Shown: positions 1 through 64,000 of the stretch, piece by piece | Numbering within the stretch: position 1 is the stretch's first letter | Layout of the letters: each line of letters opens with the position of its first letter | Assembly (NCBI GenBank): GCA_050273025.1 | Contig: CP158635.1 | Location: 18,042,001-18,106,000, forward strand | DNA: 64,000 bases | DNA from: Cenococcum geophilum | Lineage: Eukaryota | Reading direction: 5' to 3' | Notes under the pieces: generated by a model | Told to the model about the DNA's origin: nothing | The model's input: the letters and a program-made list of their open reading frames with translations, nothing else | Database searches by the model: none | Position numbers and translations under genes: made by a program

Positions 1-279
1 TATTAAATAAGAGGAATATAAGAAACTTATATACCTTATATATAACACGTATATTACGTATAAGAAGGATTTCTTAGGAGTATAGTTATATATTTAAAGG
101 ACTATAGTCCCTACCTAGATAGTTCCTTTCTTATAGTAATTCTTAGAATATAATTAGAGTTAATCTATTAGGCAACTACTCCACTAGTTATTATTACATT
201 ATTAACTTTATTTATATCACCTATATATTTAGCCTATTAATAGGACCTACCGTAGTTCTTACTATAAGGTTCCATTATA
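1..279 (+). mobile_element. Right part of a Gypsy family-A LTR (A0-type), inserted into the integrase region of the outer family-A element
   Basis: Matches the reverse complement of LTRs 12152-12572 and 60075-60495 and ends ...aaggttccattata (RIP form of ggttccgttaca). The host integrase resumes at 280 with cgtacggcttatacc. The left end lies outside the window. Confidence 0.85.
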
Positions 280-3060
280 CGTACGGCTTATACCTTATTA
301 GTTTATTCCTTTAACAATCTAAATACTCTTTTATTACTTTCTTAGCTATACCTTAGATTCCGTTAATAATATATTCCTCTTAAAGTCTTAACACTAAGCC
401 TATTACTCTATTATGTCCTTAAGTTATTCCCTTATAAAAATCTTTTATAAAATACTCTACTATACTTCTTAGGATATACTTTACTTCTTAATTTTTATAT
501 ATATCTATCTATAAATCTTTTAGCTATATTTTTAGAATTCTTTATACCTAAAAGCTCTTTAGTATCTTATAGACTCTTTCTAGTTCTTTATCCTCTTAAG
601 TTGCTGCTAGCTTAGGGTAATTATATCTAATTAATCCGTTATTATCTCTGTGTAGTATTACTCCTAATAGTTTTTTTATCGTTTTATAATTCAGCCTTTT
701 TACTTAGCGCATCTGCCTTTATATTCTTAGTACCTTTAGTATACTAAATTTTAAAATAGTATTCTATAAGCATCTCTGCCCATCTAACCTACCTCTAATT
801 AAGTTCTTTTATTATTAGGAACCCTATTAAGTTCTTATAATCTATTTTAACTATAAATAGTTTTTCTATACCTTATAAGAATACTCTTTATTTCTTAAGT
901 ACTATAACTATACCTAATAACTCCTTATTATAAATATTATAGTTTAACTCTAGTAGTGTTATCTTCTAACTATAATATGCTACTAGATGCTATATATTCC
1001 TATACTTTTATAGCAAATATACTCCTAGTATAAAGTCTAATATATCCGTTTCTACAACTATATTTAGTCCTAGTTAATAGATTTTAAGGATTAACTCCTA
1101 GGTAAATAACTCCTTAAGTTCTTTCAATAGCTTTTTTTATTCCTCTTTCTTTATAAGCCTAGTAAATAGTTTAATGTTTTTTAACTGCTATGCTATAAAC
1201 CTCCTATAGTAGTTATAAACCCCTAAAAATAACCTTAACTGCGTTACGTTTTCTAGTTCTTACTAACTTACTATAGCTTTAATCTTCTTTAGGTCCATAC
1301 TAATATAATCTAATTTAATAATAAATTTAATAAAATTAGTCTTCCTTATAAAGAACTTATATTTCTTAATTACTACTAGCCTTTATTCTTCTTATAGTCT
1401 CTTTAAAACCTATTTAACGTATTCTCCGTATTCTTCCTTAGTTATTAAGTAGATAATAATATTGTTAAGGTATACCATAATAAACTTATTAAGGTGTTCT
1501 CCTAATATACTATTAATTCTCTTTTAAAACGTTACTAGTATATTTATTAACCCGAATTGCATAACTAATAGTTTATATAGTCCTTCTTTTAACCTAAAAA
1601 CTGCCTTTTATTTATCGCCTTCCTTAATTCTAATCTAATAGTACGCCTATCTTAGATTTATCTTTATAAAGATTTATACATTACCTATCTAATCCTAAAT
1701 TTTGCTAATTAAGGGTAAAGAATACCTATCCTTCTAAGTAATGCTATTTAACTATTTATAGTTAATATATAGTCTAAGTTTTCCGTTCTTCTTTAGTATA
1801 AATAGTACTAAATAACCTACTAATAACTATAATGGTTTAATATATCCCTTTTATAGGTTTTCTTAGACAAACTCTTTAAGTGCTCTTAACTCCTCTTAGG
1901 TAAGCTTATAGGTTAAAAAGAACCTTAGACTTATTCCTAGTTCTAACTCTATTTTATAGTCCTATACTATATAATCTACCAGCTTTTTACTTTCTAGGCT
2001 CTATAGCTTCTTACCGTATTTATAGTATCTCTTTAGTATATAACTTAAGCCTCGCTTAGTCTCTTTATATATTACTCCAACTTAGTACTATACTAACTTA
2101 ATTTACTATTATATTTTACGTTATTAAGTATCCCTAATATTAACCTAACCTATAATCTAATTAATCTTTAGATTATATTCCTATAACTAAGGTATTTCTA
2201 ATACTACCTTATCTCGTCCTAATAGTAGGATATTAAAAGACATTTTAATTTATCTCCCTTTAATAGTTATCTAAATAGGTCCTATTTTAAGGTTAATAAT
2301 GCCTCCTCTATAGGCTATTAGATCTCCTAAAATTATAACTAATAGGTAAAATTGCTTCTTCTATCTATAAGGTAATCCTATTCTTTTAACTACTATTAGT
2401 AAGATATAGTTTCTTATTACTCTACTATCTATTAGTGCTTTAAACTGTTAATCTTGCTAATTAACTTATAAATTTAGGTATTATCCTTAAATTCCTTTAA
2501 GGGTCTAAGGCTCTATTACTAGCTCCCTTTAATCCTATAAGCCTCTACTTTTCCTAACTATTAGCCGTTTAATCCTTATATACTTAGCTCTCTCTTTAGC
2601 TAATACCTAGTTTGTTTTTTATCCTTAATATACTATAGATATATATTCTCTAGGTATTCCCACTACTATTATCTGTTTAAGTATTCTTTTATAAGGAATC
2701 TTTTTAGTTAAAGTATTAAGTCTTCTAACTCCTAAACTTTTACTAAATGCTATCTATGTATATACTTAGCATTCCTATATTATTGCTTATCTAGCGCCTA
2801 ATATATTCTTATAAAGTACTTCTAATTCTTTTCTTTTAGATTCTTATATGTATCGTATATATTACCTACGCATGCTATCTATAATAACGTATAGTATGCT
2901 AAGTGCTTTAGGTTAACTCTTAACTTATCTTTATTCTTAAGTTTAAACCTCTACTATACTAATCTAAACGTTATAACTTTATTCGTAGGTACTAAGATAC
3001 ACCTCTTACTTCTCTAGTCCTCTCATTATTCCTCTAAATCCTTTAACGTTATAATTAAGG

Positions 3061-3187
3061 TGTAAGGTGATAAGCTCCGCACTATTTAGCCATATAAACT
3101 CACAAAAGGTAAACGAGTAACTGGCTTAACGCCAGGCACGGCTGTGCGGAATAATATATATAGGCGAGGTGACTTCGTCACCTAATA
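3061..3187. mobile_element. 127-bp solo LTR (unrelated family)
   Basis: TSD taagg at 3056-3060 and 3188-3192. Ends tgtaaggtga...tcacctaata form an imperfect inverted repeat. The empty site ataattaaggctccttt is seen in A0 at ~23481. Confidence 0.8.
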
Positions 3188-5400
3188 TAAGGCTCCTTTA
3201 ATATAACTTATTGCCTTTTCTATAATAGGGTGGTTTTAAATAACTTACTTATTTAACTATATATAGAAATCTTCCTACTTATTATTATATCGTTGCCTAT
3301 ACTACTTTTAGTACAGCTACTAAAGTATATACGGCTTATCTGTAAAGAAGTATCTTCTTATTACTATATTATAATAGCCCTTTATATATTATTCCTTAAA
3401 CCTAGTTAAAATTCCTAAATCCTCTTTGTTTTCTAGTTTAGTAAGCTATTTAGCTCTTAGCGTGCCTACCCTAGGCCTATTAGTAATTCTTTATATAGGT
3501 GCTTTATCCCTTGTATAACCTAATATACTAATTTTTTAATCTAGTTTCTATTCTTGCTATACGAGAATTCTCTATCTAAATTCCTCTATATTTTCTTTTG
3601 GTTTTTGCCTTATAAGTAGATTCTTAAAGTCTCCTTACTTCTTAATCTTAGTTTGTTTAATAGTCTTAATTTATATCTAGAAATCTTAGTCCTATAGAAA
3701 TCTTAATCCTAAGCTTACTTCTATCTTAAGCTTAGCTCTAGCCTTAGTTTAACTAGGCTTTTATAATATTCTTATCTTATCTTAAGAATCTTATACCTTT
3801 AGGAAACTTCGTCCTAAGCTTATTTATATATTACTAAACTAAGCCGTTACTCTACTCTATTGGTTGTTATCTATTATAGGTCCTTAAGCATATCTTATTT
3901 TATCTTAAGAATCTTAAGCGTCTCTTATCTTGTCTTAAGAATCTTAAGCCTTTAGCCTTTTACCTTTATTAAGTGCTAAAGTAGTTTACTATCCTACTTC
4001 TTTTACGTCTTATAAAGCGATAGATATTATATCTAGTAGGGTCTTAATCCCTACTAATATTTCCTGTTTTATAGTAGAATTATCTTTTACCTCTTTTATA
4101 ATATCTCTAAGATCTATATACTTTTAGTAAGCTGCCTTTATTACCTTATTATTACTAAATATTTCGCCTATATTAAATTTATTATCCTTAATATCTAATT
4201 TATAAGATAGTTTATTAGTTCCTCTAAACTTTAATAATTTTAGCTCCTATAGCTAATAGCTTACGCTATACTTAGCGTCCTTATAAATTTAGTATATGTT
4301 ATTATAATAAAATGTAAAACTCTTAATTAAATATTCTTTAGTTCCTTATAATATACTATTATCCCTTTATATATATCTCTCTCTTCTACTAGTCTTGTTC
4401 TTTTTACTATATAGTAACTCTAACTACTCTTATAGTCTCTAATAAAATAACCTTATTTTTTATAATTTATATAAGCCCCTTTTTTAAACCATTTTTCTTA
4501 TTATAGAGTCCGTCTAAACGTCTTCTGCTATTAAAATCCCTAATTTAGCCTCTACTCCTTAGTCCTATAATTATTTAATCCTTAACCTCTAAGTTTCTAT
4601 AGTTATCTATTTTACTTTTTAGATTCTTTAGTACCGCTTAGGTCTATTAACTCTACGCTATACTATAGTTTCTAACTTTAACTCTATTACTGCGCGCCTT
4701 ACGCCTTATATAACTATAAAACTCTATCCTAACCCTTCTTAGTCTGCTCTCTTTAGTAAATCCTATTATTAATCTTAATTACTTAATTAATTAATTTCCT
4801 AAAAGTATCCGCATTTTCTATTAAGATAATTATGTCCTAAACTTTTGCCTTAAGTCCTTATTTATACTATACTATAAGCGTCTTATTGTTTTATTTAACT
4901 TATATAGCCAATATTTAAAACTGCGTTATATACTTAATTACTAAAGTCCTTTATACTAGTTTTTAAAGTTTTTATTCCGCTGTAGTAGTTACCTCTAGGT
5001 CTTTAAATATCTATATTAAGCGTTCTGTAAACCCGCTCTAACTTAAGAACATATATTATGCCTTCTAGTTAGTAATTATTATACTATATTTCTATACCTC
5101 TATAAGGTAAGATTTAAACTACTTAAGTGCCCTTTCTATTAAGAATAATCCTATATAAGCGACTTAATCTATAGGCGTCCCTAGTTTTACTCCTTTCTAT
5201 ATAACCTTAAAGTGCATTTATATAAGGAATCCTTTAAGTTTTAACTTCTTCCCTAAGAATCGCTTAATTAAGGGTAACTTAACCTTAGCTACTCTAATTC
5301 TATTAATTCTTTCTTTAAATATCCTATTATTGTCTATTAATTAATTAACTATTTCCTATAGCTATCTAACAGTAACTAGCTAAAAGTTAGTATTTATTAT

Positions 5401-8400
5401 TGTTGGTATGCTTTAACAATGTGCAGAATACATATATTACAATGATATGTACTATGCGGTGTTGTTAGTAGATTGTTCTTTTTCTACTTACGACGCGCGT
5501 TACATATATATATTGGGCGCGTCCTGCCATGTTCTGCCATGTTCTGCCACCTCGCCATTAGCTTACTTACCACTAGCGTGTTAGCTATGTCCTGCTATAT
5601 TCTGCCATATTCTGCTACTATACTATTAGTTTGCTTACCACTAGCGCATTAGCCGTCCTTATGATATATCTAACGCTTCTAGCTATACTAGGAGTACTTT
5701 AGAAAATATAAAGAACTAGTAGGCTATAACTATATAGTCCAAGAAATCCATATACGCACTTCTCCTCCCTTCCTTCCCTACCCTATGCCTCTAAATTAAC
5801 GCTATTATTAGTAGAACGTTCTACCCATTCTACCGTCTCTAACTTAATTCGGTTTATATTAATAAGTCGCTTAAGGGCTAATAACGGTTTGCTTTTAGTC
5901 ATAGCGTCTACAGGGTTGCTGTCTCCGTTAATCCACTTAACTTTAGCTATTTTATGTCTTTTGTATAACTGGCGTAGGCATATAACATTAATTATAAGTC
6001 TCTTCTCCTATGTTATTCCTAGCTTGATAAGGCATTTATAAATTAACTTAGAATCAGTATAAAGGATAAGCAGTAGGCTGATGTTAAGTTATAGTTTAAC
6101 TATAGCCTTAATTGTAGCGCCGATATCGAAACTATAGGCTATAGCGTATAATTCGGAGGCTAGTACGCTTCTAGTGACTCTTTTACACTTAACTAAGGAC
6201 TAGTAAACGATGTTCGCCTTATTTAATAAGTCTACTAGTATTAGGATATATCTAATTTATAATAAGAGGTCCTTATTATTTATAAATAAGGAATTAGTGA
6301 ATATAAGTAGTTAAAGTATCTCTATATTAAGTTTAACAAAGCTTAAACCTCTTATTAAGTTTTTAATTTGCCACTAAATTCTCTTATTAAGTAGTTTTGT
6401 GTCTTTCTCGTTAGGGTTAATTACCTAGGCAGCGTAGAATAAATTAAAAGAAGCTTTAGGCTAGCATACGGACGCAATATAAGCTCCTCTTGCTTATTAG
6501 GCGACGTATTAGTCCTTAGATATAAGTGCCGTATAAATAATACCTCTAAAGCTAGTTGTTATAATAGCTTCCTTAATATTAACAAGGGTTAGGTTCTAGT
6601 ATTGGCGCTCCTATATAAGTGTAATTGTATAGTCCTGTTGTTAAATAATGCCTCCATTAAACTTAATTGGGTGCTTTAGTATAAGGTACTCGCGTTCCTT
6701 AGTTAGAAACTTCACTTTCTTAATCTTTTCTTATTCTAAAGCTGTAAAAACCAAATTAGCTAAGAAGAGGGTATTATTAGTTTAAAGGCCAACTATTCTA
6801 AAGCTTATAGAATTATTAAGGTGGAATAAGCAGGGGTCATAAGTAGATTGGTTTATATTCAACTCCTTAGTATAGTAGTTGTAATAGATCTTAAACCAAT
6901 AATTGCCTACTTCTAGGATACCGTATAAAGGTCTAATGATCTTAAGGATTGTGCCTTGTAAGACTCTAAGTACTATACTAAGTTTAAGAGGTGCTCGGAT
7001 ATAGAAGTCTTAATTTAGTTTTATAATTAACTAAACGTAGGCTTATAAGATATCTTATAAGTAAAGGTATATATCGTTAGTCTAGGTTATAGCCGTAATA
7101 TAGAGAATAAGGCGTTAGCTGACTCGTTAAATTATAGGTGATTAGGTTAGTATAAGGTCTTTTTCTAAGTCATTATAGGCCTGTATAACTAGTCTTAATT
7201 TCTTAAAGGCCTTATTAGTACTGGGATTCTTAATTTTATTAACAAATCTAGAGTTAAATACTCTATTGCCTTAAGGTACGTCCTTAATATTAACTAATTT
7301 AAAGACTCCTTTCTTAAGTAGTCCTTTAACCTCTTTCTGTTGTAAGGCTATAAACTAACTATTAGTCTTATTCTTATCTTATAAGTATATAGATATATTT
7401 ATAGTATTAACTATAATAGGATACTTGCGTAGTCTGCCTTATCCTCACTTAACTAGTTAAGGTTCCTAAGGTAGTTCCATAATTAACTAAGGTAGTTCGT
7501 TCTCATTATTAGGTTATACGTCCTCTATATCTCTAGGTTCTTACAAGTATAGTTTTATAACTATACTACGAAAGTTAATAGGGCCGTGGGGGAGTTATAT
7601 AGTATAGGTCTTATTATTAATACTAAGTAGATTATAGGGACCTAACTAGAAACCAGGCTGGCCTATAGGTCCTTCTCTCTATGCCAGTATAAGTAAGTTA
7701 AGTGGTAGGTTATAAATTACGGTTGTTTTAAGGCCGTTGCGCATATTAAGAGCATTTACTACTTAACGTTCGGCTCTAATCTTCTTAACTTCTTCTATGG
7801 CTTTCTTAAGGGCTGTAGCTTGTTGTGCAACTATAGGGTTAGGTGCATTAGATTCTACTATGCGCGGGTAAGCTCCAAATACTAGTAAGGTGGGTATAAG
7901 GCCGTTAGGGCCTACTAAATTATTAATTGCCTTAAAAGCTATTTATAGAGCTATATCTTTATTAATATCTAGTAGTTCCGTGGTAATAATATGGTATATA
8001 CAGCGAAGGGGACCATAATAGCGTTCTACCATTCTAATTAAGTTATGGGCTTTAACGGGTATACTTTTTGTAATTGTTCCAAATATTATAGCGTACTACT
8101 TAAATTCCTTACTTATAAAGTTCTTGCCTGCATTATATATAATTATATTAGGAGGTCCCAAATATATATTAATCCAGCACATTCGTAGTATATCCCATAT
8201 GTGTTTAGCGCTAATGCTTTATAGTTATCTACTAGCTTAAAATCGTGTTCCTTTATTAACAATATATAAAAGGGGTGCGCCGTTAATATATATAATATTA
8301 ACCACGATTAAGTAGTTAAAATTAATATTATTATATATTGTAAATCTGAATCTGCTAGGTGATTTTCCGTATTTTTAATAATAATGGCAGTAGCGTGTAA

Positions 8401-11265
8401 GATGGTCTAAGGTCTTACTGTTAACGTTATATCCTAAGCGCTTAAGTACTCGCGTAAGGCGCTTAACTAAAGGGTAGCTAAAACGGCGATATAGTCGTTT
8501 CAGTTCCACATTAGTTAAATAGCAAGGGTTTTACTTAAATAACTCAGTTAAATAAGTACATAGGGATATATTCTAAAGTAGGAAAGGGTAGCCAAAATAA
8601 TATACGACTGGTACTATACTGCGAGATATAACTAGCAAGTTCTTTAAGTTGTTAAAATATACTTATAGGTAGTCTATATCTACTAAGTAAAGTAAAAACG
8701 GGGTATTAACCTTAATAATATAAAACTCAATTATGCTAATAGGGGTAGCCACTTTAGCTAATCTAATTAATAAGGTTAATCTAATACCGAATTATACGTT
8801 AACTATGCCTTACGTAGTTATATTAAGTTATATATTAGTATTAAGTCTTTAAAATACTAAGAACTAACTATATTCTGCTGTAGAGCGTTTAGAGGCTTCT
8901 GTATTAATTAGAATACCTAGAAAGCGGTCTATAGTATAGCGGGACGTAGTTGTGTTATAAGTAAATAGGTCTTCGTTAGTTATAAAAGGTATTTATATAA
9001 AAGGAGTTACGCTATCTATAGTTGTAACTAAATAACTAAAGGCCTTATTTGCTAGGTTAGCAGCTATAAGGGTTGCTTCCTATTGCTTAACTTAACCAAA
9101 GGATATATAGAAGTAATTAATATGCAACTAATTGTTCTGGTTAACTGTCTTAGTACTTATATTAATAGTTAGTGTATAAAAGACTTCTTTAAGTTCTTCT
9201 TCTGAGTTAATACCATTATTGTCCTTATAGTCGGCGATGTATTAATTAAGGCGTTAAGTAAAGCAATTATTAAACTTGTTAAACTTGTCCTTATTAATAC
9301 TTCTAAACTAAGCCTTCGCCTCTTCTTATTCTTCCTTATTATGCTTTTATAAGCGATAGTCCTCCTTATTATATACAAAGCAACGTAGTTTATGTTAAGG
9401 AGGGAATTAAGGTCGATTACGATTGCGATTTTGGTTATAGTTATCTCTCCTTCTAAGGTATCGGCGGTCTATATAATAGGCTTAAACTTATTCTAAGTTC
9501 TGCTTTTTATAAGCTGTAATTAAGGATTGTAGTTTATTAATAAGGGGGCCTAGTTTATCTAGTAGATCTAATACAGTAATTTAATATACGGGAATCCCCT
9601 AATAAGATGTAATAAGCTTATTGTAGAGAAATAGGACTCCTTATAGTTCTAAATTCAGTCTATGCTATAGTTAAGAGAGTTTAGTAACTAGTATCTAAAG
9701 ATATTAACTAGTTGATTTGTCCGCATTCTTTTATATAACTATCTATAGTAATATTAAATTCTATTTATTAAGGCTTTTGCGTTTAGAACTAGGTCTTTTA
9801 AAGAAGCTATAAAGTAACCTACAAGCGTCCTTAAACATAAGTATAGCAAGTCTAGTATTATAGTAGTAATCTAGAGCTAGGCCTTATAGCATAAGTGGGA
9901 GAGCCTTAAGGTAGGCATTGGGTAGAACGTCTGCTCTGTTATAGATATTATAGAAGATTATTAACTTAAAGTTAAAGTTTTCGCTAGTACCACTGTATTT
10001 CTAGTCGTCCGTATATAACTTAGCTGTATTTACTAGTTCCTTTCCATACCCTAGTATAGAAGTAGGTGCTATAGTAATGGGTATAGTAGTAGTAGGTGTT
10101 GTGGCCTGCGGAGGTAGGAGTAGTAGACTTAGAGGCGGAGTTATTTGAGACATTAGTGGAGTCGTTATAGGTATGCTTTTAGGTATTAATTAAGGTATAA
10201 GGGTTTATGTAGTCTTATATTTTAAGCCGCATATAAATACGTTGGTAAGTATATTAGACTTAAAGGTGCCATTAAATTACTCCTTATAGGCTTTATTAAA
10301 TTCTTCTTGGCTCTATTTGTATTAAGTTTCTTTAAGTAGTATATTAGCCAAAACTTATGCAAGCTTAGTACGTTTATCGTTCTTATATACATATACTCCT
10401 CCTTTGCGAAAAAGGAGGAAAAGATTCTTAAGGGTTTTAGTGCTAGCTTAAGAGAATATATCTATAATAAACTCTTTAAAGTCTTTTTAAAAGTAGTCCT
10501 ATAAAGCGCTGTTAATAGAGTTGTTGTTATTATATTCCTATATCTTGAACTAAATATAGTTTATAATATTATCGTTAGTCGCAGTTTATATGTTAATTCT
10601 ATTCTTCCATTGCTCTACCTCTGCCTTCCAGTTTATAGGTATAGCCATCTTATCTGGTTATAAAGAGGTTGTTAATAGAGGGTGTTGGTATTTATAGAGA
10701 GAGAGTGTTTATAGTATTTGTAAGGAGGGAGAAAGGGTAGTTAACACAAGTTGTTAAAAACTTAACTTTTAATAAGGTAGGAAGCAATATCCTTCCAAAT
10801 CTAGAGTGTATTATTTGATTCTTAGTAGTAATAAGGGTCTATAGGTAATGGCAAGCTATTAAGCTTCTAGATTATCCTTAGTACTCTCTTTAACTAAAAT
10901 AAGGCCGTTGTAAGGTGGAGCGTTAGACGTCTTCTAAACTAATACGTATTTCCTAATCTATGCGCGCTTACTAATTAGTGTTGGTATGCTTTAATAACGT
11001 GCAGAATATATATATTACAATGATATGTACTATGCGGTGTTATTAGTAGATTGTTCTTTTTTTACTTATAACGCGCGTCACATATATATATTAGGCGCGT
11101 CCTACTATATTCTGCCATATTCTACCACCTCGCCATTAGCTCGCTTACTACTAGTGTGTTAGCCGTGTCCTGCCATATTCTGCCATATTCTGCTACCGCA
11201 CTATTAGTTTGCTTACTACTAGCGCGTTAGCCGTCCTTACGATATGTCCAACGCTTCTAGCTATA
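5401..11265 (-). mobile_element. Copia (Ty1-like, probably GalEa-type) retrotransposon, RIP-degenerate
   Basis: 287-bp LTRs at 5401-5687 and 10979-11265, TSD attat (5396-5400, 11266-11270). Minus-strand order is gag, PR, IN, RT, RH, with an RNase H end resembling KWINGDSNP(A)DAMTK at ~5895-5940. Confidence 0.9.
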
Positions 11266-11438
11266 ATTATATTAGTATTGTTACCTAATCCTAATATAGT
11301 TACTGCCGTTAACGCTATTATAGCTACTACTTTTAGTAGCATATTATTTAACTTTATTAATACTATAACTTTAGTAATAAATATATAATAAAGCCTTATA
11401 GGAAATACTACGGTAGACTTATTAATAGGCTAAGTATA

Positions 11439-11820
11439 ACGTATTTTATAAGCGAAGTATTGACATAAGTAAGTTATCGAAACCAATTCCTTACCAAAAT
11501 TTATAAAATCTACAACGAAATATCTTAATAACGACTAGATAAAAAAACTCTAAAATTTTAGTAGATTATAAATATTAATTAGGAAAAGTAATTATTAAAT
11601 TTTTATAGGACAAAATCTTATAATTATTAAGATATTAAGTTTTAGTCTTTAAATATAAATAAAATATTATATCTTAATAACTAGTGGATTTATTAATTTG
11701 AAAAATTCAGAGTTTTTTATCTAGTCGTTGTTAAGATATTTCGTTGTGGATTTTATAGATTTTGGTAAGGAATTAGTTTCAATAACTTGCTTATATTAAT
11801 ACTTCGCTTATAAAATACGT
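11439..11820. mobile_element. 382-bp MITE, Tc1/mariner-pogo (Fot1/Pot2-like) type
   Basis: ~118-bp TIRs beginning acgtattttataagcgaagt and ending acttcgcttataaaatacgt, with TA on both sides (11437-38, 11821-22). Confidence 0.9.
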
Positions 11821-11822
11821 TA

Positions 11823-11993
11823 TCCCTTAACCTGCTGATTTGGGTCCTACGTTATCAATAAGAATCTGGCCAATAGGAAGCTCTTATTCGAGCCTCCGTA
11901 ATAAGAATTGCAGTAACCTAAGGTTCTTCGTACAGCTTAGTACGGTATTCATGCACAGTGCAGCTTGGCATTGCACCCCAGCGGGTTAAGGGA
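11823..11993. mobile_element. 171-bp MITE with 15-bp TIRs and TA TSD
   Basis: tcccttaacctgctg ... cagcgggttaaggga (one mismatch), flanked by TA (11821-22, 11994-95). Removing both MITEs restores the host LTR ggctaagtata-ggtaa. Confidence 0.8.
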
Positions 11994-12680
11994 TAGGTAA
12001 ATAAGAAGTTAATAACGTAATAATAACTAATAGAGTAGTTACCTAATAGATTAACTCTAATTATATTCTAAGATTTACTATAAAAAGAGAAACTATCTAT
12101 AAAGACTGTGTGTCCTTAAATATATAACTCCTCCCTATAGTAAAGGTTAAGTATAACGGAATCTTGTAGTAAGAACTATGGTGGGTCCTGTTAATAGGCT
12201 AGGTATATAGGTAATGCAAGTAAAGTTAATAATGTAATAATAACTGGTGGAGTAGTTGCCTAACAGATTAACTCTAATTATATTTTAAGAATTACTATAA
12301 GGAGGGACTATTTAGGTAGGGACTATAGTCCTTTAAATATATATCTTAACTCCTAAGAAATCCTTTTTATATATGATGTACGTATTATATATAAGGTACA
12401 TAAGTTTCTCCCATTTCTCTTATTCTATACATAGCACGTTATATAACTCGCTTACTATTCTTTATTATATAGTTCTACTAGTTTTATTTTAGACCGTGCC
12501 TATATTAACTAACTAGCTTCTTTTAACTCTTCTCTAAGTAGTTATAATATTATACTTAAAGCGTCTATAATACTATCTCCCTTCTTTTTATCTTTATTCT
12601 TAAAGATTTCTAATATTTCTAAGTTGTTTACTAGAGGTATAATATCTATTTAATTAATTTAGTTAATATTATTACTTATT

Positions 12681-13332
12681 ATACCTAAAGCATCTTTTTC
12701 TTTATACGCGTAATATTATACCCGCACTATTACTGCTATATTATTACTTAGTAAAATTATACTATCTCTATATTCTTATTATATGAAAGAGGGGTTAGTT
12801 TATATTATGCTAGCGAGTCTTTTATCTTAGCAACTATTCTCTTACTTAAAGTGCACTAAAGTAAATATTTATTCCTTTTATAACGTTTATTTTACTTTTA
12901 ACGCTAAGTATACGCGTCCTATAACTTTTAATAGTCTTTAAGTTTCCTAAGTAATTTATTATAGGGTCTTATGTTTAAACTATCGCTATAAAGCTAGACG
13001 GTAACCTAGCGTAGGCCCTTACTACGCTTAAGTGTTCTTAAGATATAGAATAGAAGTCCTTAGATACTTATATCGCGGCATTTACTTAGCTACTTTGTCT
13101 TAAGAAGGTACGCAAAAAGGTTTGCTTTAAGAAGTGGAAACTTATAGAATAAGGTCTATAGGAACTTAGTAATAAGAGGGCTAGTCTTCCTTTAACTAAA
13201 TGGGGGATAGCTCTAAATAGCTTAGTAGCTGTTCCTCCTAGGTCCCCCTTAGGTGACTTATTTTTTAACAATTTTTCTTTATTAATATTACCTAACCTAC
13301 TTTCTTTTAATACTCCTATACCTTTCCTATAG
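12681..13332 (+). pseudogene. Antisense ORF of Gypsy A0: spliced Zn2Cys6-like / coiled-coil protein (RIP-inactivated); exons 12681-12909 and 12965-13332
   Basis: The frame is continuous across a 55-bp (G>A)TACGC...ATAG intron. Internal stops are TAA/TAG, compatible with RIP of CAA/CAG (some possibly from CGA/CGG). De-RIPped motif is C-x2-C-x6-C-x13-C-x2-C-x8-C. The same 229-nt exon 1 occurs in A1 and A2. Confidence 0.75.
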
Positions 13333-15892
13333 CATTTTTTAGATTTTATAATAGCTTCTAGGTAGTCTTATTATAGCCTATCTACTTAACCTTATACTAT
13401 ATTTTGTTGTTAATATCCTTATAACTAACGATTTTTAAAACTTACTATTTATCTTCTTTTTGTCCTCTATACGTGTCTTCCTTATAAATTAGTAGCTTAA
13501 TATTCCTATATACTAGCTCTAGTATTATAATATACTATATAGGGTAGATCTTTATTTTAGCTAGTAGGTTTAACTTAAATATAACTAGTAAAATCTTTTT
13601 TATTATTTTAAAGGTTTTAGTCTAACGTAGTCCAACTTCTTACTTAGTCGTTAACTTTTAAAAAATTTGTATAGTAGCTATACTTTATCTCCCTCCTTAA
13701 GATCTAGTCCCTTAGATCTCTTAATATTATAGTACTTTTTTATTTTCTATTATACTATTTTAGCTGTTTCTATAAGGTCTATATAAAGATTTATTAAAGT
13801 CTTTATTCTTTACTTAGCTATGCTACTTATTTTTTTTACTTATTATAGTAATAGTAATATTCTTAGCTTATATCTATAATTTGCCTTAAATAGTAATATA
13901 CCTATTCCTTCCTATAGTATTATATTATATGCAAACTATATAATTAGTAATAGTAATACCTAATTATTTTATACGTAATTAATATAATGTTTTAGATACT
14001 GCTCTAGTGTCTAATTTAATCTTTCTATTTAATCGTCTGTTTGCGGATAATATGCGGTAAAAGTTACTGCTTAAACTCCTTATTCTGCTAAGAATACCTC
14101 CTAAAATACTACTATAAATCTTAGATCTCTATCCGATATAATTTTACTTAGTGCTCTATATTTTATAAATACTTTCTTTATATAGATTCTAGCGATATCT
14201 TCCGCTAAGATTTCTTCTATGTATGCTATAAAGTATGCCCACTTTATAAGCTTATCTACTATTACTAAGATTATATTATAATCTTATCCGGTAATAGGAT
14301 CTTTTAACTTTAGTAATTTAATAATATAGTCTTATAATATAACCTCCTATAGTCTCTCTAGTATTTTAACTAGTTATAGCCCTCTATATGGCTTATACCT
14401 TATTAGTTTTTTTTTTTAGCAATCTAAATATTCTTTAGTGACCTTTCTGGCAATCCTCTAGATTCCGTTAATAATATATTCCTCTTAAAGTCTTAATACT
14501 AAGCCTATAGCTCTATTATATCCTTAAGTTATTCCCTTATAGAAATCTTCTATAAAATGCTTTGCTATACCTTTTAGGATATATATAGCTTCTTAGTTTT
14601 TGTATATATCTATTTATAAATCTTTTAATTATACTTTTAGAATTCTTTGCGCCTAAAAGCTTTCTAATATCTTATAGATTCTTTTTAACTCATCTTCTTA
14701 AGTTATTATAATTTTTAGATAATTATATCTAATTAACCCGTCTGTATCCTTTTATAGTAAAGCCCCTAATAGCTTTTTATTATTTTATAGTTTAGCTTTT
14801 TTACTTAGAGCGTCTGCTCGTGTATTGTCTATACCCTTAGTATACTAAATCTTAAAATAGTAGTTTGTAAGTATTTCTACCTATCTAACCTATTTTTAGT
14901 TAATTTCCTTTATTATTAGAAATCCTATTAGGTTTTTATAATCCGTTTTAACTATAAATAGTTTTTCTATACCTTATAAGAATACTCTTTATTTCTTTAA
15001 TACTATAATTATACCTAATAACTCCTTATTATAGATATTATAGTTTAACTCCGGTGGTGTTATTTTTTGACTATAGTACGCTACTAGATGCTATCTATTT
15101 TTATATTTTTATATAAAGTATACTCCTAGTATAAAGTCTAATACGTCCGTTTTAATAACTGTTTTTAACTTTAGTTAGTAGATTTTAAGGATTAGTTCCT
15201 AGGTAAATAACTTCTTAAGTTCTATAAACAACTTCTTTTACTTATTTCCCTATATCTATAGTTCCTCTTTCTTTATTAATTAAGTAAATGGCTTAATATT
15301 CTTTAACTATTATACTATAAATCTCTTATAGTAATTACAAACCCCTAAAACCAATTTTAACTATATAATGTTCTTTAGTTCCTACTAATTAACTATAGCT
15401 TTAATTTTCTTTAGGTCCATACTTAACTTACTTAGCTTAATAATAAATTTAATAAAATTAGTCTTCCTTATAAAGAACTCGCATTTCTTAATTACTACTA
15501 GTATTTATTCTTTCTATAGTTTCTTTAAAACCTATTTAACGTGTTCTCTATATTCTTCCTTACTTATTAAGTAGATAATAATATTGTTAAGGTATACTAT
15601 AACAAATTTATTAAGGTGTTCTTCTAATACACTATTAATTTACTTTTAGAATGTTGCTAGTGCGTTTATAAGCCTAAATTGTATAACTAATAGTTTATAT
15701 AGTCCTTCCTTTAACCTAAAGGCTGCTTTTTATTTATTGCCTTCCTTAATTCTAATCTAATAGTACGCCTATCTTAGATCTATCTTTATAAAGATTTACG
15801 CATTACCTATTCTGTCTTAGATTTCGCTAATTAAGGGTAAAGGATACCTATCCTTTCTTATAATGCTGTTTAACTGTCTATAGTCAATATAT

Positions 15893-16085
15893 TGTCACGG
15901 AACCCCACCGTAGGGGCCTCTATAGGAGAGCCCCGTGCTCTCGCGTACACCTCGCGTATAGCTTATGTCAGCTACGCGTAGGTATATCACCTCCTTACGC
16001 CCTCGACCCTTACGATCGATCGCGCAACGTTTTGTAGACTCCTTGAATATATACGCTTTATAGCTACTGCCCCCGTCCCGTAATA
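15893..16085. mobile_element. 193-bp solo LTR in the RT domain of A0
   Basis: tgtcacgg...ccgtaata termini, TSD tatat (15888-92, 16086-90). The empty site gttaatatatagtct is seen at ~1761. Confidence 0.85.
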
Positions 16086-19000
16086 TATATAGTCTTAGTT
16101 TACCATTTTTCTTTAGTATAAATAGTACTAGATAACTTACTGATAATTATAATAGTCTAATATATCCCTTTTATAGGGTTTCTTAGATAAACTCTTTAAG
16201 TGCTTATAACTCTTTTTCTATAAGTTTATAGGTTAGAAAGAACCTTAAACTTATTCCTAGTTCTAATTCTATTTTATAGTCCTATACTATATATTCTAAC
16301 AGTATCTTGCTTTCTAGTAACTATAGCTTCTTATTATACTTATGGTATTTTTCTAGTATATAATCTAACCCTTTTTTAGTTTCTTTATATATCTGTCGGG
16401 AATAGGGCAAGCGGTTGTCACGTGTCGCCGTGGCACTAGCGTAGTGAGGAACCTTAAGTTCCTCACCTACCCCCTAATTCTAAACAATAAGCTTTATAAC
16501 TAACATTCACTGTATCTACTTAAGTAGCATTAGTAAGTTACCCTATAACACCAACACTAATTAGTAGTTAAACACACAGTTAACTATAGAATAGTAAGGT
16601 TCTTAATAGAAGAGACAGTCTCGTGTAGGGGTGCTATATATACTTATATGGAATGGATCCCGGCAATACTGTGCTACCTTAAACTTACGGAAAACTAGTA
16701 ATAGAAGTATTACTAAGTACTAGGAGATACTAAGTTGCGTCTATTATATAGAATAACCACGTTTACGAAGATTTGGTTGAGTACTTTAGGTTAGAAGTAT
16801 TACTAAACCTAAGGTCCTAAGTTAATGTCTAAAACGCGTTAAAAATAATACTCTTAACACTCTGCCACGTTCCTAGCGGCCCTACCACATCAAAATTACG
16901 TTAATAACGCGCTCTCTAGCCCTTATACTCTGTTAGCATCTAAGGTAGTTACTAGCGCGCCCTTACCTTACGATAATTTTAGCTCTACTAGACTATTAAA
17001 GTTCTACTAGCACGCTATCCCTATATTCTTAACACTCTCTACACGTTAAATAACTGTTATTATAGCGTTAACCTATCTAAAGAAGTATAAAAAAGATATT
17101 AACCTAGAGATATAGGATAGACCTATAACCGACTTTATAACCGCTAAGTAAAAGGAGCTAAATAGATTCTTATTATACCGCATAGCACACTATAAAGATA
17201 GTAAATATAATAATACCATGCTATGGTATTATATAAAGGAGGACTTTATTAAATAGATAAAGGAAATATAGGTTCCTATATATAAGGATCTCGTATAGGA
17301 CTTCTGTAACTTCCTTTAGGAGTATAAAGTATTTATCCCTATAGACGGGGGAGGTATTAGAGATAATATTTAGGAGTATATTATTAAAGCAAAAGAAGAA
17401 TATAAATAGACTCTATAAGAGATTAAGCACTAACTACGCACTATAAAGAAGCTTAACTTATAATAGAATCCAAGCAATACGCTACTAGAGACGTACTCTA
17501 GTTCTATTACTCTAGAACCCCCTACTTCGCGACTTAATAACCTTTAAACTCTCCCACAGTAAGATTAAGTACTATACTCTATTTTATCGAGCTCTATATC
17601 CCTACTACAGCCTATAATATAATCCCCACCTCCTTAATTTTAAATGCAATCTTAACCTGACCTAGCACTACTTAGAGGCATCTTAAAGTTGCTTACGGAT
17701 CTTACGAAGCTCTATTTAGACTAGGAAAAGAAGTTTAGCAGGGAGCTATATAATATCCTTAATTTAAAGCTATATATCTTCTATAACTATTACTAGAAGG
17801 TAAGACTAGAACCTAACTAATATTATAACGCTTATTCCGTTATGCTTAAAGGCCGCGCTAATACCTTCTACTATAATCGTTTAGCAGGAAAAGGGTACAA
17901 TTTTAACTATATAATATATAAATTAAGATGCTACTTTAAAACAGAAGAGAATAAGTAATAGTATATATTAGAATAGAGAGAGACTACCTTTCTAAGGATT
18001 ATTGCTATAAACCCAGGTGTTTCTTGGCTTAATTATCTTTAAAAGCTCTTTAATTAACTTTAGATAATTTAGTATGGTTTATCCGAATTATATTAAGAGG
18101 ACTTCAGCCTACGCGATTAAGTTATTAGCGCATACTAAGATATTAAAGAATATAACCTTACTCTCTTTAATCTTATAAATACTTATAAAGGAGTATATGC
18201 TTAATTAAGATCCTTTATTAGTACCACTCTACGTTCTTAAGAAGTGTAGTAATTTAACACCTAACCCTAACCTACTTTAATTAACCTAGACGATTAATAT
18301 AACTATAACTAGACTAATTAAATATATCGTGGTAGGGGATATAGTAAAGGGTATAATTAACGCCGACTATAAGGCAATTATAGAGGTCCTTATAGAGGTT
18401 CATTTTAAAGTAATCACTAAAAGAAGTGTTATATTTATAAGAAGCTAAATTGCTAGTTAACTAGGCACCCCCTTAATAGACAAAAAGAGGTATATAATAA
18501 GTTTTGCCGGAGTATAAGAAATATTAAAAACTATAAGGTTACTATAGCCTACTTTTAAAGCTTCCTAGTTTAATATAAAGGCGTAAAAGATCTTAAGGGT
18601 AAGGTTAATAAGGCCGAATAGCTCCTTATAGATATAAAAATTAAGGAGTACTTACCCAACCAATACTTTACTAAGTATAGTGAGGTAGATAGTATATAAA
18701 CCATTACTATTCTTAATAACTAATCTACGCTCTATTTTACTATAAAGTTAGATATCTTTAATAAGCCAAGGGAAAGTTCCGCGTTCTCCTTTAATAATAA
18801 ATACTTAGCGAACGTCTTTTATAGTATTATGCCAGATACCGGAGCCGCAGGAGTATCTATAGTAGGAGAACCTTAAGTTCGAGCCCTTTAGCAGCTTAAT
18901 AGCTCTATTTAGATTAACTATTTAATGGTAGGCTAATACACGATTTGTTTTAGTAAGGGTACTATAATCTCTCTTAGCATAATTAGGGTCTAAACCCCCT

Positions 19001-22000
19001 TAGGGTATATTACCTTTTACGTTGTTCCTATAAATACCCCATTTCTATTTTATATTAGAGATATAGATAAATTAGGCGTTAAGCTTAATAACCTTAAGGA
19101 TATACTTATTTAGGGAGATAATTAGGTGCCCATTATGCGTAAGTAGGGTTACCCTTAGTTACTCCTTTATTAACTAGAAAAGAGTATTACTTAAAGCTAC
19201 CTAACTAAGTTAGAGTTACGTTAACTACATTATTATTTTAGCCACCTATCCGTTTATTAATTGCTTAGGGTTCTTTAGTAAGTAGGCTATAAAGTTAAGG
19301 TTAAGGCAATTAAGTATCTTATAAAGTACTACTATCACTACTAAATAAACTAGAAGTCCCCTAGCCGATTTAAGTTTACCCTTAAAGATAACTATAACTT
19401 TAACTTATATATTATTATTAACGTTATATATCTTAGCGGTAAGCTAGTACTCTAAGTCGTTGATTTTTTAACCTCCTTTTAAGCCGCACGATTCTTAAAG
19501 GATATATTAGCTAAGAACGCATAGGATACTCTTTAATTATGCTAGATTAATATCTACCTAGGACCCCCTAATTAAATCGTCTATAATGTAGGAAAGAACT
19601 TCTTATCTATAGAGTTTTAATAATAGATAAAGGCAATAGCAATTAAGGTTAAGGAAGTCCCTATTAAGGCATATAATAGCGTTAAAAAAGTAGAGCAATA
19701 TTACGCGCTATTATGCCGCGTATATAAGATTATTTCTTTAGAATTAGAGAATACTAGTAAAGAACTTACCTTATAAATAGCTGTTAAAGCTATTAATAAT
19801 TCCGCTAACCCGGATAGACTTGTACCTATATTATTAGTCTTTAGCGCCTACCCTTAAATAACTAATAATTCTTTACTATCTCCCTCCGTTATATAATAAG
19901 CTAAGGCTATTTACAAGGTAATAAAGGAGGTATAATATCTCTATGCTATACGCTAGGTTAACAACGTATTAGGAATAAGAAATGGCCTAAATACCTTAAC
20001 TATGCTTAATCTGCTACTCTAGTTTAAGGTATATATATAGCGTAAAAAGGGAGGGTGGTTAGGCCTATATTAACTTATTATAATTAATAGTTAAACTTAT
20101 ACTATTTAGATGCCTTATAGACCTACTTAATTCTATTTAACTATTATTAAGCCTTACTATAAAGATAATAGTTTTAAGCCTTTACAGGATGCCCTAGAAG
20201 AGGCCCTAGAGAAGAACTATAATTAATATACTCTAGAAGGCGACTATAATTCTAATATAATTATAGTAGATGCGCCACAACTATAACGCGGTAGAGGTCG
20301 CCTAAAGGGATTACAAAATTACTAATATTTTATTAATTTTAAAGAGTAATTTGTTGCTGCCATTAAGAATAGAGTTAAGCTATTAATGGCCTTTATAACA
20401 GCTAAGGAGAAGGCTAACTTTAAACTCGCAAAACAGCTCTAAAAAAAAGGTTATATTATAACTCTAGGAGCTCCTTTCTAAGCATTTAATAAGTAGGAGA
20501 TTAATAGTCTTATTATAAGAGGAGTCTTTAAATTTAAGAAGTATAACCCTACTAAGTTTAATAGAGTTCGTATCTTTAAGTTAAGAATAGTTAATAAGAT
20601 TAAGGGTAAAGCTACCGACGCCCTATTTAAGAAATTAAGGCTTATTATCTAAGGTTATAATAATAACGGTAAGGAAGTAATCCTTATATAATCCCCTATA
20701 ATTTAATAAGCTAGTTAGCAAGTTATTATTACGCTAGCTCCCTCCTTAATAAAGAATAAAATAGTGGTTTATTTGCGAGATATTACTTAGGCCTATACCT
20801 AATTAGAGATATACCTTTAGCGCTTAATATTAGTATATCTTCTAGAGTAAATTCGCTACTAATATCCCAAAGATATAATTATGGTTGTCCTTAAGCCATT
20901 ATACGGAATCGCAGAGGCAGGAACCTATTAGTAGGCTACTTATAGTAAGCACTATAAAGAGAAGCTTTTAATAACTACTTCTACGTTCGATCCCTGCTTC
21001 CTTATTATAACTATAGGAACTCTATTTAGAATTATTGGTATATAAACTAACAATATAATTATCTTAGGAGACAACTAATTCTTAGCCCTTAAAGAGGATA
21101 AGCTAGTAAAGGTAAACCTTATAGTAAAGCTAAAGGAAAGACTTAATTTAATAATACTATTACTCTTTAATAGATGTATCCTCTCCCTAAATAAGGATTC
21201 CATTACTTTACACTAGAAGGGTTAAGGTAAGAAGATTAACGTTATTAATATTAATTCTCTAAAGTAAGGATATATAGAATAACGCGCTCGCGGAGCTTAT
21301 ATTACTTCTATCTATTAACCTAAGGCTTCCTTTAATCTCTTTATTACTGCCTAATACCAGGAACTAACTAAGGATAATATTCTTAACCTAAATAAGCGTC
21401 TTTTCTAGTAAATAAGCCATCTTAATTAGGGACTACTCTATATACCTATTAATCTCCCTACTATTAAGCTCTTTGTATTTATTAATAGATTGTTTATAAA
21501 TAATAAAGATTTTAGCTCCTAGCTAGGATATAAGATTATTATCGCAAACAAATCTACTAGAGAGAATAACTTTATAATCTACGGCAATCTTATCTATTAG
21601 AGCTTAACTAAAAGTAAGCGCGTTACTTAAAGCGTCCTAGTATTAGAGATATATAGAATGGTTAGCAGAGTTAATATAGCAATTATAATTAGAACTACCC
21701 TTAAAATAATTATAGATTAACTTAAACTTCTTATTATCCCTATAATTATATACACCGACTTATATTCCCTCTATAAGTGTTTAGTTAAGCTTAGTACTAT
21801 AAAGAAAAAGCGCCTTATAATTAATATTATAGCACTTTAATAGTCCTATAAGCGTTAAGAACTCTTTAAGATTTAATAAATTAATAGCTAAGATAACCTA
21901 GTAGATATAATAATAAAGGCAAACCTAAATAAGGCACTAGAGATATTTGTTAATATAAATACTCTATATATACAAGTTAAAGGTTAGATTAAAAGGGAAG

Positions 22001-22018
22001 TTTAAAGAAGTTAAGATT

Positions 22019-22181
22019 TTATAGAATTTTAACCACCGGTTAAAGTTATCTAATTAGTTAGATTCTTACTAAGAGCGCTACGCCTAATTAATTCGGGTAA
22101 CGGTATATAGTTCTGCCGACGCTATTTATTAAGCTAGCTAATTAGGATTTTCTATACCCGGCATGGAAAATCGCTATTAGC
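22019..22181 (+). other. Multi-palindrome non-coding module in the Copia 3' UTR (copy 1)
   Basis: Aligns end to end with 41116-41278, with mostly transition differences. Contains inverted repeats such as tttaaccaccggttaaa and gattttctatacccggcatggaaaatc. Confidence 0.8.
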
Positions 22182-22237
22182 CCGCTTACTCCTAGCGCCT
22201 TAGCGGCTCTCTTGTCTTTGTGTTAACCCCTAATACT

Positions 22238-22264
22238 CTTCTTCTTCTTCTTCTTCTTCTTCTT
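22238..22264 (+). repeat. (CTT)9 microsatellite in Copia 3' UTR
   Basis: Direct read of the sequence. Confidence 0.95.
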
Positions 22265-25200
22265 AGCTTTATATCTTTATATAGTAGCAATCTATAAGTG
22301 TATATAGATGGCAACCATAAAAGAAGAGTTGCTAGTGTTGGGAATAGAGCAAGCGGTTATCACGTATTGCCGCGGCACTAGTGTAATAAGGAACCTTAAG
22401 TTCCTTACCTACCCCCTAATTCTAAACAACAAGCTTTATAACCAACATTTACTATATCTACTTAAGTAGCATTAGTGAGTTACCCTATGACACCAACAAT
22501 ATCGCTCCTACTTAGTACTATACTAACTTAGTTTATTATTATATCTTATAGTATTAAGTATTTCTAATATTAACTTAACCTATAATCTAATCGATCTTTA
22601 GATTATATTTCTATAACTAAGGTATTCCTAATACTGCCTTATTATTTCCTAATAGTAATATATTAAAAGACATCTTAATTTATCTCCCTTTAATGGTTAA
22701 CTAAATAGGTCCTGTTTTAAGATTAATAATACCTCCTCTATAGGCTATTAGATCTCCTAAAATTATTATTAATAAATAAGGATGTTCCTTCTTTCTATAT
22801 AGTAACCCTATCCTTTTAATTACTATTAGTAAAATATAGTTCCTTATTACTCTACTATCTACTAATACTTTAAACTATTAATCTTACTATTTAACTTATA
22901 AATTTAGGTATTGTTCTTAAATTCCTTTAAGGCTTTAAGGCTTTACTATTAGCTCCCTTTAGTTCCGTAGGCCTCTACTTTTCCTAACTACTAGCTACTA
23001 GATCCTATTTATACTTAGTCTACTTTTAGCTAATACTTAGTTCGCTTTTTATCTCTAATATACTATAGATATATATTCTTAGGACATTCCTACTACTATT
23101 ATCTATCTAGGCATTCTTCTGTAAAGAATCTTTTTAGTTAAAGTATTAAGTTCCCTTATCCTTAAACTTTTACTAGATACTAACTATGTATATACTTAGC
23201 ATTTCTAAACTTTGCCTTATTTAGTACCTAATATATTCTTACTAAGTACTTTTAATGCTTATTTTTTGGTGCTCTATATATATTATATATATTATCTATA
23301 TATATAATCCACGCCAATATATAATATACTTAGTGTCTTAGGTTAACTCTTAGCTTATCTTTATTCTTAAGTTTAAACCTCTTTTATATTAATTTAAGCA
23401 TTATAACTTTATTTATAGGTACTAAGATTTACCTCTTACTTTTTTAGTCCTCTAATTACTCCTTTAGATCCTTTAATATTATAATTAAGGCTCCTTTAAT
23501 ATAAGTTATGGCCTTCTCTATAATTGGGTAGTCTTAGATAACTTTCTTATCTAACTATATATAGAAATCTTCCCACTTATTATTATGTTGTTGCCTATAC
23601 CACTTTTAGTATAGCTTCTTAAGTATATACAGTCTATCCGTAAGAAAGTATCTTCTTATTACTGCGTTATAATAGCCCTTTATATATTATTCTTTAAATC
23701 TTATTAGAATTCCTAGATCCTCTTCTTACTTTAGTTTAATAAGCTACTTAGCTCTTAGTGTGCCTATCTTAGGTCTATTAGTAACTCTTTATATAGGTAC
23801 TCTATCCCTTATACATCCTAATATACTAGATCTCTTATTTAGTTTCTGCTCTTGCTATACAGTAATTCTTACTCTAAATTCTGCCATAGTTTCTTTCTTT
23901 TTACGTCTTATAAGTAGATTTTTAAAGTCTTCTTACTTTCTAATTCCTTTATTAATGGTCCTTATTTATATATTAAAATCTTAGTTCTATAGAATTCTTA
24001 ATCCTAAACTTGCTTCCGTCTTAAGCTTTACTCCTACCTTAGTCCTACTAAGCTTAGGTATTCTTATCTTGTCTTAAAAGTCTTAAATCTTACTTATTTT
24101 ATTTTAAAAATATTATATCTTTAGGAACTTCTATCCCGTACTTATTTATATATTTCTAAACTAAGCTACTATAACAGCTCGTATAATTACCTCTAAACCA
24201 AAGCTTGTAGATTACTATCTAGTAAAGATACTAAGCTAAGGAGAAGAAGAAGAGGTATATATAGGAGGCAGAGTAAACAGATATCCTATAAGGGCCGCCA
24301 AGCCGCTAGTAATAAGCGAGCCAATAACAGGTTGGCAGAATTTGGCAGGTAACGCGCCCCAGCACTATTACATCACCCCCTCCTCCTAAAAAAGCCTGCC
24401 CTTAGGCGTTATCTAAGTTCCTTATTATTATCTAGATTATTATAATTATCTAACCCCTCTTCCTAGCATTTAATCCAGCTATCTAATTTGCTTAGTAGTC
24501 CGGGGAGGTTTAGGTGGGCTAGGTAGAAGTCCCGTAATTTATAGGGGGAGTACTTAAAATTAGATACAGGATACCATTCTAAGTCCTTATTGTGGCCAAC
24601 CTAGCTTATATAGTATTTTAAGACACTATAGACCTTCTTAACTGCTAGGATCTCTTTAACTTCCTAGTTCTTATCCTCTGCAATCTAAATTAGCGGTAGG
24701 GGGTCGTTATATTGTCTAGGCAATGAGTTATTTACAGCCTTTTATAATTAGTCTAGGGAGAAAATAGGGTAGATCTTCATTAAATCTAGTAGTATAACCT
24801 TAAAGGAGTATTCTACCTTCTCCAAAATCTTATATAGACTAGCCATTTAGTAGTTTAACTTACGGCTTAGCCTCTAGGTTTTTTAGTTCTTTATTAATAC
24901 CTATACCTTATCTCCTACTTAGAAGTTTACTTCGCGACAATACTAATTTACGTTAGCCTCTTTTTTCTCTTACGCCTTTTTTATAATTATTTAAGTAGTC
25001 TCCTAGGCCCTATATATTCTCTCGGTAAATGCCTAGGCCTCTTTATAGCTAAGGCGTTCGCGAGCCGTTATAGGTTTAGTAGGCCTATTCCAATCAAAGG
25101 ACGTTTACGGTGCGTACCCGTTAAGCAGTTTAAATGGTGATATCTCTATACTATTATAGGGGAGCGTAAGCTGCGTGTAGTCTATTATAGGTAGTAATTC

Positions 25201-28200
25201 CAACTAGTTGTCCTAATAGTAGTTTATAAAGGGACGTAGTCGCTAGTTAAGATACTAATTTATAATCTTAGTTTAGCCATTAGTCTAAGGGTAAAATGCA
25301 GTAGAGAGCTTAATCTTAATCCTAAGGATACGGCAGAATTTATTCTAGAAATCCGATATAAACTAGGGACTATAGTTAGAGATAATTAATTTAGGAGCGC
25401 CGTAGAATTGGTAGATATTATTGATGTAGAGGCGAGCTATATCCTTCGCAGTTATAGTCTTAAAGTAAGGGAGGGAGACAGATTACTTATATAGTTAGTT
25501 AATTACTATAAAGGCCGCGTTGCGGCCATAGGGGTCCTTTAGAAACGACTTAAAGTTTATTATAATATATTGCCAAGGGCGTTCTAGAACTAGTAATAGT
25601 TATAACTACCTAGGAGTGCGATCCCTAGGGGCATCCACGCGTTTATAGGCGTAGTAGTTCCTAATAAATTATTCTATATTAGATAGAAGTCCTTACTAAT
25701 AGTAACGGGGCGCTAGTAGTTAATAGGTCTTATCTTAACTAGGGTATACCATTAAGACTTAGTAGTGGGCTTCCCAGATTAGCTCTGTCCGTAGGTTATT
25801 AACATTTAGAACTATAAGCCGTTCTTAGTATAAGAGCAGTCCCTCTTCCATTTCTAAATTAGGGTTACCTTTTAAGGCTTAGTCGCGGAGGGCCTTTAGG
25901 GATTCGGCTATGCGGTTTACGGTTAAGATACGGTTAACTAATCCTATTAGTTCGTCTAAGAACTCTCCTTTTATAGGTGCTAGCTTATTCTATTTAGAGT
26001 TTAGTTCCTTAAAAATATATAGGTTAAGCTATTTAGGACGGAGGAGGGCGCGTATACGATATTAAGCCTTTAGCTCGTCCTAAGGGCCTACGTCCTATTC
26101 CCTCCGGGTTAGAGCATTAGCCTTAGCGTTTTATATACCCGGGCGGTACATAATCGTAAAAAAGAATTAAGAGAGTATTTTAGCCTATTAAGCCTATTAA
26201 CTAATAAGCTGCTTTATTATTATAAAATACTTTAAGGCTTTATAATTAGTATAAACCTTAATATAAGAGTTTATGCCTTTAAGCTCCGCGCGCCATTAGG
26301 ACAGCAATTAAATAATAGCTAGCATTTCTTTATTGTATACTTTATAGTTATACTTAACCGGGTCTATTATCTTTAAGAAGAAAGTAATAGGGTACTATTC
26401 GCCGTCCGGATATAGCTATAATAGGATTCCCACTATAACTCTATTAGAAGCGTCCGTTTCTAGCATTAATTTAAGGTCTAGGTTATAATAATAAAGGATT
26501 AAAGAAGAGATAAGCCGATCTTTTAACTCTCTAAAGGCCTCTATATAGTCATTATTAAAGATAAAAGGCGTATCTTTCCGGGTAAGTCATATAAGAGGCT
26601 TTACTATAACTCTATAGTTACGGATAAACTAATAGTAAAAGTTATAAAAACCAAGGAAGGACTAGATCCCTTTTATAGTATAAGGGGGTTTCTAGTTACG
26701 GATTGCTTTAACCTTTTTAAAATCGACTTTAATTCCTTCTATAGTAACAATAAACCCGAGGTACTTTATACGCTTTACCCCAAATTTATATTTCTTAATA
26801 TTAACCTATAAGCCTGTATTCCGTAGTCTCTTTAAAACCTTCTTAATATAAACCTAGTGTTTAAGTTTATTATCTAAGTATATAAGAATATCATCTAGGT
26901 ATACTATGCAGAATTTATTAAGGTAATTGAAAAGAACATTATTTATATATCTTTAGTACATAGCCAGCCCGTTTATCAGTCTAAAAGGAAGAACTTTATA
27001 TTTATAGGACCTATAACAGGTACGGAACGTAATTAAGTCTTTAGCTGTAGGATCTATCCTAATTTAGTAAAAGGCTTAGCGAATATTAAGTTTAGTAAAG
27101 ATCTTTGCCCAACTTAGACGTATAAGGGTCTTATTAATTAAAGGGATAAGGTACTAATCCTTTTAAGTAATAGCGTTTAGCTTCTAATAGTCAATATATA
27201 TAAACAAAGGCCTCTATTAGGCTTTTTTATAAATAGGATAGGGGAAGTTAAAGGGGCTTAGCTTGGCTCGATAAACCCCTTTTTAAGGTTATTAAGTAAG
27301 TATTGCTTTATTGCCTTTAGCTTATCCATTAATTATTAGTAGAGGGGGCTATAGCCTAGCGAGTTGTCGGCTTTTAGTTAAATCTTATAATCGTATATCT
27401 AGTAAGGGGGCAACTTATCTAAAGCCGCTTTTAAAAATACATTTTTATATCCCATATAGATAGTAGGGAGGAGGCGTTTAACTAACTCCTCATTAGTTTC
27501 CTTAGCTGGCTTCTCTTCTCTCTTATTAATAATCTGGTTAATTTTATATAAGCTAGTTATAAAGACCTCGTTATCCCTCCTATACATATTAAAGTAGAAT
27601 ACTATAGCGCTAATCGCAGCAATATCTACCGCAGGGGGGTTGTGTAACAATGGGGATGTATAGGACCTTAGGGGCTTCCGGGGTAAAGGCGTTATTAATA
27701 CTTCTTTTAGCTCCTATTATATCTTTTGGAGGTTGTCCCTTATATCCTATTAGTATATTCTCTTCTATATTAGTTAGATCTGCGTAATTTAGATATTATC
27801 TACATCGCTATCTATCCTGCTACTATAAGTAAAGTCTTTATTAACCGTAGCACTCTAGGGAAGTATCTTTATTAGTATAAAAGAGTTTCTTCCGGCCTTA
27901 TAACGGGCATCTTCTTAGGTAAAGGCTAGGTCGCGGTCAGTAATATCCTACTAGTAAGTAGGATTAGCCTTCGCGGTAAGTGTCTCGCGGTTGGTTTAGA
28001 TTTCTCTAATAAAAGAGGGTAACTTTAGTCTATCCTCCGGCCAGACAAACTACCTTTATTAGACATTCAGCCAAATATTAAAGTAGGACATCTATTTTCG
28101 GCTAAGGATTATATTGTGGGATCCTAGGTCTAGGATGCAAAAGGGGATACTATATTAGCGTTATCTATTAAGATAGATATATAACTTTAAGATATAGGTA

Positions 28201-31200
28201 ACCGGCTTACCAGCTTAGCCGTTATAGCCTTTTACTTAAACAGGCTTCTCTAGTTAGGTAGCTTTTATATTTAGAAACTTAGCAACATTATTTATATAGG
28301 CAGTATTTATAAAGGCAAAGCCGTTTACTCTAGTGTTAATAAGGGCGCTTGTATTAACTCCATATCTATTTTAAGATACTATATATAGAACTATAAAGTA
28401 TTTTCTACCCATTAACTGACTTAGATTAATCTCTTTAAGATTAATAGGATACCCTAGGGGGGAGTTTTTCCCTAGGGTTCCTCTTTTCCCGACTTATTAA
28501 ACGTTTCTCCTTTCTCTATCTCCTTAATATTGCCTATATCCTTTAGCTTTAGGTAAAATAAGGCAAAGTAACTATCCTTGTTGCAGTTATAGCAGGTAAT
28601 CATAGCAGGGTTAATTAGGGTATTACGGCGATTACTAGTTAAGGGCGTAGTACGCGGCGGGTTAGGCGAGGCTCGCGGATATATAGTAGTAACCGCTTTT
28701 AGAGTAGGGACTACAGTGGCTTATCTTCCTACTCTAGCTCCTATAGGTATAGTTAATAGGTTCTAGGGTCGCTTCTACTAATTAGGGCGGGTATTAATTC
28801 GCTTTAGTTCTAAATTTAATAATAGGCAATATGTTACGGACGCTTTAAGTATAATGTTACGACTATTTAGAGAAGAGACGGAAGAAGCTAGTTGGTTAAT
28901 TTAAGCACGGTCTAGGATAGAGCCGATAGAGCTATGTGACGAGGAATGGTAACTAAGGTCATATAATGTAATCTGTATAATCTATAGGATCTATATAATC
29001 CGTAATAGAGTAGATAAAGTACACGTATATTACGTATAAGAAGGATTTTATAGGAGTACGGTTGTGTATTTAAGGACCCTTAGTCCCTACCTAGATAGTT
29101 CCTTCCTTATAGTAATTCTTAGAATACAATTAGAGTTAATTTATTAGGCAACCACTCTACCAGTTATTATTACGTTGTTAACTTTAATTTATATTACCTA
29201 TATACCTAGCCTAATAACGAGCCTACCGTAGTACCTACTATAAGGTTCCGTTACATAATTACTACCTAGTTATAGTATTAAATATAAAAAGTTAAATAAT
29301 ATACCACCAAAAGCAGCCACTACGACGCTATTAACGGCGGTAACTACTTTAAGGTTAGGAGGCGATACTAGTATAGCAGATACTGACTTATAGCAACCTA
29401 TAACGGTTAGATAACTATAAGAGATAGTTAACTAGTTAATAACTAATAATGCGGCGCTAGAAGAAAGGGTTAATAAAATAGGAGCAGCGAAGATTAAGTT
29501 ACTATTAATTAAGAGATACTTAGGAGAGAGGTTAAAGCTTAAAGGATTTCTTATATAAATGTACTTTAAAGTTATATAGGAAGGGGTAAAGCTACTAACA
29601 CCTATAGATCGAATAGCCTACGCAGGACTATTCCTATTAGGAAGAGCACTTAAGTGGTTTAAGCTTTACCTTATAGAAATATAGGCAAATAGAATAACAA
29701 CCACTAATTAAAAGGTGCGGTTTATATTTTTAAGCTAGAAAGGGTTTATAGAGCGACTTATATAAATATTTAGAGACCTAGAGGCGGTAACTATAGCGGA
29801 AAGAAAACTCTAAGATATTATATAGTAAACCTTAGCAATTGAGTATATAATATAGTTTTAGACGTTAGCTATATAAGTTAAGTAGAATAATAAGGCGCTT
29901 ATAGCATAGTATAAGCAAGGACTTAAGGCTAAAGTCTAGGACGTGATTATCCTAATGGAAGATACGGATACCCTATAGAAACTAATAGATTAAGTAATTA
30001 AGATTAATAATTGGATCTACTAAAGGGAATAGGCTAAGAGAGGCTAGGATAGAGTTCTATAGTTATATAAGACGTAAAGTACGTAATAACTAAAGCAAAG
30101 TTAGAAATTATAGTATAGCGTAGAGCTAATAGACCTAAGTGGTACTTAAGAAGCCTATAAGAGATAGAGTAAGAAACTATAAAAACCTAAAGGTTAAGAA
30201 TCTAGTAATTATAGGATTAAGGAGCAGAGGCTAAACCAGGGATCTTAGTAGTAGAAGATATTTAGGCGGACTTTATAGCAAAGTTAGTGGTTTAAAGATA
30301 GAGCTTATATAAATTGCGGGAAATAAGGTTATTTTATAAGGGATTGCAAAGAGAGTTAGAGTTATTATACAATAAAGGGAACTAGACTAGTAGTAGAAGA
30401 TACACATATATAGAGGAATAATAGTATACTATAAGGAATAAAAGAGTGTTTAATTAGAAGTTTTGCGTTTTGTTATAATAACGCATGCCAAATTTATAAA
30501 GACGCTAAGTATGGCGTAAGCTATTAGCTATAGGAGCTAAAATCCTTAGAGTATAGGGGAACTAACGAACTAGTTCGCAGATTAGATATTAAAGATAATA
30601 ACTTTAACATAGGCGAAACACTCTATAACGATAAGGTAATATAGGTAGTTTACTAGGAATATATAGACCTTAAAGATATTATACTAAAGGTAGAGGATAA
30701 TTCTACTATAGAATAGGGAACATTAGTAGGGATTAAGACCCTACTAGATATAATATCTATCGCTTTACAAGACGTAAGAGAAGTAGGACGATAAGCTACT
30801 TTAGTACTTAATAAAGGCAAAAGGCTAAAGGCTTAAGATTCTTAAGATAAGATAAAAGATAACTAAGATTTTTAAAACGAGATAAGGTAAGCTTAAGGAC
30901 CTATAATAGACGATAACCGGTAGAGTAGAGCAATAGCTTAGTTTAAAGATATATAAATAAGCTCGGGATAGAGTTTCCTATAGGTATAAGACTTTTAAGA
31001 TAAAATAAGTAAGATTTAAGACTCTTAAGATGAGATAAGAATATCTAAGCCTAGTTGGACTAAGGTAGGAGCTAAGCTTAAGTTAGAAGCAAGCTTAAGA
31101 TTAAAGAATCTAAGGGACTAGGAATTTAGAGCACGAATAAGGACACCTATAAGGAAGAGGTAAGAGGCTTCCTTATAGATTAGAGAATCTATAGTATAAA

Positions 31201-32127
31201 TAGTAATTAAACTAGGAGATAGATATATAGACCTTATTAGGAAAATGTTTATGCCTCCTAATAGTACTAATAGGCTCTTAATAGCTCCTATTAGGGCTGC
31301 CAGGATCTCTAAAAGATACTTACACTCGGTTTCCTATTAGGAGCCTATTAGGAGGCCGCCCGGACTAAACGGACTAAATAGATTAAACGGACCTCTAGGA
31401 CCTCTAGGACCTCTAAAACAATTAGGACAATTAGGACAATTAAAATTCTAGATTTCAAAATAAGGTATATTAATACTCTAGTATTTATAGCAATTAAAAT
31501 ATAAAAATTAGGTTAATTTTAGGCCCTATTCTATATATACGATGCTTTAAGCAATCTAAATAATCTAAATCGATCCTTCCTACCTACCACCTATGTCTAT
31601 GTCTGTGTCTGTATCTACTTAGGCGTTAAGCGATCAATTAAAAAGATAAGGGGTAAGGCTCTCGCAGAGGCTCCAAACCGTCAATTGGCGGTATTTTCAA
31701 TAATCCGCCGGTCGTGTACTGATTTCCTAACTAGGCCTAGTGCCTGCCTATCCTACCTGTCCTACCATCCTACCTATTCATACCTACCTGTCTATGTCTG
31801 CCTGTCCCTGCCTGTCGTGCCTACCTATACCTACCTATCTGTATCTGTAATTTGGGGGAGAGGTCGGCCCGATTAAAGACTCTGCTTAATTCGATTGCGA
31901 TTAATTGCATTAATTCGAATCGTTCTCTATAGGCGTTCGCTAGCTATATATTTAAACGGTAGTCGTCTAGGGTGCCTCCCTAGAAGGCCTTAATTTGATT
32001 TAATTCGGTAACGGGCTAATATCGAGACTCTGGTTCGATTTAATCAATCGTGGTATTCGCTGGCTAGTTGTTTAAGCGATTATTGTCTGGCTCTGGCGAC
32101 GGTCTCTGGTTCTAGCAATAGCCTTCT

Positions 32128-32155
32128 CCTACCTGCCTACCTACCTACCTACCTA

Positions 32156-32202
<47 letters not shown>

Positions 32203-32259
32203 ACCTGCCTACCTACCTGCCTGCCTACCTACCTGCCTACCTACCTGCCTACCTACCTG
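32128..32259 (+). repeat. (CCTA/CCTG)n compound tetranucleotide microsatellite, ~33 units
   Basis: Direct read of the sequence. Confidence 0.95.
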
Positions 32260-32685
32260 CGTTAGTGTCTGGTTTAATTCGGGGGAGGAGTAGGCCTAAT
32301 CGAAGGCTCTAATTAATTCAAATTGTTCTCTATAGCCGTTCGCTAGCTGTATATTTAAACGGTAGTCGTCTGGGGTGCCTCCCTAGGAGGCCTTAATTCG
32401 ATTTAGTGACGGGCTAATATCGAAGCTCTGGTTTAATTTAATCGATCAATTAATTAAATCGTTCGTAGTGTTTACTGGCTAGTCGTTTAAACGGTCGTCG
32501 TCTGGTTTTGGCAACGATCGTCTAGTTCTGGCGACGGTCCTCTACTAGCTGCCGTTTACCTCCTAAGGTAGGGAGGATATAAGGAAGGGTAAAAAATAAG
32601 GTGGCTATAAAGGGGGTAACTTAGCAGAGGCACGTATAGGCTATCGGGAATATAGCGGGGACCCGATAGTAATATATATTATGCG

Positions 32686-32973
32686 GAGCTTTATATAGAG
32701 CCTTTATACGCAGAGCTTCGCGTAAAGCCTTATATAGAGCCTTTATATATAGAGCTTCATACAGAGCTTTATATAGAGCTTTATACAGAGCTTTATATAG
32801 AGCTTTATGCAGAGCTTCGTATAGAGCTTTATATAGAGCTTCGTATAGAGCTTTATACAAAGTTTCGTATAGAGCTTTATATAGAGCTTTGTGTAGAGCT
32901 TTGTATAGAGCTTTATATAGAGCTTCGTACAGAGTTTTATATAGAGCTTTATACAGAGCCTTATATAGAGCCT
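32686..32973 (+). repeat. 12-bp minisatellite (AGAGCTTTATAT-like), ~23-24 units
   Basis: Direct read. Units vary mainly by C/T and G/A transitions. Confidence 0.9.
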
Positions 32974-34695
32974 TAGTAGTATCGCTTAAGGGGTATATAT
33001 AGAGTATTGCTTTAGGGGGGGTATCCCGCCAGGAACCTAATAGGACGATTAGGAAATACTGGTTTCCTATTAAGAGCCTGTTAAGACGATTAAAAAATAC
33101 TAGTTTTCTATTAAAAGCCTAACAGGACGATTAGGAAAATCGAAGATCCTAGTAGGAGCCTGTTAGGATAATTAGGACGATTAAGATCCTAGTAGGCTCC
33201 TAGCAGGAGCCTATTAAAACAACTAAAATAATTAGGAAAATTAAAATCCTAGCAGGAGGCCTCTAGGATCTTAGCACCCTAACAAAATACTAATACTAGA
33301 AGACTTACTAGAAGAATATAGTGTTTAGCCTAAGGATTAAAAAGTTAATACTAAAATTAAGAAGTAAGATAACTTTAAGGATCTACTTATAAGACGTAAA
33401 AGGAAAGAAACTATAGAGGAATTTAGAGCAAGAATTACCTTATAGTAAGAACAGAAACTAAACAAGAGATTTAGTATACTAGGTCGTATAAGGGATAGAG
33501 TACCTATATAAAGAATCACTAATAGGCCTAAAATAGGCATATTAAGAGCTAAGTGGCTTACCAAACTAGAACAAAAAGAGGATTTAGGGGTTTTAATTAG
33601 GTTTAAAGAACAATATATAAAGGGCTGTTATAATATAGTAATAAGAAGATACTTTCTTACGGACGAATGTTACGGACGCTTTAAGTACAATGTTACGACT
33701 ACTTAGAGAAGAATTAGAAAAAGCTAGTTAGTTAATTTAGGCACAGTCCAGAATAGAGCCGGTAGAACTATATAATGAGGAATAATAACTAAGGTTATAT
33801 AATATAATCTATATAATCTATAGGATCTATATAATCCGTAATAGAGCAGATAAAGCATACGTATATTATATACCAGGAGGATTTTATAGGAGTACGGTTG
33901 CGTATTTAAAGGACTACAGTCGCTATCTAGATAGTTCCTTCCTTATAGTAATTCTCGGAATATAATTAGAGTTAATCTATTAGGCAACTACTCCACCAGT
34001 TATTATTACATTATTGACTTTAACTTGCTTTACCTATATACCTAGCCTATTAATAAGCCCACTATAGTACCTACTACAAGGTTCCGTTATATAATTACTA
34101 CCTAATTACGGTAATAAGTGTAGAAAGTTAAATAATATGCCACTAAAAGCAGCCACTATAACGCCATTAATGGCGGCAACTACTTCGAGGTTAGGAGGAG
34201 ATACTAGTATAGCGGACACTAACTTTTAATAACCTATAACGGTCGGATAATTATAAAAGATAGTTGACTAATTAATAGCAAACAACGTAGTAATAGAAGA
34301 AAGGGTTAATAGGATAGGTGCGGTAAGGATTAAGTTACTATTAATTAAAAGATACTTAGGGGAAAGATTAAAGCTTAAAGGATTCCTTATATAAATACAC
34401 TTTAAGGTTATATAAGAAGGAGCTAAGCTACTAACACTTATAGATTAAATAGCCTATATAGGACTATTCCTATTAGGAAGAGTACTTAAGTAGTTTAAGC
34501 CTTACCTTATAGAGATATAGGTAAATAGAATAACAACTACTAACTAAGAGGTGCGGTTTATATTCTTAAGCTAGAAAGGGTTTATAGAGCGACTTACATA
34601 AATATTTAGAGACCTAGAGGTAGTAACTACGGCGGAAAGAAAACTCTAGGACATTACGCAATAAACCTTAGCAATTAAGTATATAACATAGTTCC

Positions 34696-37600
34696 TGTCA
34701 CAGCACTGACCTAACGCATACTATTTTATACTATCTCGTACTGTTTCCTACTATTAGCTAGCCCACCACTAGCGACTTAGCGGCCGGCCCTACTATTTCT
34801 ATATAATACCCCCTTTCTACCTTTTTCCCCTCTTTATACCACAACGTAGTTATTTAGTCTACTTTATTGTAGCACTATAACAGTTTATAGTATCTTTAAT
34901 TTACGCCCTATCGCGATCACTAATTCCTTATACCCTAGTTAATTAACCTCCACCCTAGAGCAATCGCGATCTACACACGCCTCTGCTAAAACTAATACGT
35001 CCCTAGAATAGTCCTAAAACAATCCTTAGTTTTTACCTAGCGCCTAAATAGGCGACACTAATAACGCCAAAATGGCCGAAACCTAAAACCCCCGCGATAT
35101 CTTTATAGACCACTTTATAGAGACATACCCTAATATTATATAGATAATCCGCTACTCCCTACTATACCTAAAGACCTTTAAGCCCAGCAAAGCTTACCTT
35201 ACCCTTATTAACTATATTAATGAGTTCCTTAACAATATTAAAGTAGGACTATAGTATATATATAATATAAACACCGCTAATAAGAAAGCTAACGAAAACC
35301 TTAGTACCCTTATCGCTTCCTAGACAGGAACTATTAACTCCTAAGTAGAGACTATTACCGTTCTAAAACAATTAACCCCTATAATAACGGTAGTAACCTA
35401 GTAAAAAAAACGGAGATCTAAAAACCCGCTAATATTTAGCGGAAAAGGCACCCCGCTAAAATAATAAGCTAATTTTAAAACCTAACACATTAAGATTAAA
35501 GGAGTCTTTAACCGGGACTGGGATTACTTTAACATAGTTTAGTCCTAGATCCTTTACATCTCGGATATACTAAAAGATAAGGCCTATAAGTTTATTAAGT
35601 AGGGCCTAGAGCTTATATACAAGAACCTAAACAATATATCTACGTGGAAATGGCCTACTAAGAAAGATATACTTAAAGACCTTACTACTTACTATAAGGT
35701 CCTTAATATAACCTAGGTTGTAAAGAATAAGCTTAACCATTTCCCTTAGGGTAAGCGTAATTACTAGTCCTAGAAGGGAGAGCTTAATAAGCTAATAGTC
35801 CGCGCCAAGAAGACAGATAAATAAAAGGTGGACCTACTCCAAAAGTTTATCTCTCTAAAGATAGAAGAGTTAGTACTTAGACTTGCCTATAAAATTAACA
35901 ACAGCGACTATATAGGTTAGAGTAAGCAGATGGATATATTTGCTAAGAACCTCGCGAACTATATACACTAAGCCAACCTTAAGAAGAACGCTAACCACCG
36001 CCTACCTACCTAAGCCTCTGCCCCTATATTAACCTTAACCCTAGTAGTAACTAAAGAACCTATAGACCTTAATAGAATCTTAAATATAGAGCGTAAGCGC
36101 CGCGTTAATAATAGACTATACCTTACCTATAGCCTGCCCGGCCACTAAAAGGATGCCTATAACCCTACTAAGACAGCAAACCTAGTTCTAATACTACCCC
36201 ATTAAACGACGTAAACTAATAACCGCGGATACGGCGACTGTGGAGTCTATTATAGACGCGGCGACCGCGGAGCCTATTATAGCCGCGGCGGATAACCCTC
36301 CCCCTTTAACCCTACGGCTTAGTTACTCTAAACTATGCCCTATATAGGAGCCCAACCCGTTAATAACGCCTAGTATTAGCAACTTTGCATTAGCAAATAC
36401 GAACACGGCTATGTTGTTAGTAAGGTATTATCTTCCTATACCCTAACTAAAACTAAGACCAATACTGCTAGCTAGACGGACACTGGACCACCCCGTTAAG
36501 ACAGCTCTATACCCTAGTTATTAAAAGGTAGACCCTTAGACTAAGTCGCGTCTAAGGGTCTAAACTATATAAGGAGGAAGATAAGAAGATTAGGTCCCTA
36601 TTACTAAATTAATTAGTCCTTTTTATTAGTAAACTGCTACTTAATCTTAAATCAGTAAATAGTAATAAGAAATTAATCCTTATTTAAACCTAACTCTCCT
36701 TATTACGTAACCTATACCCCTAAGTTTATATTAATATAGTAAGCCTAGTAGACTCCGGTAGTACTATAATGGCATTTACTAACGTAGAGTCTATTATAAA
36801 AAAGTATAATATTATAACTAAGAAGCTACTAGTACCTAGGCTACTACACCTTATAGATAGTATTCTAACTTTGCTTATTACGGACTACTTTACCACCTAA
36901 ATATTAATCGGCCTCTATACTAAAGCCATACTCTTTTTTATTACTAAACTCTTACCTACTACCCTAATTATCCTAAGTATGCCCTAGCTTTAGAAGCACG
37001 AGCCCCGTCCTAGCTTTAAGAAACTTAAGATCTACTTTAACTTAGACTATTACTCTAGGCACTACCTCCCGTAAGGGATAACCGACGTTAGTAGGGACGC
37101 CTTATATAGATACTTAGCACTACTAAGCCTAGTGCCTAGGACTATATATAAAGCCCTAATAATAAAAGACGTTCTTAATAAAGGGGAGCCTATATAGCTG
37201 TAAAGAAATAAGATAGTGGAAGACTAGACTACCTTAGCACTTAAGACTAAAACGACGGGCTAGCTAGCCCTACTAAGACTAAGGAAGAAGGTCTGCTTTA
37301 TACCGCTACTATTAAAAATCTAACCCTAATCTAGGCACTATTTAAACCCTAACTACCTAGCCTAATACCCAGAACTAAGCTATATACTATATACGCATAC
37401 TATAGCTTATATTATAGCAAGGATTAGCTATAGAACTACTAAGACCTAGATAATAGAAACCGCGCCATTATAACGCCTAACCTTATACCCGTCTCCCGCG
37501 CGTACTATATAGGGCCGCCGCCTTATTTCCGCCCCTCTGGGCCAACTAAGCTATACTAGCCTAGCTATAGCACTGGAGAACTAGATATGCCCTAACCTAG

Positions 37601-40600
37601 ATAATATTAAATACACTTATGCTATTAATTTCACCCAGTTTTATAAATAAAAAGATATAAAGGTAATAAGGATCTATATAGCGGAGCTAATAGAACTAGT
37701 TAAATAAGATAAGTATTAACAGCTACTTAAAGAGCTGCCTATAGGCCTAATAGAAGTATTAAACCTATTAAAAAGGTCTTTCCGCTGGCTAGTAGAAGGC
37801 GACTATACGATAAAGGAAGCCCGTAAAGTGCTCCCCCCCCTATTTCTATAACTTCCTTAAGATAAATCTAAAAACTAAACCTAAGCTTTTACGTCGGAAG
37901 ATAGTTAATACTAATATTAAAAAATTCCTAAAAGCCAAACCAGGATTAACCCGCGAAGATATTCTATAACGCCTACTAAAGGAGTTTAATAAATATATTA
38001 AGCACTTCCTCCCTAAAAACGTAGATAAGCTACCCCCTTACCAACCATAGGACTATAAAATTAAGATTACCCCCGGAAACTAGGCCCCGTACTATAAAAA
38101 TAGACCACTCTTACCTACTAAACTTAGGTATATAGAAGTGGATTAATAAGATGCTAAATAAGGGTTTTATCCACGAATTAACCTTACTAGCTACTATACC
38201 ACTCCTCCTCGCTACTAAGCCTAGCGGCGGTATATAAATCTGCTATAACTACCAAGGCCTAAATATAGTTACTATTAAGAATTAATACCTACTGCCACTA
38301 ATCCGCGAGACACTTGACGCACTTTATGGTGCTAAGTACTTTACTAAACTTAATATAATTACTGTGTTTAACCAGATCCGGATTGCGGAGGGCTATAAGT
38401 AACTTATAGTATTTATTACCCGGTTCGGACTCTATAAGATACTAGTTATACTATTTAGCCTTTATAACGCACCCGCTATATTCTATATAACGCCCTTAAC
38501 AACTACTACACCGCCTACCTTAATAACGTCCTTATCTTCTCTAAAACACGCGCTAAGCATACTAAGTATATAAATAAAGTTATCCAAAGACTTAGTAATG
38601 CTGGACTTTAGATTAATATTAATAAGTCTAAGTTCTACTCTACTAAAACAAAATACCTTAGCTTAATTATCTTAACTAATAGCATAACTATAGACCCTAA
38701 GAAGGTACAGGCCTTATAGAAATAGAAGGACCCAATATTAATTAAAGAACTACAACAATTTCTTAGCTTCGCGAATTTCTACTAACGATTTATCTAAGGC
38801 TACTCTGCTATCGCTACACCTATAATAAAACTCCTAAAGAAGGATATTAGATGGCTATAGGGACTAGAATAAGCCAAATTATTTAAGGCCCTTAAGGGAG
38901 CCTTTACTTTAGCACTAGTACTAGTATACTATAACTATACGAAGAAAATAGTAGTAGAAACAGACGTATTAAATTAGGCTTCTAGTAGAGTCCTTTCCCA
39001 ATATAATAATAACGGAAAATTAAGACTAGTTATATTCTTCTCTATAAAACACTCTGCGCTAGAGTATAACTACGAGATCTATAATAAAGAACTCTTAGTT
39101 ATTGTTAAGGCTTTAGAGGAATAGCGTCCTAAGCTATAAGGGACTAAGGAGCTATTTAAAATTATTACCAACTATAAAAACCTACAGACGTTTATAACTA
39201 CTAAGTAGCTAAACTAGCGCTAAATCTAGTAGGCAGAGTTCCTTTTATAGCTTAACTTTATAATTATATATAGACCCAGCAGCAAAGCTACGCTCCCTAA
39301 TACCCTAAGCCGGCTACTAGAAATAAGGCCTAAGGACACTAATAATAAACGCCTCCGCTACTAAGCCTAAGTCGTTATACCTCCCTAGAAAGTTAACCCT
39401 ATAATCTTAGAAGAATTACTATATAAGTCCCGTAACTCTAATAACGCGGAGTTTATAGCCGCTCTAGACCCTAAAATAGCCGAAAAGTTACTAGATAAGT
39501 TAATCTAGCTAAAATACTAGGAGAATAAACTCGTAAAAGATATAGTAGCAGCCCTACGTAATTAGAAAGCTCGCTATTAGCTAAAGAAGATTAGGAAATT
39601 ACTCTATTATAATAAGTTAGAATATAGTATCGTTAATAAACAGATCTACTTCCGCTAACGTCTCTTCGTCCCTAACGCCCTAGACCTCCGCCTAGAAGTT
39701 ACCCATTACTCTTATAGTAGCGGCCCCACTAGTTACCCCAGCTGGGTTAAAACTCTTAACCTTTTAAACTAAATATACTAGTAGCTAGGAATCTCCTAGT
39801 TTACAGCTACCTTTATTAAAGACTATACCCTATACTTTCGCACTAAGACCCCCTATTCTACCCTACCTAATTTCCTAAAGCTACTAGAATTACCCGCCCG
39901 CCCATAAACCGATATCTTAATTAACTATATTATAACGCTACTAGTATACTAACACTACGGTAAGGTATATAAATATATCCTTATTATTATAGACCGCCTA
40001 ACTAAAATATAATACCTTATTTTAGTTATAGGACTCTTAATAGAGGAGCTAGTTAATAGCTTTGTTAATAATATATATAAGCTCTATAGTGCACCAAACA
40101 CAATTATCTCCAATCGCGGTATATAATTTATTAGCAACTTCTAGCGACAACTAAGTAAACGCCTTAAGACAACCTTATAACCAAGCTTAGCCTAATACCC
40201 AGAAACGGACGGCTAAACTAAAATTATTAACGCTGCCGTAAATAAATACCTTTATACTTTTATTAGCTTTATATAGGACAACTAGGTTAACTACCTACCG
40301 CTTACTAAGTTTGCTATAAATAACTAAGTTAATAAGAGTATAGGCATCTCCCCGTTTTTTATAAACTATGGCTTTAACCCTTACCTTAGAATTAAGCCTG
40401 CTGGCCCCTACCTACCAACACTATTAGTATAAGTAAAGAAGGAGTTCTTCTATACAGACTCTATGGCTAACCGCTTTAAGCGGATATTAATATAGCTTAA
40501 GGCCCTAGCCCGGATTTTATAGTAACGCTATAAAGATAATGCTAATACCTATAGGGATAAGAGCGCGTTATTCTACAAAGGCAATATAGTTATAGTTAGC

Positions 40601-41587
40601 TTAGAAAATATAAAGATAAATAGATTTAAGAAGAAATAGGATGACAAATAGGACAGCCTATACCCCGTACTTATAGTATACTAAGGGATAATTATAGTAG
40701 ACCTCCCGGACTATATCTAAGTAAATAAATTCTTTTATATATCTAAGGTCTGCCTCTAGGCCGCTAAAGAGATCCCTAGTTAAGTAAATATTAATACTAT
40801 AGAGCACCGTAATATATAAGGACGAGTAGTAAAAAGAGATAATAACGGCAATATAAAAGACAAATAAAAGTTTAAGAAAATCCTTAATGTACATAATAAA
40901 GACCCCTAGGGCCTAACTTATAAGATTAAATGGAAATATTATAAGGATATAACCTAGCAGCTAAAGGAAGACCTAAAGGGTTGCGAACAAGCTATACAGC
41001 ACTTTTATAAGTAACACCCTAAGAAGCTAGAACCCCCAGACTGGGCACGAGATAAGGAAAAGTTACACTAAGGTCGCGGCCAACCACCATATTAAAATTT
41101 GTGGTGGTTAAAATGTTATAAAACTTTAACCAGCGGTTAAAGTTGTCTAATTAGCCAAATTCTTACTAAGAAACGCCACGCGGACCAATTTAGGTGGCGG
41201 TATAGAGTTCTACCGACTTTACTTACTAAACTAACCAATTAGGATTTTCTATGCCCGGTATAGAAAATCGCCATTAGCTTAGTTAAGGGCGGTAAGCAAA
41301 ACTAATATCTTTGCAGTAAAAAATAGGCAACCCTATATACTGCCTATTTTTAAGTTATTTATTTAGTTTAGGGACCAAACTATCTAAGGGAGAGGAGTAT
41401 TGTTACGGCACTGACCTAACGTATACTGTTTTATACTGTCTCGTACTATTTCCTACTATTAGCTAGCCCACCACTAGCAACTTAGCGGCCGGCCCTACTA
41501 TTTATATATAATACCCCCTTTCCACCTCCTTCCCCTCTTCATACTACAACGTAGTTATTTAGTCTACTTTATTATAGCACTATAACA
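34696..41587 (+). mobile_element. Gypsy/chromovirus family B (complete, 6.9 kb)
   Basis: 187-bp LTRs at 34696-34882 and 41401-41587, TSD gttcc (34691-95, 41588-92), PPT aagggagaggag. Protease LVDSG ~36745, RT ~38100-38700, integrase PETDG(Q)T ~40200, chromodomain ~40860-41045. Confidence 0.93.
41116..41278 (+). other. Multi-palindrome non-coding module in Gypsy B 3' UTR (copy 2)
   Basis: Homologous to 22019-22181 and lies between the pol stop and the PPT. Confidence 0.8.
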
Positions 41588-44500
41588 GTTCCAGACGCTA
41601 GCTATATAAGTTAAGTGGAATAATAAGGCACTTATAGCACAGTATAAGTAAGGACTTAAGGCTAAAGTCTAGGACGTAATTATCCTAATAGAAGATGCGG
41701 ACACCCTAAGAGATTTAATAGATTAAGTGATTAAGATTAATAATTAGATCTACTAAAGGGAACAGGCTAAGAGAGGTTAAGATAGAGTTTTATAGTTATA
41801 TAAGGCGTAAAGTACACATTAACTAAAGTTAAGTTAAAAACTATAGTATAGCGCAGAGCTAATAGACCTAAGTAGTACTAAAGAAGCCTATAAGAAATAG
41901 AGTAAGAAACTATAAAAACCTAAAGGTTAAGGATCTAGTAATTATAGGACTAAGGAGTAGAGGCTAAACTAGGGATCTTAGCAGCAGAAGACGTTTAGGC
42001 GGACTCTATAGTAAAGTTAATAGTTTAAAGACAGAGCTTATATAAATTGCGGAAAATAGGGTTATTTCGCGAGGGATTATAAAGATAGTTAGCAGCACTA
42101 TGCAATAAAGGGAACCCGACTAGTAGAAGACACATATATATAGAGGGATAATAGTATATTACAAGGAACAAAGGAGTGTTTAATTAGAAGTTTTGCATTT
42201 TGTTATAATAACGCATGCCAAATTTATAAAGACGCTAAGTACAGCGTAAGCTATTAGCTATAGGAACTATACCTAGTAGAGTATAAGGGAACCAATAAAC
42301 CAGTTCGTAGATCGGATATTAAAGATAATAAATTCGACGAAGGCGAAATATTTTATAATAATAAGGCAACGGAAGTAGCTTACTAGGAGTATACGAACCT
42401 CAAAAATATTATAATAGAGGTAGAGGATAATTCTACTACAGAATAGGGAACATTAGTAGGGATTAAGACCCTACTAAATACAATGTCTATTACTTTGCAA
42501 GACGCAAGAAAAGTAGAATAGCGAATTACTTCGGCACTTAATAAAGGCAAGAAGCTAAAGGCTTAAGATTTTTAAAATAAGATAAGAGACAACTAAGATT
42601 CTTAAGAAGAGATAGGGTAAACCTAAGGACCTACAATAAATAGCAATCGATAGAGCAGGGCAGCAGCTTAGTTTAAAGATATATAAATAAGCTCGGGATA
42701 GAGTTTCCTATAGGTATAAGATTCTTAAGATAAGATAAGTGAGATTTAAGACTTTTAGGATAAGATAAGAATACTAAGTAAGCCTAGTTGGACTAAGGCT
42801 AGAGTAAAGCTTAAGTTAGAAGCAAGTTTAGGATTAAGAATTCTATAGAACCAAGATTTTGAGACACAAATAAGGACTATTAACAAGATTAGAGAATATG
42901 CGGCATAAATAGCAACTAGACTAGGAGATAGGTATATAGACCTAAAAGACTTACCAGGGGAACACAGCGTTTAGCCTAAAGATTAAAAAATTAATACTAA
43001 GACTAAAAAGCAAGAAGACTTTAAGGATCCACTCGTAAGGCGCGAAAAGAAAGAAACTATAGAGAAATTTAGAGCAAGAATTACCTTATAGTAAGAACAG
43101 AAACTAGATAGGAGATCTAGTATATTAGGACGTATAAGGGATAGAGCACCTATATAAAGAATTACTAATAGGCCTAGGGTAGGTATACTAAGAGCTAAGT
43201 AGCTTACTAAACTGGAAAATAAAGAGAATCTAAGAATTCTAACTAGGTTTAAGGAATAATACATAAAGGGCTGTTATAACGCAGTAATAAGAAGATACTT
43301 CCTTATAAACGAACCGTATACACTCTAGCAACTATACTAAAAGTGGTATAGGCAAAGGCACAATAATAAGTGGGAAGATTTCTATATATAGTTAGATGAG
43401 AAAGTTATCTAAAACCACCTAATTATAGAAAAAGCAATGAGTTATATTAAGGGAGCCTTAATTATAACATTAAAAGATCTAGAGGAGCGTTTAGAGGACT
43501 AGAGAAGTAAGAGACGTATCTTAGTACCTGAAAATAAAGTTATAACGTTTAAATTAACACGATAGAGGTTTAAACTTAAGGATAAAGACGAGCTAAGAGT
43601 TAACCTAAAGCACTAAGCACATTATACGTTAGCATAGATTATGTATATAGACGATACGTGTAATATATACAAAGCACTAAAGGATAAGTATTAGAAATAC
43701 CCTATAAGAATATATTAGTTAGTAGAGGAACAGAGATATTGAAATGCTAAGTATATACATAGCTGGCATCTAGTAGAAGTTTAGGAGTTAGGAGACTTAA
43801 TACTTTAGCTAGGAAAATTCCTTACGGAAGAATGCCTAGACGGATAATAGTGGTAGAAATGCCTAAAGAATATATATCTATAGTATATTAAAGATAAAAA
43901 GCGAACTAAGTATAAATAGGATTAAGTAGCTAATAGTTAGGAAAAGTAGAGGCCTATAGGACTAGAGGGAACTAGTAGTAGAGCCTTAGACCCTTAAAGG
44001 AATTTAAGGACAATACCTAAATTTATAAGTTAAATAGTAAGATTAACAGTTTAAAGTATTAATAGATAGTAGAGCAATAAGGAACTATATCTTACTAGCA
44101 ACAGTTAAAAGAATAGGATTACTATACAGGAAAAAGGAGTATCTTTACCTATTAGTAACAATTTTAGGAGATCCGATAGCCTATAGAGGAGGCATTATTA
44201 ACCTTAAAATAGGACCTATTTAGTTAACTATTAAAGGGAGATAAATTAAGATATCTTTTAATATATTACCATTAGGAAAGAATAAGGCAGTACTAGGAAT
44301 GCCTTAGTTATAGGAATACAATTTAAAGATTAATTAGGTTATAGGTTAAGTCAATATTAGGGATACTTAATAGCGCAAGATATAATAATAAGCCAAGTTA
44401 GTATAGTACTAAGTAGGGGCAACCTATAAAGAAATAGAGAAAGGCTTAAGTTATATACTAAAGAGATACCACAAATATGGTAAGAAACTATGGTTACTAA

Positions 44501-47500
44501 AAAGCGAAAAGCTAGTAAAATATACGGCATAGGACTATAAAATAGAATTAGAACTAGGAATAAGTCTAAAGTTCTTTCTAATCTATAAGCTTACTAAAAA
44601 AGAGGGTAGAGTATTAAAAGAGTTTATCTAGGAAAACTTATAAAAGGGATATATTAGACCATTACAGTCATTAGCAAGTTATCCAGTACTATTTATACTA
44701 AAGAAGAATAGCAAACTAAGGCTATATATTAACTACAGATAGCTAAACAGCATTACTAGAAAGAATAGGTATCCTTTACCCTTAATTAGTAAAATTTAAG
44801 ATAGGATAGGTAATGCGCAAATCTTTATAAAGATAGATCTAAGGTAGGCGTACCATTAGATTAGAATTAAGGAAAGCGATAAATAGAAGGCAGCCTTTAG
44901 GTTAAAGGAAGGACTATATAAACCATTAGTTATACAATTTAGGCTTATAAACGTACTAGTAACGTTTTAGAAGCGTATTAATAATATATTAGGAGAATAC
45001 TTAGATAAATTTATTATGGTATACCTTAATAATATTATTATCTACTTAACGACTAAGGAAGAATACGGGGAATACGTTAAATGGGTCTTAAAGAGACTAT
45101 AAGAAGAGTAGATGCTAGTAGTAATTAAGAAATACAAATTCTTTACTAAGAAGACCAATTTCGTTAGATTTATTATTAAATTAGGCCAACTTAGTATAGA
45201 TCTAAAGAAGATTAAGGCTATAGTAAATTAGTAAGAACTAGAGAACGTTATATAGTTAAGATTATTTTTAGGGTTTTGCAATTACTATAGAAGGTTTATA
45301 GCGCAATAGTTAAAGGATATTAAACTATTTATATAGCTAATAAAAAAAAAGAATTATAGGCGTGGGGAGCGGAATAGCGAGAATTATTTAAAAAGGTTAA
45401 AGAGTTGTTTACCTAGGAGCTAGTTCTTAAGATCTATTAACTAGAACTAAAGACGGTTATAGAGATAAATATATTAGACTATATACTAGGGGTATACTTT
45501 ATATAAAGGTATTAAGATAAATAGTACTTAGTGGCATATTATAGTTAAAAGATAATACTACTAGAGTTAAACTATAACATTTATAATAAGGAGTTATTAG
45601 GTATAGTTATAGTACTAAAAAAATAAAGAGTATTTTTATAAGGTATAGAGAAACTATTTATAGTTAAAACGGATTATAAAAACCTAATAGGATTCCTAAT
45701 AATAAAGGAACTTAACTAAAGATAGGTTAGATGGGTAGAGATGCTTACAGAATACCATTTTAAGATTTAGTATACTAAGGGCACAGATAATATATAAGCA
45801 GACGCTCTAAGTTAAAAAGCTGAACTATAAAATAATAAGAAGCTATTAGGGGCTTTACTATAAAAGGATATAGACGGATTAATTAGGTATAATTATCCTA
45901 AAATTATAGCAACTTAAGAAGATAATAAACTAGAAAGAATCTATAAGATACTAGAAAGCTTTTAGGAATAAAAAATTCTAAAAGTATAGCTAGAAGATTT
46001 ATAAACGGATATATACGAGAATTAAGAAGCTAGGTATATCCTAAAGAGTATAGTAGAGTATTTCGTAGAAGATTTCTATAAGGAAATAACTTAGGGATAT
46101 AATAGAGCTATAAGCTTAGTGTTAAGACTCTAAGAAGAGTATATTATTAATAGAATCTGGGGACTAGCGCGAAAAGTTATAAAAGAATATCTAGATTGCT
46201 AAAGGAATAAACTAATAAGGTATAAGCTATATAGAGGGCTATAACCTATTAAAATACTAGAGAGACTATAGGAGGTTATATTATAGGACTTTATTATTAA
46301 GTTACTAAAGTTAAGAGACCCTATTACTGGATAAGATTATAATGTAATTTTAGTAATAGTAGACAAGCTTATAAAGTGGGGATACTTTATAGCATATATA
46401 GAAGAAATATTAGTAGAAGATATTGCTAGAATCTACGTTAAAGAAGTGTTTGTAAGATATAGAGTACTAAGTAAGATTATATTAGACAGAGATCTAAGAT
46501 TTATAGCAGTATTTTAGGAGGTATTCTTAGCGGAATAAGGAGTTAGAGCAGTAACTTTTACCGTATATTATCTACAGATAGACGGTTAAATAGAAAGATT
46601 AAATTAGACACTAGAATAGTATCTAAAATACTATATTAATTACGCATAGAACAATTAGGTATTGTTATTATTAGTTATATAATTTATATATAATATAACA
46701 CCATAAGAAGAAATAGGCATATTACTATTTAAGGCAAATTACGGATATAAGCTAAGAACATTATTATTACTATAATAGGTAAAGAAAGCAAGTAGCATAG
46801 CTAAAAAAAGAATAAAGATATTACTAAATCTTTATATAGACCTTATAGAATCAGCAAAGAAAGTATAAAAGAGAATAAAAAAGTACTATAATGCTAAGAG
46901 ATCTAGGGGACTAGATTTTAAAAAGGGAGATAAAGTATAGCTACTACACAAAAATTTTAAAAGTTAATAACTAAGTAAGAAGTTAAACTACGTTAGACTA
47001 GGACCTTTTAAAATTATATAAAGGATTTCACCGATTACGTTTAAGTTAGACCTATTAGCTAAAATAAAAATCTACCCTATATAGTATATGATAATACTAG
47101 AACTAGCATACGGAAATATTAAGCCACTAATCTATAAAGCAGATATATATAGAGGATAGGAAGAAGATAAATAGTAAGTTTTAAAGATTATTAGCTATAA
47201 GGACATTAACGATAAAATATAGTATAAAGTAAAGTGGATAGGCTATACTAAGACTACCTAGGAACTACTAGAGAATTTAAAAAATGCTATAGGAAAGGTA
47301 TAGGAGTATTAGAAGAGATTAGGTTAGGTAGTATTAATAAAGAAGGATCGCTAAAGAATAAGTTACCTAAGGGGGACCTAAGAAGAGTAGTTGCTAAACT
47401 ACTTAGATCTATTTCCTTCTTAGCTAGAAGAAAGTCTATTTTCTTATTACTAAGTTCCTATAAACCCTATTTTATAAGCTTCTACTCTTTAAAACGCACC

Positions 47501-47693
47501 TTTTTATAACCCTTTTTAAGACGGATTAACTAAGCGGACGCCGCTAGATAAGACTTAAGGGCCTATTACTAAGTATTAGTAGCCTTCCGTTTAGCGTCCT
47601 AGGAACAGCGCAATTCCGCTAAAGTAATAGACAGTTTATTATTTAGCCGCGTAACAGCAGATTAAATATAAGATTTTAAGATAAATTGGTTAG

Positions 47694-47917
47694 TGTCTAT
47701 ATAAGTAGAGGTTGTAAATTGTATTACGCGCAGAGCGTATGCGGCAGGGGTCGCATGGCGTAGCGTAGGTCACCTAACTACCTACGGCCCGATAGATAGC
47801 CCGACCTTTACTACCCCTTTCTTTCTCTTTTAGTAGATGACGAAAAAAGAACACAAATGAATTAAGAACCAGTTACCTTATATTGCAATTGCAGTACCCC
47901 CTTAGGTGATACCGATA
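47694..47917. mobile_element. 224-bp solo LTR
   Basis: tgtc...gata termini, TSD gttag (47689-93, 47918-22). Absent at the homologous site in A0 and A1. Confidence 0.8.
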
Positions 47918-47936
47918 GTTAGGGAACTAGATAACT

Positions 47937-50418
47937 TTTTTTTTTTTTTTTTTTTATATCCGTTATATTATACTACGTATAATACTGCGCATGCAGCCTC
48001 TAGGCTATAGCGCTATAGTTCTATATATATAAATCCTTTTTAGGCAACTTAATATATACTAGTAGCTATGTCCTAGTAGTTTATAAATCCCTAAGCTAGG
48101 GATTTATAGCTTCCTAGTAAGATACTAGGTTGCTAATAACTATTAGGTAGTAAGAAAACGATAGGAAAATAGAAGAAAAAATTAGAATAAAATTATAAAT
48201 AATCCTAATGCCTGTCCCTGTCCTTTTTATAGTTTATTTCTGTCTTTTTACTTTCTATGGTCTATCTACTAGGACTTTAGTAGGAGTTGCCTCCTTCTAG
48301 AGATCCTTTTGCTCTTAGCCACTTCCCAGTAGCTATTTTTGTCCTACTTAAGAATAGAAAAAGCGCCCTTCTTCCTTTCTTTGTACAAAAAAGCTTCTCT
48401 AAGGAGAGAGAAGAGCCTATTTGTCTTTGCATTTCCTTTCTATCTTCCTAATGTAGTCTGCATTCTAGTAAGAGGTGCGTAGGGGTTTGTACCGTGGTAT
48501 AGTCCTTAAAGCATCTACCTTCTTTATCCTTCCCTATTGTTTTAGAGAAGGATTTAAAGAAGCCTTTTCCTAGTTTTAGTTGAAAGAAAGCTGATTATAG
48601 CTTTTTAGGATATTTATCCTTAGTGGCTTTAAAAAAGAAAGGGTAGTTTCCTTTATAGATTCTAGTATAGTGTTTTCCTTTACTTTTGTTCTGTTGCCAA
48701 TTGTTTTTCCACTGTTCTAGTATCTTTTCTCTTGCTTATTTCCCTAGGTGGGCTAGGGAAGAATAAGAAGATTGTATTTTTCTTCTAGAGAGGCCCTTTT
48801 TAGCTAGTTTATCTGCTATTTTATTTTTGTAAATTTCTAGGTGGCTAGGGACCTAATGGAAGTTAATAGAGATATTCCTGCTAGCTAGATAGGAACAGCT
48901 TTGCGTAATTTTAAAGACTAGTTCTTGCCCTCCTGTAAGAGAATTAAGCTGTAATCTCTTAATAGCCGCTTGGCTATCTATAAAGATATAAACCTGTTTC
49001 TCTTTTAGTCTTTATTGTTTTAGGTGTTCTAGGGCCCTATAGACTGCATAAAGCTCTATATCTATAATTTCCATATAGGGCCCTAGATTCCAGTTTGTTG
49101 CATATTTAATCCTATTTCTCTCTCCTATTTTGCATACGGCTGCTATATTTGATTTATTGTCTTTAGAGCTATCTGTATAGTATATATCTACTAGGTCCCA
49201 CTTTAGGGATTCTTGTAGATTTTCTACTAGTCTTAGATGTTCTTATGCAGCTTCTTCTTTACTACCCTTAGAGATAGAAAAGAAAGCGGGAATAGGAGGA
49301 GACTACGGTTTTTGCCAGTCTAGAGAGACTCTCTCTATATTCCAATTTTGGATTAGCTTCTAAACTCTAGTGGTTAGAGATAGTAGCTGTGTTTTTGGCT
49401 GTAAGAGGTACTTTATAGTAGAGTTTTTAGGGCTAGAATTAGAGCTAGAACTAGCTGCTAGTTCGTCCCTATCTTTATTAACCTCTTCTATATAGGCCTT
49501 TTTAATTGCGTAATTTTCCTTAAATTTTAGGATTCTTAATGCGTAGTTATTGTAAAGCTTTTTAAATCTAATTCTAGGGGGAGGAGTAGAAGCTTTAATC
49601 TCTATAGCTTGGCTTGGAGATCCTCTAAACGCTCCTAGAACTAGTTTTAGGGCCTTATTTTGTAGAGATTGGTACCTAGCTAGTAGGTAGTCTCTAGATT
49701 TGCTTTTCCACCAGCATTGTACTCCGTAGTCTGCTATAGTAGTAACGTAGGCTATATAAAGCTGTCGAAGGGCTTATAGGGATAGACCTCTTTATATATT
49801 GCCTAGTCTTCTAATTAAATAAAAGGCTGCTTTTGCTTTAGAGATTTTTATTTCCACATATTATTTAAAAGTAAGCTTAGAGTCTAGGAATACTCCTAAC
49901 CACCTAACTAGGGGTTTAGGGGATATTTCTACGTCTCCTAGCTTTAGCCCTTCCTCTATAGTAGTACGCTTATTATGGAAGTGTATAAGCTCTGTTTTGC
50001 CAATATTAAAGCTAATAGCAGCTTCCTTAGCTTTAGACATTAGCTCTCGCGCAATCCTCTCTAGCTTTTTGCAGTTAGATTTAGTAGAGTTTAATATAAC
50101 CGTAATTGCAAAATCGTCCATATAGCTGAGGGAGTAGGCTCCTTCTGTCTCTAGCCTACAGATATTGCGTAGATATAGTAGAAATAAGATAGGGGATATA
50201 GGCGATCCCTGTGGTATCCCTGTTTCTAGTTCTACTTTTTCTTGTATTTGCCCGTTAAAGGAGAGCTGTATCTTTCTATTACTTAGGAAAGTAGCCACCC
50301 ATTGTATAAACGCTATAGGTAGTCCTAGTTCCTTACAGATAGATAGAAGCTGGTTTTTAGAGACATGGTCAAAAGCCCCCTTTACGTCTAGGAATAACGT
50401 AGTAGCTATCCTTTGTCT
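47937..50418 (-). mobile_element. 5'-truncated LINE (Tad1-like) with RT and RNase H, poly(A) tail
   Basis: Poly-T at 47936-47955 and a 12-bp TSD aactagaYaact (47925-36, 50419-30). ORF 49861-50298 carries GIPQGSPISPILF and YMDD, and there is an RNase H YYTD(G)SK motif at ~49160-49185. Confidence 0.93.
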
Positions 50419-53400
50419 AACTAGACAACTATTAAGAGTAATAGGTCGCGTATATTTAGTATTAGAGATAAAGCGAACGTTATAAGATAAATAAATATTC
50501 GCTTTAGTGCACTCTAAGCAAGAGGATGGTTATCGCGAAAATGGGTTTACTAACGTAATATAAACTAACCCCTTTTTTACACAGCAAGAATATGGAGACG
50601 GCATAATCTTACTAAGAGATAGTATCGCAGCAATAGTACGGCTATGACGAGCAGTTAAGGAAGAAGAAATTGCTTTAGGTATAATAAGCAATAATATTAA
50701 CCAAATTAATTAGACGGATATTACACCTCTAGTAAACAACTTAGAGATATTAAGAATCTTTAAGGATAAAGATAAAGAGGAGGGAGATGGTGTTATGGAC
50801 GCTTTAAGTATAATGTTATAGCTAGTTAGAGAAGAATTAAAAGAAGCTAGTTAGTTAATTTAGGTATAGTCTAGAATAGAGCCGGTAGAACTATGTAATA
50901 AGGAATAGTAATTAAGGTTATATAATATAATCTATAGGATCTATAGGATCTATATAATCCGCGATAGAGTAGATAGAGTATATATATATTATATACTAGG
51001 AGGATTTTATAGGAGTACGGTTGCGTATTTAAAGGACCACAATCCCTACCTAGATAGTTCCTTCCTTATAATAATTCTCGGAATATAATTAGAGTTAATC
51101 TATTAGGCAACCACTCCACCAGTTATTATTACATTATTAACTTTAACTTGCTTTACCTATACACCTAGCCTATTAACGAGCCCACCGTAGTACCTACTAT
51201 AAGGTTCCGTTATAACGAACTGTATACACTCTAGTAGCTATACTAAAAGTGGTATAGGTAAAGGCATAATAATAAATAAGAAGATTTCTATATATAGTTA
51301 GACGAGAAAGTTATCTAAGACTACCTAATTATAGAGAAGGCTATAAGTTATATTAAAAGAGCCTTAATTATAACGTTAAAAGATCTAGAGGAGTAATTAG
51401 AGGACTAAAGAAGCGAGAGGTAAATTATAGTACCTATAAACGAAGTTATAACGCTTAGATTAATACGAGAAAGGTTTAAACTTAAGGATAAAGATAAGCT
51501 AAGAGTTAATCTAAGACACTAAGCATATTATATATTGGCATGGATTACGTATATAGATAATGTATATAATATATATAGAGTACTAAAAGATAAGAACCAG
51601 AAGTACCTAGTAAGGATATACTAGTTATTAGATAAGGCGAAATATTAAAATACTAGGTATATATATAGTTAGCACCTAGTAAAAATATAAGCCTAAGGGG
51701 ACTTAACGCTTTAACTAGGAAGATTCCTTACGGAAGAATGCCTAGATAAATAATAGTGGTGGGAATACCTAGAGAATATATATCTATAGTATATTAAAGA
51801 TAAAAAGCGAACTAAGTATTAGCTAAAAATAGACTAAGTATAAATAGGATTAAGTAGCTAATAGTTAGGAAAAGTAGAGGCCTACGGGACTAGAGGGAAC
51901 TAGTGGTAAAGCCTTAAACCCGTAAAGGAATTTAAGGGTAATACCTAAATCTATAAATTAAGTAGTAAGATTAATAGTTTAAAGTATTAATAGATAGTAA
52001 AGTAATAAGGAACTATATCTTATTAGCAGCAGTTAGAAGAATAGGGTTACTATATAGGAAAAAGGAGCACCCTTACCTATTAGTGATAATTTTAGGAGAT
52101 CCGATAGCCTATAGAGGAGGCATTATTAATCTTAAAACAGGACCTATTTAATTAACTATTAAAGGGAGATAGATTAAGATGTCTTTTAATATATTACTAT
52201 TAGGGAATAATAAGGCAGTACTAGGAATACTTTAGTTATAGAAATATAATCTAAAGATTAATTAGATTACAGGTTAGGTTAATATTAGAGATACTTAACG
52301 CCGTAAGATATAATAATAGACTAAGTTAGTATAGTACTAAGTTAGAGTAATATATAAAGAGACTAAGTAAGGCTTAAGTTATATACTAAAGAGATACCAT
52401 AAGTATAGTAAGAAACTATAGTTACTAGAAAGCAAGAAGCTGTTAAAATATATAGTATAGGACTATAAAATAGAATTAGAACTAGGAATAAGTCTATGGT
52501 TTTTTCTAATCTATAAGCTTACTAAAGAAGAAGGAAGAGCATTAAAAGAGTTTTCCAGGAAAACTTATAAAAGGGATATATTAAACTATCGCAGTTATTA
52601 GCGGGTTATCTAGTACTATTCGTACTAAAGAAAAATAGCAAACTAAGGCTATATATTAACTATAGGTAGCTAAATAGTATTACTAGAAAGGATAGGTATC
52701 CTTTACCCTTAATTAGCGAAATCTAAGATAGGATAGGCAATGTATAAATCTTTATAAAGATAGATCTAAAATAGGCATACTATTAGATCCGGATTAAGGA
52801 AGGCAATAAATAAAAGGCAGCCTTTAGGTTAAAGAAAGGACTATATAAACCATTAGGTATATAATTCGGGCTTATAAACGCACTAGTAACATTCTAAAAG
52901 CGTATTAATAATATATTAGGAGAATACTTGGATAAATTTATTATAGTATATCTCGATAATATTATTATCTACTTAATAACTAAGGAAGAATATGGAGAAT
53001 ACGTTAAATAGGTCTTAAAGAGACTATAGGAAAAATAGATGCTAGTAGTAATTAAGAAATATAAGTTCTTTACTAAGAAGACCAATTTTATTAGATTTAT
53101 TATTAAACTAGGCTAACTTAGCATAGATCTAAAGAAGATTAAGGCTATAGTAAATTAGTAAGAACTAGAGAATATTACGCAGTTAAGATCGTTCCTAGGG
53201 TTTTGCAATTACTATAAAAGGTTTATAGCGCAATAGTTAAAGGACATTAAATTATTTACGCGATTAATAAAGAAAGAAGAACTATAGGTATAGGGAGAGG
53301 AATAGTAGAAATTATTTAAAGAAATTAAAAGGTTATTTACCTAAGAGCTAGTTTTTAAGATCTATTAACTAGGACTAGAGACGGTTATAGAGACGGATGT

Positions 53401-54660
53401 ATTAGATTTTGCACTAGGGGTATACTTTATATAGAAATATTAAGATAGATGGCACCTAGTAGCATACTATAGTTGGAAGATAATACTACTAGAATTAAAC
53501 TATAATATCTATAATAAGGAGTTATTAGGTATAATTACAGCACTAAAGAAATAAAGAGCATTCTTATAAGGTATAAAAGAACTATTTATAATTAAGATGG
53601 ATTATAAAAACCTAATAGGATTCCTAATAATAAAGGAACTTAACTAAAGATAGGTTAGATGGGTAGAGATGCTTATAGAATACTATTTTAAGATTTAGTA
53701 TACTAAGGGTACGGATAATATATAAGTAGATGCTCTAAGTTAGAAAGCTAAATTATAAAACAATAAGAAGCTATTAGGGGCTTTACTACAAAAAGACATA
53801 GATGGATTAATTAGGTATAATTATCTAAAAATTATAGTAACTTAAGAGGATAACAAACTAGGAAGAGTCTATAAGATACTAAAGAGCTTTTAGGTATAAA
53901 GAATTCTAAAAGCATAGCTAAAAGATTTATAGATAGATATATACGAAAACTAAGAAGTAAAGTATATCCTAAGAAGTATAGTAGAGCACTTTATAGAAGA
54001 TTTCTATAAGGGAATAACTTAAGGATATAATAAAGCTATAGGCTTAGTATTAAGACTTTAGGAGGAGTATATTATTAACAGAATCTAGGGCTTAGCGTAA
54101 AAAGTTATAAAAGAATATCTAGATTATTAAAGAAATTAATTAATAAGGTATAAGCCATATAGAGGGCTATAACCTATTAAAATACTAAAAAGACTATAGA
54201 AGGTTATATTGTAGAACTTTATTATTAAGTTACTAAAGTTAAGAGATCCTATTACCAGATAAGATTATAACGCAATCTTAGTAATAATAGATAAGCTTAT
54301 AAAGTAGGGATACTTTATAGTATATATAGAAGAAATCTTAGCGGAAAATACTGCTAAAATTTATATTAAAGAAGTGTTTATAAGATATGGAGTATTAAGT
54401 AAAATTATATTAGATAGGGATTTAAGATTTATAGCAGTATTCTAGGAGGTATTCTTAGTGGAATAAAGAGTTAGAGCAGCAACTTCTACCGTATATTATC
54501 CGCAGATAGACGGTTAAATAGAAAGACTAAATTAGACACTAGAATAGTATCTAAGGCATTATATTAATTACGCGTAGAATAATTAGGTATCGCTATTACT
54601 AGTTATATAGTTTATATATAATGCAACACCTTAAAAAGAAATAGGCATATTACTATTTAA

Positions 54661-54996
54661 GTAATAAATAGTTTATTATCTAGCTATATAGCAGTAGATT
54701 AAATATAAAACCCTAAAATAAATTAATTAAGGAACTAGACAACTATTAAGAGTAATAGGTTATATATATTTAGTATTAGAGATAAAGCAAACGTTACAGA
54801 ATAAATAAATATTTGCTTTAGTATACTCTAAATAAAAGGACAGTTATTGCGAAGATAGGTTTACTAATATAATATAAACCAGCCCCTCTTTTAAACAGCG
54901 AGAATACGGAGATAGTATAATCTTACTAAAAAATAATATTATAGTAATAATACGGACACAATAAGCAGTTAAAAAAGAGGAAATTGCTTTAGGTAT
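54661..54996 (-). pseudogene. Antisense Zn2Cys6-like ORF of A1 (exon 1 54768-54996, intron 54713-54767, exon 2 truncated by deletion)
   Basis: Same 229-nt exon and 55-nt intron with an intact TAG acceptor. TGT is retained at Cys2 and Cys6. Confidence 0.7.
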
Positions 54997-57179
54997 AATA
55001 AGTAATAATATTAACTAAATTAACCAGATGGATATTATACCTCTAATAAACGACTTAGAGATATTAGGAATCTTCAAAAATAAAGATAAAAAGAAGGGAA
55101 ATAGTATTATAGGCGCTTTAAGTATAATATTATAACTACTTAGAGAAGAAACGAAAGAAGCTAGTTAGTTAATTTAAGCATAGTTTAGGATAGAGCCGAT
55201 AGAGCTATGTGACGAGAAATAGTAACTAAGGTTACGTAACGTAATCTATATAATCTATAGGATCTATATAATCCGTAATAAAGTAAATAGAGCATACATA
55301 TATTACGTATAAGAAGGATTTTATAGGAGTATAGTTGTATATTTAAGGACCCTTAGTCCCTACCTAGATAGTTCCTTCCTTATAGTAATTCTTAGAATAC
55401 AATTAGAGTTAATCTATTAGGCAACCACTCTACTAGTTATTATTACGTTGTTAACTTTAATTTATATTACCTATACACCTAGCCCAATAACGAGCCTACC
55501 GTAGTACCTACTATAAGGTTCCGTTACACAATAAGCCGCGAGTCTTTTATAGTTTAGTAGGTTATCTAAGGTTACTATAATCTTTTCTTATAGCCTAATT
55601 ATTAGTTTATTATATAGGTCCAATTAGTAATTTTTAAGGGAGACTTAGCCTTCTCCTATAAGGTATTGGAATTAGGTCTAGAATTTAGCAAAGGGTTAGT
55701 TTAGTTTTATTATTAGGCGATTATAGTTATACTAAGCATCCCGTACTTTGTTTAGGTTAACGTAAATAGCAGCTAGGTGCTATAGCATCTTATTAACAGA
55801 TATAAATTAGATAGGGGAATTGTCCTTAAACTTGGCTTAAAGGTGCCGTTAGGCGTCCCCTATAGTTCAACCAAAGAGGTAAAGCATTTTAGCTTTTTTA
55901 GAAAGGAAATAGTTATAGTTAACACGGAGCTTTCCTTATACTTAAATCCTCCAATTCTTAAAGGTAGGGTCTATCCTATTAGATAGTAGTTAGGGGTTAG
56001 GGAGCTTAATAAACTTTAATTACTTTATTATCGTATCTATACTCTCTAGTATATTATATTTAGTTAAGTGGATAGGATAACTAAGACTTCTAGAAGGGGA
56101 GCTAAGCTGCTTTAAAGGGCTGTAAGGCTATCTAGGATTTCTTATAGGGTCTCCTATATACTTTAAGCTTAGAGATAGTTAGCTTTCTAATTAGCTATTA
56201 GGGTATAAATCTGTTTATATACATCTATAATATTATTATTATCTTTAATTTTAGATCCCAATTAAATCTCATATTCTTCTTAGGTTAGGGCAGCTCTTTT
56301 AAATAAGCTTACTTTAGGTGCCATTATTAGCTTCCTAAGGTTTATTAGTATCGCATACTTTAGTTTTAATTCTAGGGGTATAGGTCTAGTCCTATCTAGC
56401 TAATAGAGTAAGATATTATAAAGGCCTTCCTAGGCAGTATAGAGTTGTTTTAGTATCTAAGTATAGCGCGTTAACGCGTTATTGCAGACGAAGTTTTTTT
56501 TAGGGTGGAATATTATTAGGGCCTTTCCAGGCAGTATAGGGTGAGCTTAATATAATATAACGGCTCGTATAATTACCTCTAAACTAAAGCTTATAGATTG
56601 CTATCTAGTAAAGATACTAAGCTAAAAAGAAGAAGAAGAAGAGGTATATATAGGAGGCAGAGTAAACAGATATCCTATAAGGGCCGCCAAGCCGCTAGTG
56701 ATAAGTGAGCCAATAACAGATTGGCAGAATTTGGCAGCAATATAGTAGAATTTGGCAGGTAACGCGCCCTAGCACCATCACAGCTACAAACCTACTCTAT
56801 TAGTTTTTATTTGTTATAAGTCTTTAGGTATACCTTATCTCATTTTAAAAATCTTAGTCATCTCTTATCTCGTCTTAAAAATCTTAAGCCTTTGGCCTTT
56901 TACCTTTATTAAGTAGTAAATTAGCACTAATATTTATTTGCTTACTTAATCTCTATAAGATACTTTTCCTACCGTCTTATAAAGCAATAAATATTATATT
57001 TAATAGTGTTATAATTCCCGTTACTAAACCTTACTTTATAGCGGTTTTAGTCTCTACTTTTATAATCGCGTTATTAAGGTTTAGATACCCCTAGTTAGTT
57101 CCTTTATTTTCCTTATTACTATTAATTAATAAGTACTTTAACTCTATTATTATTATAGCTAATTATTATTCGTATATTA

Positions 57180-58709
57180 ATAATAAATTCAATTTACCGC
57201 CTGTCCCAGTCCCCCTAGTAGGTCCACGCAGGCTAATACCTTCTAGAGGAAAAACTCTAACTTAGAGAAAACCCTACCTTAGGCCGCGCTAGAGAGATAG
57301 CAGCGTTCCGACATTAGAGCGCCTACGGCTCGCCTTCTACCTACCTTCAAGTCTGCATATTAAGCCAACTGGCCGCGCTTCGCGGACAATCTTACTCTAC
57401 CCCCTTCTTTCCTTATCCTTTTACCCTTATTCTTTACCAGTCCTCTAGGCTTTAAAAGGGCTAGTATTTACTTATATCCTCTATATCTATTACCTTTACT
57501 ACCTAAAACTAGAGTAAAACACCTAACTATACTAGCCATTTTGCTGCTACTTAGGCGCTTTCTTTATTATTTAAAACATCCTAAAGGCGTTTAGAGGCGC
57601 ATTTTGCTATAAAGTCCGCCCTTTAGTAGTGTGGACACTAAAACAGCATATAGTGGACTATCTGCCTTATCTAGCCATATTCGCACCATAGGAGAACCGC
57701 TAGTACACCAACGGATATAAGCCATATATTAAGCCCTATTACCTCTATACAAAGGAGAAATAGTGCTATAGCCTCTACTTTTATTAGGCCTTTGTATAAT
57801 AGGATTATAGGTTTCCCCTATAGGGTCTTTTACGTAGTTTCTATACGGTCTTTAGCCTTTGCCTACTACTATCATCGCTATTCTAAATCTGCCTATTTCG
57901 CGATAAAGGTAGTTACCTGCCTTTAGTGCTGGTGACCTCCTATATAGTAGCGGCGCTCCGCCTACGCTCTGCCAGTATTCCGCTAGCCACACTTATGGGG
58001 GTTTATTATAGCTTCCCGCTCTATATAGTCCTTCTAGTGCGTAAGGAAGCCTTATATCTCATTTTTATAGTCCTTTACGCGTTCCCTAAGCGCTTCTAAT
58101 AGTACTAGTAGCCGTTTTATTTTTTACTGGTGCTTTACTAATATATTCTAGATACCATTAAGTGCCTCTACTAATTCCTTTTCTACTCTATTAGAGGCCG
58201 TCTTAGCGGCTCTTTAGAGGGCTGTTGTTTTAATATAGAGTTAGATTAGGGGAATAGCCGCTTCCTTCTCTATTATAGCTATTAGTGTTTACTAGTATGC
58301 CCCTATAACCCTGCGGAGACACTAGTTCTAGACTTTCTATAGTGGTTTAAGCAAGCTTTTCGCTGGCGTTCCGCCGTCGTCCCATACTCCCCACACTTAG
58401 GCGCCATACAGTATCGCTAGTCGGACGGTAGCTGTATATAGGAGGCGTGAGCGGCGCATTAATAGGCCCCATGTAGACGCGGTGATCCTTAACATCGCTT
58501 CAAAGGCTGCTAAGCCCTTACTCGCGGCCTTTTTAACCTGTTCTTTCTATTGGGGCTTGGGGTCTACCCAGATCCCTAGGACTCGCATGCTGGTTTTCTA
58601 GGGGGCTGTCTCGCAGCCGGCGATACGCACGGTAGACGCAAGGTCTGCGGTGGCGTGGCGCCGTTACCTTGTAAAGTGCATAAGCTGGTACTTTTCAGGG
58701 GCGAACGCC
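57180..58709 (-). mobile_element. 5'-truncated LINE fragment (second Tad1-clade family, no RNase H seen)
   Basis: 14-bp TSD ttattYgtatatta (57166-79, 58710-23). The minus strand reads AFAPEKYQLMHFTR...RVLGIWVDPK...STWG...LYGA(Q)VW, with a CxC..H...C zinc finger at ~57630-57685. Confidence 0.85.
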
Positions 58710-60705
58710 TTATTTGTATATTACTATAATATCCTAATCTAGCTTATAAAGTTAATTTTATTCTTTATTTAACTCTTTAGTTCCTTTAAGTCCTTTTAAC
58801 TCTAGCTCTTATAGCTAATAGCTTACGCCATACTTAGCGTCTTTATAAATTTAGTATATATTATTATAATAAAATGCAAAACTATTAATTAAACATTCTT
58901 TTATTCCTTATAGTATACTATTATCCCTTTATATATATATATTATCTACTAGTCTAGTTCCTTTTATTATATAATAACTCTAACTATCTTTATAATCCCT
59001 AGCAAAGTAATTTTATTTTTTATAATTTATATAAGCTTTATCTCTAAATTACTAATTTCGCTATAAAGTTTGCCTAAATATCTTCTACTAATAAGATCCC
59101 TAATTTAGCCTTTACTCCTTAGTTCTATAATTACTTAATCCTTAACCTTTAGGTTTTTATAGTTTCTTAGTCTATCTTTTATAAGTTTCTTTAGTACCGC
59201 TTAGGTCTATTAGCTCTACGCTATACTATAGTTTTTAACTTAGCTTTAGTTATTACGTACTCTGCGCCTTATATAACTATAAAACTCTATTTTAACCTTT
59301 CTTAGTCTATTCCCTTTAGTAAATCCTATTATTAATCTTTATTGCTTAATCTATTAGTTCCCTTAGGGTATCTATATCTTTTATTAGAATAATTACGTCC
59401 TAGACTTTAGCCTTAAGTCCCTATTTATATTATGCTATAAGCGCCTTATTATTCTATTTAACCCATATAGCTAATATCTAAAACTATATTATATATTTAA
59501 TTGCTAAAGTTTATTATACTACGTTCTAAAGTTTTCTTTTTACTATAGTTATTACCTTTAGGTCTTTAAATATTTACGTAAGTTATTTTATAAACCCGCT
59601 CTAACTTAAGAATATAAACCGCACCTTCTAATTAGCGGTTGTTATACTATACTCCTATATCTCCATAAGATACGGTTTAAACTACTTAAGTACTCTTTCT
59701 ATTAAGAATAGTTCTGCGTAAGCTACTTAATCTATAAATATTCCTAGTTTTACTCCCTCCTATATAACCTTAAAGTGCATTTATATAAGGAATCCTTTAA
59801 GCTTTAATCTCTCTCCTAAGAATTATTTAATTAAAGGTAACTTAACCTTAGCTACTCCTATTCTATTAATTCTATCTTTAAGTATTCTATTATTATCTAT
59901 TAATCGATTAACTATTTCTTATAATTGTCCGACTGTAACTAGTTATAAGTTAATATCTGCTATACTAGTGTCGTTACCTAACCCTAAGGTTATTACTACC
60001 GTTAATAGCATTATTATAGCTGCTTTTAGTGGCATATTATTTAACTTCTTAATACTATAACTAGGTAGTAATTATATAACGGAACCTTATAGTAAGAACT
60101 ATAGTAGGTTCTGTTAATAGGCTAGGTATATAGGTAATATAAGTAAAGTTAATAATATAATAATAACTAGTAGAGTGGTTGTCTAATAGATTAACTCTAA
60201 TTATATTCTAAAAATTACTATAAGAAGGGACTATCTAGGTAGGGACTGTGGTCCTTTAAATATACATTCTAACTCCTAAGAAATCCTTCTTATATGTAAT
60301 ATACGTGTTATATATAAGGTACGTAAGTTCCTCCCATTTCTCTTATTTTACACATAGCACGTTATATAACTCGCTTACTATTCTTCATTATATAGTTCTA
60401 CCAGTTCCATCCTAGACTATGCCTATATTAACTAACTAGCTTCTTTCAACTCTTCTCTAAGTAGTCGTAATATCGTACTTAAAGCGTCCGTAACATTAAG
60501 TACATTAGTACGTTAGTACGTTAGTACGTCGCGTTCCTATATTCCTACGTTCCTACGTTCTAAACTTGTAACGTGACTAGCCATGTGACTCAGCTACCCC
60601 TTATCCCATAGCTTAATTGGTTCCAGCGCCTCCCGTGCTATCTTAACTAACCCGTTTATGTCCATTCTCAGTAGTCGCACTACTGCCGATATAAGGTCCG
60701 TAACA

Positions 60706-61510
60706 CTTATAGCAGATAATTAGCGGCAAGTTTAGAAGCTCCTTTAAGATATAATTACTAATATATGTAATAAGCGCTTTTAGCTCTTAACTAATACCGT
60801 TATAAATCTTATAACTAAAAACAAGCTATTATAATATTGCGTTAATAGGCTTACCGAAGCTCTATATAATAAGAAGACGCGCCGTTAGGGCAAGCCTTTA
60901 TTTACCCAGCTTACTCCTCTAGAGTAGAGTAAGGCTACCTTTTACAGCCCTAAGAAGATTTGGCAAGTTTAAGAGCTTTAAGCTAAGTAAGAGTAGGCTA
61001 AACACCAAGAATAAGCTCTTAAAGCTAAGGAGAAGCTTTAACAGCAAGCCCAAAAGAAAGAGAAGAGGCGCTTAATTAAGCAGCGAAAGTAGTAGCGGGC
61101 ATAATATAAGATATAGCGAGAGGTAGAGGCAACGGCTCTACGGCTTTAAAAACTGCAAGCTAAGGAGGCCCATGAGGCTGAGCGCCAGCTTAAGATTAAA
61201 GCTAGGAAGCTTTAAATATTAAAGAAGGCCCGAACCAAACATAGAAAGGTAGTAGTAGATGAGGATATTAATGAGATATTGGATGCGAACGAGAGTCCTA
61301 TTAAGGTCGCGCGCACAAGGTGCTCGGTTATGTTATATTCACTTTGATCGCTCCCGAAATATTTGCTGCGAAAGCTCCGAATTCGTGACATAATTATAGG
61401 AAACGATAATCATACACCCCTACCCAAACAAGCTTAGATCCTTCCACTTCAAGTTAGAATATCACGTGTGTTGCCCAAAATAACACGCGCCCATCTGAAT
61501 TAACACCTCG
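60706..61510 (+). mobile_element. 3' part of a pogo/Fot1-like DNA transposon (transposase C-terminus remnant), host of the whole nest
   Basis: De-RIPped frame ...GLTEAL(H)N(E)KTRR..GKPLF...KATFYSPKKI.. followed by a K/E/Q-rich coil, typical of fungal pogo-like transposase tails. The right end near ...gaattaacacctcg is tentative. Confidence 0.6.
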
Positions 61511-62264
61511 CATTTGCCTTACCTTCTTATCCAAGAGCCTGCGATTGTAGAATGTTGTCGCGGTCGCCCGGCTGGCTCTACGGCTGGCTCTATGAATCGC
61601 ATTAATAACTCAGCGGGAGCTCTCAGCATTCGAGCGAAATACTGGCTGCACTATCCGCGGGCGGGCGTGGGCGCGGACGCGGGCGTGCCCGTAGAGGCAG
61701 TCTACAGACGTTAAATAGAGGCAGCAGCACCTAATCTAGTTCTTACAGCGCCTCGCAGTGCACTCCGTAGTCCTACAAGTCAACTAAGCATGATCTTAAA
61801 GGTGTTATACACTTTGATTTTCGCGATTTAGGTGTAAATAAGTCAACACACGTGATATTCTATCTTGAAGTGGAAGGATCTAAGCTTGTTTGGGTAGGGA
61901 GTGTATGCGTATCAATTTGGGGGTGTATGATTATCGTTTCCCTAATTATATCCAGGACGATGTATGGATCCAGGGTCCGTGGCAAGGGATCTCAGAAGCG
62001 TGACAGTACCTCTTCATTCCACGCTCTGAAAGTTGCCTCCATCCGACGCCGCGGAGGAATCCGATGACACAAAAGCCCGGGGTGGCTGAAGAACAACTTT
62101 GTTCAGGTCTGCTAAGCCTTAAACTCACGAGTCACGCACGGTCCCCCGTATTCCGCGTCATTTGATAAGACGACTTCCAAGTATCCAAGGCAGCTCTGCG
62201 CACTTCTTGCCATCTTCTCAATCAACCCAACACTACATTGAGCTCATCTATAGCGACCTTCATA

Positions 62265-62883
62265 ATGTGCGGCACAGACTGCTTCCTCTGTCTCCTCTCC
62301 ATCCTCTTCCCACCTATCGGTGGTACGTAGCTAGAACCCCTCCATCCCACCACGAAACATTAACCGTCCAGCTCCCTCTCCTCATCCCTTCTCCCACAAC
62401 CCGCCAAAGCTAACATTCCATCCTCTAGTCTGGGTGAAACGCGGCATCTGTAGCGCTGACTCCTTCATCAACATCGCCCTCTGCTTTCTGGGCTTCCTCC
62501 CCGGCCTTCTACACGCCTGGTACATCATCCTGAAATACCCGGACCCCTACGACTACGAGCCAGTCGGCGACCGCGAGAACGCCACCGTCACGTACTACTA
62601 CGTGCAGCAAGGCCCCGCGCCGCCGCGTCGCCCTCACCACGGCTACGGCACCGTGAGCAGCCAGCCCGCCGGCGGCCAGTTCCCCGGCCAGCAGAGCGGC
62701 ACCGTCAACAGCTTTGCGCAGATGCCCAAGCCGCAGGGCCAGGCGCCCCCTTCGCAGCAGCCATCGCAGCAGCCATCGCAGCAGCCACCGCAGCAAGCGG
62801 CGGGGCCGAGCGAGGCGAGGGAGGATGCTCCGCCGACGTATGCGGATGTGATTAGCGGTAATCATAAGGTGCAGTCGCCATAG
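62265..62883 (+). CDS. PMP3/SNA-family (UPF0057) small membrane protein with long C-terminal tail, 170 aa; exons 62265-62322 and 62429-62883
   Basis: MCGTDCFLCLLSILFPPIGVWVKRGICSADSFINIALCFLGFLPGLLHAWYII matches the Pmp3 two-helix pattern. The intron is GTACGT...GCTAAC...TAG, and there is a C-terminal PPTY motif. Confidence 0.92.
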
Positions 62884-63106
62884 ACACAGACGCATGATAA
62901 AAGAGTAGAGCTGGACTGTAAGGAATTACTTGATTGACAAGGCTATTGGCGGCAAGTGTGAGATTATGGGGTATGGGACAAAGGCGTGACGCGGTGGGGG
63001 GCTTTTCTGATGGCTTCAGGCATAGGAACATCAACTCCAAATTCTGTAATGCACATGGCATCTGAATAGTTATTTTATGCTAGTTTTGTACGCGACTGGG
63101 CTGGCT

Positions 63107-63841
63107 TTATTCTTTGCCCCCAAGGTATCTATACACAACTGAGAAATCCCGGCCTTTGCACTTGAGATCGGCTTCCACCTCATCGTAAAGCTGCTTCGCG
63201 GGTTCTCCGAGACTTAGCTTGACGTTGGCTTCTTTCGCGGCTTTTAGTGCTAGCTTGAGATCTTTGTTTGCGAGGGCGATGCCGAAGCCGCCTTCGTACC
63301 CTCTGCTTGCTGGAGAACCTTCGATAACCCCAGGAACGGGATTGTTAACCTCGCTAGGCCAGCATTTGCCTGTGCTGGTGTTGATAATGTTTGCTAGAGC
63401 CTTAGGATCGAGGCCCCAGGTGATGCCCATGTTCATGGCCTCAGCGGTGGCTATGTTGTTTAGAGCCAGGAGGTAGTTGTTTGCGAGTTTACCATGGAGA
63501 CCGGCACCTTGTTCGCCAAGGTGAAGAACCCGACGGCCCATCATCGAGAGGATCTCTGTCACTCGATCAACGAGTTCCGGAGCGGCGCCAATCATGAAAG
63601 TCAGAGTGCCTGCTTGGGCTCCGACAACACCCCCCGACATCGGAGCGTCGACGAACTTTCCTTGGCCAGATGAGTGGACGGCATTGGCAACTTCCCGAGA
63701 CGTCGTTGGGTCAATGGTCGAGCAGTCGATGAAAAGCCTTTCTTTAGCGGTACCATCTTTCAAAAGAGATGGTGGTTGAAGCATAGACCTGTACACTCCC
63801 TGAACATGATGCGGTTCTGGCAGCACGGTGATGACAGCTTC
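63107..63841 (-). CDS. 3-hydroxyisobutyrate dehydrogenase, last exon (5' exons outside window)
   Basis: Motifs IDCSTIDP, DAPMSGGVVGAQAGTLTFMIG, KLANN and GFGIALANKDLKLA. Acceptor TAG at 63842-63844 with an upstream GCTGAT branch motif. Confidence 0.93.
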   Translation of the reverse strand, partial: EAVITVLPEPHHVQGVYRSMLQPPSLLKDGTAKERLFIDCSTIDPTTSREVANAVHSSGQGKFVDAPMSGGVVGAQAGTLTFMIGAAPELVDRVTEILSMMGRRVLHLGEQGAGLHGKLANNYLLALNNIATAEAMNMGITWGLDPKALANIINTSTGKCWPSEVNNPVPGVIEGSPASRGYEGGFGIALANKDLKLALKAAKEANVKLSLGEPAKQLYDEVEADLKCKGRDFSVVYRYLGGKE

Positions 63842-63945
63842 CTAAGCAACCGAATCAGCGAGGTCCCGGCATCAAATATGGCGGACATTTTGATAACCGG
63901 TATAGCTTGCAAGAATTCAGAGGATTGGCTAAAATAAAATAGTGA

Positions 63946-64000
63946 AATCAGAGGAAGAGTTACAGAAAGTAACTCCCAACTTAGATCATTGATAGAACAT
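63946..64000 (-). ncRNA. Candidate intronic box C/D snoRNA (3' half only)
   Basis: The minus strand reads tgttctatca-ATGA (possible guide plus D'), a 7-bp hairpin gagttac/gtaactc and a terminal CTGA. It lies in the intron of the dehydrogenase gene, and box C would be outside the window. Confidence 0.4.

Follow-up and report, generated by a model that had tools for sequence, protein, structure and literature searches.

The 64,000-nucleotide stretch of Cenococcum geophilum DNA that was analysed (the window) contains three copies, A0, A1 and A2, of the 3′ end of one fungal Gypsy element, and the strand opposite to pol carries in each of them a two-exon gene, damaged or truncated, for a small protein with six cysteines. 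Comparison with relatives showed clearly that this antisense protein is under purifying selection, and that its open reading frame has been kept by selection and not by chance. We consider it likely that the three copies are the 3′ ends of chromoviruses killed by RIP, and that their family possesses a genuine spliced antisense accessory gene whose product is predicted to be a nucleic-acid-binding regulator. All copies in the window are dead through RIP, truncation or LINE insertion, and the protein can no longer be made from any of the three.

A retroelement nest mutated by RIP fills the window from position 1 to about 61000, with a GC content of 0.32, a TpA/ApT ratio of 1.69 and a (CpA+TpG)/(ApC+GpT) ratio of 0.40. 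The pol of A0 was assigned to the minus strand by Pfam matches to RVT_1 and RT_RNaseH and by a chromodomain-like peptide from 13396 downwards, which means that the plus sign given to this copy in an earlier, sequence-only reading is the strand of the antisense gene. When all six RIP-damaged frames of 12001-19000 were compared with Pfam, only reverse transcriptase and RNase H were found, and Zn_clus was absent. The element is a Ty3/Gypsy chromovirus: the window pol has RVT_1 and RT_RNaseH, and the remaining domains are supplied by its homologues, of which P0169 and P0171 contain RVT_1, RT_RNaseH, Integrase_H2C2, rve, SH3_Tf2-1 and Chromo (PF00385). The chromodomain end of the A0 Pol lies approximately at 13290..13450 (minus strand). 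Further downstream on the same strand, Pol runs into the 3′ LTR (12152..12575), within which are its final ~40 codons and its TAA stop (12454-12452); repeat comparison found 12152-12565 seven times in the window. The polypurine tract (PPT) is a purine run at 12576..12600 (minus strand) that doubles as Glu/Asp/Lys codons of the Pol tail, and the acidic run in intact Pol tails corresponds to it. The element family was extremely abundant in two DNA sequencing runs.

The antisense gene of A0 occupies 12681-13332 on the plus strand. Its exon 1 (12681-12909; 76 codons plus 1 nt) encodes a basic N-terminus and the six-Cys domain and contains 2 RIP stops. The intron (12910-12964) has 55 nt and reads ATACGC...TTATAG, with the donor G mutated by RIP, and the codon that spans the exon junction is T|GG (Trp). 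Exon 2 (12965-13332) encodes the coiled coil and a conserved hydrophobic/acidic tail, and contains 9 RIP stops before the true stop TAG at 13330-13332. The other two copies are on the minus strand. A1 has exon 1 at 54996-54768, the intron at 54767-54713 and exon 2 from 54712 to ~54661, where it is truncated after 51 nt of exon 2. A2 is the best preserved copy, with Cys 2, 4 and 5 and the second Met intact in exon 1 (50682-50454); its exon 2 (47675-47287) has 9 RIP stops and the terminal stop at 47289-47287. A 5′-truncated non-LTR element of the LINE type (47697..50418, minus strand; Pfam matches to RVT_1 at E 4e-18 and RNase_H at E 3.5e-6) is inserted in the antisense intron of A2, and both its junctions could be read. 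The codons of Cys 2, 4, 5 and 6 are TGY in at least one window copy, those of Cys 1 and 3 are TAT in all three, and the start codon is ATA (from ATG) in all three. Each copy has 1-2 stops in the exon 1 frame, whereas frame windows of 229 nt across the window average 7.5, with 2 or fewer in 5.3% of them. The exon 2 frame has 8-10 stops in the window copies and is not the most open frame at its site, so exon 2 could be established only from relatives.

When 1.84 billion protein representatives were searched with a profile of the three window copies, 183 matched at E<=1e-3, 66 of them at E<=1e-10, and many of the matching proteins begin at the predicted Met. In intact relatives the start is ATG, the donor is GT, the junction codon is T|GG and the stop is TAG, and none of the six Cys is missing. 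The near-intact homologues P0151 and P0289 have all six Cys with the spacing C-x2-C-x6-C-x13-C-x2-C-x8-C, which is shared by the genomic locus L004. The sequence-only reading had proposed a two-exon gene with a 55-nt intron and a T|GG junction at 12681-13332 (+), with Cys 2, 4, 5 and 6 still present as TGY in at least one copy and with Cys1, Cys3, the ATG and the donor G deduced from RIP-type changes. The coordinates and codons held when they were checked, the intact relatives and the ORFs of spliced form agreed with the gene model, and every deduced residue was present in the intact relatives.

A search of metagenome contigs gave 576 genomic relatives; 80 of them were retrieved and make up, with A0, a set of 81 sequences. 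These copies are not independent, because all readable ones are RIP-damaged and come from few assemblies. By tblastn, 56 of the 81 had two separate matches, invariably offset by a +1 frame shift; in 3 others, which still have the spacer, indels fused the matches into a single long one, and the remaining 22 matched exon 1 only. The spacer was retained in all 56 two-match copies. Loci L002, L003 and L031 were considered as intronless copies and rejected, as they contain the spacer and their frames are joined by indels. At all six Cys positions the codon was TGY or its RIP product TAY in 64/64 copies, the ATG was retained in 10/22 among the copies listed, and in every listed variant the antisense terminal stop was either TAG or TAA, which RIP makes from it. 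An early end of the protein, at a stop after the coiled coil, was also rejected, since this codon is CAA in three copies and GAA, AAA, AAG or GAG in other groups. The placement opposite pol was found in the loci inspected as well, with the ORF opposite gag-pol between the integrase end and the 3′ LTR, and the antisense gene was retained in every sub-family examined (18 transversion clusters).

The spacer was 55 nt long in 56/64 aligned copies. Its donor was GT in 12/64 and the RIP product AT in 51/64, and its acceptor was TAG in 61/64. P0151, P0289, P0291, P0294, P0295 and P0297 read straight through the predicted junction, with the Trp from T|GG, although these six ORFs of spliced form are from short contigs, which may be RNA- or DNA-derived. 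P0149 likewise crosses the junction and is one residue longer, which makes seven ORFs colinear with the spliced form. By homology, the open frame of P0289 extends at least ~35 nt into the LTR. The 12909/12965 joint was absent from the reads and contigs of four runs, among which the only RNA run with raw reads gave 16 reads, all less than 95% alike. In RNA run X21, every first mate of the 16 reads was on the minus strand at 13213-13433, which means plus-strand RNA only if the library was of the usual stranded type. Small shares in runs X19 and X20 were counted as no sign of expression.

The sense strand of the same region was also found to be open in intact relatives, a Pol extension over the entire antisense gene that the sequence-only reading had missed. 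In A0 this C-terminal extension covers 12452..13329 (minus strand) and is degraded by RIP, and its frame is readable to TAG+TAA at 12457-12452, with the intact Pol homologues stopping at the matching place. A query with the tail included was covered to 97-100% by the eight closest Pol matches (52-72% identity), whose tails stay conserved up to their ends. P0169 and P0171 have 290-292 aa between the end of the chromodomain and the C-terminus, a tail for which there is no Pfam family. Thus Pol of the intact relatives runs ~290 aa beyond the chromodomain, through the antisense gene, the intron and the PPT and into the 3′ LTR (n=8). An end of Pol just after the chromodomain, as the 17 stops in the window copy had suggested, was rejected on these homologues. 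The spacer-length variants of 61, 124, 127 and 130 nt each differ from 55 by a multiple of 3. Both frames are therefore open, the sense frame in the eight closest Pol homologues and the antisense frame in P0289 and others, and because the sense Pol frame is open over the whole antisense gene, the region is, by its open frames, doubly coding. The gene had been described as lying between the chromodomain and the PPT; this position is right, but there is no non-coding spacer at that place, as the Pol tail is open there in intact relatives.

Selection on the two strands was measured in 64 copies by transversions only, because RIP cannot cause them, and was expressed as events per site at the first, second and third sense codon positions. 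The Pol core, used as control, gave 0.31/0.17/0.57 (p=3e-12). Exon 1 gave 0.47/1.10/2.88 (p=3.6e-9) and exon 2 gave 1.42/3.29/1.29 (p=4.9e-7), which means that the transversion peak is at the antisense third position in both exons. Sliding windows showed that the phase flips at the intron and, from the antisense stop onwards, is again that of the sense frame. Exon 1 has wobble sites shared by both frames; transversions there were rare if they change the antisense protein and are silent in sense (0.65 vs 4.08 events, p=0.0003), and were not reduced if they change only the sense protein (3.57 vs 4.08, p=0.43). At the antisense third positions of exon 2, 4-fold sites had 2.87 events vs 1.24 at 2-fold sites (p=0.003). 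The phase and degeneracy-class tests agree on purifying selection in the antisense frame. The sense wobble sites of exon 2 had a modest excess of 4-fold over 2-fold events (1.29 vs 0.76, p=0.009), so some sense constraint may exist in this exon. For the sense tail the picture is mixed: there is no selection in the exon 1 overlap, modest and confounded selection in exon 2, and indels that preserve the frame. Measurable selection in the doubly coding region is clear for the antisense protein only.

The product has about 200 aa, with a basic N-terminus, the six-Cys domain, one long helix and a conserved hydrophobic/acidic C-terminus. The coiled coil proposed by the sequence-only reading was recovered by AlphaFold2 as a single helix at residues 77-151 with pLDDT 94-99, beginning 4 residues after Cys6; the Cys domain (residues 30-75) had pLDDT 50-65 in both runs (19 and 52 rows). 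A Foldseek search of the PDB found no fold match, its one row being at E 9.3. Sequence searches of the PDB found only PPR1, at E 0.56, and profile searches of the PDB found none. The Zn_clus (PF00172) cutoff of 21 bits was not reached: the best score was that of P0151 (13.6 bits, E 0.075, profile positions 18-36 of 39), P0289 scored 8.1 bits, and 5/19 family members matched at E<=10, with a best E of 0.0047. Scores were likewise below the cutoff of 22 bits for DUF3716 (PF12511), where P0290 had 15.4 bits (E 0.018, profile positions 3-59 of 59) and 2/19 family members matched, with a best E of 0.0043. The spacing of Zn_clus is C-x2-C-x6-C-x5-12-C-x2-C-x6-8-C, and the observed loop of 13 residues between the two triads is one residue over its range of 5-12. 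The nearest ESM Atlas cluster, a family of 204 aa with the automatic name "Zn(2)-C6 fungal-type domain-containing protein", scored 0.90, although opposite frames can reach 0.9; in a neighbouring cluster (score 0.76), 28% of the members have DUF3716. Of the earlier claim of a Zn2Cys6-like protein, the six-Cys spacing stood in the intact relatives, but the sub-threshold Zn_clus score, the half-model alignment and the lack of a PDB match did not support family membership. Because the Cys domain is below the Pfam thresholds for both Zn_clus and DUF3716, we call the protein Zn2Cys6-like and not a member of either family.

If the Pol extension were the only gene here, the antisense frame would merely mirror the sense codons, and the "intron" would be a chance GT...AG. 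The sense frame is indeed open throughout in the eight closest intact Pol homologues, the third positions coincide in exon 1, the phase relation in which a shadow frame looks most like a coding one, and, read in sense, the acceptor AG and the donor GT are parts of Leu and His codons. But exon 2 is most variable at the sense second position (3.29 vs 1.42 and 1.29), unlike any coding frame; the phase flip coincides exactly with the spacer and is over at the antisense TAG; wobble transversions are suppressed only where the antisense protein would be harmed; and seven ORFs lack precisely the spacer. On this evidence a shadow frame is highly improbable. We give just as little credence to the idea that part of a host gene for a Zn2Cys6 transcription factor was captured or domesticated and is now a passive passenger with no role for the element. 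Such an origin would fit the weak half-domain match to Zn_clus and PPR1 and the automatic Zn(2)-C6 name of the Atlas neighbour, but database proteins outside the small-protein family show no resemblance, the gene is present in all 18 transversion clusters and is under selection, and its codon-by-codon interlacing with the Pol tail would be hard to get by capture.

A real protein that is not a sequence-specific DNA-binding transcription factor has to be weighed more carefully, and we regard it as rather unlikely. The product would then be a zinc-binding adaptor, an RNA-binding or chaperone-like protein, or an anti-silencing factor that acts via protein contacts. No threshold of a DNA-binding family was reached and PDB and fold matches were none, which suits this explanation, as does the first Cys triad: Gal4-type first halves carry a run of basic residues, which this triad is without, and Pfam aligns the domain to the second half of the model. 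However, the order of six Cys, short linker, long helix and acidic/hydrophobic end is that of Gal4-type proteins. The weak DUF3716 match also argues against it, as a DUF3716 protein is the orthologue of a Neurospora telomere-sequence-binding protein according to PMC10776026.

For the preferred reading, a spliced antisense gene for a nucleic-acid-binding regulator, the mRNA would start in or near the 3′ LTR, the Cys domain would bind two zinc ions, the helix may form a dimer, and the protein may bind nucleic acid and tune the transcription or silencing of its own element. The layout would be like that of a miniature Gal4-type factor, and the genome position like that of HTLV-1 HBZ. A more specific version, which we put forward tentatively and with some doubt, is that a fungal chromovirus clade has an HBZ-like system, in which translation of a spliced antisense mRNA begun in the 3′ LTR yields a DNA-binding regulator of the LTR or of host silencing, dimeric and of the zinc-cluster type, whose gene is written over a Pol tail that must stay open. 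If this were true, it would be a bidirectional dual-coding module, and antisense regulators would be convergent in retroelements of three kingdoms.

LTR retrotransposons rarely have accessory genes, and the known ones are mostly from plants and retroviruses; fungal Gypsy elements are usually annotated with gag-pol only. In the literature searched, with subscription journals outside its coverage, there was no description of an antisense gene in a fungal LTR retrotransposon. The antisense layout is already known from HTLV and some plant elements; we could not find the fungal case, which is apparently undescribed. Being antisense, spliced, small and hidden under the pol ORF, the gene would escape ORF finders and TE annotators. 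The AT-rich compartments of many fungal genomes are filled by such elements, and if the product regulates its element, it would offer a handle on how fungal retrotransposons control themselves in genomes shaped by RIP and heterochromatin. The region is also a natural example of sense/antisense dual coding in which the frames can be separated by their transversion patterns, and the transversion approach works in RIP-scrambled DNA, where ordinary dN/dS fails. It also cautions that the long "Pol tails" predicted in such elements may represent read-through, largely free of constraint, across another gene.

Compared with known systems, the protein is like GAL4-type Zn(2)Cys(6) factors in its two C-x2-C-x6/8-C triads, short linker, long helix and acidic/hydrophobic end, and unlike them in its sub-cutoff half-domain Pfam match, its 13-residue loop, its size of ~200 aa, the absence of a middle homology region and its being encoded by a transposon. 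HIV-1 ASP is similar as an antisense ORF that overlaps a sense retroviral ORF. However, ASP is unspliced, membrane-associated, over env, known from one viral group only and without a Cys domain, whereas the present gene is spliced and has a six-Cys domain. HBZ of HTLV-1, the antisense bZIP factor of a primate retrovirus, is similar in lying opposite gag-pol with its 3′-end location by the 3′ LTR, in its spliced main mRNA and in encoding a small regulator with a dimerising helix (splicing of the mRNA, regulatory function and dimerisation being predictions for the present gene). HBZ is not known to lie over the pol ORF, and its transcription from the LTR has been shown; the present gene, by contrast, encodes a six-Cys protein and not a bZIP factor, lies over Pol, and is predicted to be transcribed from the LTR.

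Transposon-borne fungal domains of ~60 aa are also known from REP9-1 and REP9-2, DUF3716 proteins inside a class II transposon of Zymoseptoria tritici (PMC8232023), and the likeness of our protein to them is at scores below cutoff. The REP9 element differs in being a DNA transposon, and in the available part of that paper its genes are not described as antisense or overlapping. Antisense genes are encoded by HTLV/STLV genomes, and the plant Gypsy element Retand (and Grande) has antisense ORFs with a TRP28 domain (PF04195), which are predicted to bind DNA and are proposed to be regulatory, according to PMC11963269. As in Retand and Grande, the present antisense ORF is between pol and the 3′ LTR of a Ty3/Gypsy element. 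The Retand ORFs, as described there, are in a POL-3′LTR region of 2.9-6.6 kb of non-chromovirus elements and have PF04195, and the word "intron" is absent from the text of that paper (PMC11963269). In comparison with Retand, the present gene is spliced, has a length of only ~0.65 kb, belongs to a fungal chromovirus and overlaps fully with an open Pol frame.

From position 1 to about 61000 the window is an AT-rich nest of retroelements (GC 0.32, TpA/ApT 1.69, (CpA+TpG)/(ApC+GpT) 0.40) with strong RIP signatures, the indices being judged against usual thresholds. The last 2 kb has a GC of 0.54 and indices of 0.75 and 1.31, and there is a sharp edge between the RIP-mutated nest and this normal DNA at 61000-64000. 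Two intact ORFs lie beyond the edge, one of 239 aa at 63107-63826 (-), by eye of the NAD-dependent dehydrogenase type, and one of 149 aa with a hydrophobic N-terminus at 62434-62883 (+). Three copies of the Ty3/Gypsy chromovirus family carry the antisense gene. The pol of copy A0 is on the minus strand, with RVT_1 and RT_RNaseH in one minus frame (Pfam, 12001-19000) and a chromodomain-like peptide read downwards from 13396 (-), and the codons of the antisense gene are read at 12681-13332 (+). Repeat comparison within the window placed the truncated copy A1 at 54661-54996 and copy A2 in two pieces, 50454-50682 and 47287-47675, which are split inside the putative antisense intron by a 5'-truncated non-LTR (LINE-type) element of 2.7 kb at 47697-50418 (-; RVT_1 E 4e-18, RNase_H E 3.5e-6), with an A-run close to its 3' end. 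The antisense gene is dead in all of them: the reading frame of A0 contains 2 + 9 stops, A1 is truncated, and A2 has 1 + 9 stops besides the LINE split. Two LTRs of the A0 family, at 28831-29253 and 33667-34091, are 4836 nt apart, which is too short for a full element (about 7.5 kb from the contig sizes of intact relatives), so they may be an internally deleted copy; more solo or partial LTRs of this family lie at 6-283 and 60075-60488. DNA contig depth in two genome runs falls 20- to 100-fold below neighbouring bins at 12983-13105 and 13188-13228, which suggests that most genomic copies are unlike A0 in these exon 2 stretches.

The sequence-only reading had proposed a two-exon antisense gene for a Zn2Cys6-like protein, and every coordinate and codon listed for it is present in the window: a 229-nt exon 1, a 55-nt intron running from ATACGC to TTATAG, a T|GG (Trp) junction codon, which six spliced-form ORFs keep, and an antisense TAG stop at 13330-13332 (+, A0). 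For each of Cys positions 2, 4, 5 and 6 at least one window copy has TGY, while all three copies read TAT at positions 1 and 3 and ATA at the start. The exon 1 frame has 1-2 stops per window copy, whereas 229-nt frame windows average 7.5 and only 5.3% of them have two or fewer, so exon 1 is unusually open, judged from the window alone. By the same standard the exon 2 frame (8-10 stops) was not distinguishable from background, and the case therefore needed relatives.

Among 1.84 billion representative proteins, 183 matched a profile alignment of the three window copies at E<=1e-3, and 66 did so at E<=1e-10. Small ORFs starting exactly at the predicted Met are frequent among these matches; most are RIP-damaged and a few nearly intact. 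P0151 and P0289 have all six Cys in the spacing C-x2-C-x6-C-x13-C-x2-C-x8-C, followed by a long heptad-rich helix, and P0289 also has the conserved C-terminus. A 1390-aa database "protein" (P0003) with 20 matching stretches is a perfect tandem repeat of a unit of about 66 aa and looks like a translated satellite, not a relative. Scanning metagenome contigs gave at least 576 relatives, and the 80 loci fetched from these are all RIP-affected to an unequal degree (flank GC 0.28-0.40). The ATG and the full set of six Cys survive in one of them, L004. All 64 aligned copies have only TGY or its RIP product, TAY, at each Cys codon, 10 of the 22 copies listed retain the start ATG, and the final TAG is present in all variants listed (TAA in 2, a RIP change). 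Intact Cys1 and Cys3, which had been deduced from RIP-changed codons, are found in P0151, P0289 and L004, and the start ATG, deduced in the same way, in L004. An early stop after the coiled coil was considered and rejected as the RIP product of CAA; the codon there is CAA in 3 copies and GAA, AAA, AAG or GAG in other groups.

The intron was followed by tblastn of P0151 against 81 sequences (the 80 loci and A0). Two matches were obtained in 56, the second always in the +1 frame, exon 1 alone in 22, and a single long match in 3; these three were rejected as intronless loci, since the spacer is present and the frames are merged by indels. In the 64-copy alignment 56 copies have a spacer of 55 nt, 3 one of 61 nt, 4 one of 124, 127 or 130 nt, and 1 degenerate copy one of 54 nt. 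The last three bases of the spacer are TAG in 61 copies and TAA in 3, and the first two are AT in 51 (TG to TA, the RIP change) and GT, with the donor G assumed earlier, in 12. Six ORFs (P0151, P0289, P0291, P0294, P0295 and P0297), on contigs of 921-1423 nt and, by the search table, 61-69% identical to P0151, cross the predicted junction directly with Trp from the joined codon, and P0149 crosses it with one residue more. Other intact forms are unspliced (P0290, P0152 and, on a contig of 120 kb, P0298), and the contig of P0151 itself was absent among the DNA loci listed (best identity 71%). Splicing of the sense RNA of the element would leave an antisense intron in place, and the junction-crossing ORFs therefore most probably record splicing of an antisense transcript, whether their contigs are RNA or retro-copies.

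Since RIP makes transitions only, transversions were counted, by Fitch parsimony on a UPGMA tree of the 64 copies in 18 transversion clusters. The Pol core control (1500 columns, 55 copies) gave 0.31, 0.17 and 0.57 events per site at sense codon positions s1, s2 and s3 (Kruskal p=3e-12) and the chromodomain 0.23, 0.14 and 0.58 (p=0.12); the copies here and below are paralogues drawn from a few assemblies, and sites were taken as independent in computing the p-values. Exon 1 gave 0.47, 1.10 and 2.88 (p=3.6e-9), with s2 above s1 (p=0.003), which is the antisense order 3 > 1 > 2. Exon 2 gave 1.42, 3.29 and 1.29 (p=4.9e-7), the peak being the sense second and antisense third position. Over exon 1 the 90-nt sliding windows peak at s3, from the intron to the antisense stop at s2, and in the chromodomain at s3 again. 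At the shared wobble sites of exon 1 there were 4.08 events where both frames are 4-fold, 0.65 where the sense is 4-fold and the antisense 2-fold (p=0.0003), and 3.57 in the reverse case (p=0.43); four Cys codons on 4-fold sense wobble sites had zero transversions in any copy. Antisense third positions of exon 2 gave 2.87 events at 4-fold versus 1.24 at 2-fold sites (p=0.003). Such a pattern marks an antisense coding gene with two exons. Purifying selection, whose absence had been named as evidence against the gene, is seen in that transversions follow the antisense codon phase. Mean transversions per site were about 1.5-2.0 in the antisense-gene region versus about 0.35 in the Pol core, in largely the same copies (64 and 55), so the accessory region diversifies several-fold faster than the Pol enzymes.

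The opposite strand is also open. Longer proteins were sought with the pol frame of L004 (minus strand, starting at the integrase end and continuing past the chromodomain), and the best eight matches (P0169-P0176) had 52-72% identity over 97-100% of the query including the tail; more distant Gypsy Pols covered at most 73%, without the tail. The Chromo domain ends 290-292 residues ahead of the C-terminus in P0169 and P0171, in which no Pfam family was found over the tail. The eight tails align with the window minus frame throughout exon 2, the "intron", exon 1, the polypurine tract (translated as an acidic stretch) and the 3' LTR, which the frame enters by about 40 codons, and the C-terminal end motif is conserved across them. 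In A0 the Pol stop TAA is read at 12454-12452 (-); an ORF overlapping the polypurine tract and LTR edge (12452-12600, -) is unusual for a Gypsy element. Given these open sense tails, the region between chromodomain and polypurine tract, where the sequence-only reading placed the gene, appears to be doubly coding. The third positions of both frames coincide in exon 1; in exon 2, shifted by the 55-nt spacer, the antisense third is the sense second position. The transversion test found no measurable constraint on sense-tail amino acids in the exon 1 region. Three points favour some pressure towards an open sense frame: all longer spacer variants differ from 55 nt by multiples of three, the eight intact tails are open, and the exon 2 sense wobble has a modest 4-fold excess (1.29 vs 0.76, p=0.009), confounded by the overlap.

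AlphaFold2 with 19-row and 52-row alignments predicted one helix at 77-151 (pLDDT 94-99), beginning four residues past the sixth Cys, with a pLDDT of only 50-65 for the Cys domain, and Foldseek gave no structural match for the predicted protein. P0151 scored 13.6 bits against Zn_clus (cutoff 21), aligned to the second half of the model only, and sub-threshold matches occur in 5 of 19 members (best E 0.0047). P0290 spanned the whole DUF3716 profile at 15.4 bits (cutoff 22), with sub-threshold matches in 2 of 19 members (best E 0.0043). Phmmer against PDB sequences reached PPR1 at E 0.56 in the same half of the Cys domain as the Zn_clus match, and profile searches of PDB gave no match. As leads only, the cluster closest to the protein in the ESM Atlas is an Ascomycota family of 204 aa with the automatic name "Zn(2)-C6 fungal-type domain-containing protein" (0.90), and the Cys domain alone has among its neighbours a cluster with 28% DUF3716 (0.76). 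A class II transposon of Zymoseptoria tritici is described as containing DUF3716 proteins in PMC8232023, and PMC10776026 calls one DUF3716 protein orthologous to a Neurospora telomere-sequence-binding protein. The six-Cys spacing of the Zn2Cys6-like proposal stands; because both Pfam scores are sub-threshold, the domain is best called Zn2Cys6-like or DUF3716-like by its sequence and filed in neither family.

The antisense mRNA would begin at a putative promoter in the 3' LTR, into which the P0289 open frame extends by at least about 35 nt (by homology). It would be spliced and encode a dimeric zinc-binding protein, which would bind the LTR of the element or nearby chromatin and tune sense transcription or silencing in one direction or the other. 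Given that the gene is real, we hold this whole reading tentatively and would place it slightly on the doubtful side. The part order is that of a minimal Gal4-type factor, namely a basic N-terminus, a six-Cys domain, a short linker, a long helix and a conserved hydrophobic/acidic end. No description of an antisense gene in a fungal LTR retrotransposon was found in the open-access literature searched. HBZ of HTLV-1 occupies the same position, being antisense, adjoining the 3' LTR and spliced; new here is that the host is a fungal chromovirus, that the gene has an intron, that its product combines six Cys with a coiled coil, and that it overlaps an open Pol tail completely.

What the first reader, a model, noticed from the sequence alone, without database searches (positions are those of the whole stretch)
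22019..22181. Same ~163-bp palindrome-rich module in the 3' UTRs of a Copia and an unrelated Gypsy
Seen: 22019-22181 (Copia) and 41116-41278 (Gypsy B) align end to end, in the same orientation and the same position (after the pol stop, before the PPT), while their flanks are unrelated. The module is a chain of inverted repeats: an ~10-bp stem aactttaacc/ggttaaagtt; an enclosing stem (de-RIP ccaattggccag...ctggccaattgg) around three small hairpins (ttctt/aagaa, cgccac/gtggcg, cggta/taccg, the last being CGG-N12-CCG); and a ~12-bp stem gattttccatgc/gcatggaaaatc. No TSD is evident. Inference: either a cloverleaf-like RNA element (packaging, stability, export or translation) or an array of protein-binding palindromes, exchanged between superfamilies by template switching, or a tiny parasite that targets retroelement 3' UTRs. 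I do not recognise it as a named family.
Basis: partly seen in the sequence, partly recalled or inferred. Interest (0 to 1): 0.8.

Follow-up and report, generated by a model that had tools for sequence, protein, structure and literature searches.

The report
Shared hairpin cassette in retrotransposon tails
The repeated 170-base stretch is real, and it is the local form of a 49-base palindromic hairpin that many unrelated retrotransposon families of this fungus carry just after their last gene and have swapped by recombination.

Summary
Window 22010-22181 and 41107-41278 align at 80% over 173 nt (E 7e-38) and their flanks are unrelated. Both lie 20-35 nt after the pol stop of complete, RIP-degraded elements with 5-bp target duplications: a GalEa-type Copia and a chromovirus Gypsy.

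A public metagenome scan widens the picture. The 3' third of the module is a 49-nt two-fold-symmetric hairpin (CCAAT, 3 nt, 13-bp arm, C, 13-bp arm, 3 nt, ATTGG). It occurs at 146 distinct sites, nearly all just downstream of the last ORF:
- Copia: 54 sites
- Gypsy lineages in sense: 43 sites
- A DIRS-like tyrosine-recombinase retroelement: 11 sites, inverted
- One further Gypsy lineage: inverted

The flanking blocks are mosaic between families. The window's Copia is a recombinant. Its closest relatives lack about 140 nt that it shares with Gypsy-B-type tails, and the right-hand crossover lies in the shared hairpin. No other Copia context has this part (0 of 54).

RNA-seq reads cover the hairpin. 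It matches no Rfam family and no tRNA, and it has no TIR or TSD.

Function is not shown. My best reading (about 0.4) is a self-complementary RNA stem that pairs heterologous genomic RNAs and acts as a template-switch hot spot. Rivals are a DNA-level CCAAT/palindrome binding site, a host-factor 3'UTR element, and a neutral palindrome.

The parts
16394..22498 (+). Copia A: a complete GalEa-type Ty1/Copia element, RIP-degraded, nested in another element. TSD is ATATC (16389-16393 and 22499-22503).
   Evidence: LTR pair found by self-BLAST. TSD read. pol relatives reach E 2e-246 with Copia domain order.
16394..16556 (+). 5' LTR of Copia A (163 bp, TGT...ACA). It is followed at 16557-16565 by CTAATTAGT, the CHSeq1 of the published GalEa Conserved Hairpin Site; there is no tRNA primer-binding site.
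   Evidence: Passages of PMC5445492 read.
21985..21987 (+). Present stop codon of Copia A pol, after ...DNLVDIIIKANL...LYIQVKG.
   Evidence: Frame-3 translation.
21999..22134 (+). 5' part of the module in Copia A. It is a patch absent from the closest Copia relatives and shared with Gypsy-B-type 3'UTRs. It holds stem 1 (22025-22047), a CTAATTAG motif (22050-22061) and three small hairpins.
   Evidence: Alignment with L073, L054 and L036. Query positions 40-137 are missing in Copia loci. The stem-1 regex matches 0 of 54 Copia contexts.
22135..22183 (+). Core hairpin, copy A (RIP-worn). CTAAT 22138-22142; 3 nt; arm 22146-22158; centre C 22159; arm 22160-22172; 3 nt; ATTAG 22176-22180.
   Evidence: RNA fold -16.0 kcal/mol, z -3.0.
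22176..22300 (+). Downstream blocks of Copia A: block d (ATTAGCCCGCTTAC..CTAGCGCCTTAGCGGC), then (CTT)n and CTTAGCTT..TATC...GTAGCAATCTA. These are shared with other Copia families and with Gypsy2-type tails.
22317..22498 (+). Polypurine tract (about 22317-22328) and 3' LTR of Copia A (22336-22498).
34696..41587 (+). Gypsy B: a complete chromovirus-type Ty3/Gypsy element, RIP-degraded and nested. TSD is GTTCC (34691-34695 and 41588-41592). LTRs are about 34696-34882 and 41401-41587.
41107..41231 (+). 5' part of the module in Gypsy B: stem 1 (41122-41144) and the small hairpins. It is native to this family; 13 outside loci align end to end at 84-91% over 301 nt.
41232..41280 (+). Core hairpin, copy B. 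Arms 41243-41255 and 41257-41269, centre 41256.
   Evidence: -12.9 kcal/mol, z -3.05.
24190..24345 (-). 3'UTR of a third element, a Gypsy2-type chromovirus (pol 26853 to 24346 on the minus strand). It carries blocks d and e, but the hairpin itself is missing (..TTCTGCCAACCTGTTATTGGCTCG..).
56675..56717 (-). Fragment of a second hairpin-less cassette of the same form.
34751..34785 (+). Block-d-like motif inside the LTR (U3) of Gypsy B, with no hairpin. The twin copy lies at 41456-41490.
   Evidence: nhmmer. The same arrangement is seen in 19 outside LTR copies.
5552..5666 (+). Two block-d-like motifs (5552-5585 and 5623-5666) plus ATTCTGCC repeats inside the LTR of a second GalEa-type Copia (5396-11265, coded on the minus strand), so they are inverted relative to that element. 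Twin copies lie at 11130-11245. This element's short 3'UTR has no hairpin.

Best explanation
The module is the local, composite form of a shared 3'-terminal cassette. Its constant part is a 49-nt interrupted palindrome. It sits downstream of the last ORF and upstream of the PPT/LTR, so each genomic RNA carries it once, near its 3' end. It occurs in GalEa-type Copia, in several chromovirus Gypsy lineages and in a DIRS-like tyrosine-recombinase retroelement of one RIP-active ascomycete lineage.

Shown:
- The distribution, position and orientation of the hairpin.
- Mosaic flanks that differ by family group.
- The recombinant nature of the window's Copia, with one crossover in the hairpin.
- Inversion, duplication and loss variants.
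- Presence of the hairpin in RNA-seq reads.

Inferred mechanism:
1. In the RNA the palindrome folds as a 12-13-bp stem extended by CCAAT/ATTGG.
2. Because it is self-complementary, it can also form an extended duplex with any other RNA that carries it. This holds in either orientation.
3. That pairing would link RNAs of different families, allow occasional co-packaging, and stall reverse transcriptase at the stem. Template switches would therefore cluster there and carry the cassette and its neighbours from family to family.

Whether it also serves the host element (true dimer linkage or packaging) or merely propagates itself remains open.

I put about 0.55 on an RNA-level role of some kind and about 0.4 on this particular mechanism.
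For: - Two window copies at E 7e-38 with unrelated flanks.
These held 148 sites, 146 of them distinct, in 123 loci.
- Contexts of the 146 sites:
  - Copia pol C-terminus directly upstream in sense: 54 (median 90 nt from ORF end to centre)
  - Gypsy-B type in sense: 27 (median 169 nt)
  - Gypsy2 type in sense: 16
  - DIRS-like ORF ending 51-167 nt away on the opposite strand: 11
  - Gypsy on the opposite strand: 3
  - Unassigned: 35, of which 15 have flanks under 1.2 kb
- The DIRS-like call rests on RVT_1, split direct repeats, and relatives of the C-terminal domain. Of these relatives, 7 of 10 hit Pfam Phage_integrase, and their profile's best PDB match is Cre.
- The hairpin lies outside the LTR in 12 of 12 Copia loci with a detectable LTR pair and in both window elements.
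- Copia A matches L073, L054 and L036 except for a patch of about 140 nt of Gypsy-B type that ends in the hairpin.
- Family consensus sequences show that the blocks are reshuffled between families.
- DNA contigs of a coded run break away from the window at 22074, 22138, 22181 and 22301. They also show a strand-inverting joint between 22064 and 22180.
- For a natural, little-RIPped copy, hairpin MFE is -19.4 and -25.2 kcal/mol (given strand and its reverse complement; z -4.2 and -5.1). Homodimer cofold is -52 and -65 kcal/mol, more than twice the monomer.
- One pair (alignment columns 72/78) is G-C in most copies and C-G in 14 copies from at least 5 flank contexts. No copy has a half-changed transversion state apart from one T.T.
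- The sister Gypsy family keeps both arms of the CGCCAC/GTGGCG hairpin while losing 12 nt of its loop.
- Raw RNA-seq reads cover the hairpin at depth 37 against 2 by strand, with 33 of 37 reading the un-RIPped C at 22153. They leave the window sequence exactly at 22140 and 22178, the edges of the symmetric unit.
Against: - Only one pair covaries. All other double changes are C-G to U-A, as RIP produces in both arms of a palindrome. Half-changed states are not biased towards G.U (17 U.G against 42 C.A at pair 69/81).
- Loops and stems are equally invariant. That pattern fits recognition of sequence as well as of shape.
- Columns 61-90 were fixed by my own search pattern at the primary sites, so their invariance is partly built in.
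- The palindrome is perfect to a single central base, which is unusual for a selected RNA hairpin.
- Four cassette copies lack the hairpin, in at least two deletion forms, and one form recurs three times. It is therefore not indispensable.
- Known dimerisation sites of Ty1 and retroviruses lie in the 5' region (search listing; otherwise recalled).
- Co-packaging of Copia, Gypsy and DIRS RNAs has not been shown.
- DNA-level recombination could make the same mosaics. The inverted flanks in the DIRS-like family are not what simple switching between sense RNAs predicts.
Confidence: 0.4

Rival explanations
1. DNA-level element. The 49-bp two-fold-symmetric site is bound as duplex DNA by a dimeric factor together with the CCAAT-binding complex. 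It acts as an orientation-independent regulatory, boundary or anti-silencing site for the integrated element or for its circular DNA forms.
For: - Symmetry runs to the central base, with inverted CCAAT/ATTGG at both ends. The left box reads AACCAATCAG in little-RIPped copies; its likeness to the NF-Y/HAP consensus is recalled, not tested.
- Loops are as invariant as stems.
- The site occurs in both orientations relative to the coding strand.
- Short tandem repeats (ATTCTGCC or a 23-mer) often lie just upstream, like arrays of binding sites.
- The neighbouring block d also occurs inside LTR U3 regions.
Against: - The hairpin itself was never seen inside an LTR: 12 of 12 Copia loci, both window elements, and 19 LTR copies of block d that lack it. 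It is therefore not copied upstream of the promoter at each cycle, which a selected enhancer would be expected to be.
- The G-C to C-G swap is always symmetric (14 against 0). Independent half-sites do not require that.
- No binding data exist.
Confidence: 0.2
2. RNA element that recruits a host factor rather than another RNA. Candidates are an upstream enhancer of 3'-end formation used only at the 3' LTR, a nuclear-export or stability element, or a block to exonuclease that leaves a stable 3' fragment.
For: - Its place in the RNA is unique: after the stop codon, before the PPT, outside the LTR.
- The LTRs are very short (163 and about 187 bp), leaving little U3 for upstream signals.
- In two metatranscriptome contig sets, word depth at the hairpin is 5536 and 2687, against about 10-15 on the Copia coding part. 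In DNA contigs the two are about equal.
Against: - Two lineages (21 sites by flank family) carry it inverted. This changes both loops and all the non-palindromic flanks.
- No Rfam family matches.
- The RNA depth peak can come from many families collapsing on one shared word, or from DNA in the libraries; the tool itself warns of this.
- Hairpin-less copies exist.
Confidence: 0.2
3. Neutral or selfish DNA palindrome. This would be a recombination- and slippage-prone sequence with no role for its hosts. It is spread by ectopic gene conversion or insertion, and it is seen in 3'UTRs only because that is the one stretch of a retroelement that tolerates foreign sequence.
For: - Mosaic blocks, an inversion joint, tandem duplication about 101 nt apart in one Copia family, and recurrent loss.
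- Both orientations occur.
- Sequence identity across families could reflect recent spread rather than selection.
Against: - No TIR or TSD.
- No site was found in a gene, intron or plain intergenic context among 146. However, 35 sites are unassigned, and every locus was fetched through the hairpin itself.
- It always lies within about 40-270 nt of the ORF end, although LTR U3 and 5' leaders should also tolerate inserts.
- The compensated swap points to a pairing constraint.
Confidence: 0.15

Closest known systems
[quoted passage not shown] 2017, PMC5445492; passages read)
   Same: A short conserved palindrome or hairpin in a non-coding part of Pezizomycotina Copia elements. An 'extended CHS' is shared between distant families within one species. 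Both Copia elements of the window carry its CHSeq1 (CTAATTAGT) right after the 5' LTR.
   Different: The CHS lies at the 5' end in place of the PBS. It is described for Copia only and has a different sequence. The passages I read say nothing of a 3' element or of Gypsy or DIRS sharing. The supplements were not opened. The 9-mer shared with the module (22050-22058) is no more frequent than chance in this RIPped DNA: 6 found, 5.4 expected.
[quoted passage not shown]
   Same: Different retro-transcribing elements in one host share and homogenise a non-coding cis region by frequent region-specific recombination.
   Different: That case concerns plant pararetroviruses, partnerships between autonomous and non-autonomous species, and intergenic promoter/leader regions. 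Here the elements are autonomous, belong to three retroelement groups, and share a defined 49-nt palindrome.
s2m, the stem-loop found in 3'UTRs of unrelated RNA virus families (recalled; no call)
   Same: A short, sequence-invariant hairpin in the 3'UTR that has moved between unrelated replicons by recombination, with an unsettled function.
   Different: s2m belongs to RNA viruses of animals. It is not palindromic to its centre and does not occur in both orientations.
Dimer initiation/linkage palindromes of retroviruses and the PAL sequences of Ty1 (search listing only: PMC6844567, PMC5454406, PMC3592414; otherwise recalled)
   Same: Self-complementary sequences in the genomic RNA that pair two genomes and favour recombination near them.
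   Different: Those lie in the 5' leader/gag region. They are short loop or linear palindromes and are family-specific. Dimerisation by this hairpin has not been tested.
Shared 3' tails of LINE/SINE partners (recalled; no call)
   Same: Unrelated retroelements carry the same 3'-terminal sequence.
   Different: In those pairs the tail is recognised by the partner's reverse transcriptase and links a parasite to an autonomous element. Here all partners are autonomous and use different priming schemes.
MITEs and foldback elements
   Same: Small, palindrome-rich and repeated.
   Different: This has no terminal inverted repeats bounding the unit, no target duplication, and no dispersed non-TE contexts among the sites seen.

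Membership tests
MITE / foldback DNA transposon | Terminal inverted repeats at the unit's ends and a target-site duplication | tested here: not met
   The ends of the shared stretch (22010 and 22181; 41107 and 41278) are neither inverted repeats of each other nor flanked by direct repeats.
MITE / foldback DNA transposon | Dispersed insertion in varied genomic contexts | tested here: not met
   111 of 146 sites sit next to the end of a retroelement ORF. None was seen in a host gene or in plain intergenic DNA; 35 are unassigned. All loci were fetched through the hairpin pattern, so the sample is not a full census.
Any Rfam RNA family (including ribozymes, tRNA-like and miRNA precursors) | Covariance-model score at or above the gathering threshold | tested here: not met
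   0 hits in the whole window at gathering thresholds. On 10 less-RIPped loci at E up to 1, the only hit was mir-2511 at 23.6 bits against a threshold of 100, and it lay away from the hairpin.
tRNA-derived SINE / tRNA-like structure | A tRNA-like cloverleaf detectable by ARAGORN | tested here: not met
   0 tRNA or tmRNA genes in the window.
GalEa Conserved Hairpin Site | 9-nt CHSeq1 directly after the 5' LTR with a complementary CHSeq2 12-41 nt downstream | tested here: not met
   The module lies at the 3' end. Copia A has its own CHSeq1 at 16557-16565. CHSeq2 was not identified in the RIPped sequence.
Retroelement dimer-linkage site | Self-complementary RNA sequence able to form an intermolecular duplex | tested here: met
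   Computed only. Homodimer cofold is -52 and -65 kcal/mol against -19.4 and -25.2 for the monomer.
Retroelement dimer-linkage site | Dimerisation or packaging depends on it in particles | not testable with these tools
   This needs native gels, SHAPE in particles and mutant elements.
CCAAT-box (Hap/NF-Y) binding site | CCAAT pentamer with consensus-like flanks, bound by the complex | tested here: inconclusive
   CCAAT and ATTGG are present and free of transversions in 146 copies, at columns outside the search pattern. The consensus is recalled and binding was not tested.
Tyrosine-recombinase core site (lox/FRT-like) of the DIRS-like element | Inverted binding arms around a short spacer, placed at the junction that defines the element's termini | tested here: not met
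   The arms and spacer fit in form. However, the palindrome lies about 740 nt inside one end of the DIRS-like unit, not at its termini.
Shared non-coding cis module exchanged by recombination (as in pararetrovirus NRS) | The same non-coding block in otherwise unrelated elements of one host, with mosaic boundaries | tested here: met

The most novel reading that the evidence does not exclude
The palindrome is a parasite of parasites. It would be a 49-nt self-complementary RNA handle that needs no genes and no ends of its own. It makes genomic RNAs of unrelated retroelement orders (Copia, Gypsy, DIRS-like) pair with each other and uses the resulting template switches to copy itself into every family that shares a cell. 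This would tie the whole retroelement community of a genome into one recombining network.
Probability: 0.2. Interest if true: 0.85.

Novelty: new variant of a known kind. Interest (0 to 1): 0.68.

Why it matters
Retrotransposon superfamilies are usually treated as evolving separately. Recombination is documented within families, or between an autonomous element and its non-autonomous partners.

Here one short sequence lies in the same functional slot of Copia, Gypsy and tyrosine-recombinase retroelements. It is nearly letter-for-letter identical once RIP is discounted, and there is a caught-in-the-act recombinant. If the hairpin works in the RNA, it points to a step that all these elements share and that has no described cis signal in fungi: pairing, co-packaging, 3'-end formation or export.

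If it works in DNA, it is a common regulatory site that TEs trade. Either way it gives a compact, testable handle (49 nt, with a natural compensated variant and natural deletion variants) on how different retroelements interact inside one genome. It is also a practical marker for annotating the 3' ends of RIP-degraded elements.

My six paper searches and the passages I read found no description of it. That covers the held library only.

Tried and rejected
- **Whole-genome search:** no genome is held for this window.
- **Earlier findings of the scan:** none by place or by sequence.
- **Rfam and ARAGORN:** nothing.
- **Pfam on stop-masked frames of Copia A:** 0 families, even in pieces. Classification came instead from a full HMMER search and Pfam on its intact relatives.
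- **Pfam on stop-masked frames of several unassigned loci:** mostly 0 families. This search did reveal host genes (ATG7, fungal rhodopsin) and a tandem-repeat pseudo-ORF.
- **C-terminal domain of the DIRS-like family:** a single-sequence Pfam scan and a PDB search found nothing. A homologue search among longer proteins also found nothing. The near-length search and a profile then worked.
- **Link between the module's CTAATTAGT and the GalEa CHSeq1:** rejected as chance.
- **Palindrome as the DIRS-like recombinase's integration site:** rejected because it is not at the unit's termini.
- **Assigning the sense of the RNA reads:** reads on the hairpin and reads on the Copia pol end lie on opposite strands (37:2 against 0:8). 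The library chemistry and the family of origin are unknown, so I draw no conclusion on sense.
- **RIP-type double changes as covariation:** rejected, because left and right changes occur about independently.
- **A paper on TE expansion in one candidate ascomycete:** it holds none of the terms hairpin, palindrom, DIRS, Ngaro, GalEa or untranslated. I draw no conclusion about the source organism.
- **Scans not made:** the viral and prokaryote collections, and the phage, plasmid and E. coli collections, were not scanned.
Full report
**1. The observation**

The window is 33% G+C and is a nest of RIP-degraded transposons. BLASTN of each claimed copy against the window returns the other copy: 22010-22181 against 41107-41278, 80.3% over 173 columns, E 6.7e-38. 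Nothing else scores below E 1e-6 apart from the copies' own inverted self-matches and one further minus-strand match (E 2e-7) to 41243-41328, which overlaps copy B's end. Alignments show that the flanks are unrelated. Of the 39 differences, 27 are transitions. With two offsetting single-base indels, only about 7 transversions remain. Before RIP the two copies were therefore about 95% alike.

**2. The two hosts**

Self-comparison gives two LTR pairs.

Copia A:
- Spans 16394-22498, with 163-bp LTRs and TSD ATATC.
- Its stop-masked pol finds 4505 relatives, the best at E 2e-246.
- Four intact relatives have gag_pre-integrase or rve upstream of RVT_2, which is the Copia order.
- Directly after the 5' LTR stands CTAATTAGT. 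This is the CHSeq1 that Donnart et al. describe for fungal GalEa Copia elements lacking a PBS.

Gypsy B:
- Spans 34696-41587, with TSD GTTCC.
- It has RVT_1, RT_RNaseH_2 and RT_RNaseH, then integrase and a weak chromodomain.

The module starts 20-35 nt after each pol stop. It ends 115-155 nt before each 3' LTR.

**3. Copies elsewhere**

No genome is held for the window. I therefore scanned the metagenome collection with a 30-letter purine/pyrimidine pattern of the terminal palindrome. In the window this pattern matches only the two copies, with 0 matches expected by chance.

BLAST with the two window cores finds 148 sites in 123 loci, of which 146 are distinct. Host genes on some contigs (ATG7, a fungal rhodopsin) show that the contigs are fungal. 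All copies are RIP-like degraded.

**4. Contexts**

I ran tblastn with an intact Copia relative and with stop-masked pol translations of Gypsy B, a second Gypsy and the DIRS-like element. This places an ORF end next to the hairpin in 111 of 146 sites:

| Context | Sites | Median distance, ORF end to hairpin centre |
|---|---|---|
| Copia, sense | 54 | 90 nt |
| Gypsy-B type, sense | 27 | 169 nt |
| Gypsy2 type, sense | 16 | 69 nt |
| Family with ORF on the opposite strand (DIRS-like) | 11 | 63 nt |
| Gypsy on the opposite strand | 3 | about 1 kb |
| Unassigned (15 with short flanks) | 35 | not applicable |

By flank similarity, most of the unassigned sites fall into the same families.

The opposite-strand family is DIRS-like on these grounds:
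- It has RVT_1.
- It has a C-terminal domain whose relatives hit Phage_integrase in 7 of 10 cases. The profile of those relatives is best matched in the PDB by Cre, at E 0.044 over the catalytic end.
- It has split direct repeats: a 118-nt repeat near both ends and a 166-nt repeat.

In 12 of 12 Copia loci where an LTR pair can be seen, the LTR starts 157-582 nt after the hairpin centre. The hairpin is therefore in the 3'UTR, not in the LTR.

**5. What is constant and what is not**

In the 146-row alignment, columns 52-100 (49 nt) have essentially no transversions, and similarity falls off sharply on both sides.

One caveat applies. Columns 61-90 were fixed by my search pattern at the primary sites. 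Columns 52-60 and 91-100, which hold CCAAT and ATTGG, were free and are equally constant.

DNA contigs and RNA reads of coded public runs leave the window sequence at 22138/22140 and 22178/22181. These are the edges of the symmetric unit.

Outside it the tails are mosaics:
- Short tandem repeats, either ATTCTGCC-type or a 23-mer.
- A TTCTGC(C/A)GAC block.
- One of two downstream blocks. The first (GCTCGCTTAC..CTAGCGCCTTGGCGG) occurs in Copia, Gypsy2, DIRS-like and a further family. The second (GCTCGGTTAAGGGCGGTAAGC) occurs in Gypsy B, its sister family and the inverted Gypsy.
- A longer block with (CTT)n that is shared by several Copia and Gypsy2 families and by Copia A.

Variants seen:
- One Copia family has two hairpins about 101 nt apart.
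- One Gypsy lineage has stem 1 in sense but the hairpin segment inverted.
- A DNA contig shows the corresponding strand-inverting joint, 22064/22180.

**6. The window's Copia is a recombinant**

Copia A is collinear with L073, L054 and L036 through the end of pol and again from the hairpin onward. In between, it carries about 140 nt (21999 to about 22140) of Gypsy-B type. Stem 1 is found upstream of the hairpin in 25 of 27 Gypsy-B-type contexts and in 0 of 54 Copia contexts. By contrast, 13 outside loci align end to end with the 301-nt Gypsy B query at 84-91%. The full module is therefore native to Gypsy B and was acquired by this Copia. The right crossover lies in the shared hairpin and the left crossover falls just after ..ATTAAAAGGGA.

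**7. Other cassette pieces in the window**

A profile of the outside copies finds the hairpin only twice. Block d, however, turns up at eight further places:
- In a Gypsy2-type element on the minus strand. Its tail (about 24190-24345) has blocks d and e but no hairpin.
- In a fragment at 56675-56717.
- In both LTRs of Gypsy B.
- Twice, inverted, in each LTR of a second GalEa Copia (5396-11265). That element's own short 3'UTR lacks the hairpin.

In the outside loci there are 166 block-d sites. Of these, 145 have the hairpin, 19 lie in Gypsy-B-type LTRs without it, and 2 are hairpin-less.

**8. Structure**

With the hairpin written as 19 pairs, 92.6% of cells pair, against 30-43% when the partner is slid by 1-3 columns. 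That margin is expected for a structure read off these same sequences.

Six of the 12 inner pairs never vary. Variation is almost all C/T and G/A. At pair 69/81 the counts are C-G 26, U.G 17, C.A 42 and U-A 61, which is close to independence of the two sides. RIP, not selection, explains these 'compensatory' cells.

The exception is pair 72/78: G-C, A-U or G.U in 112 copies, A.C in 19, C-G in 14, T.T in 1. No C.C or G.G occurs. The 14 C-G copies lie in at least five flank contexts. All were found as secondary sites, because my pattern excluded them.

A natural, little-RIPped copy folds at -19.4 kcal/mol on the given strand and -25.2 on its reverse complement (z -4.2 and -5.1). Homodimer duplexes are computed at -52 and -65 kcal/mol.

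**9. Transcription**

Four runs were laid on window 21700-22520 at 80% likeness or more.
- A raw-read RNA-seq run (about 12% of it read) gives 50 partial reads. Depth is 37 against 2 (by first-mate strand) on 22148-22175. Of these, 33 of 37 read the un-RIPped C at 22153. The reads diverge at 22140 and 22178, so they come from another, expressed family that shares only the symmetric core.
- Eight reads of the opposite polarity lie on the Copia pol end.
- Two metatranscriptome contig sets have word depths of 5536 and 2687 on the hairpin, against about 10-15 on the Copia coding part. In DNA contigs the two regions are about equal. The tool warns that such libraries can hold DNA and that depths of all contigs are summed, so I use this only as a lead.

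**10. Reading**

Shown: a transcribed 49-nt palindrome with a fixed place after the last ORF in three kinds of retroelement, exchanged between them with breakpoints at its edges.

Not shown: what it does.

- I favour an RNA-level, orientation-independent role based on self-complementarity, in which heterologous RNAs pair and template switches cluster at the stem. This reading accounts at once for the cross-family identity, the breakpoints, the tolerance of inversion, the position outside the LTR and the symmetric swap.
- The DNA-binding reading explains the perfect symmetry, the CCAAT boxes and the invariance of the loops. It does not explain why the site stays outside U3.
- A host-factor RNA element explains the position but not the inversions.
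- A neutral palindrome explains the rearrangements and the losses but not the constancy of place.

Known relatives in concept are the GalEa 5' hairpin site, with its 'extended' form shared between families (PMC5445492). Others are the recombinational homogenisation of non-coding regions between pararetroviruses (PMC5491270), and, from memory, s2m, retroviral and Ty1 dimerisation palindromes, and LINE/SINE 3' tails. None of these matches in place, sequence or breadth of hosts.

Noticed in passing
window 16557-16565 and 10970-10979: Both Copia elements of the window have the palindromic (A)CTAATTAGT directly after the 5' LTR and no tRNA primer-binding site. This is the hallmark published for fungal GalEa elements, whose priming mechanism is still unknown.
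   Followed up: partly
L006, L023, L028, L037, L050, L058, L060, L066, L078, L088 (for example L023:5650-10053): A unit of about 5 kb encodes one long RIP-degraded ORF with RVT_1 and a C-terminal tyrosine-recombinase domain. It is framed by split direct repeats (118-nt and 166-nt), so it is a DIRS/Ngaro-like retroelement family. In L006 it sits about 0.5 kb from an ATG7 gene.
   Followed up: partly
window 24190-24345 (-) and 56675-56717 (-); L015:1-60; L026:3400-3460: Cassette copies in which the hairpin is missing while both flanks are kept. There are at least two junction forms. The same form recurs in three places, which suggests that a hairpin-less lineage still multiplied.
   Followed up: partly
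L041, L069, L096, L099, L113, L122, L029 (for example L041:5853-6074): One Copia family carries two hairpins about 101 nt apart. The downstream one always has the compensated C-G variant of the pair next to the apex.
   Followed up: partly
L023:5650-5960, L075:5400-5960, L019:5138-5878, L041/L069 upstream of the hairpin: Arrays of short tandem repeats (8-nt ATTCTGCC-like, a 23-mer GTTCCACCGCAACTGTCCACCGA-like, and a 12-24-nt unit that reads as an EVLVEVL pseudo-ORF) lie between the ORF end and the hairpin in several families.
   Followed up: no
window 32722-33021: A tandem array of a 12-nt unit, about 25 copies at 65-92% identity, lies inside the nest of elements.
   Followed up: no
window 22025-22047 and 41122-41144; alignment A5 columns 33-56: The central base of the stem-1 loop is G in the Gypsy B family and C in its sister family and in Copia A. 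This is what a flip of the whole hairpin would give. The sister family has also lost 12 nt of the loop of the CGCCAC/GTGGCG hairpin while keeping both arms.
   Followed up: no
window 21700-22520, runs X18 and X20: In two metatranscriptome contig sets, the summed word depth on the hairpin is several hundred times that on the adjoining Copia coding sequence. In a DNA run the two are about equal. This could reflect many expressed families, a stable RNA fragment, or an artefact of summing contigs.
   Followed up: no
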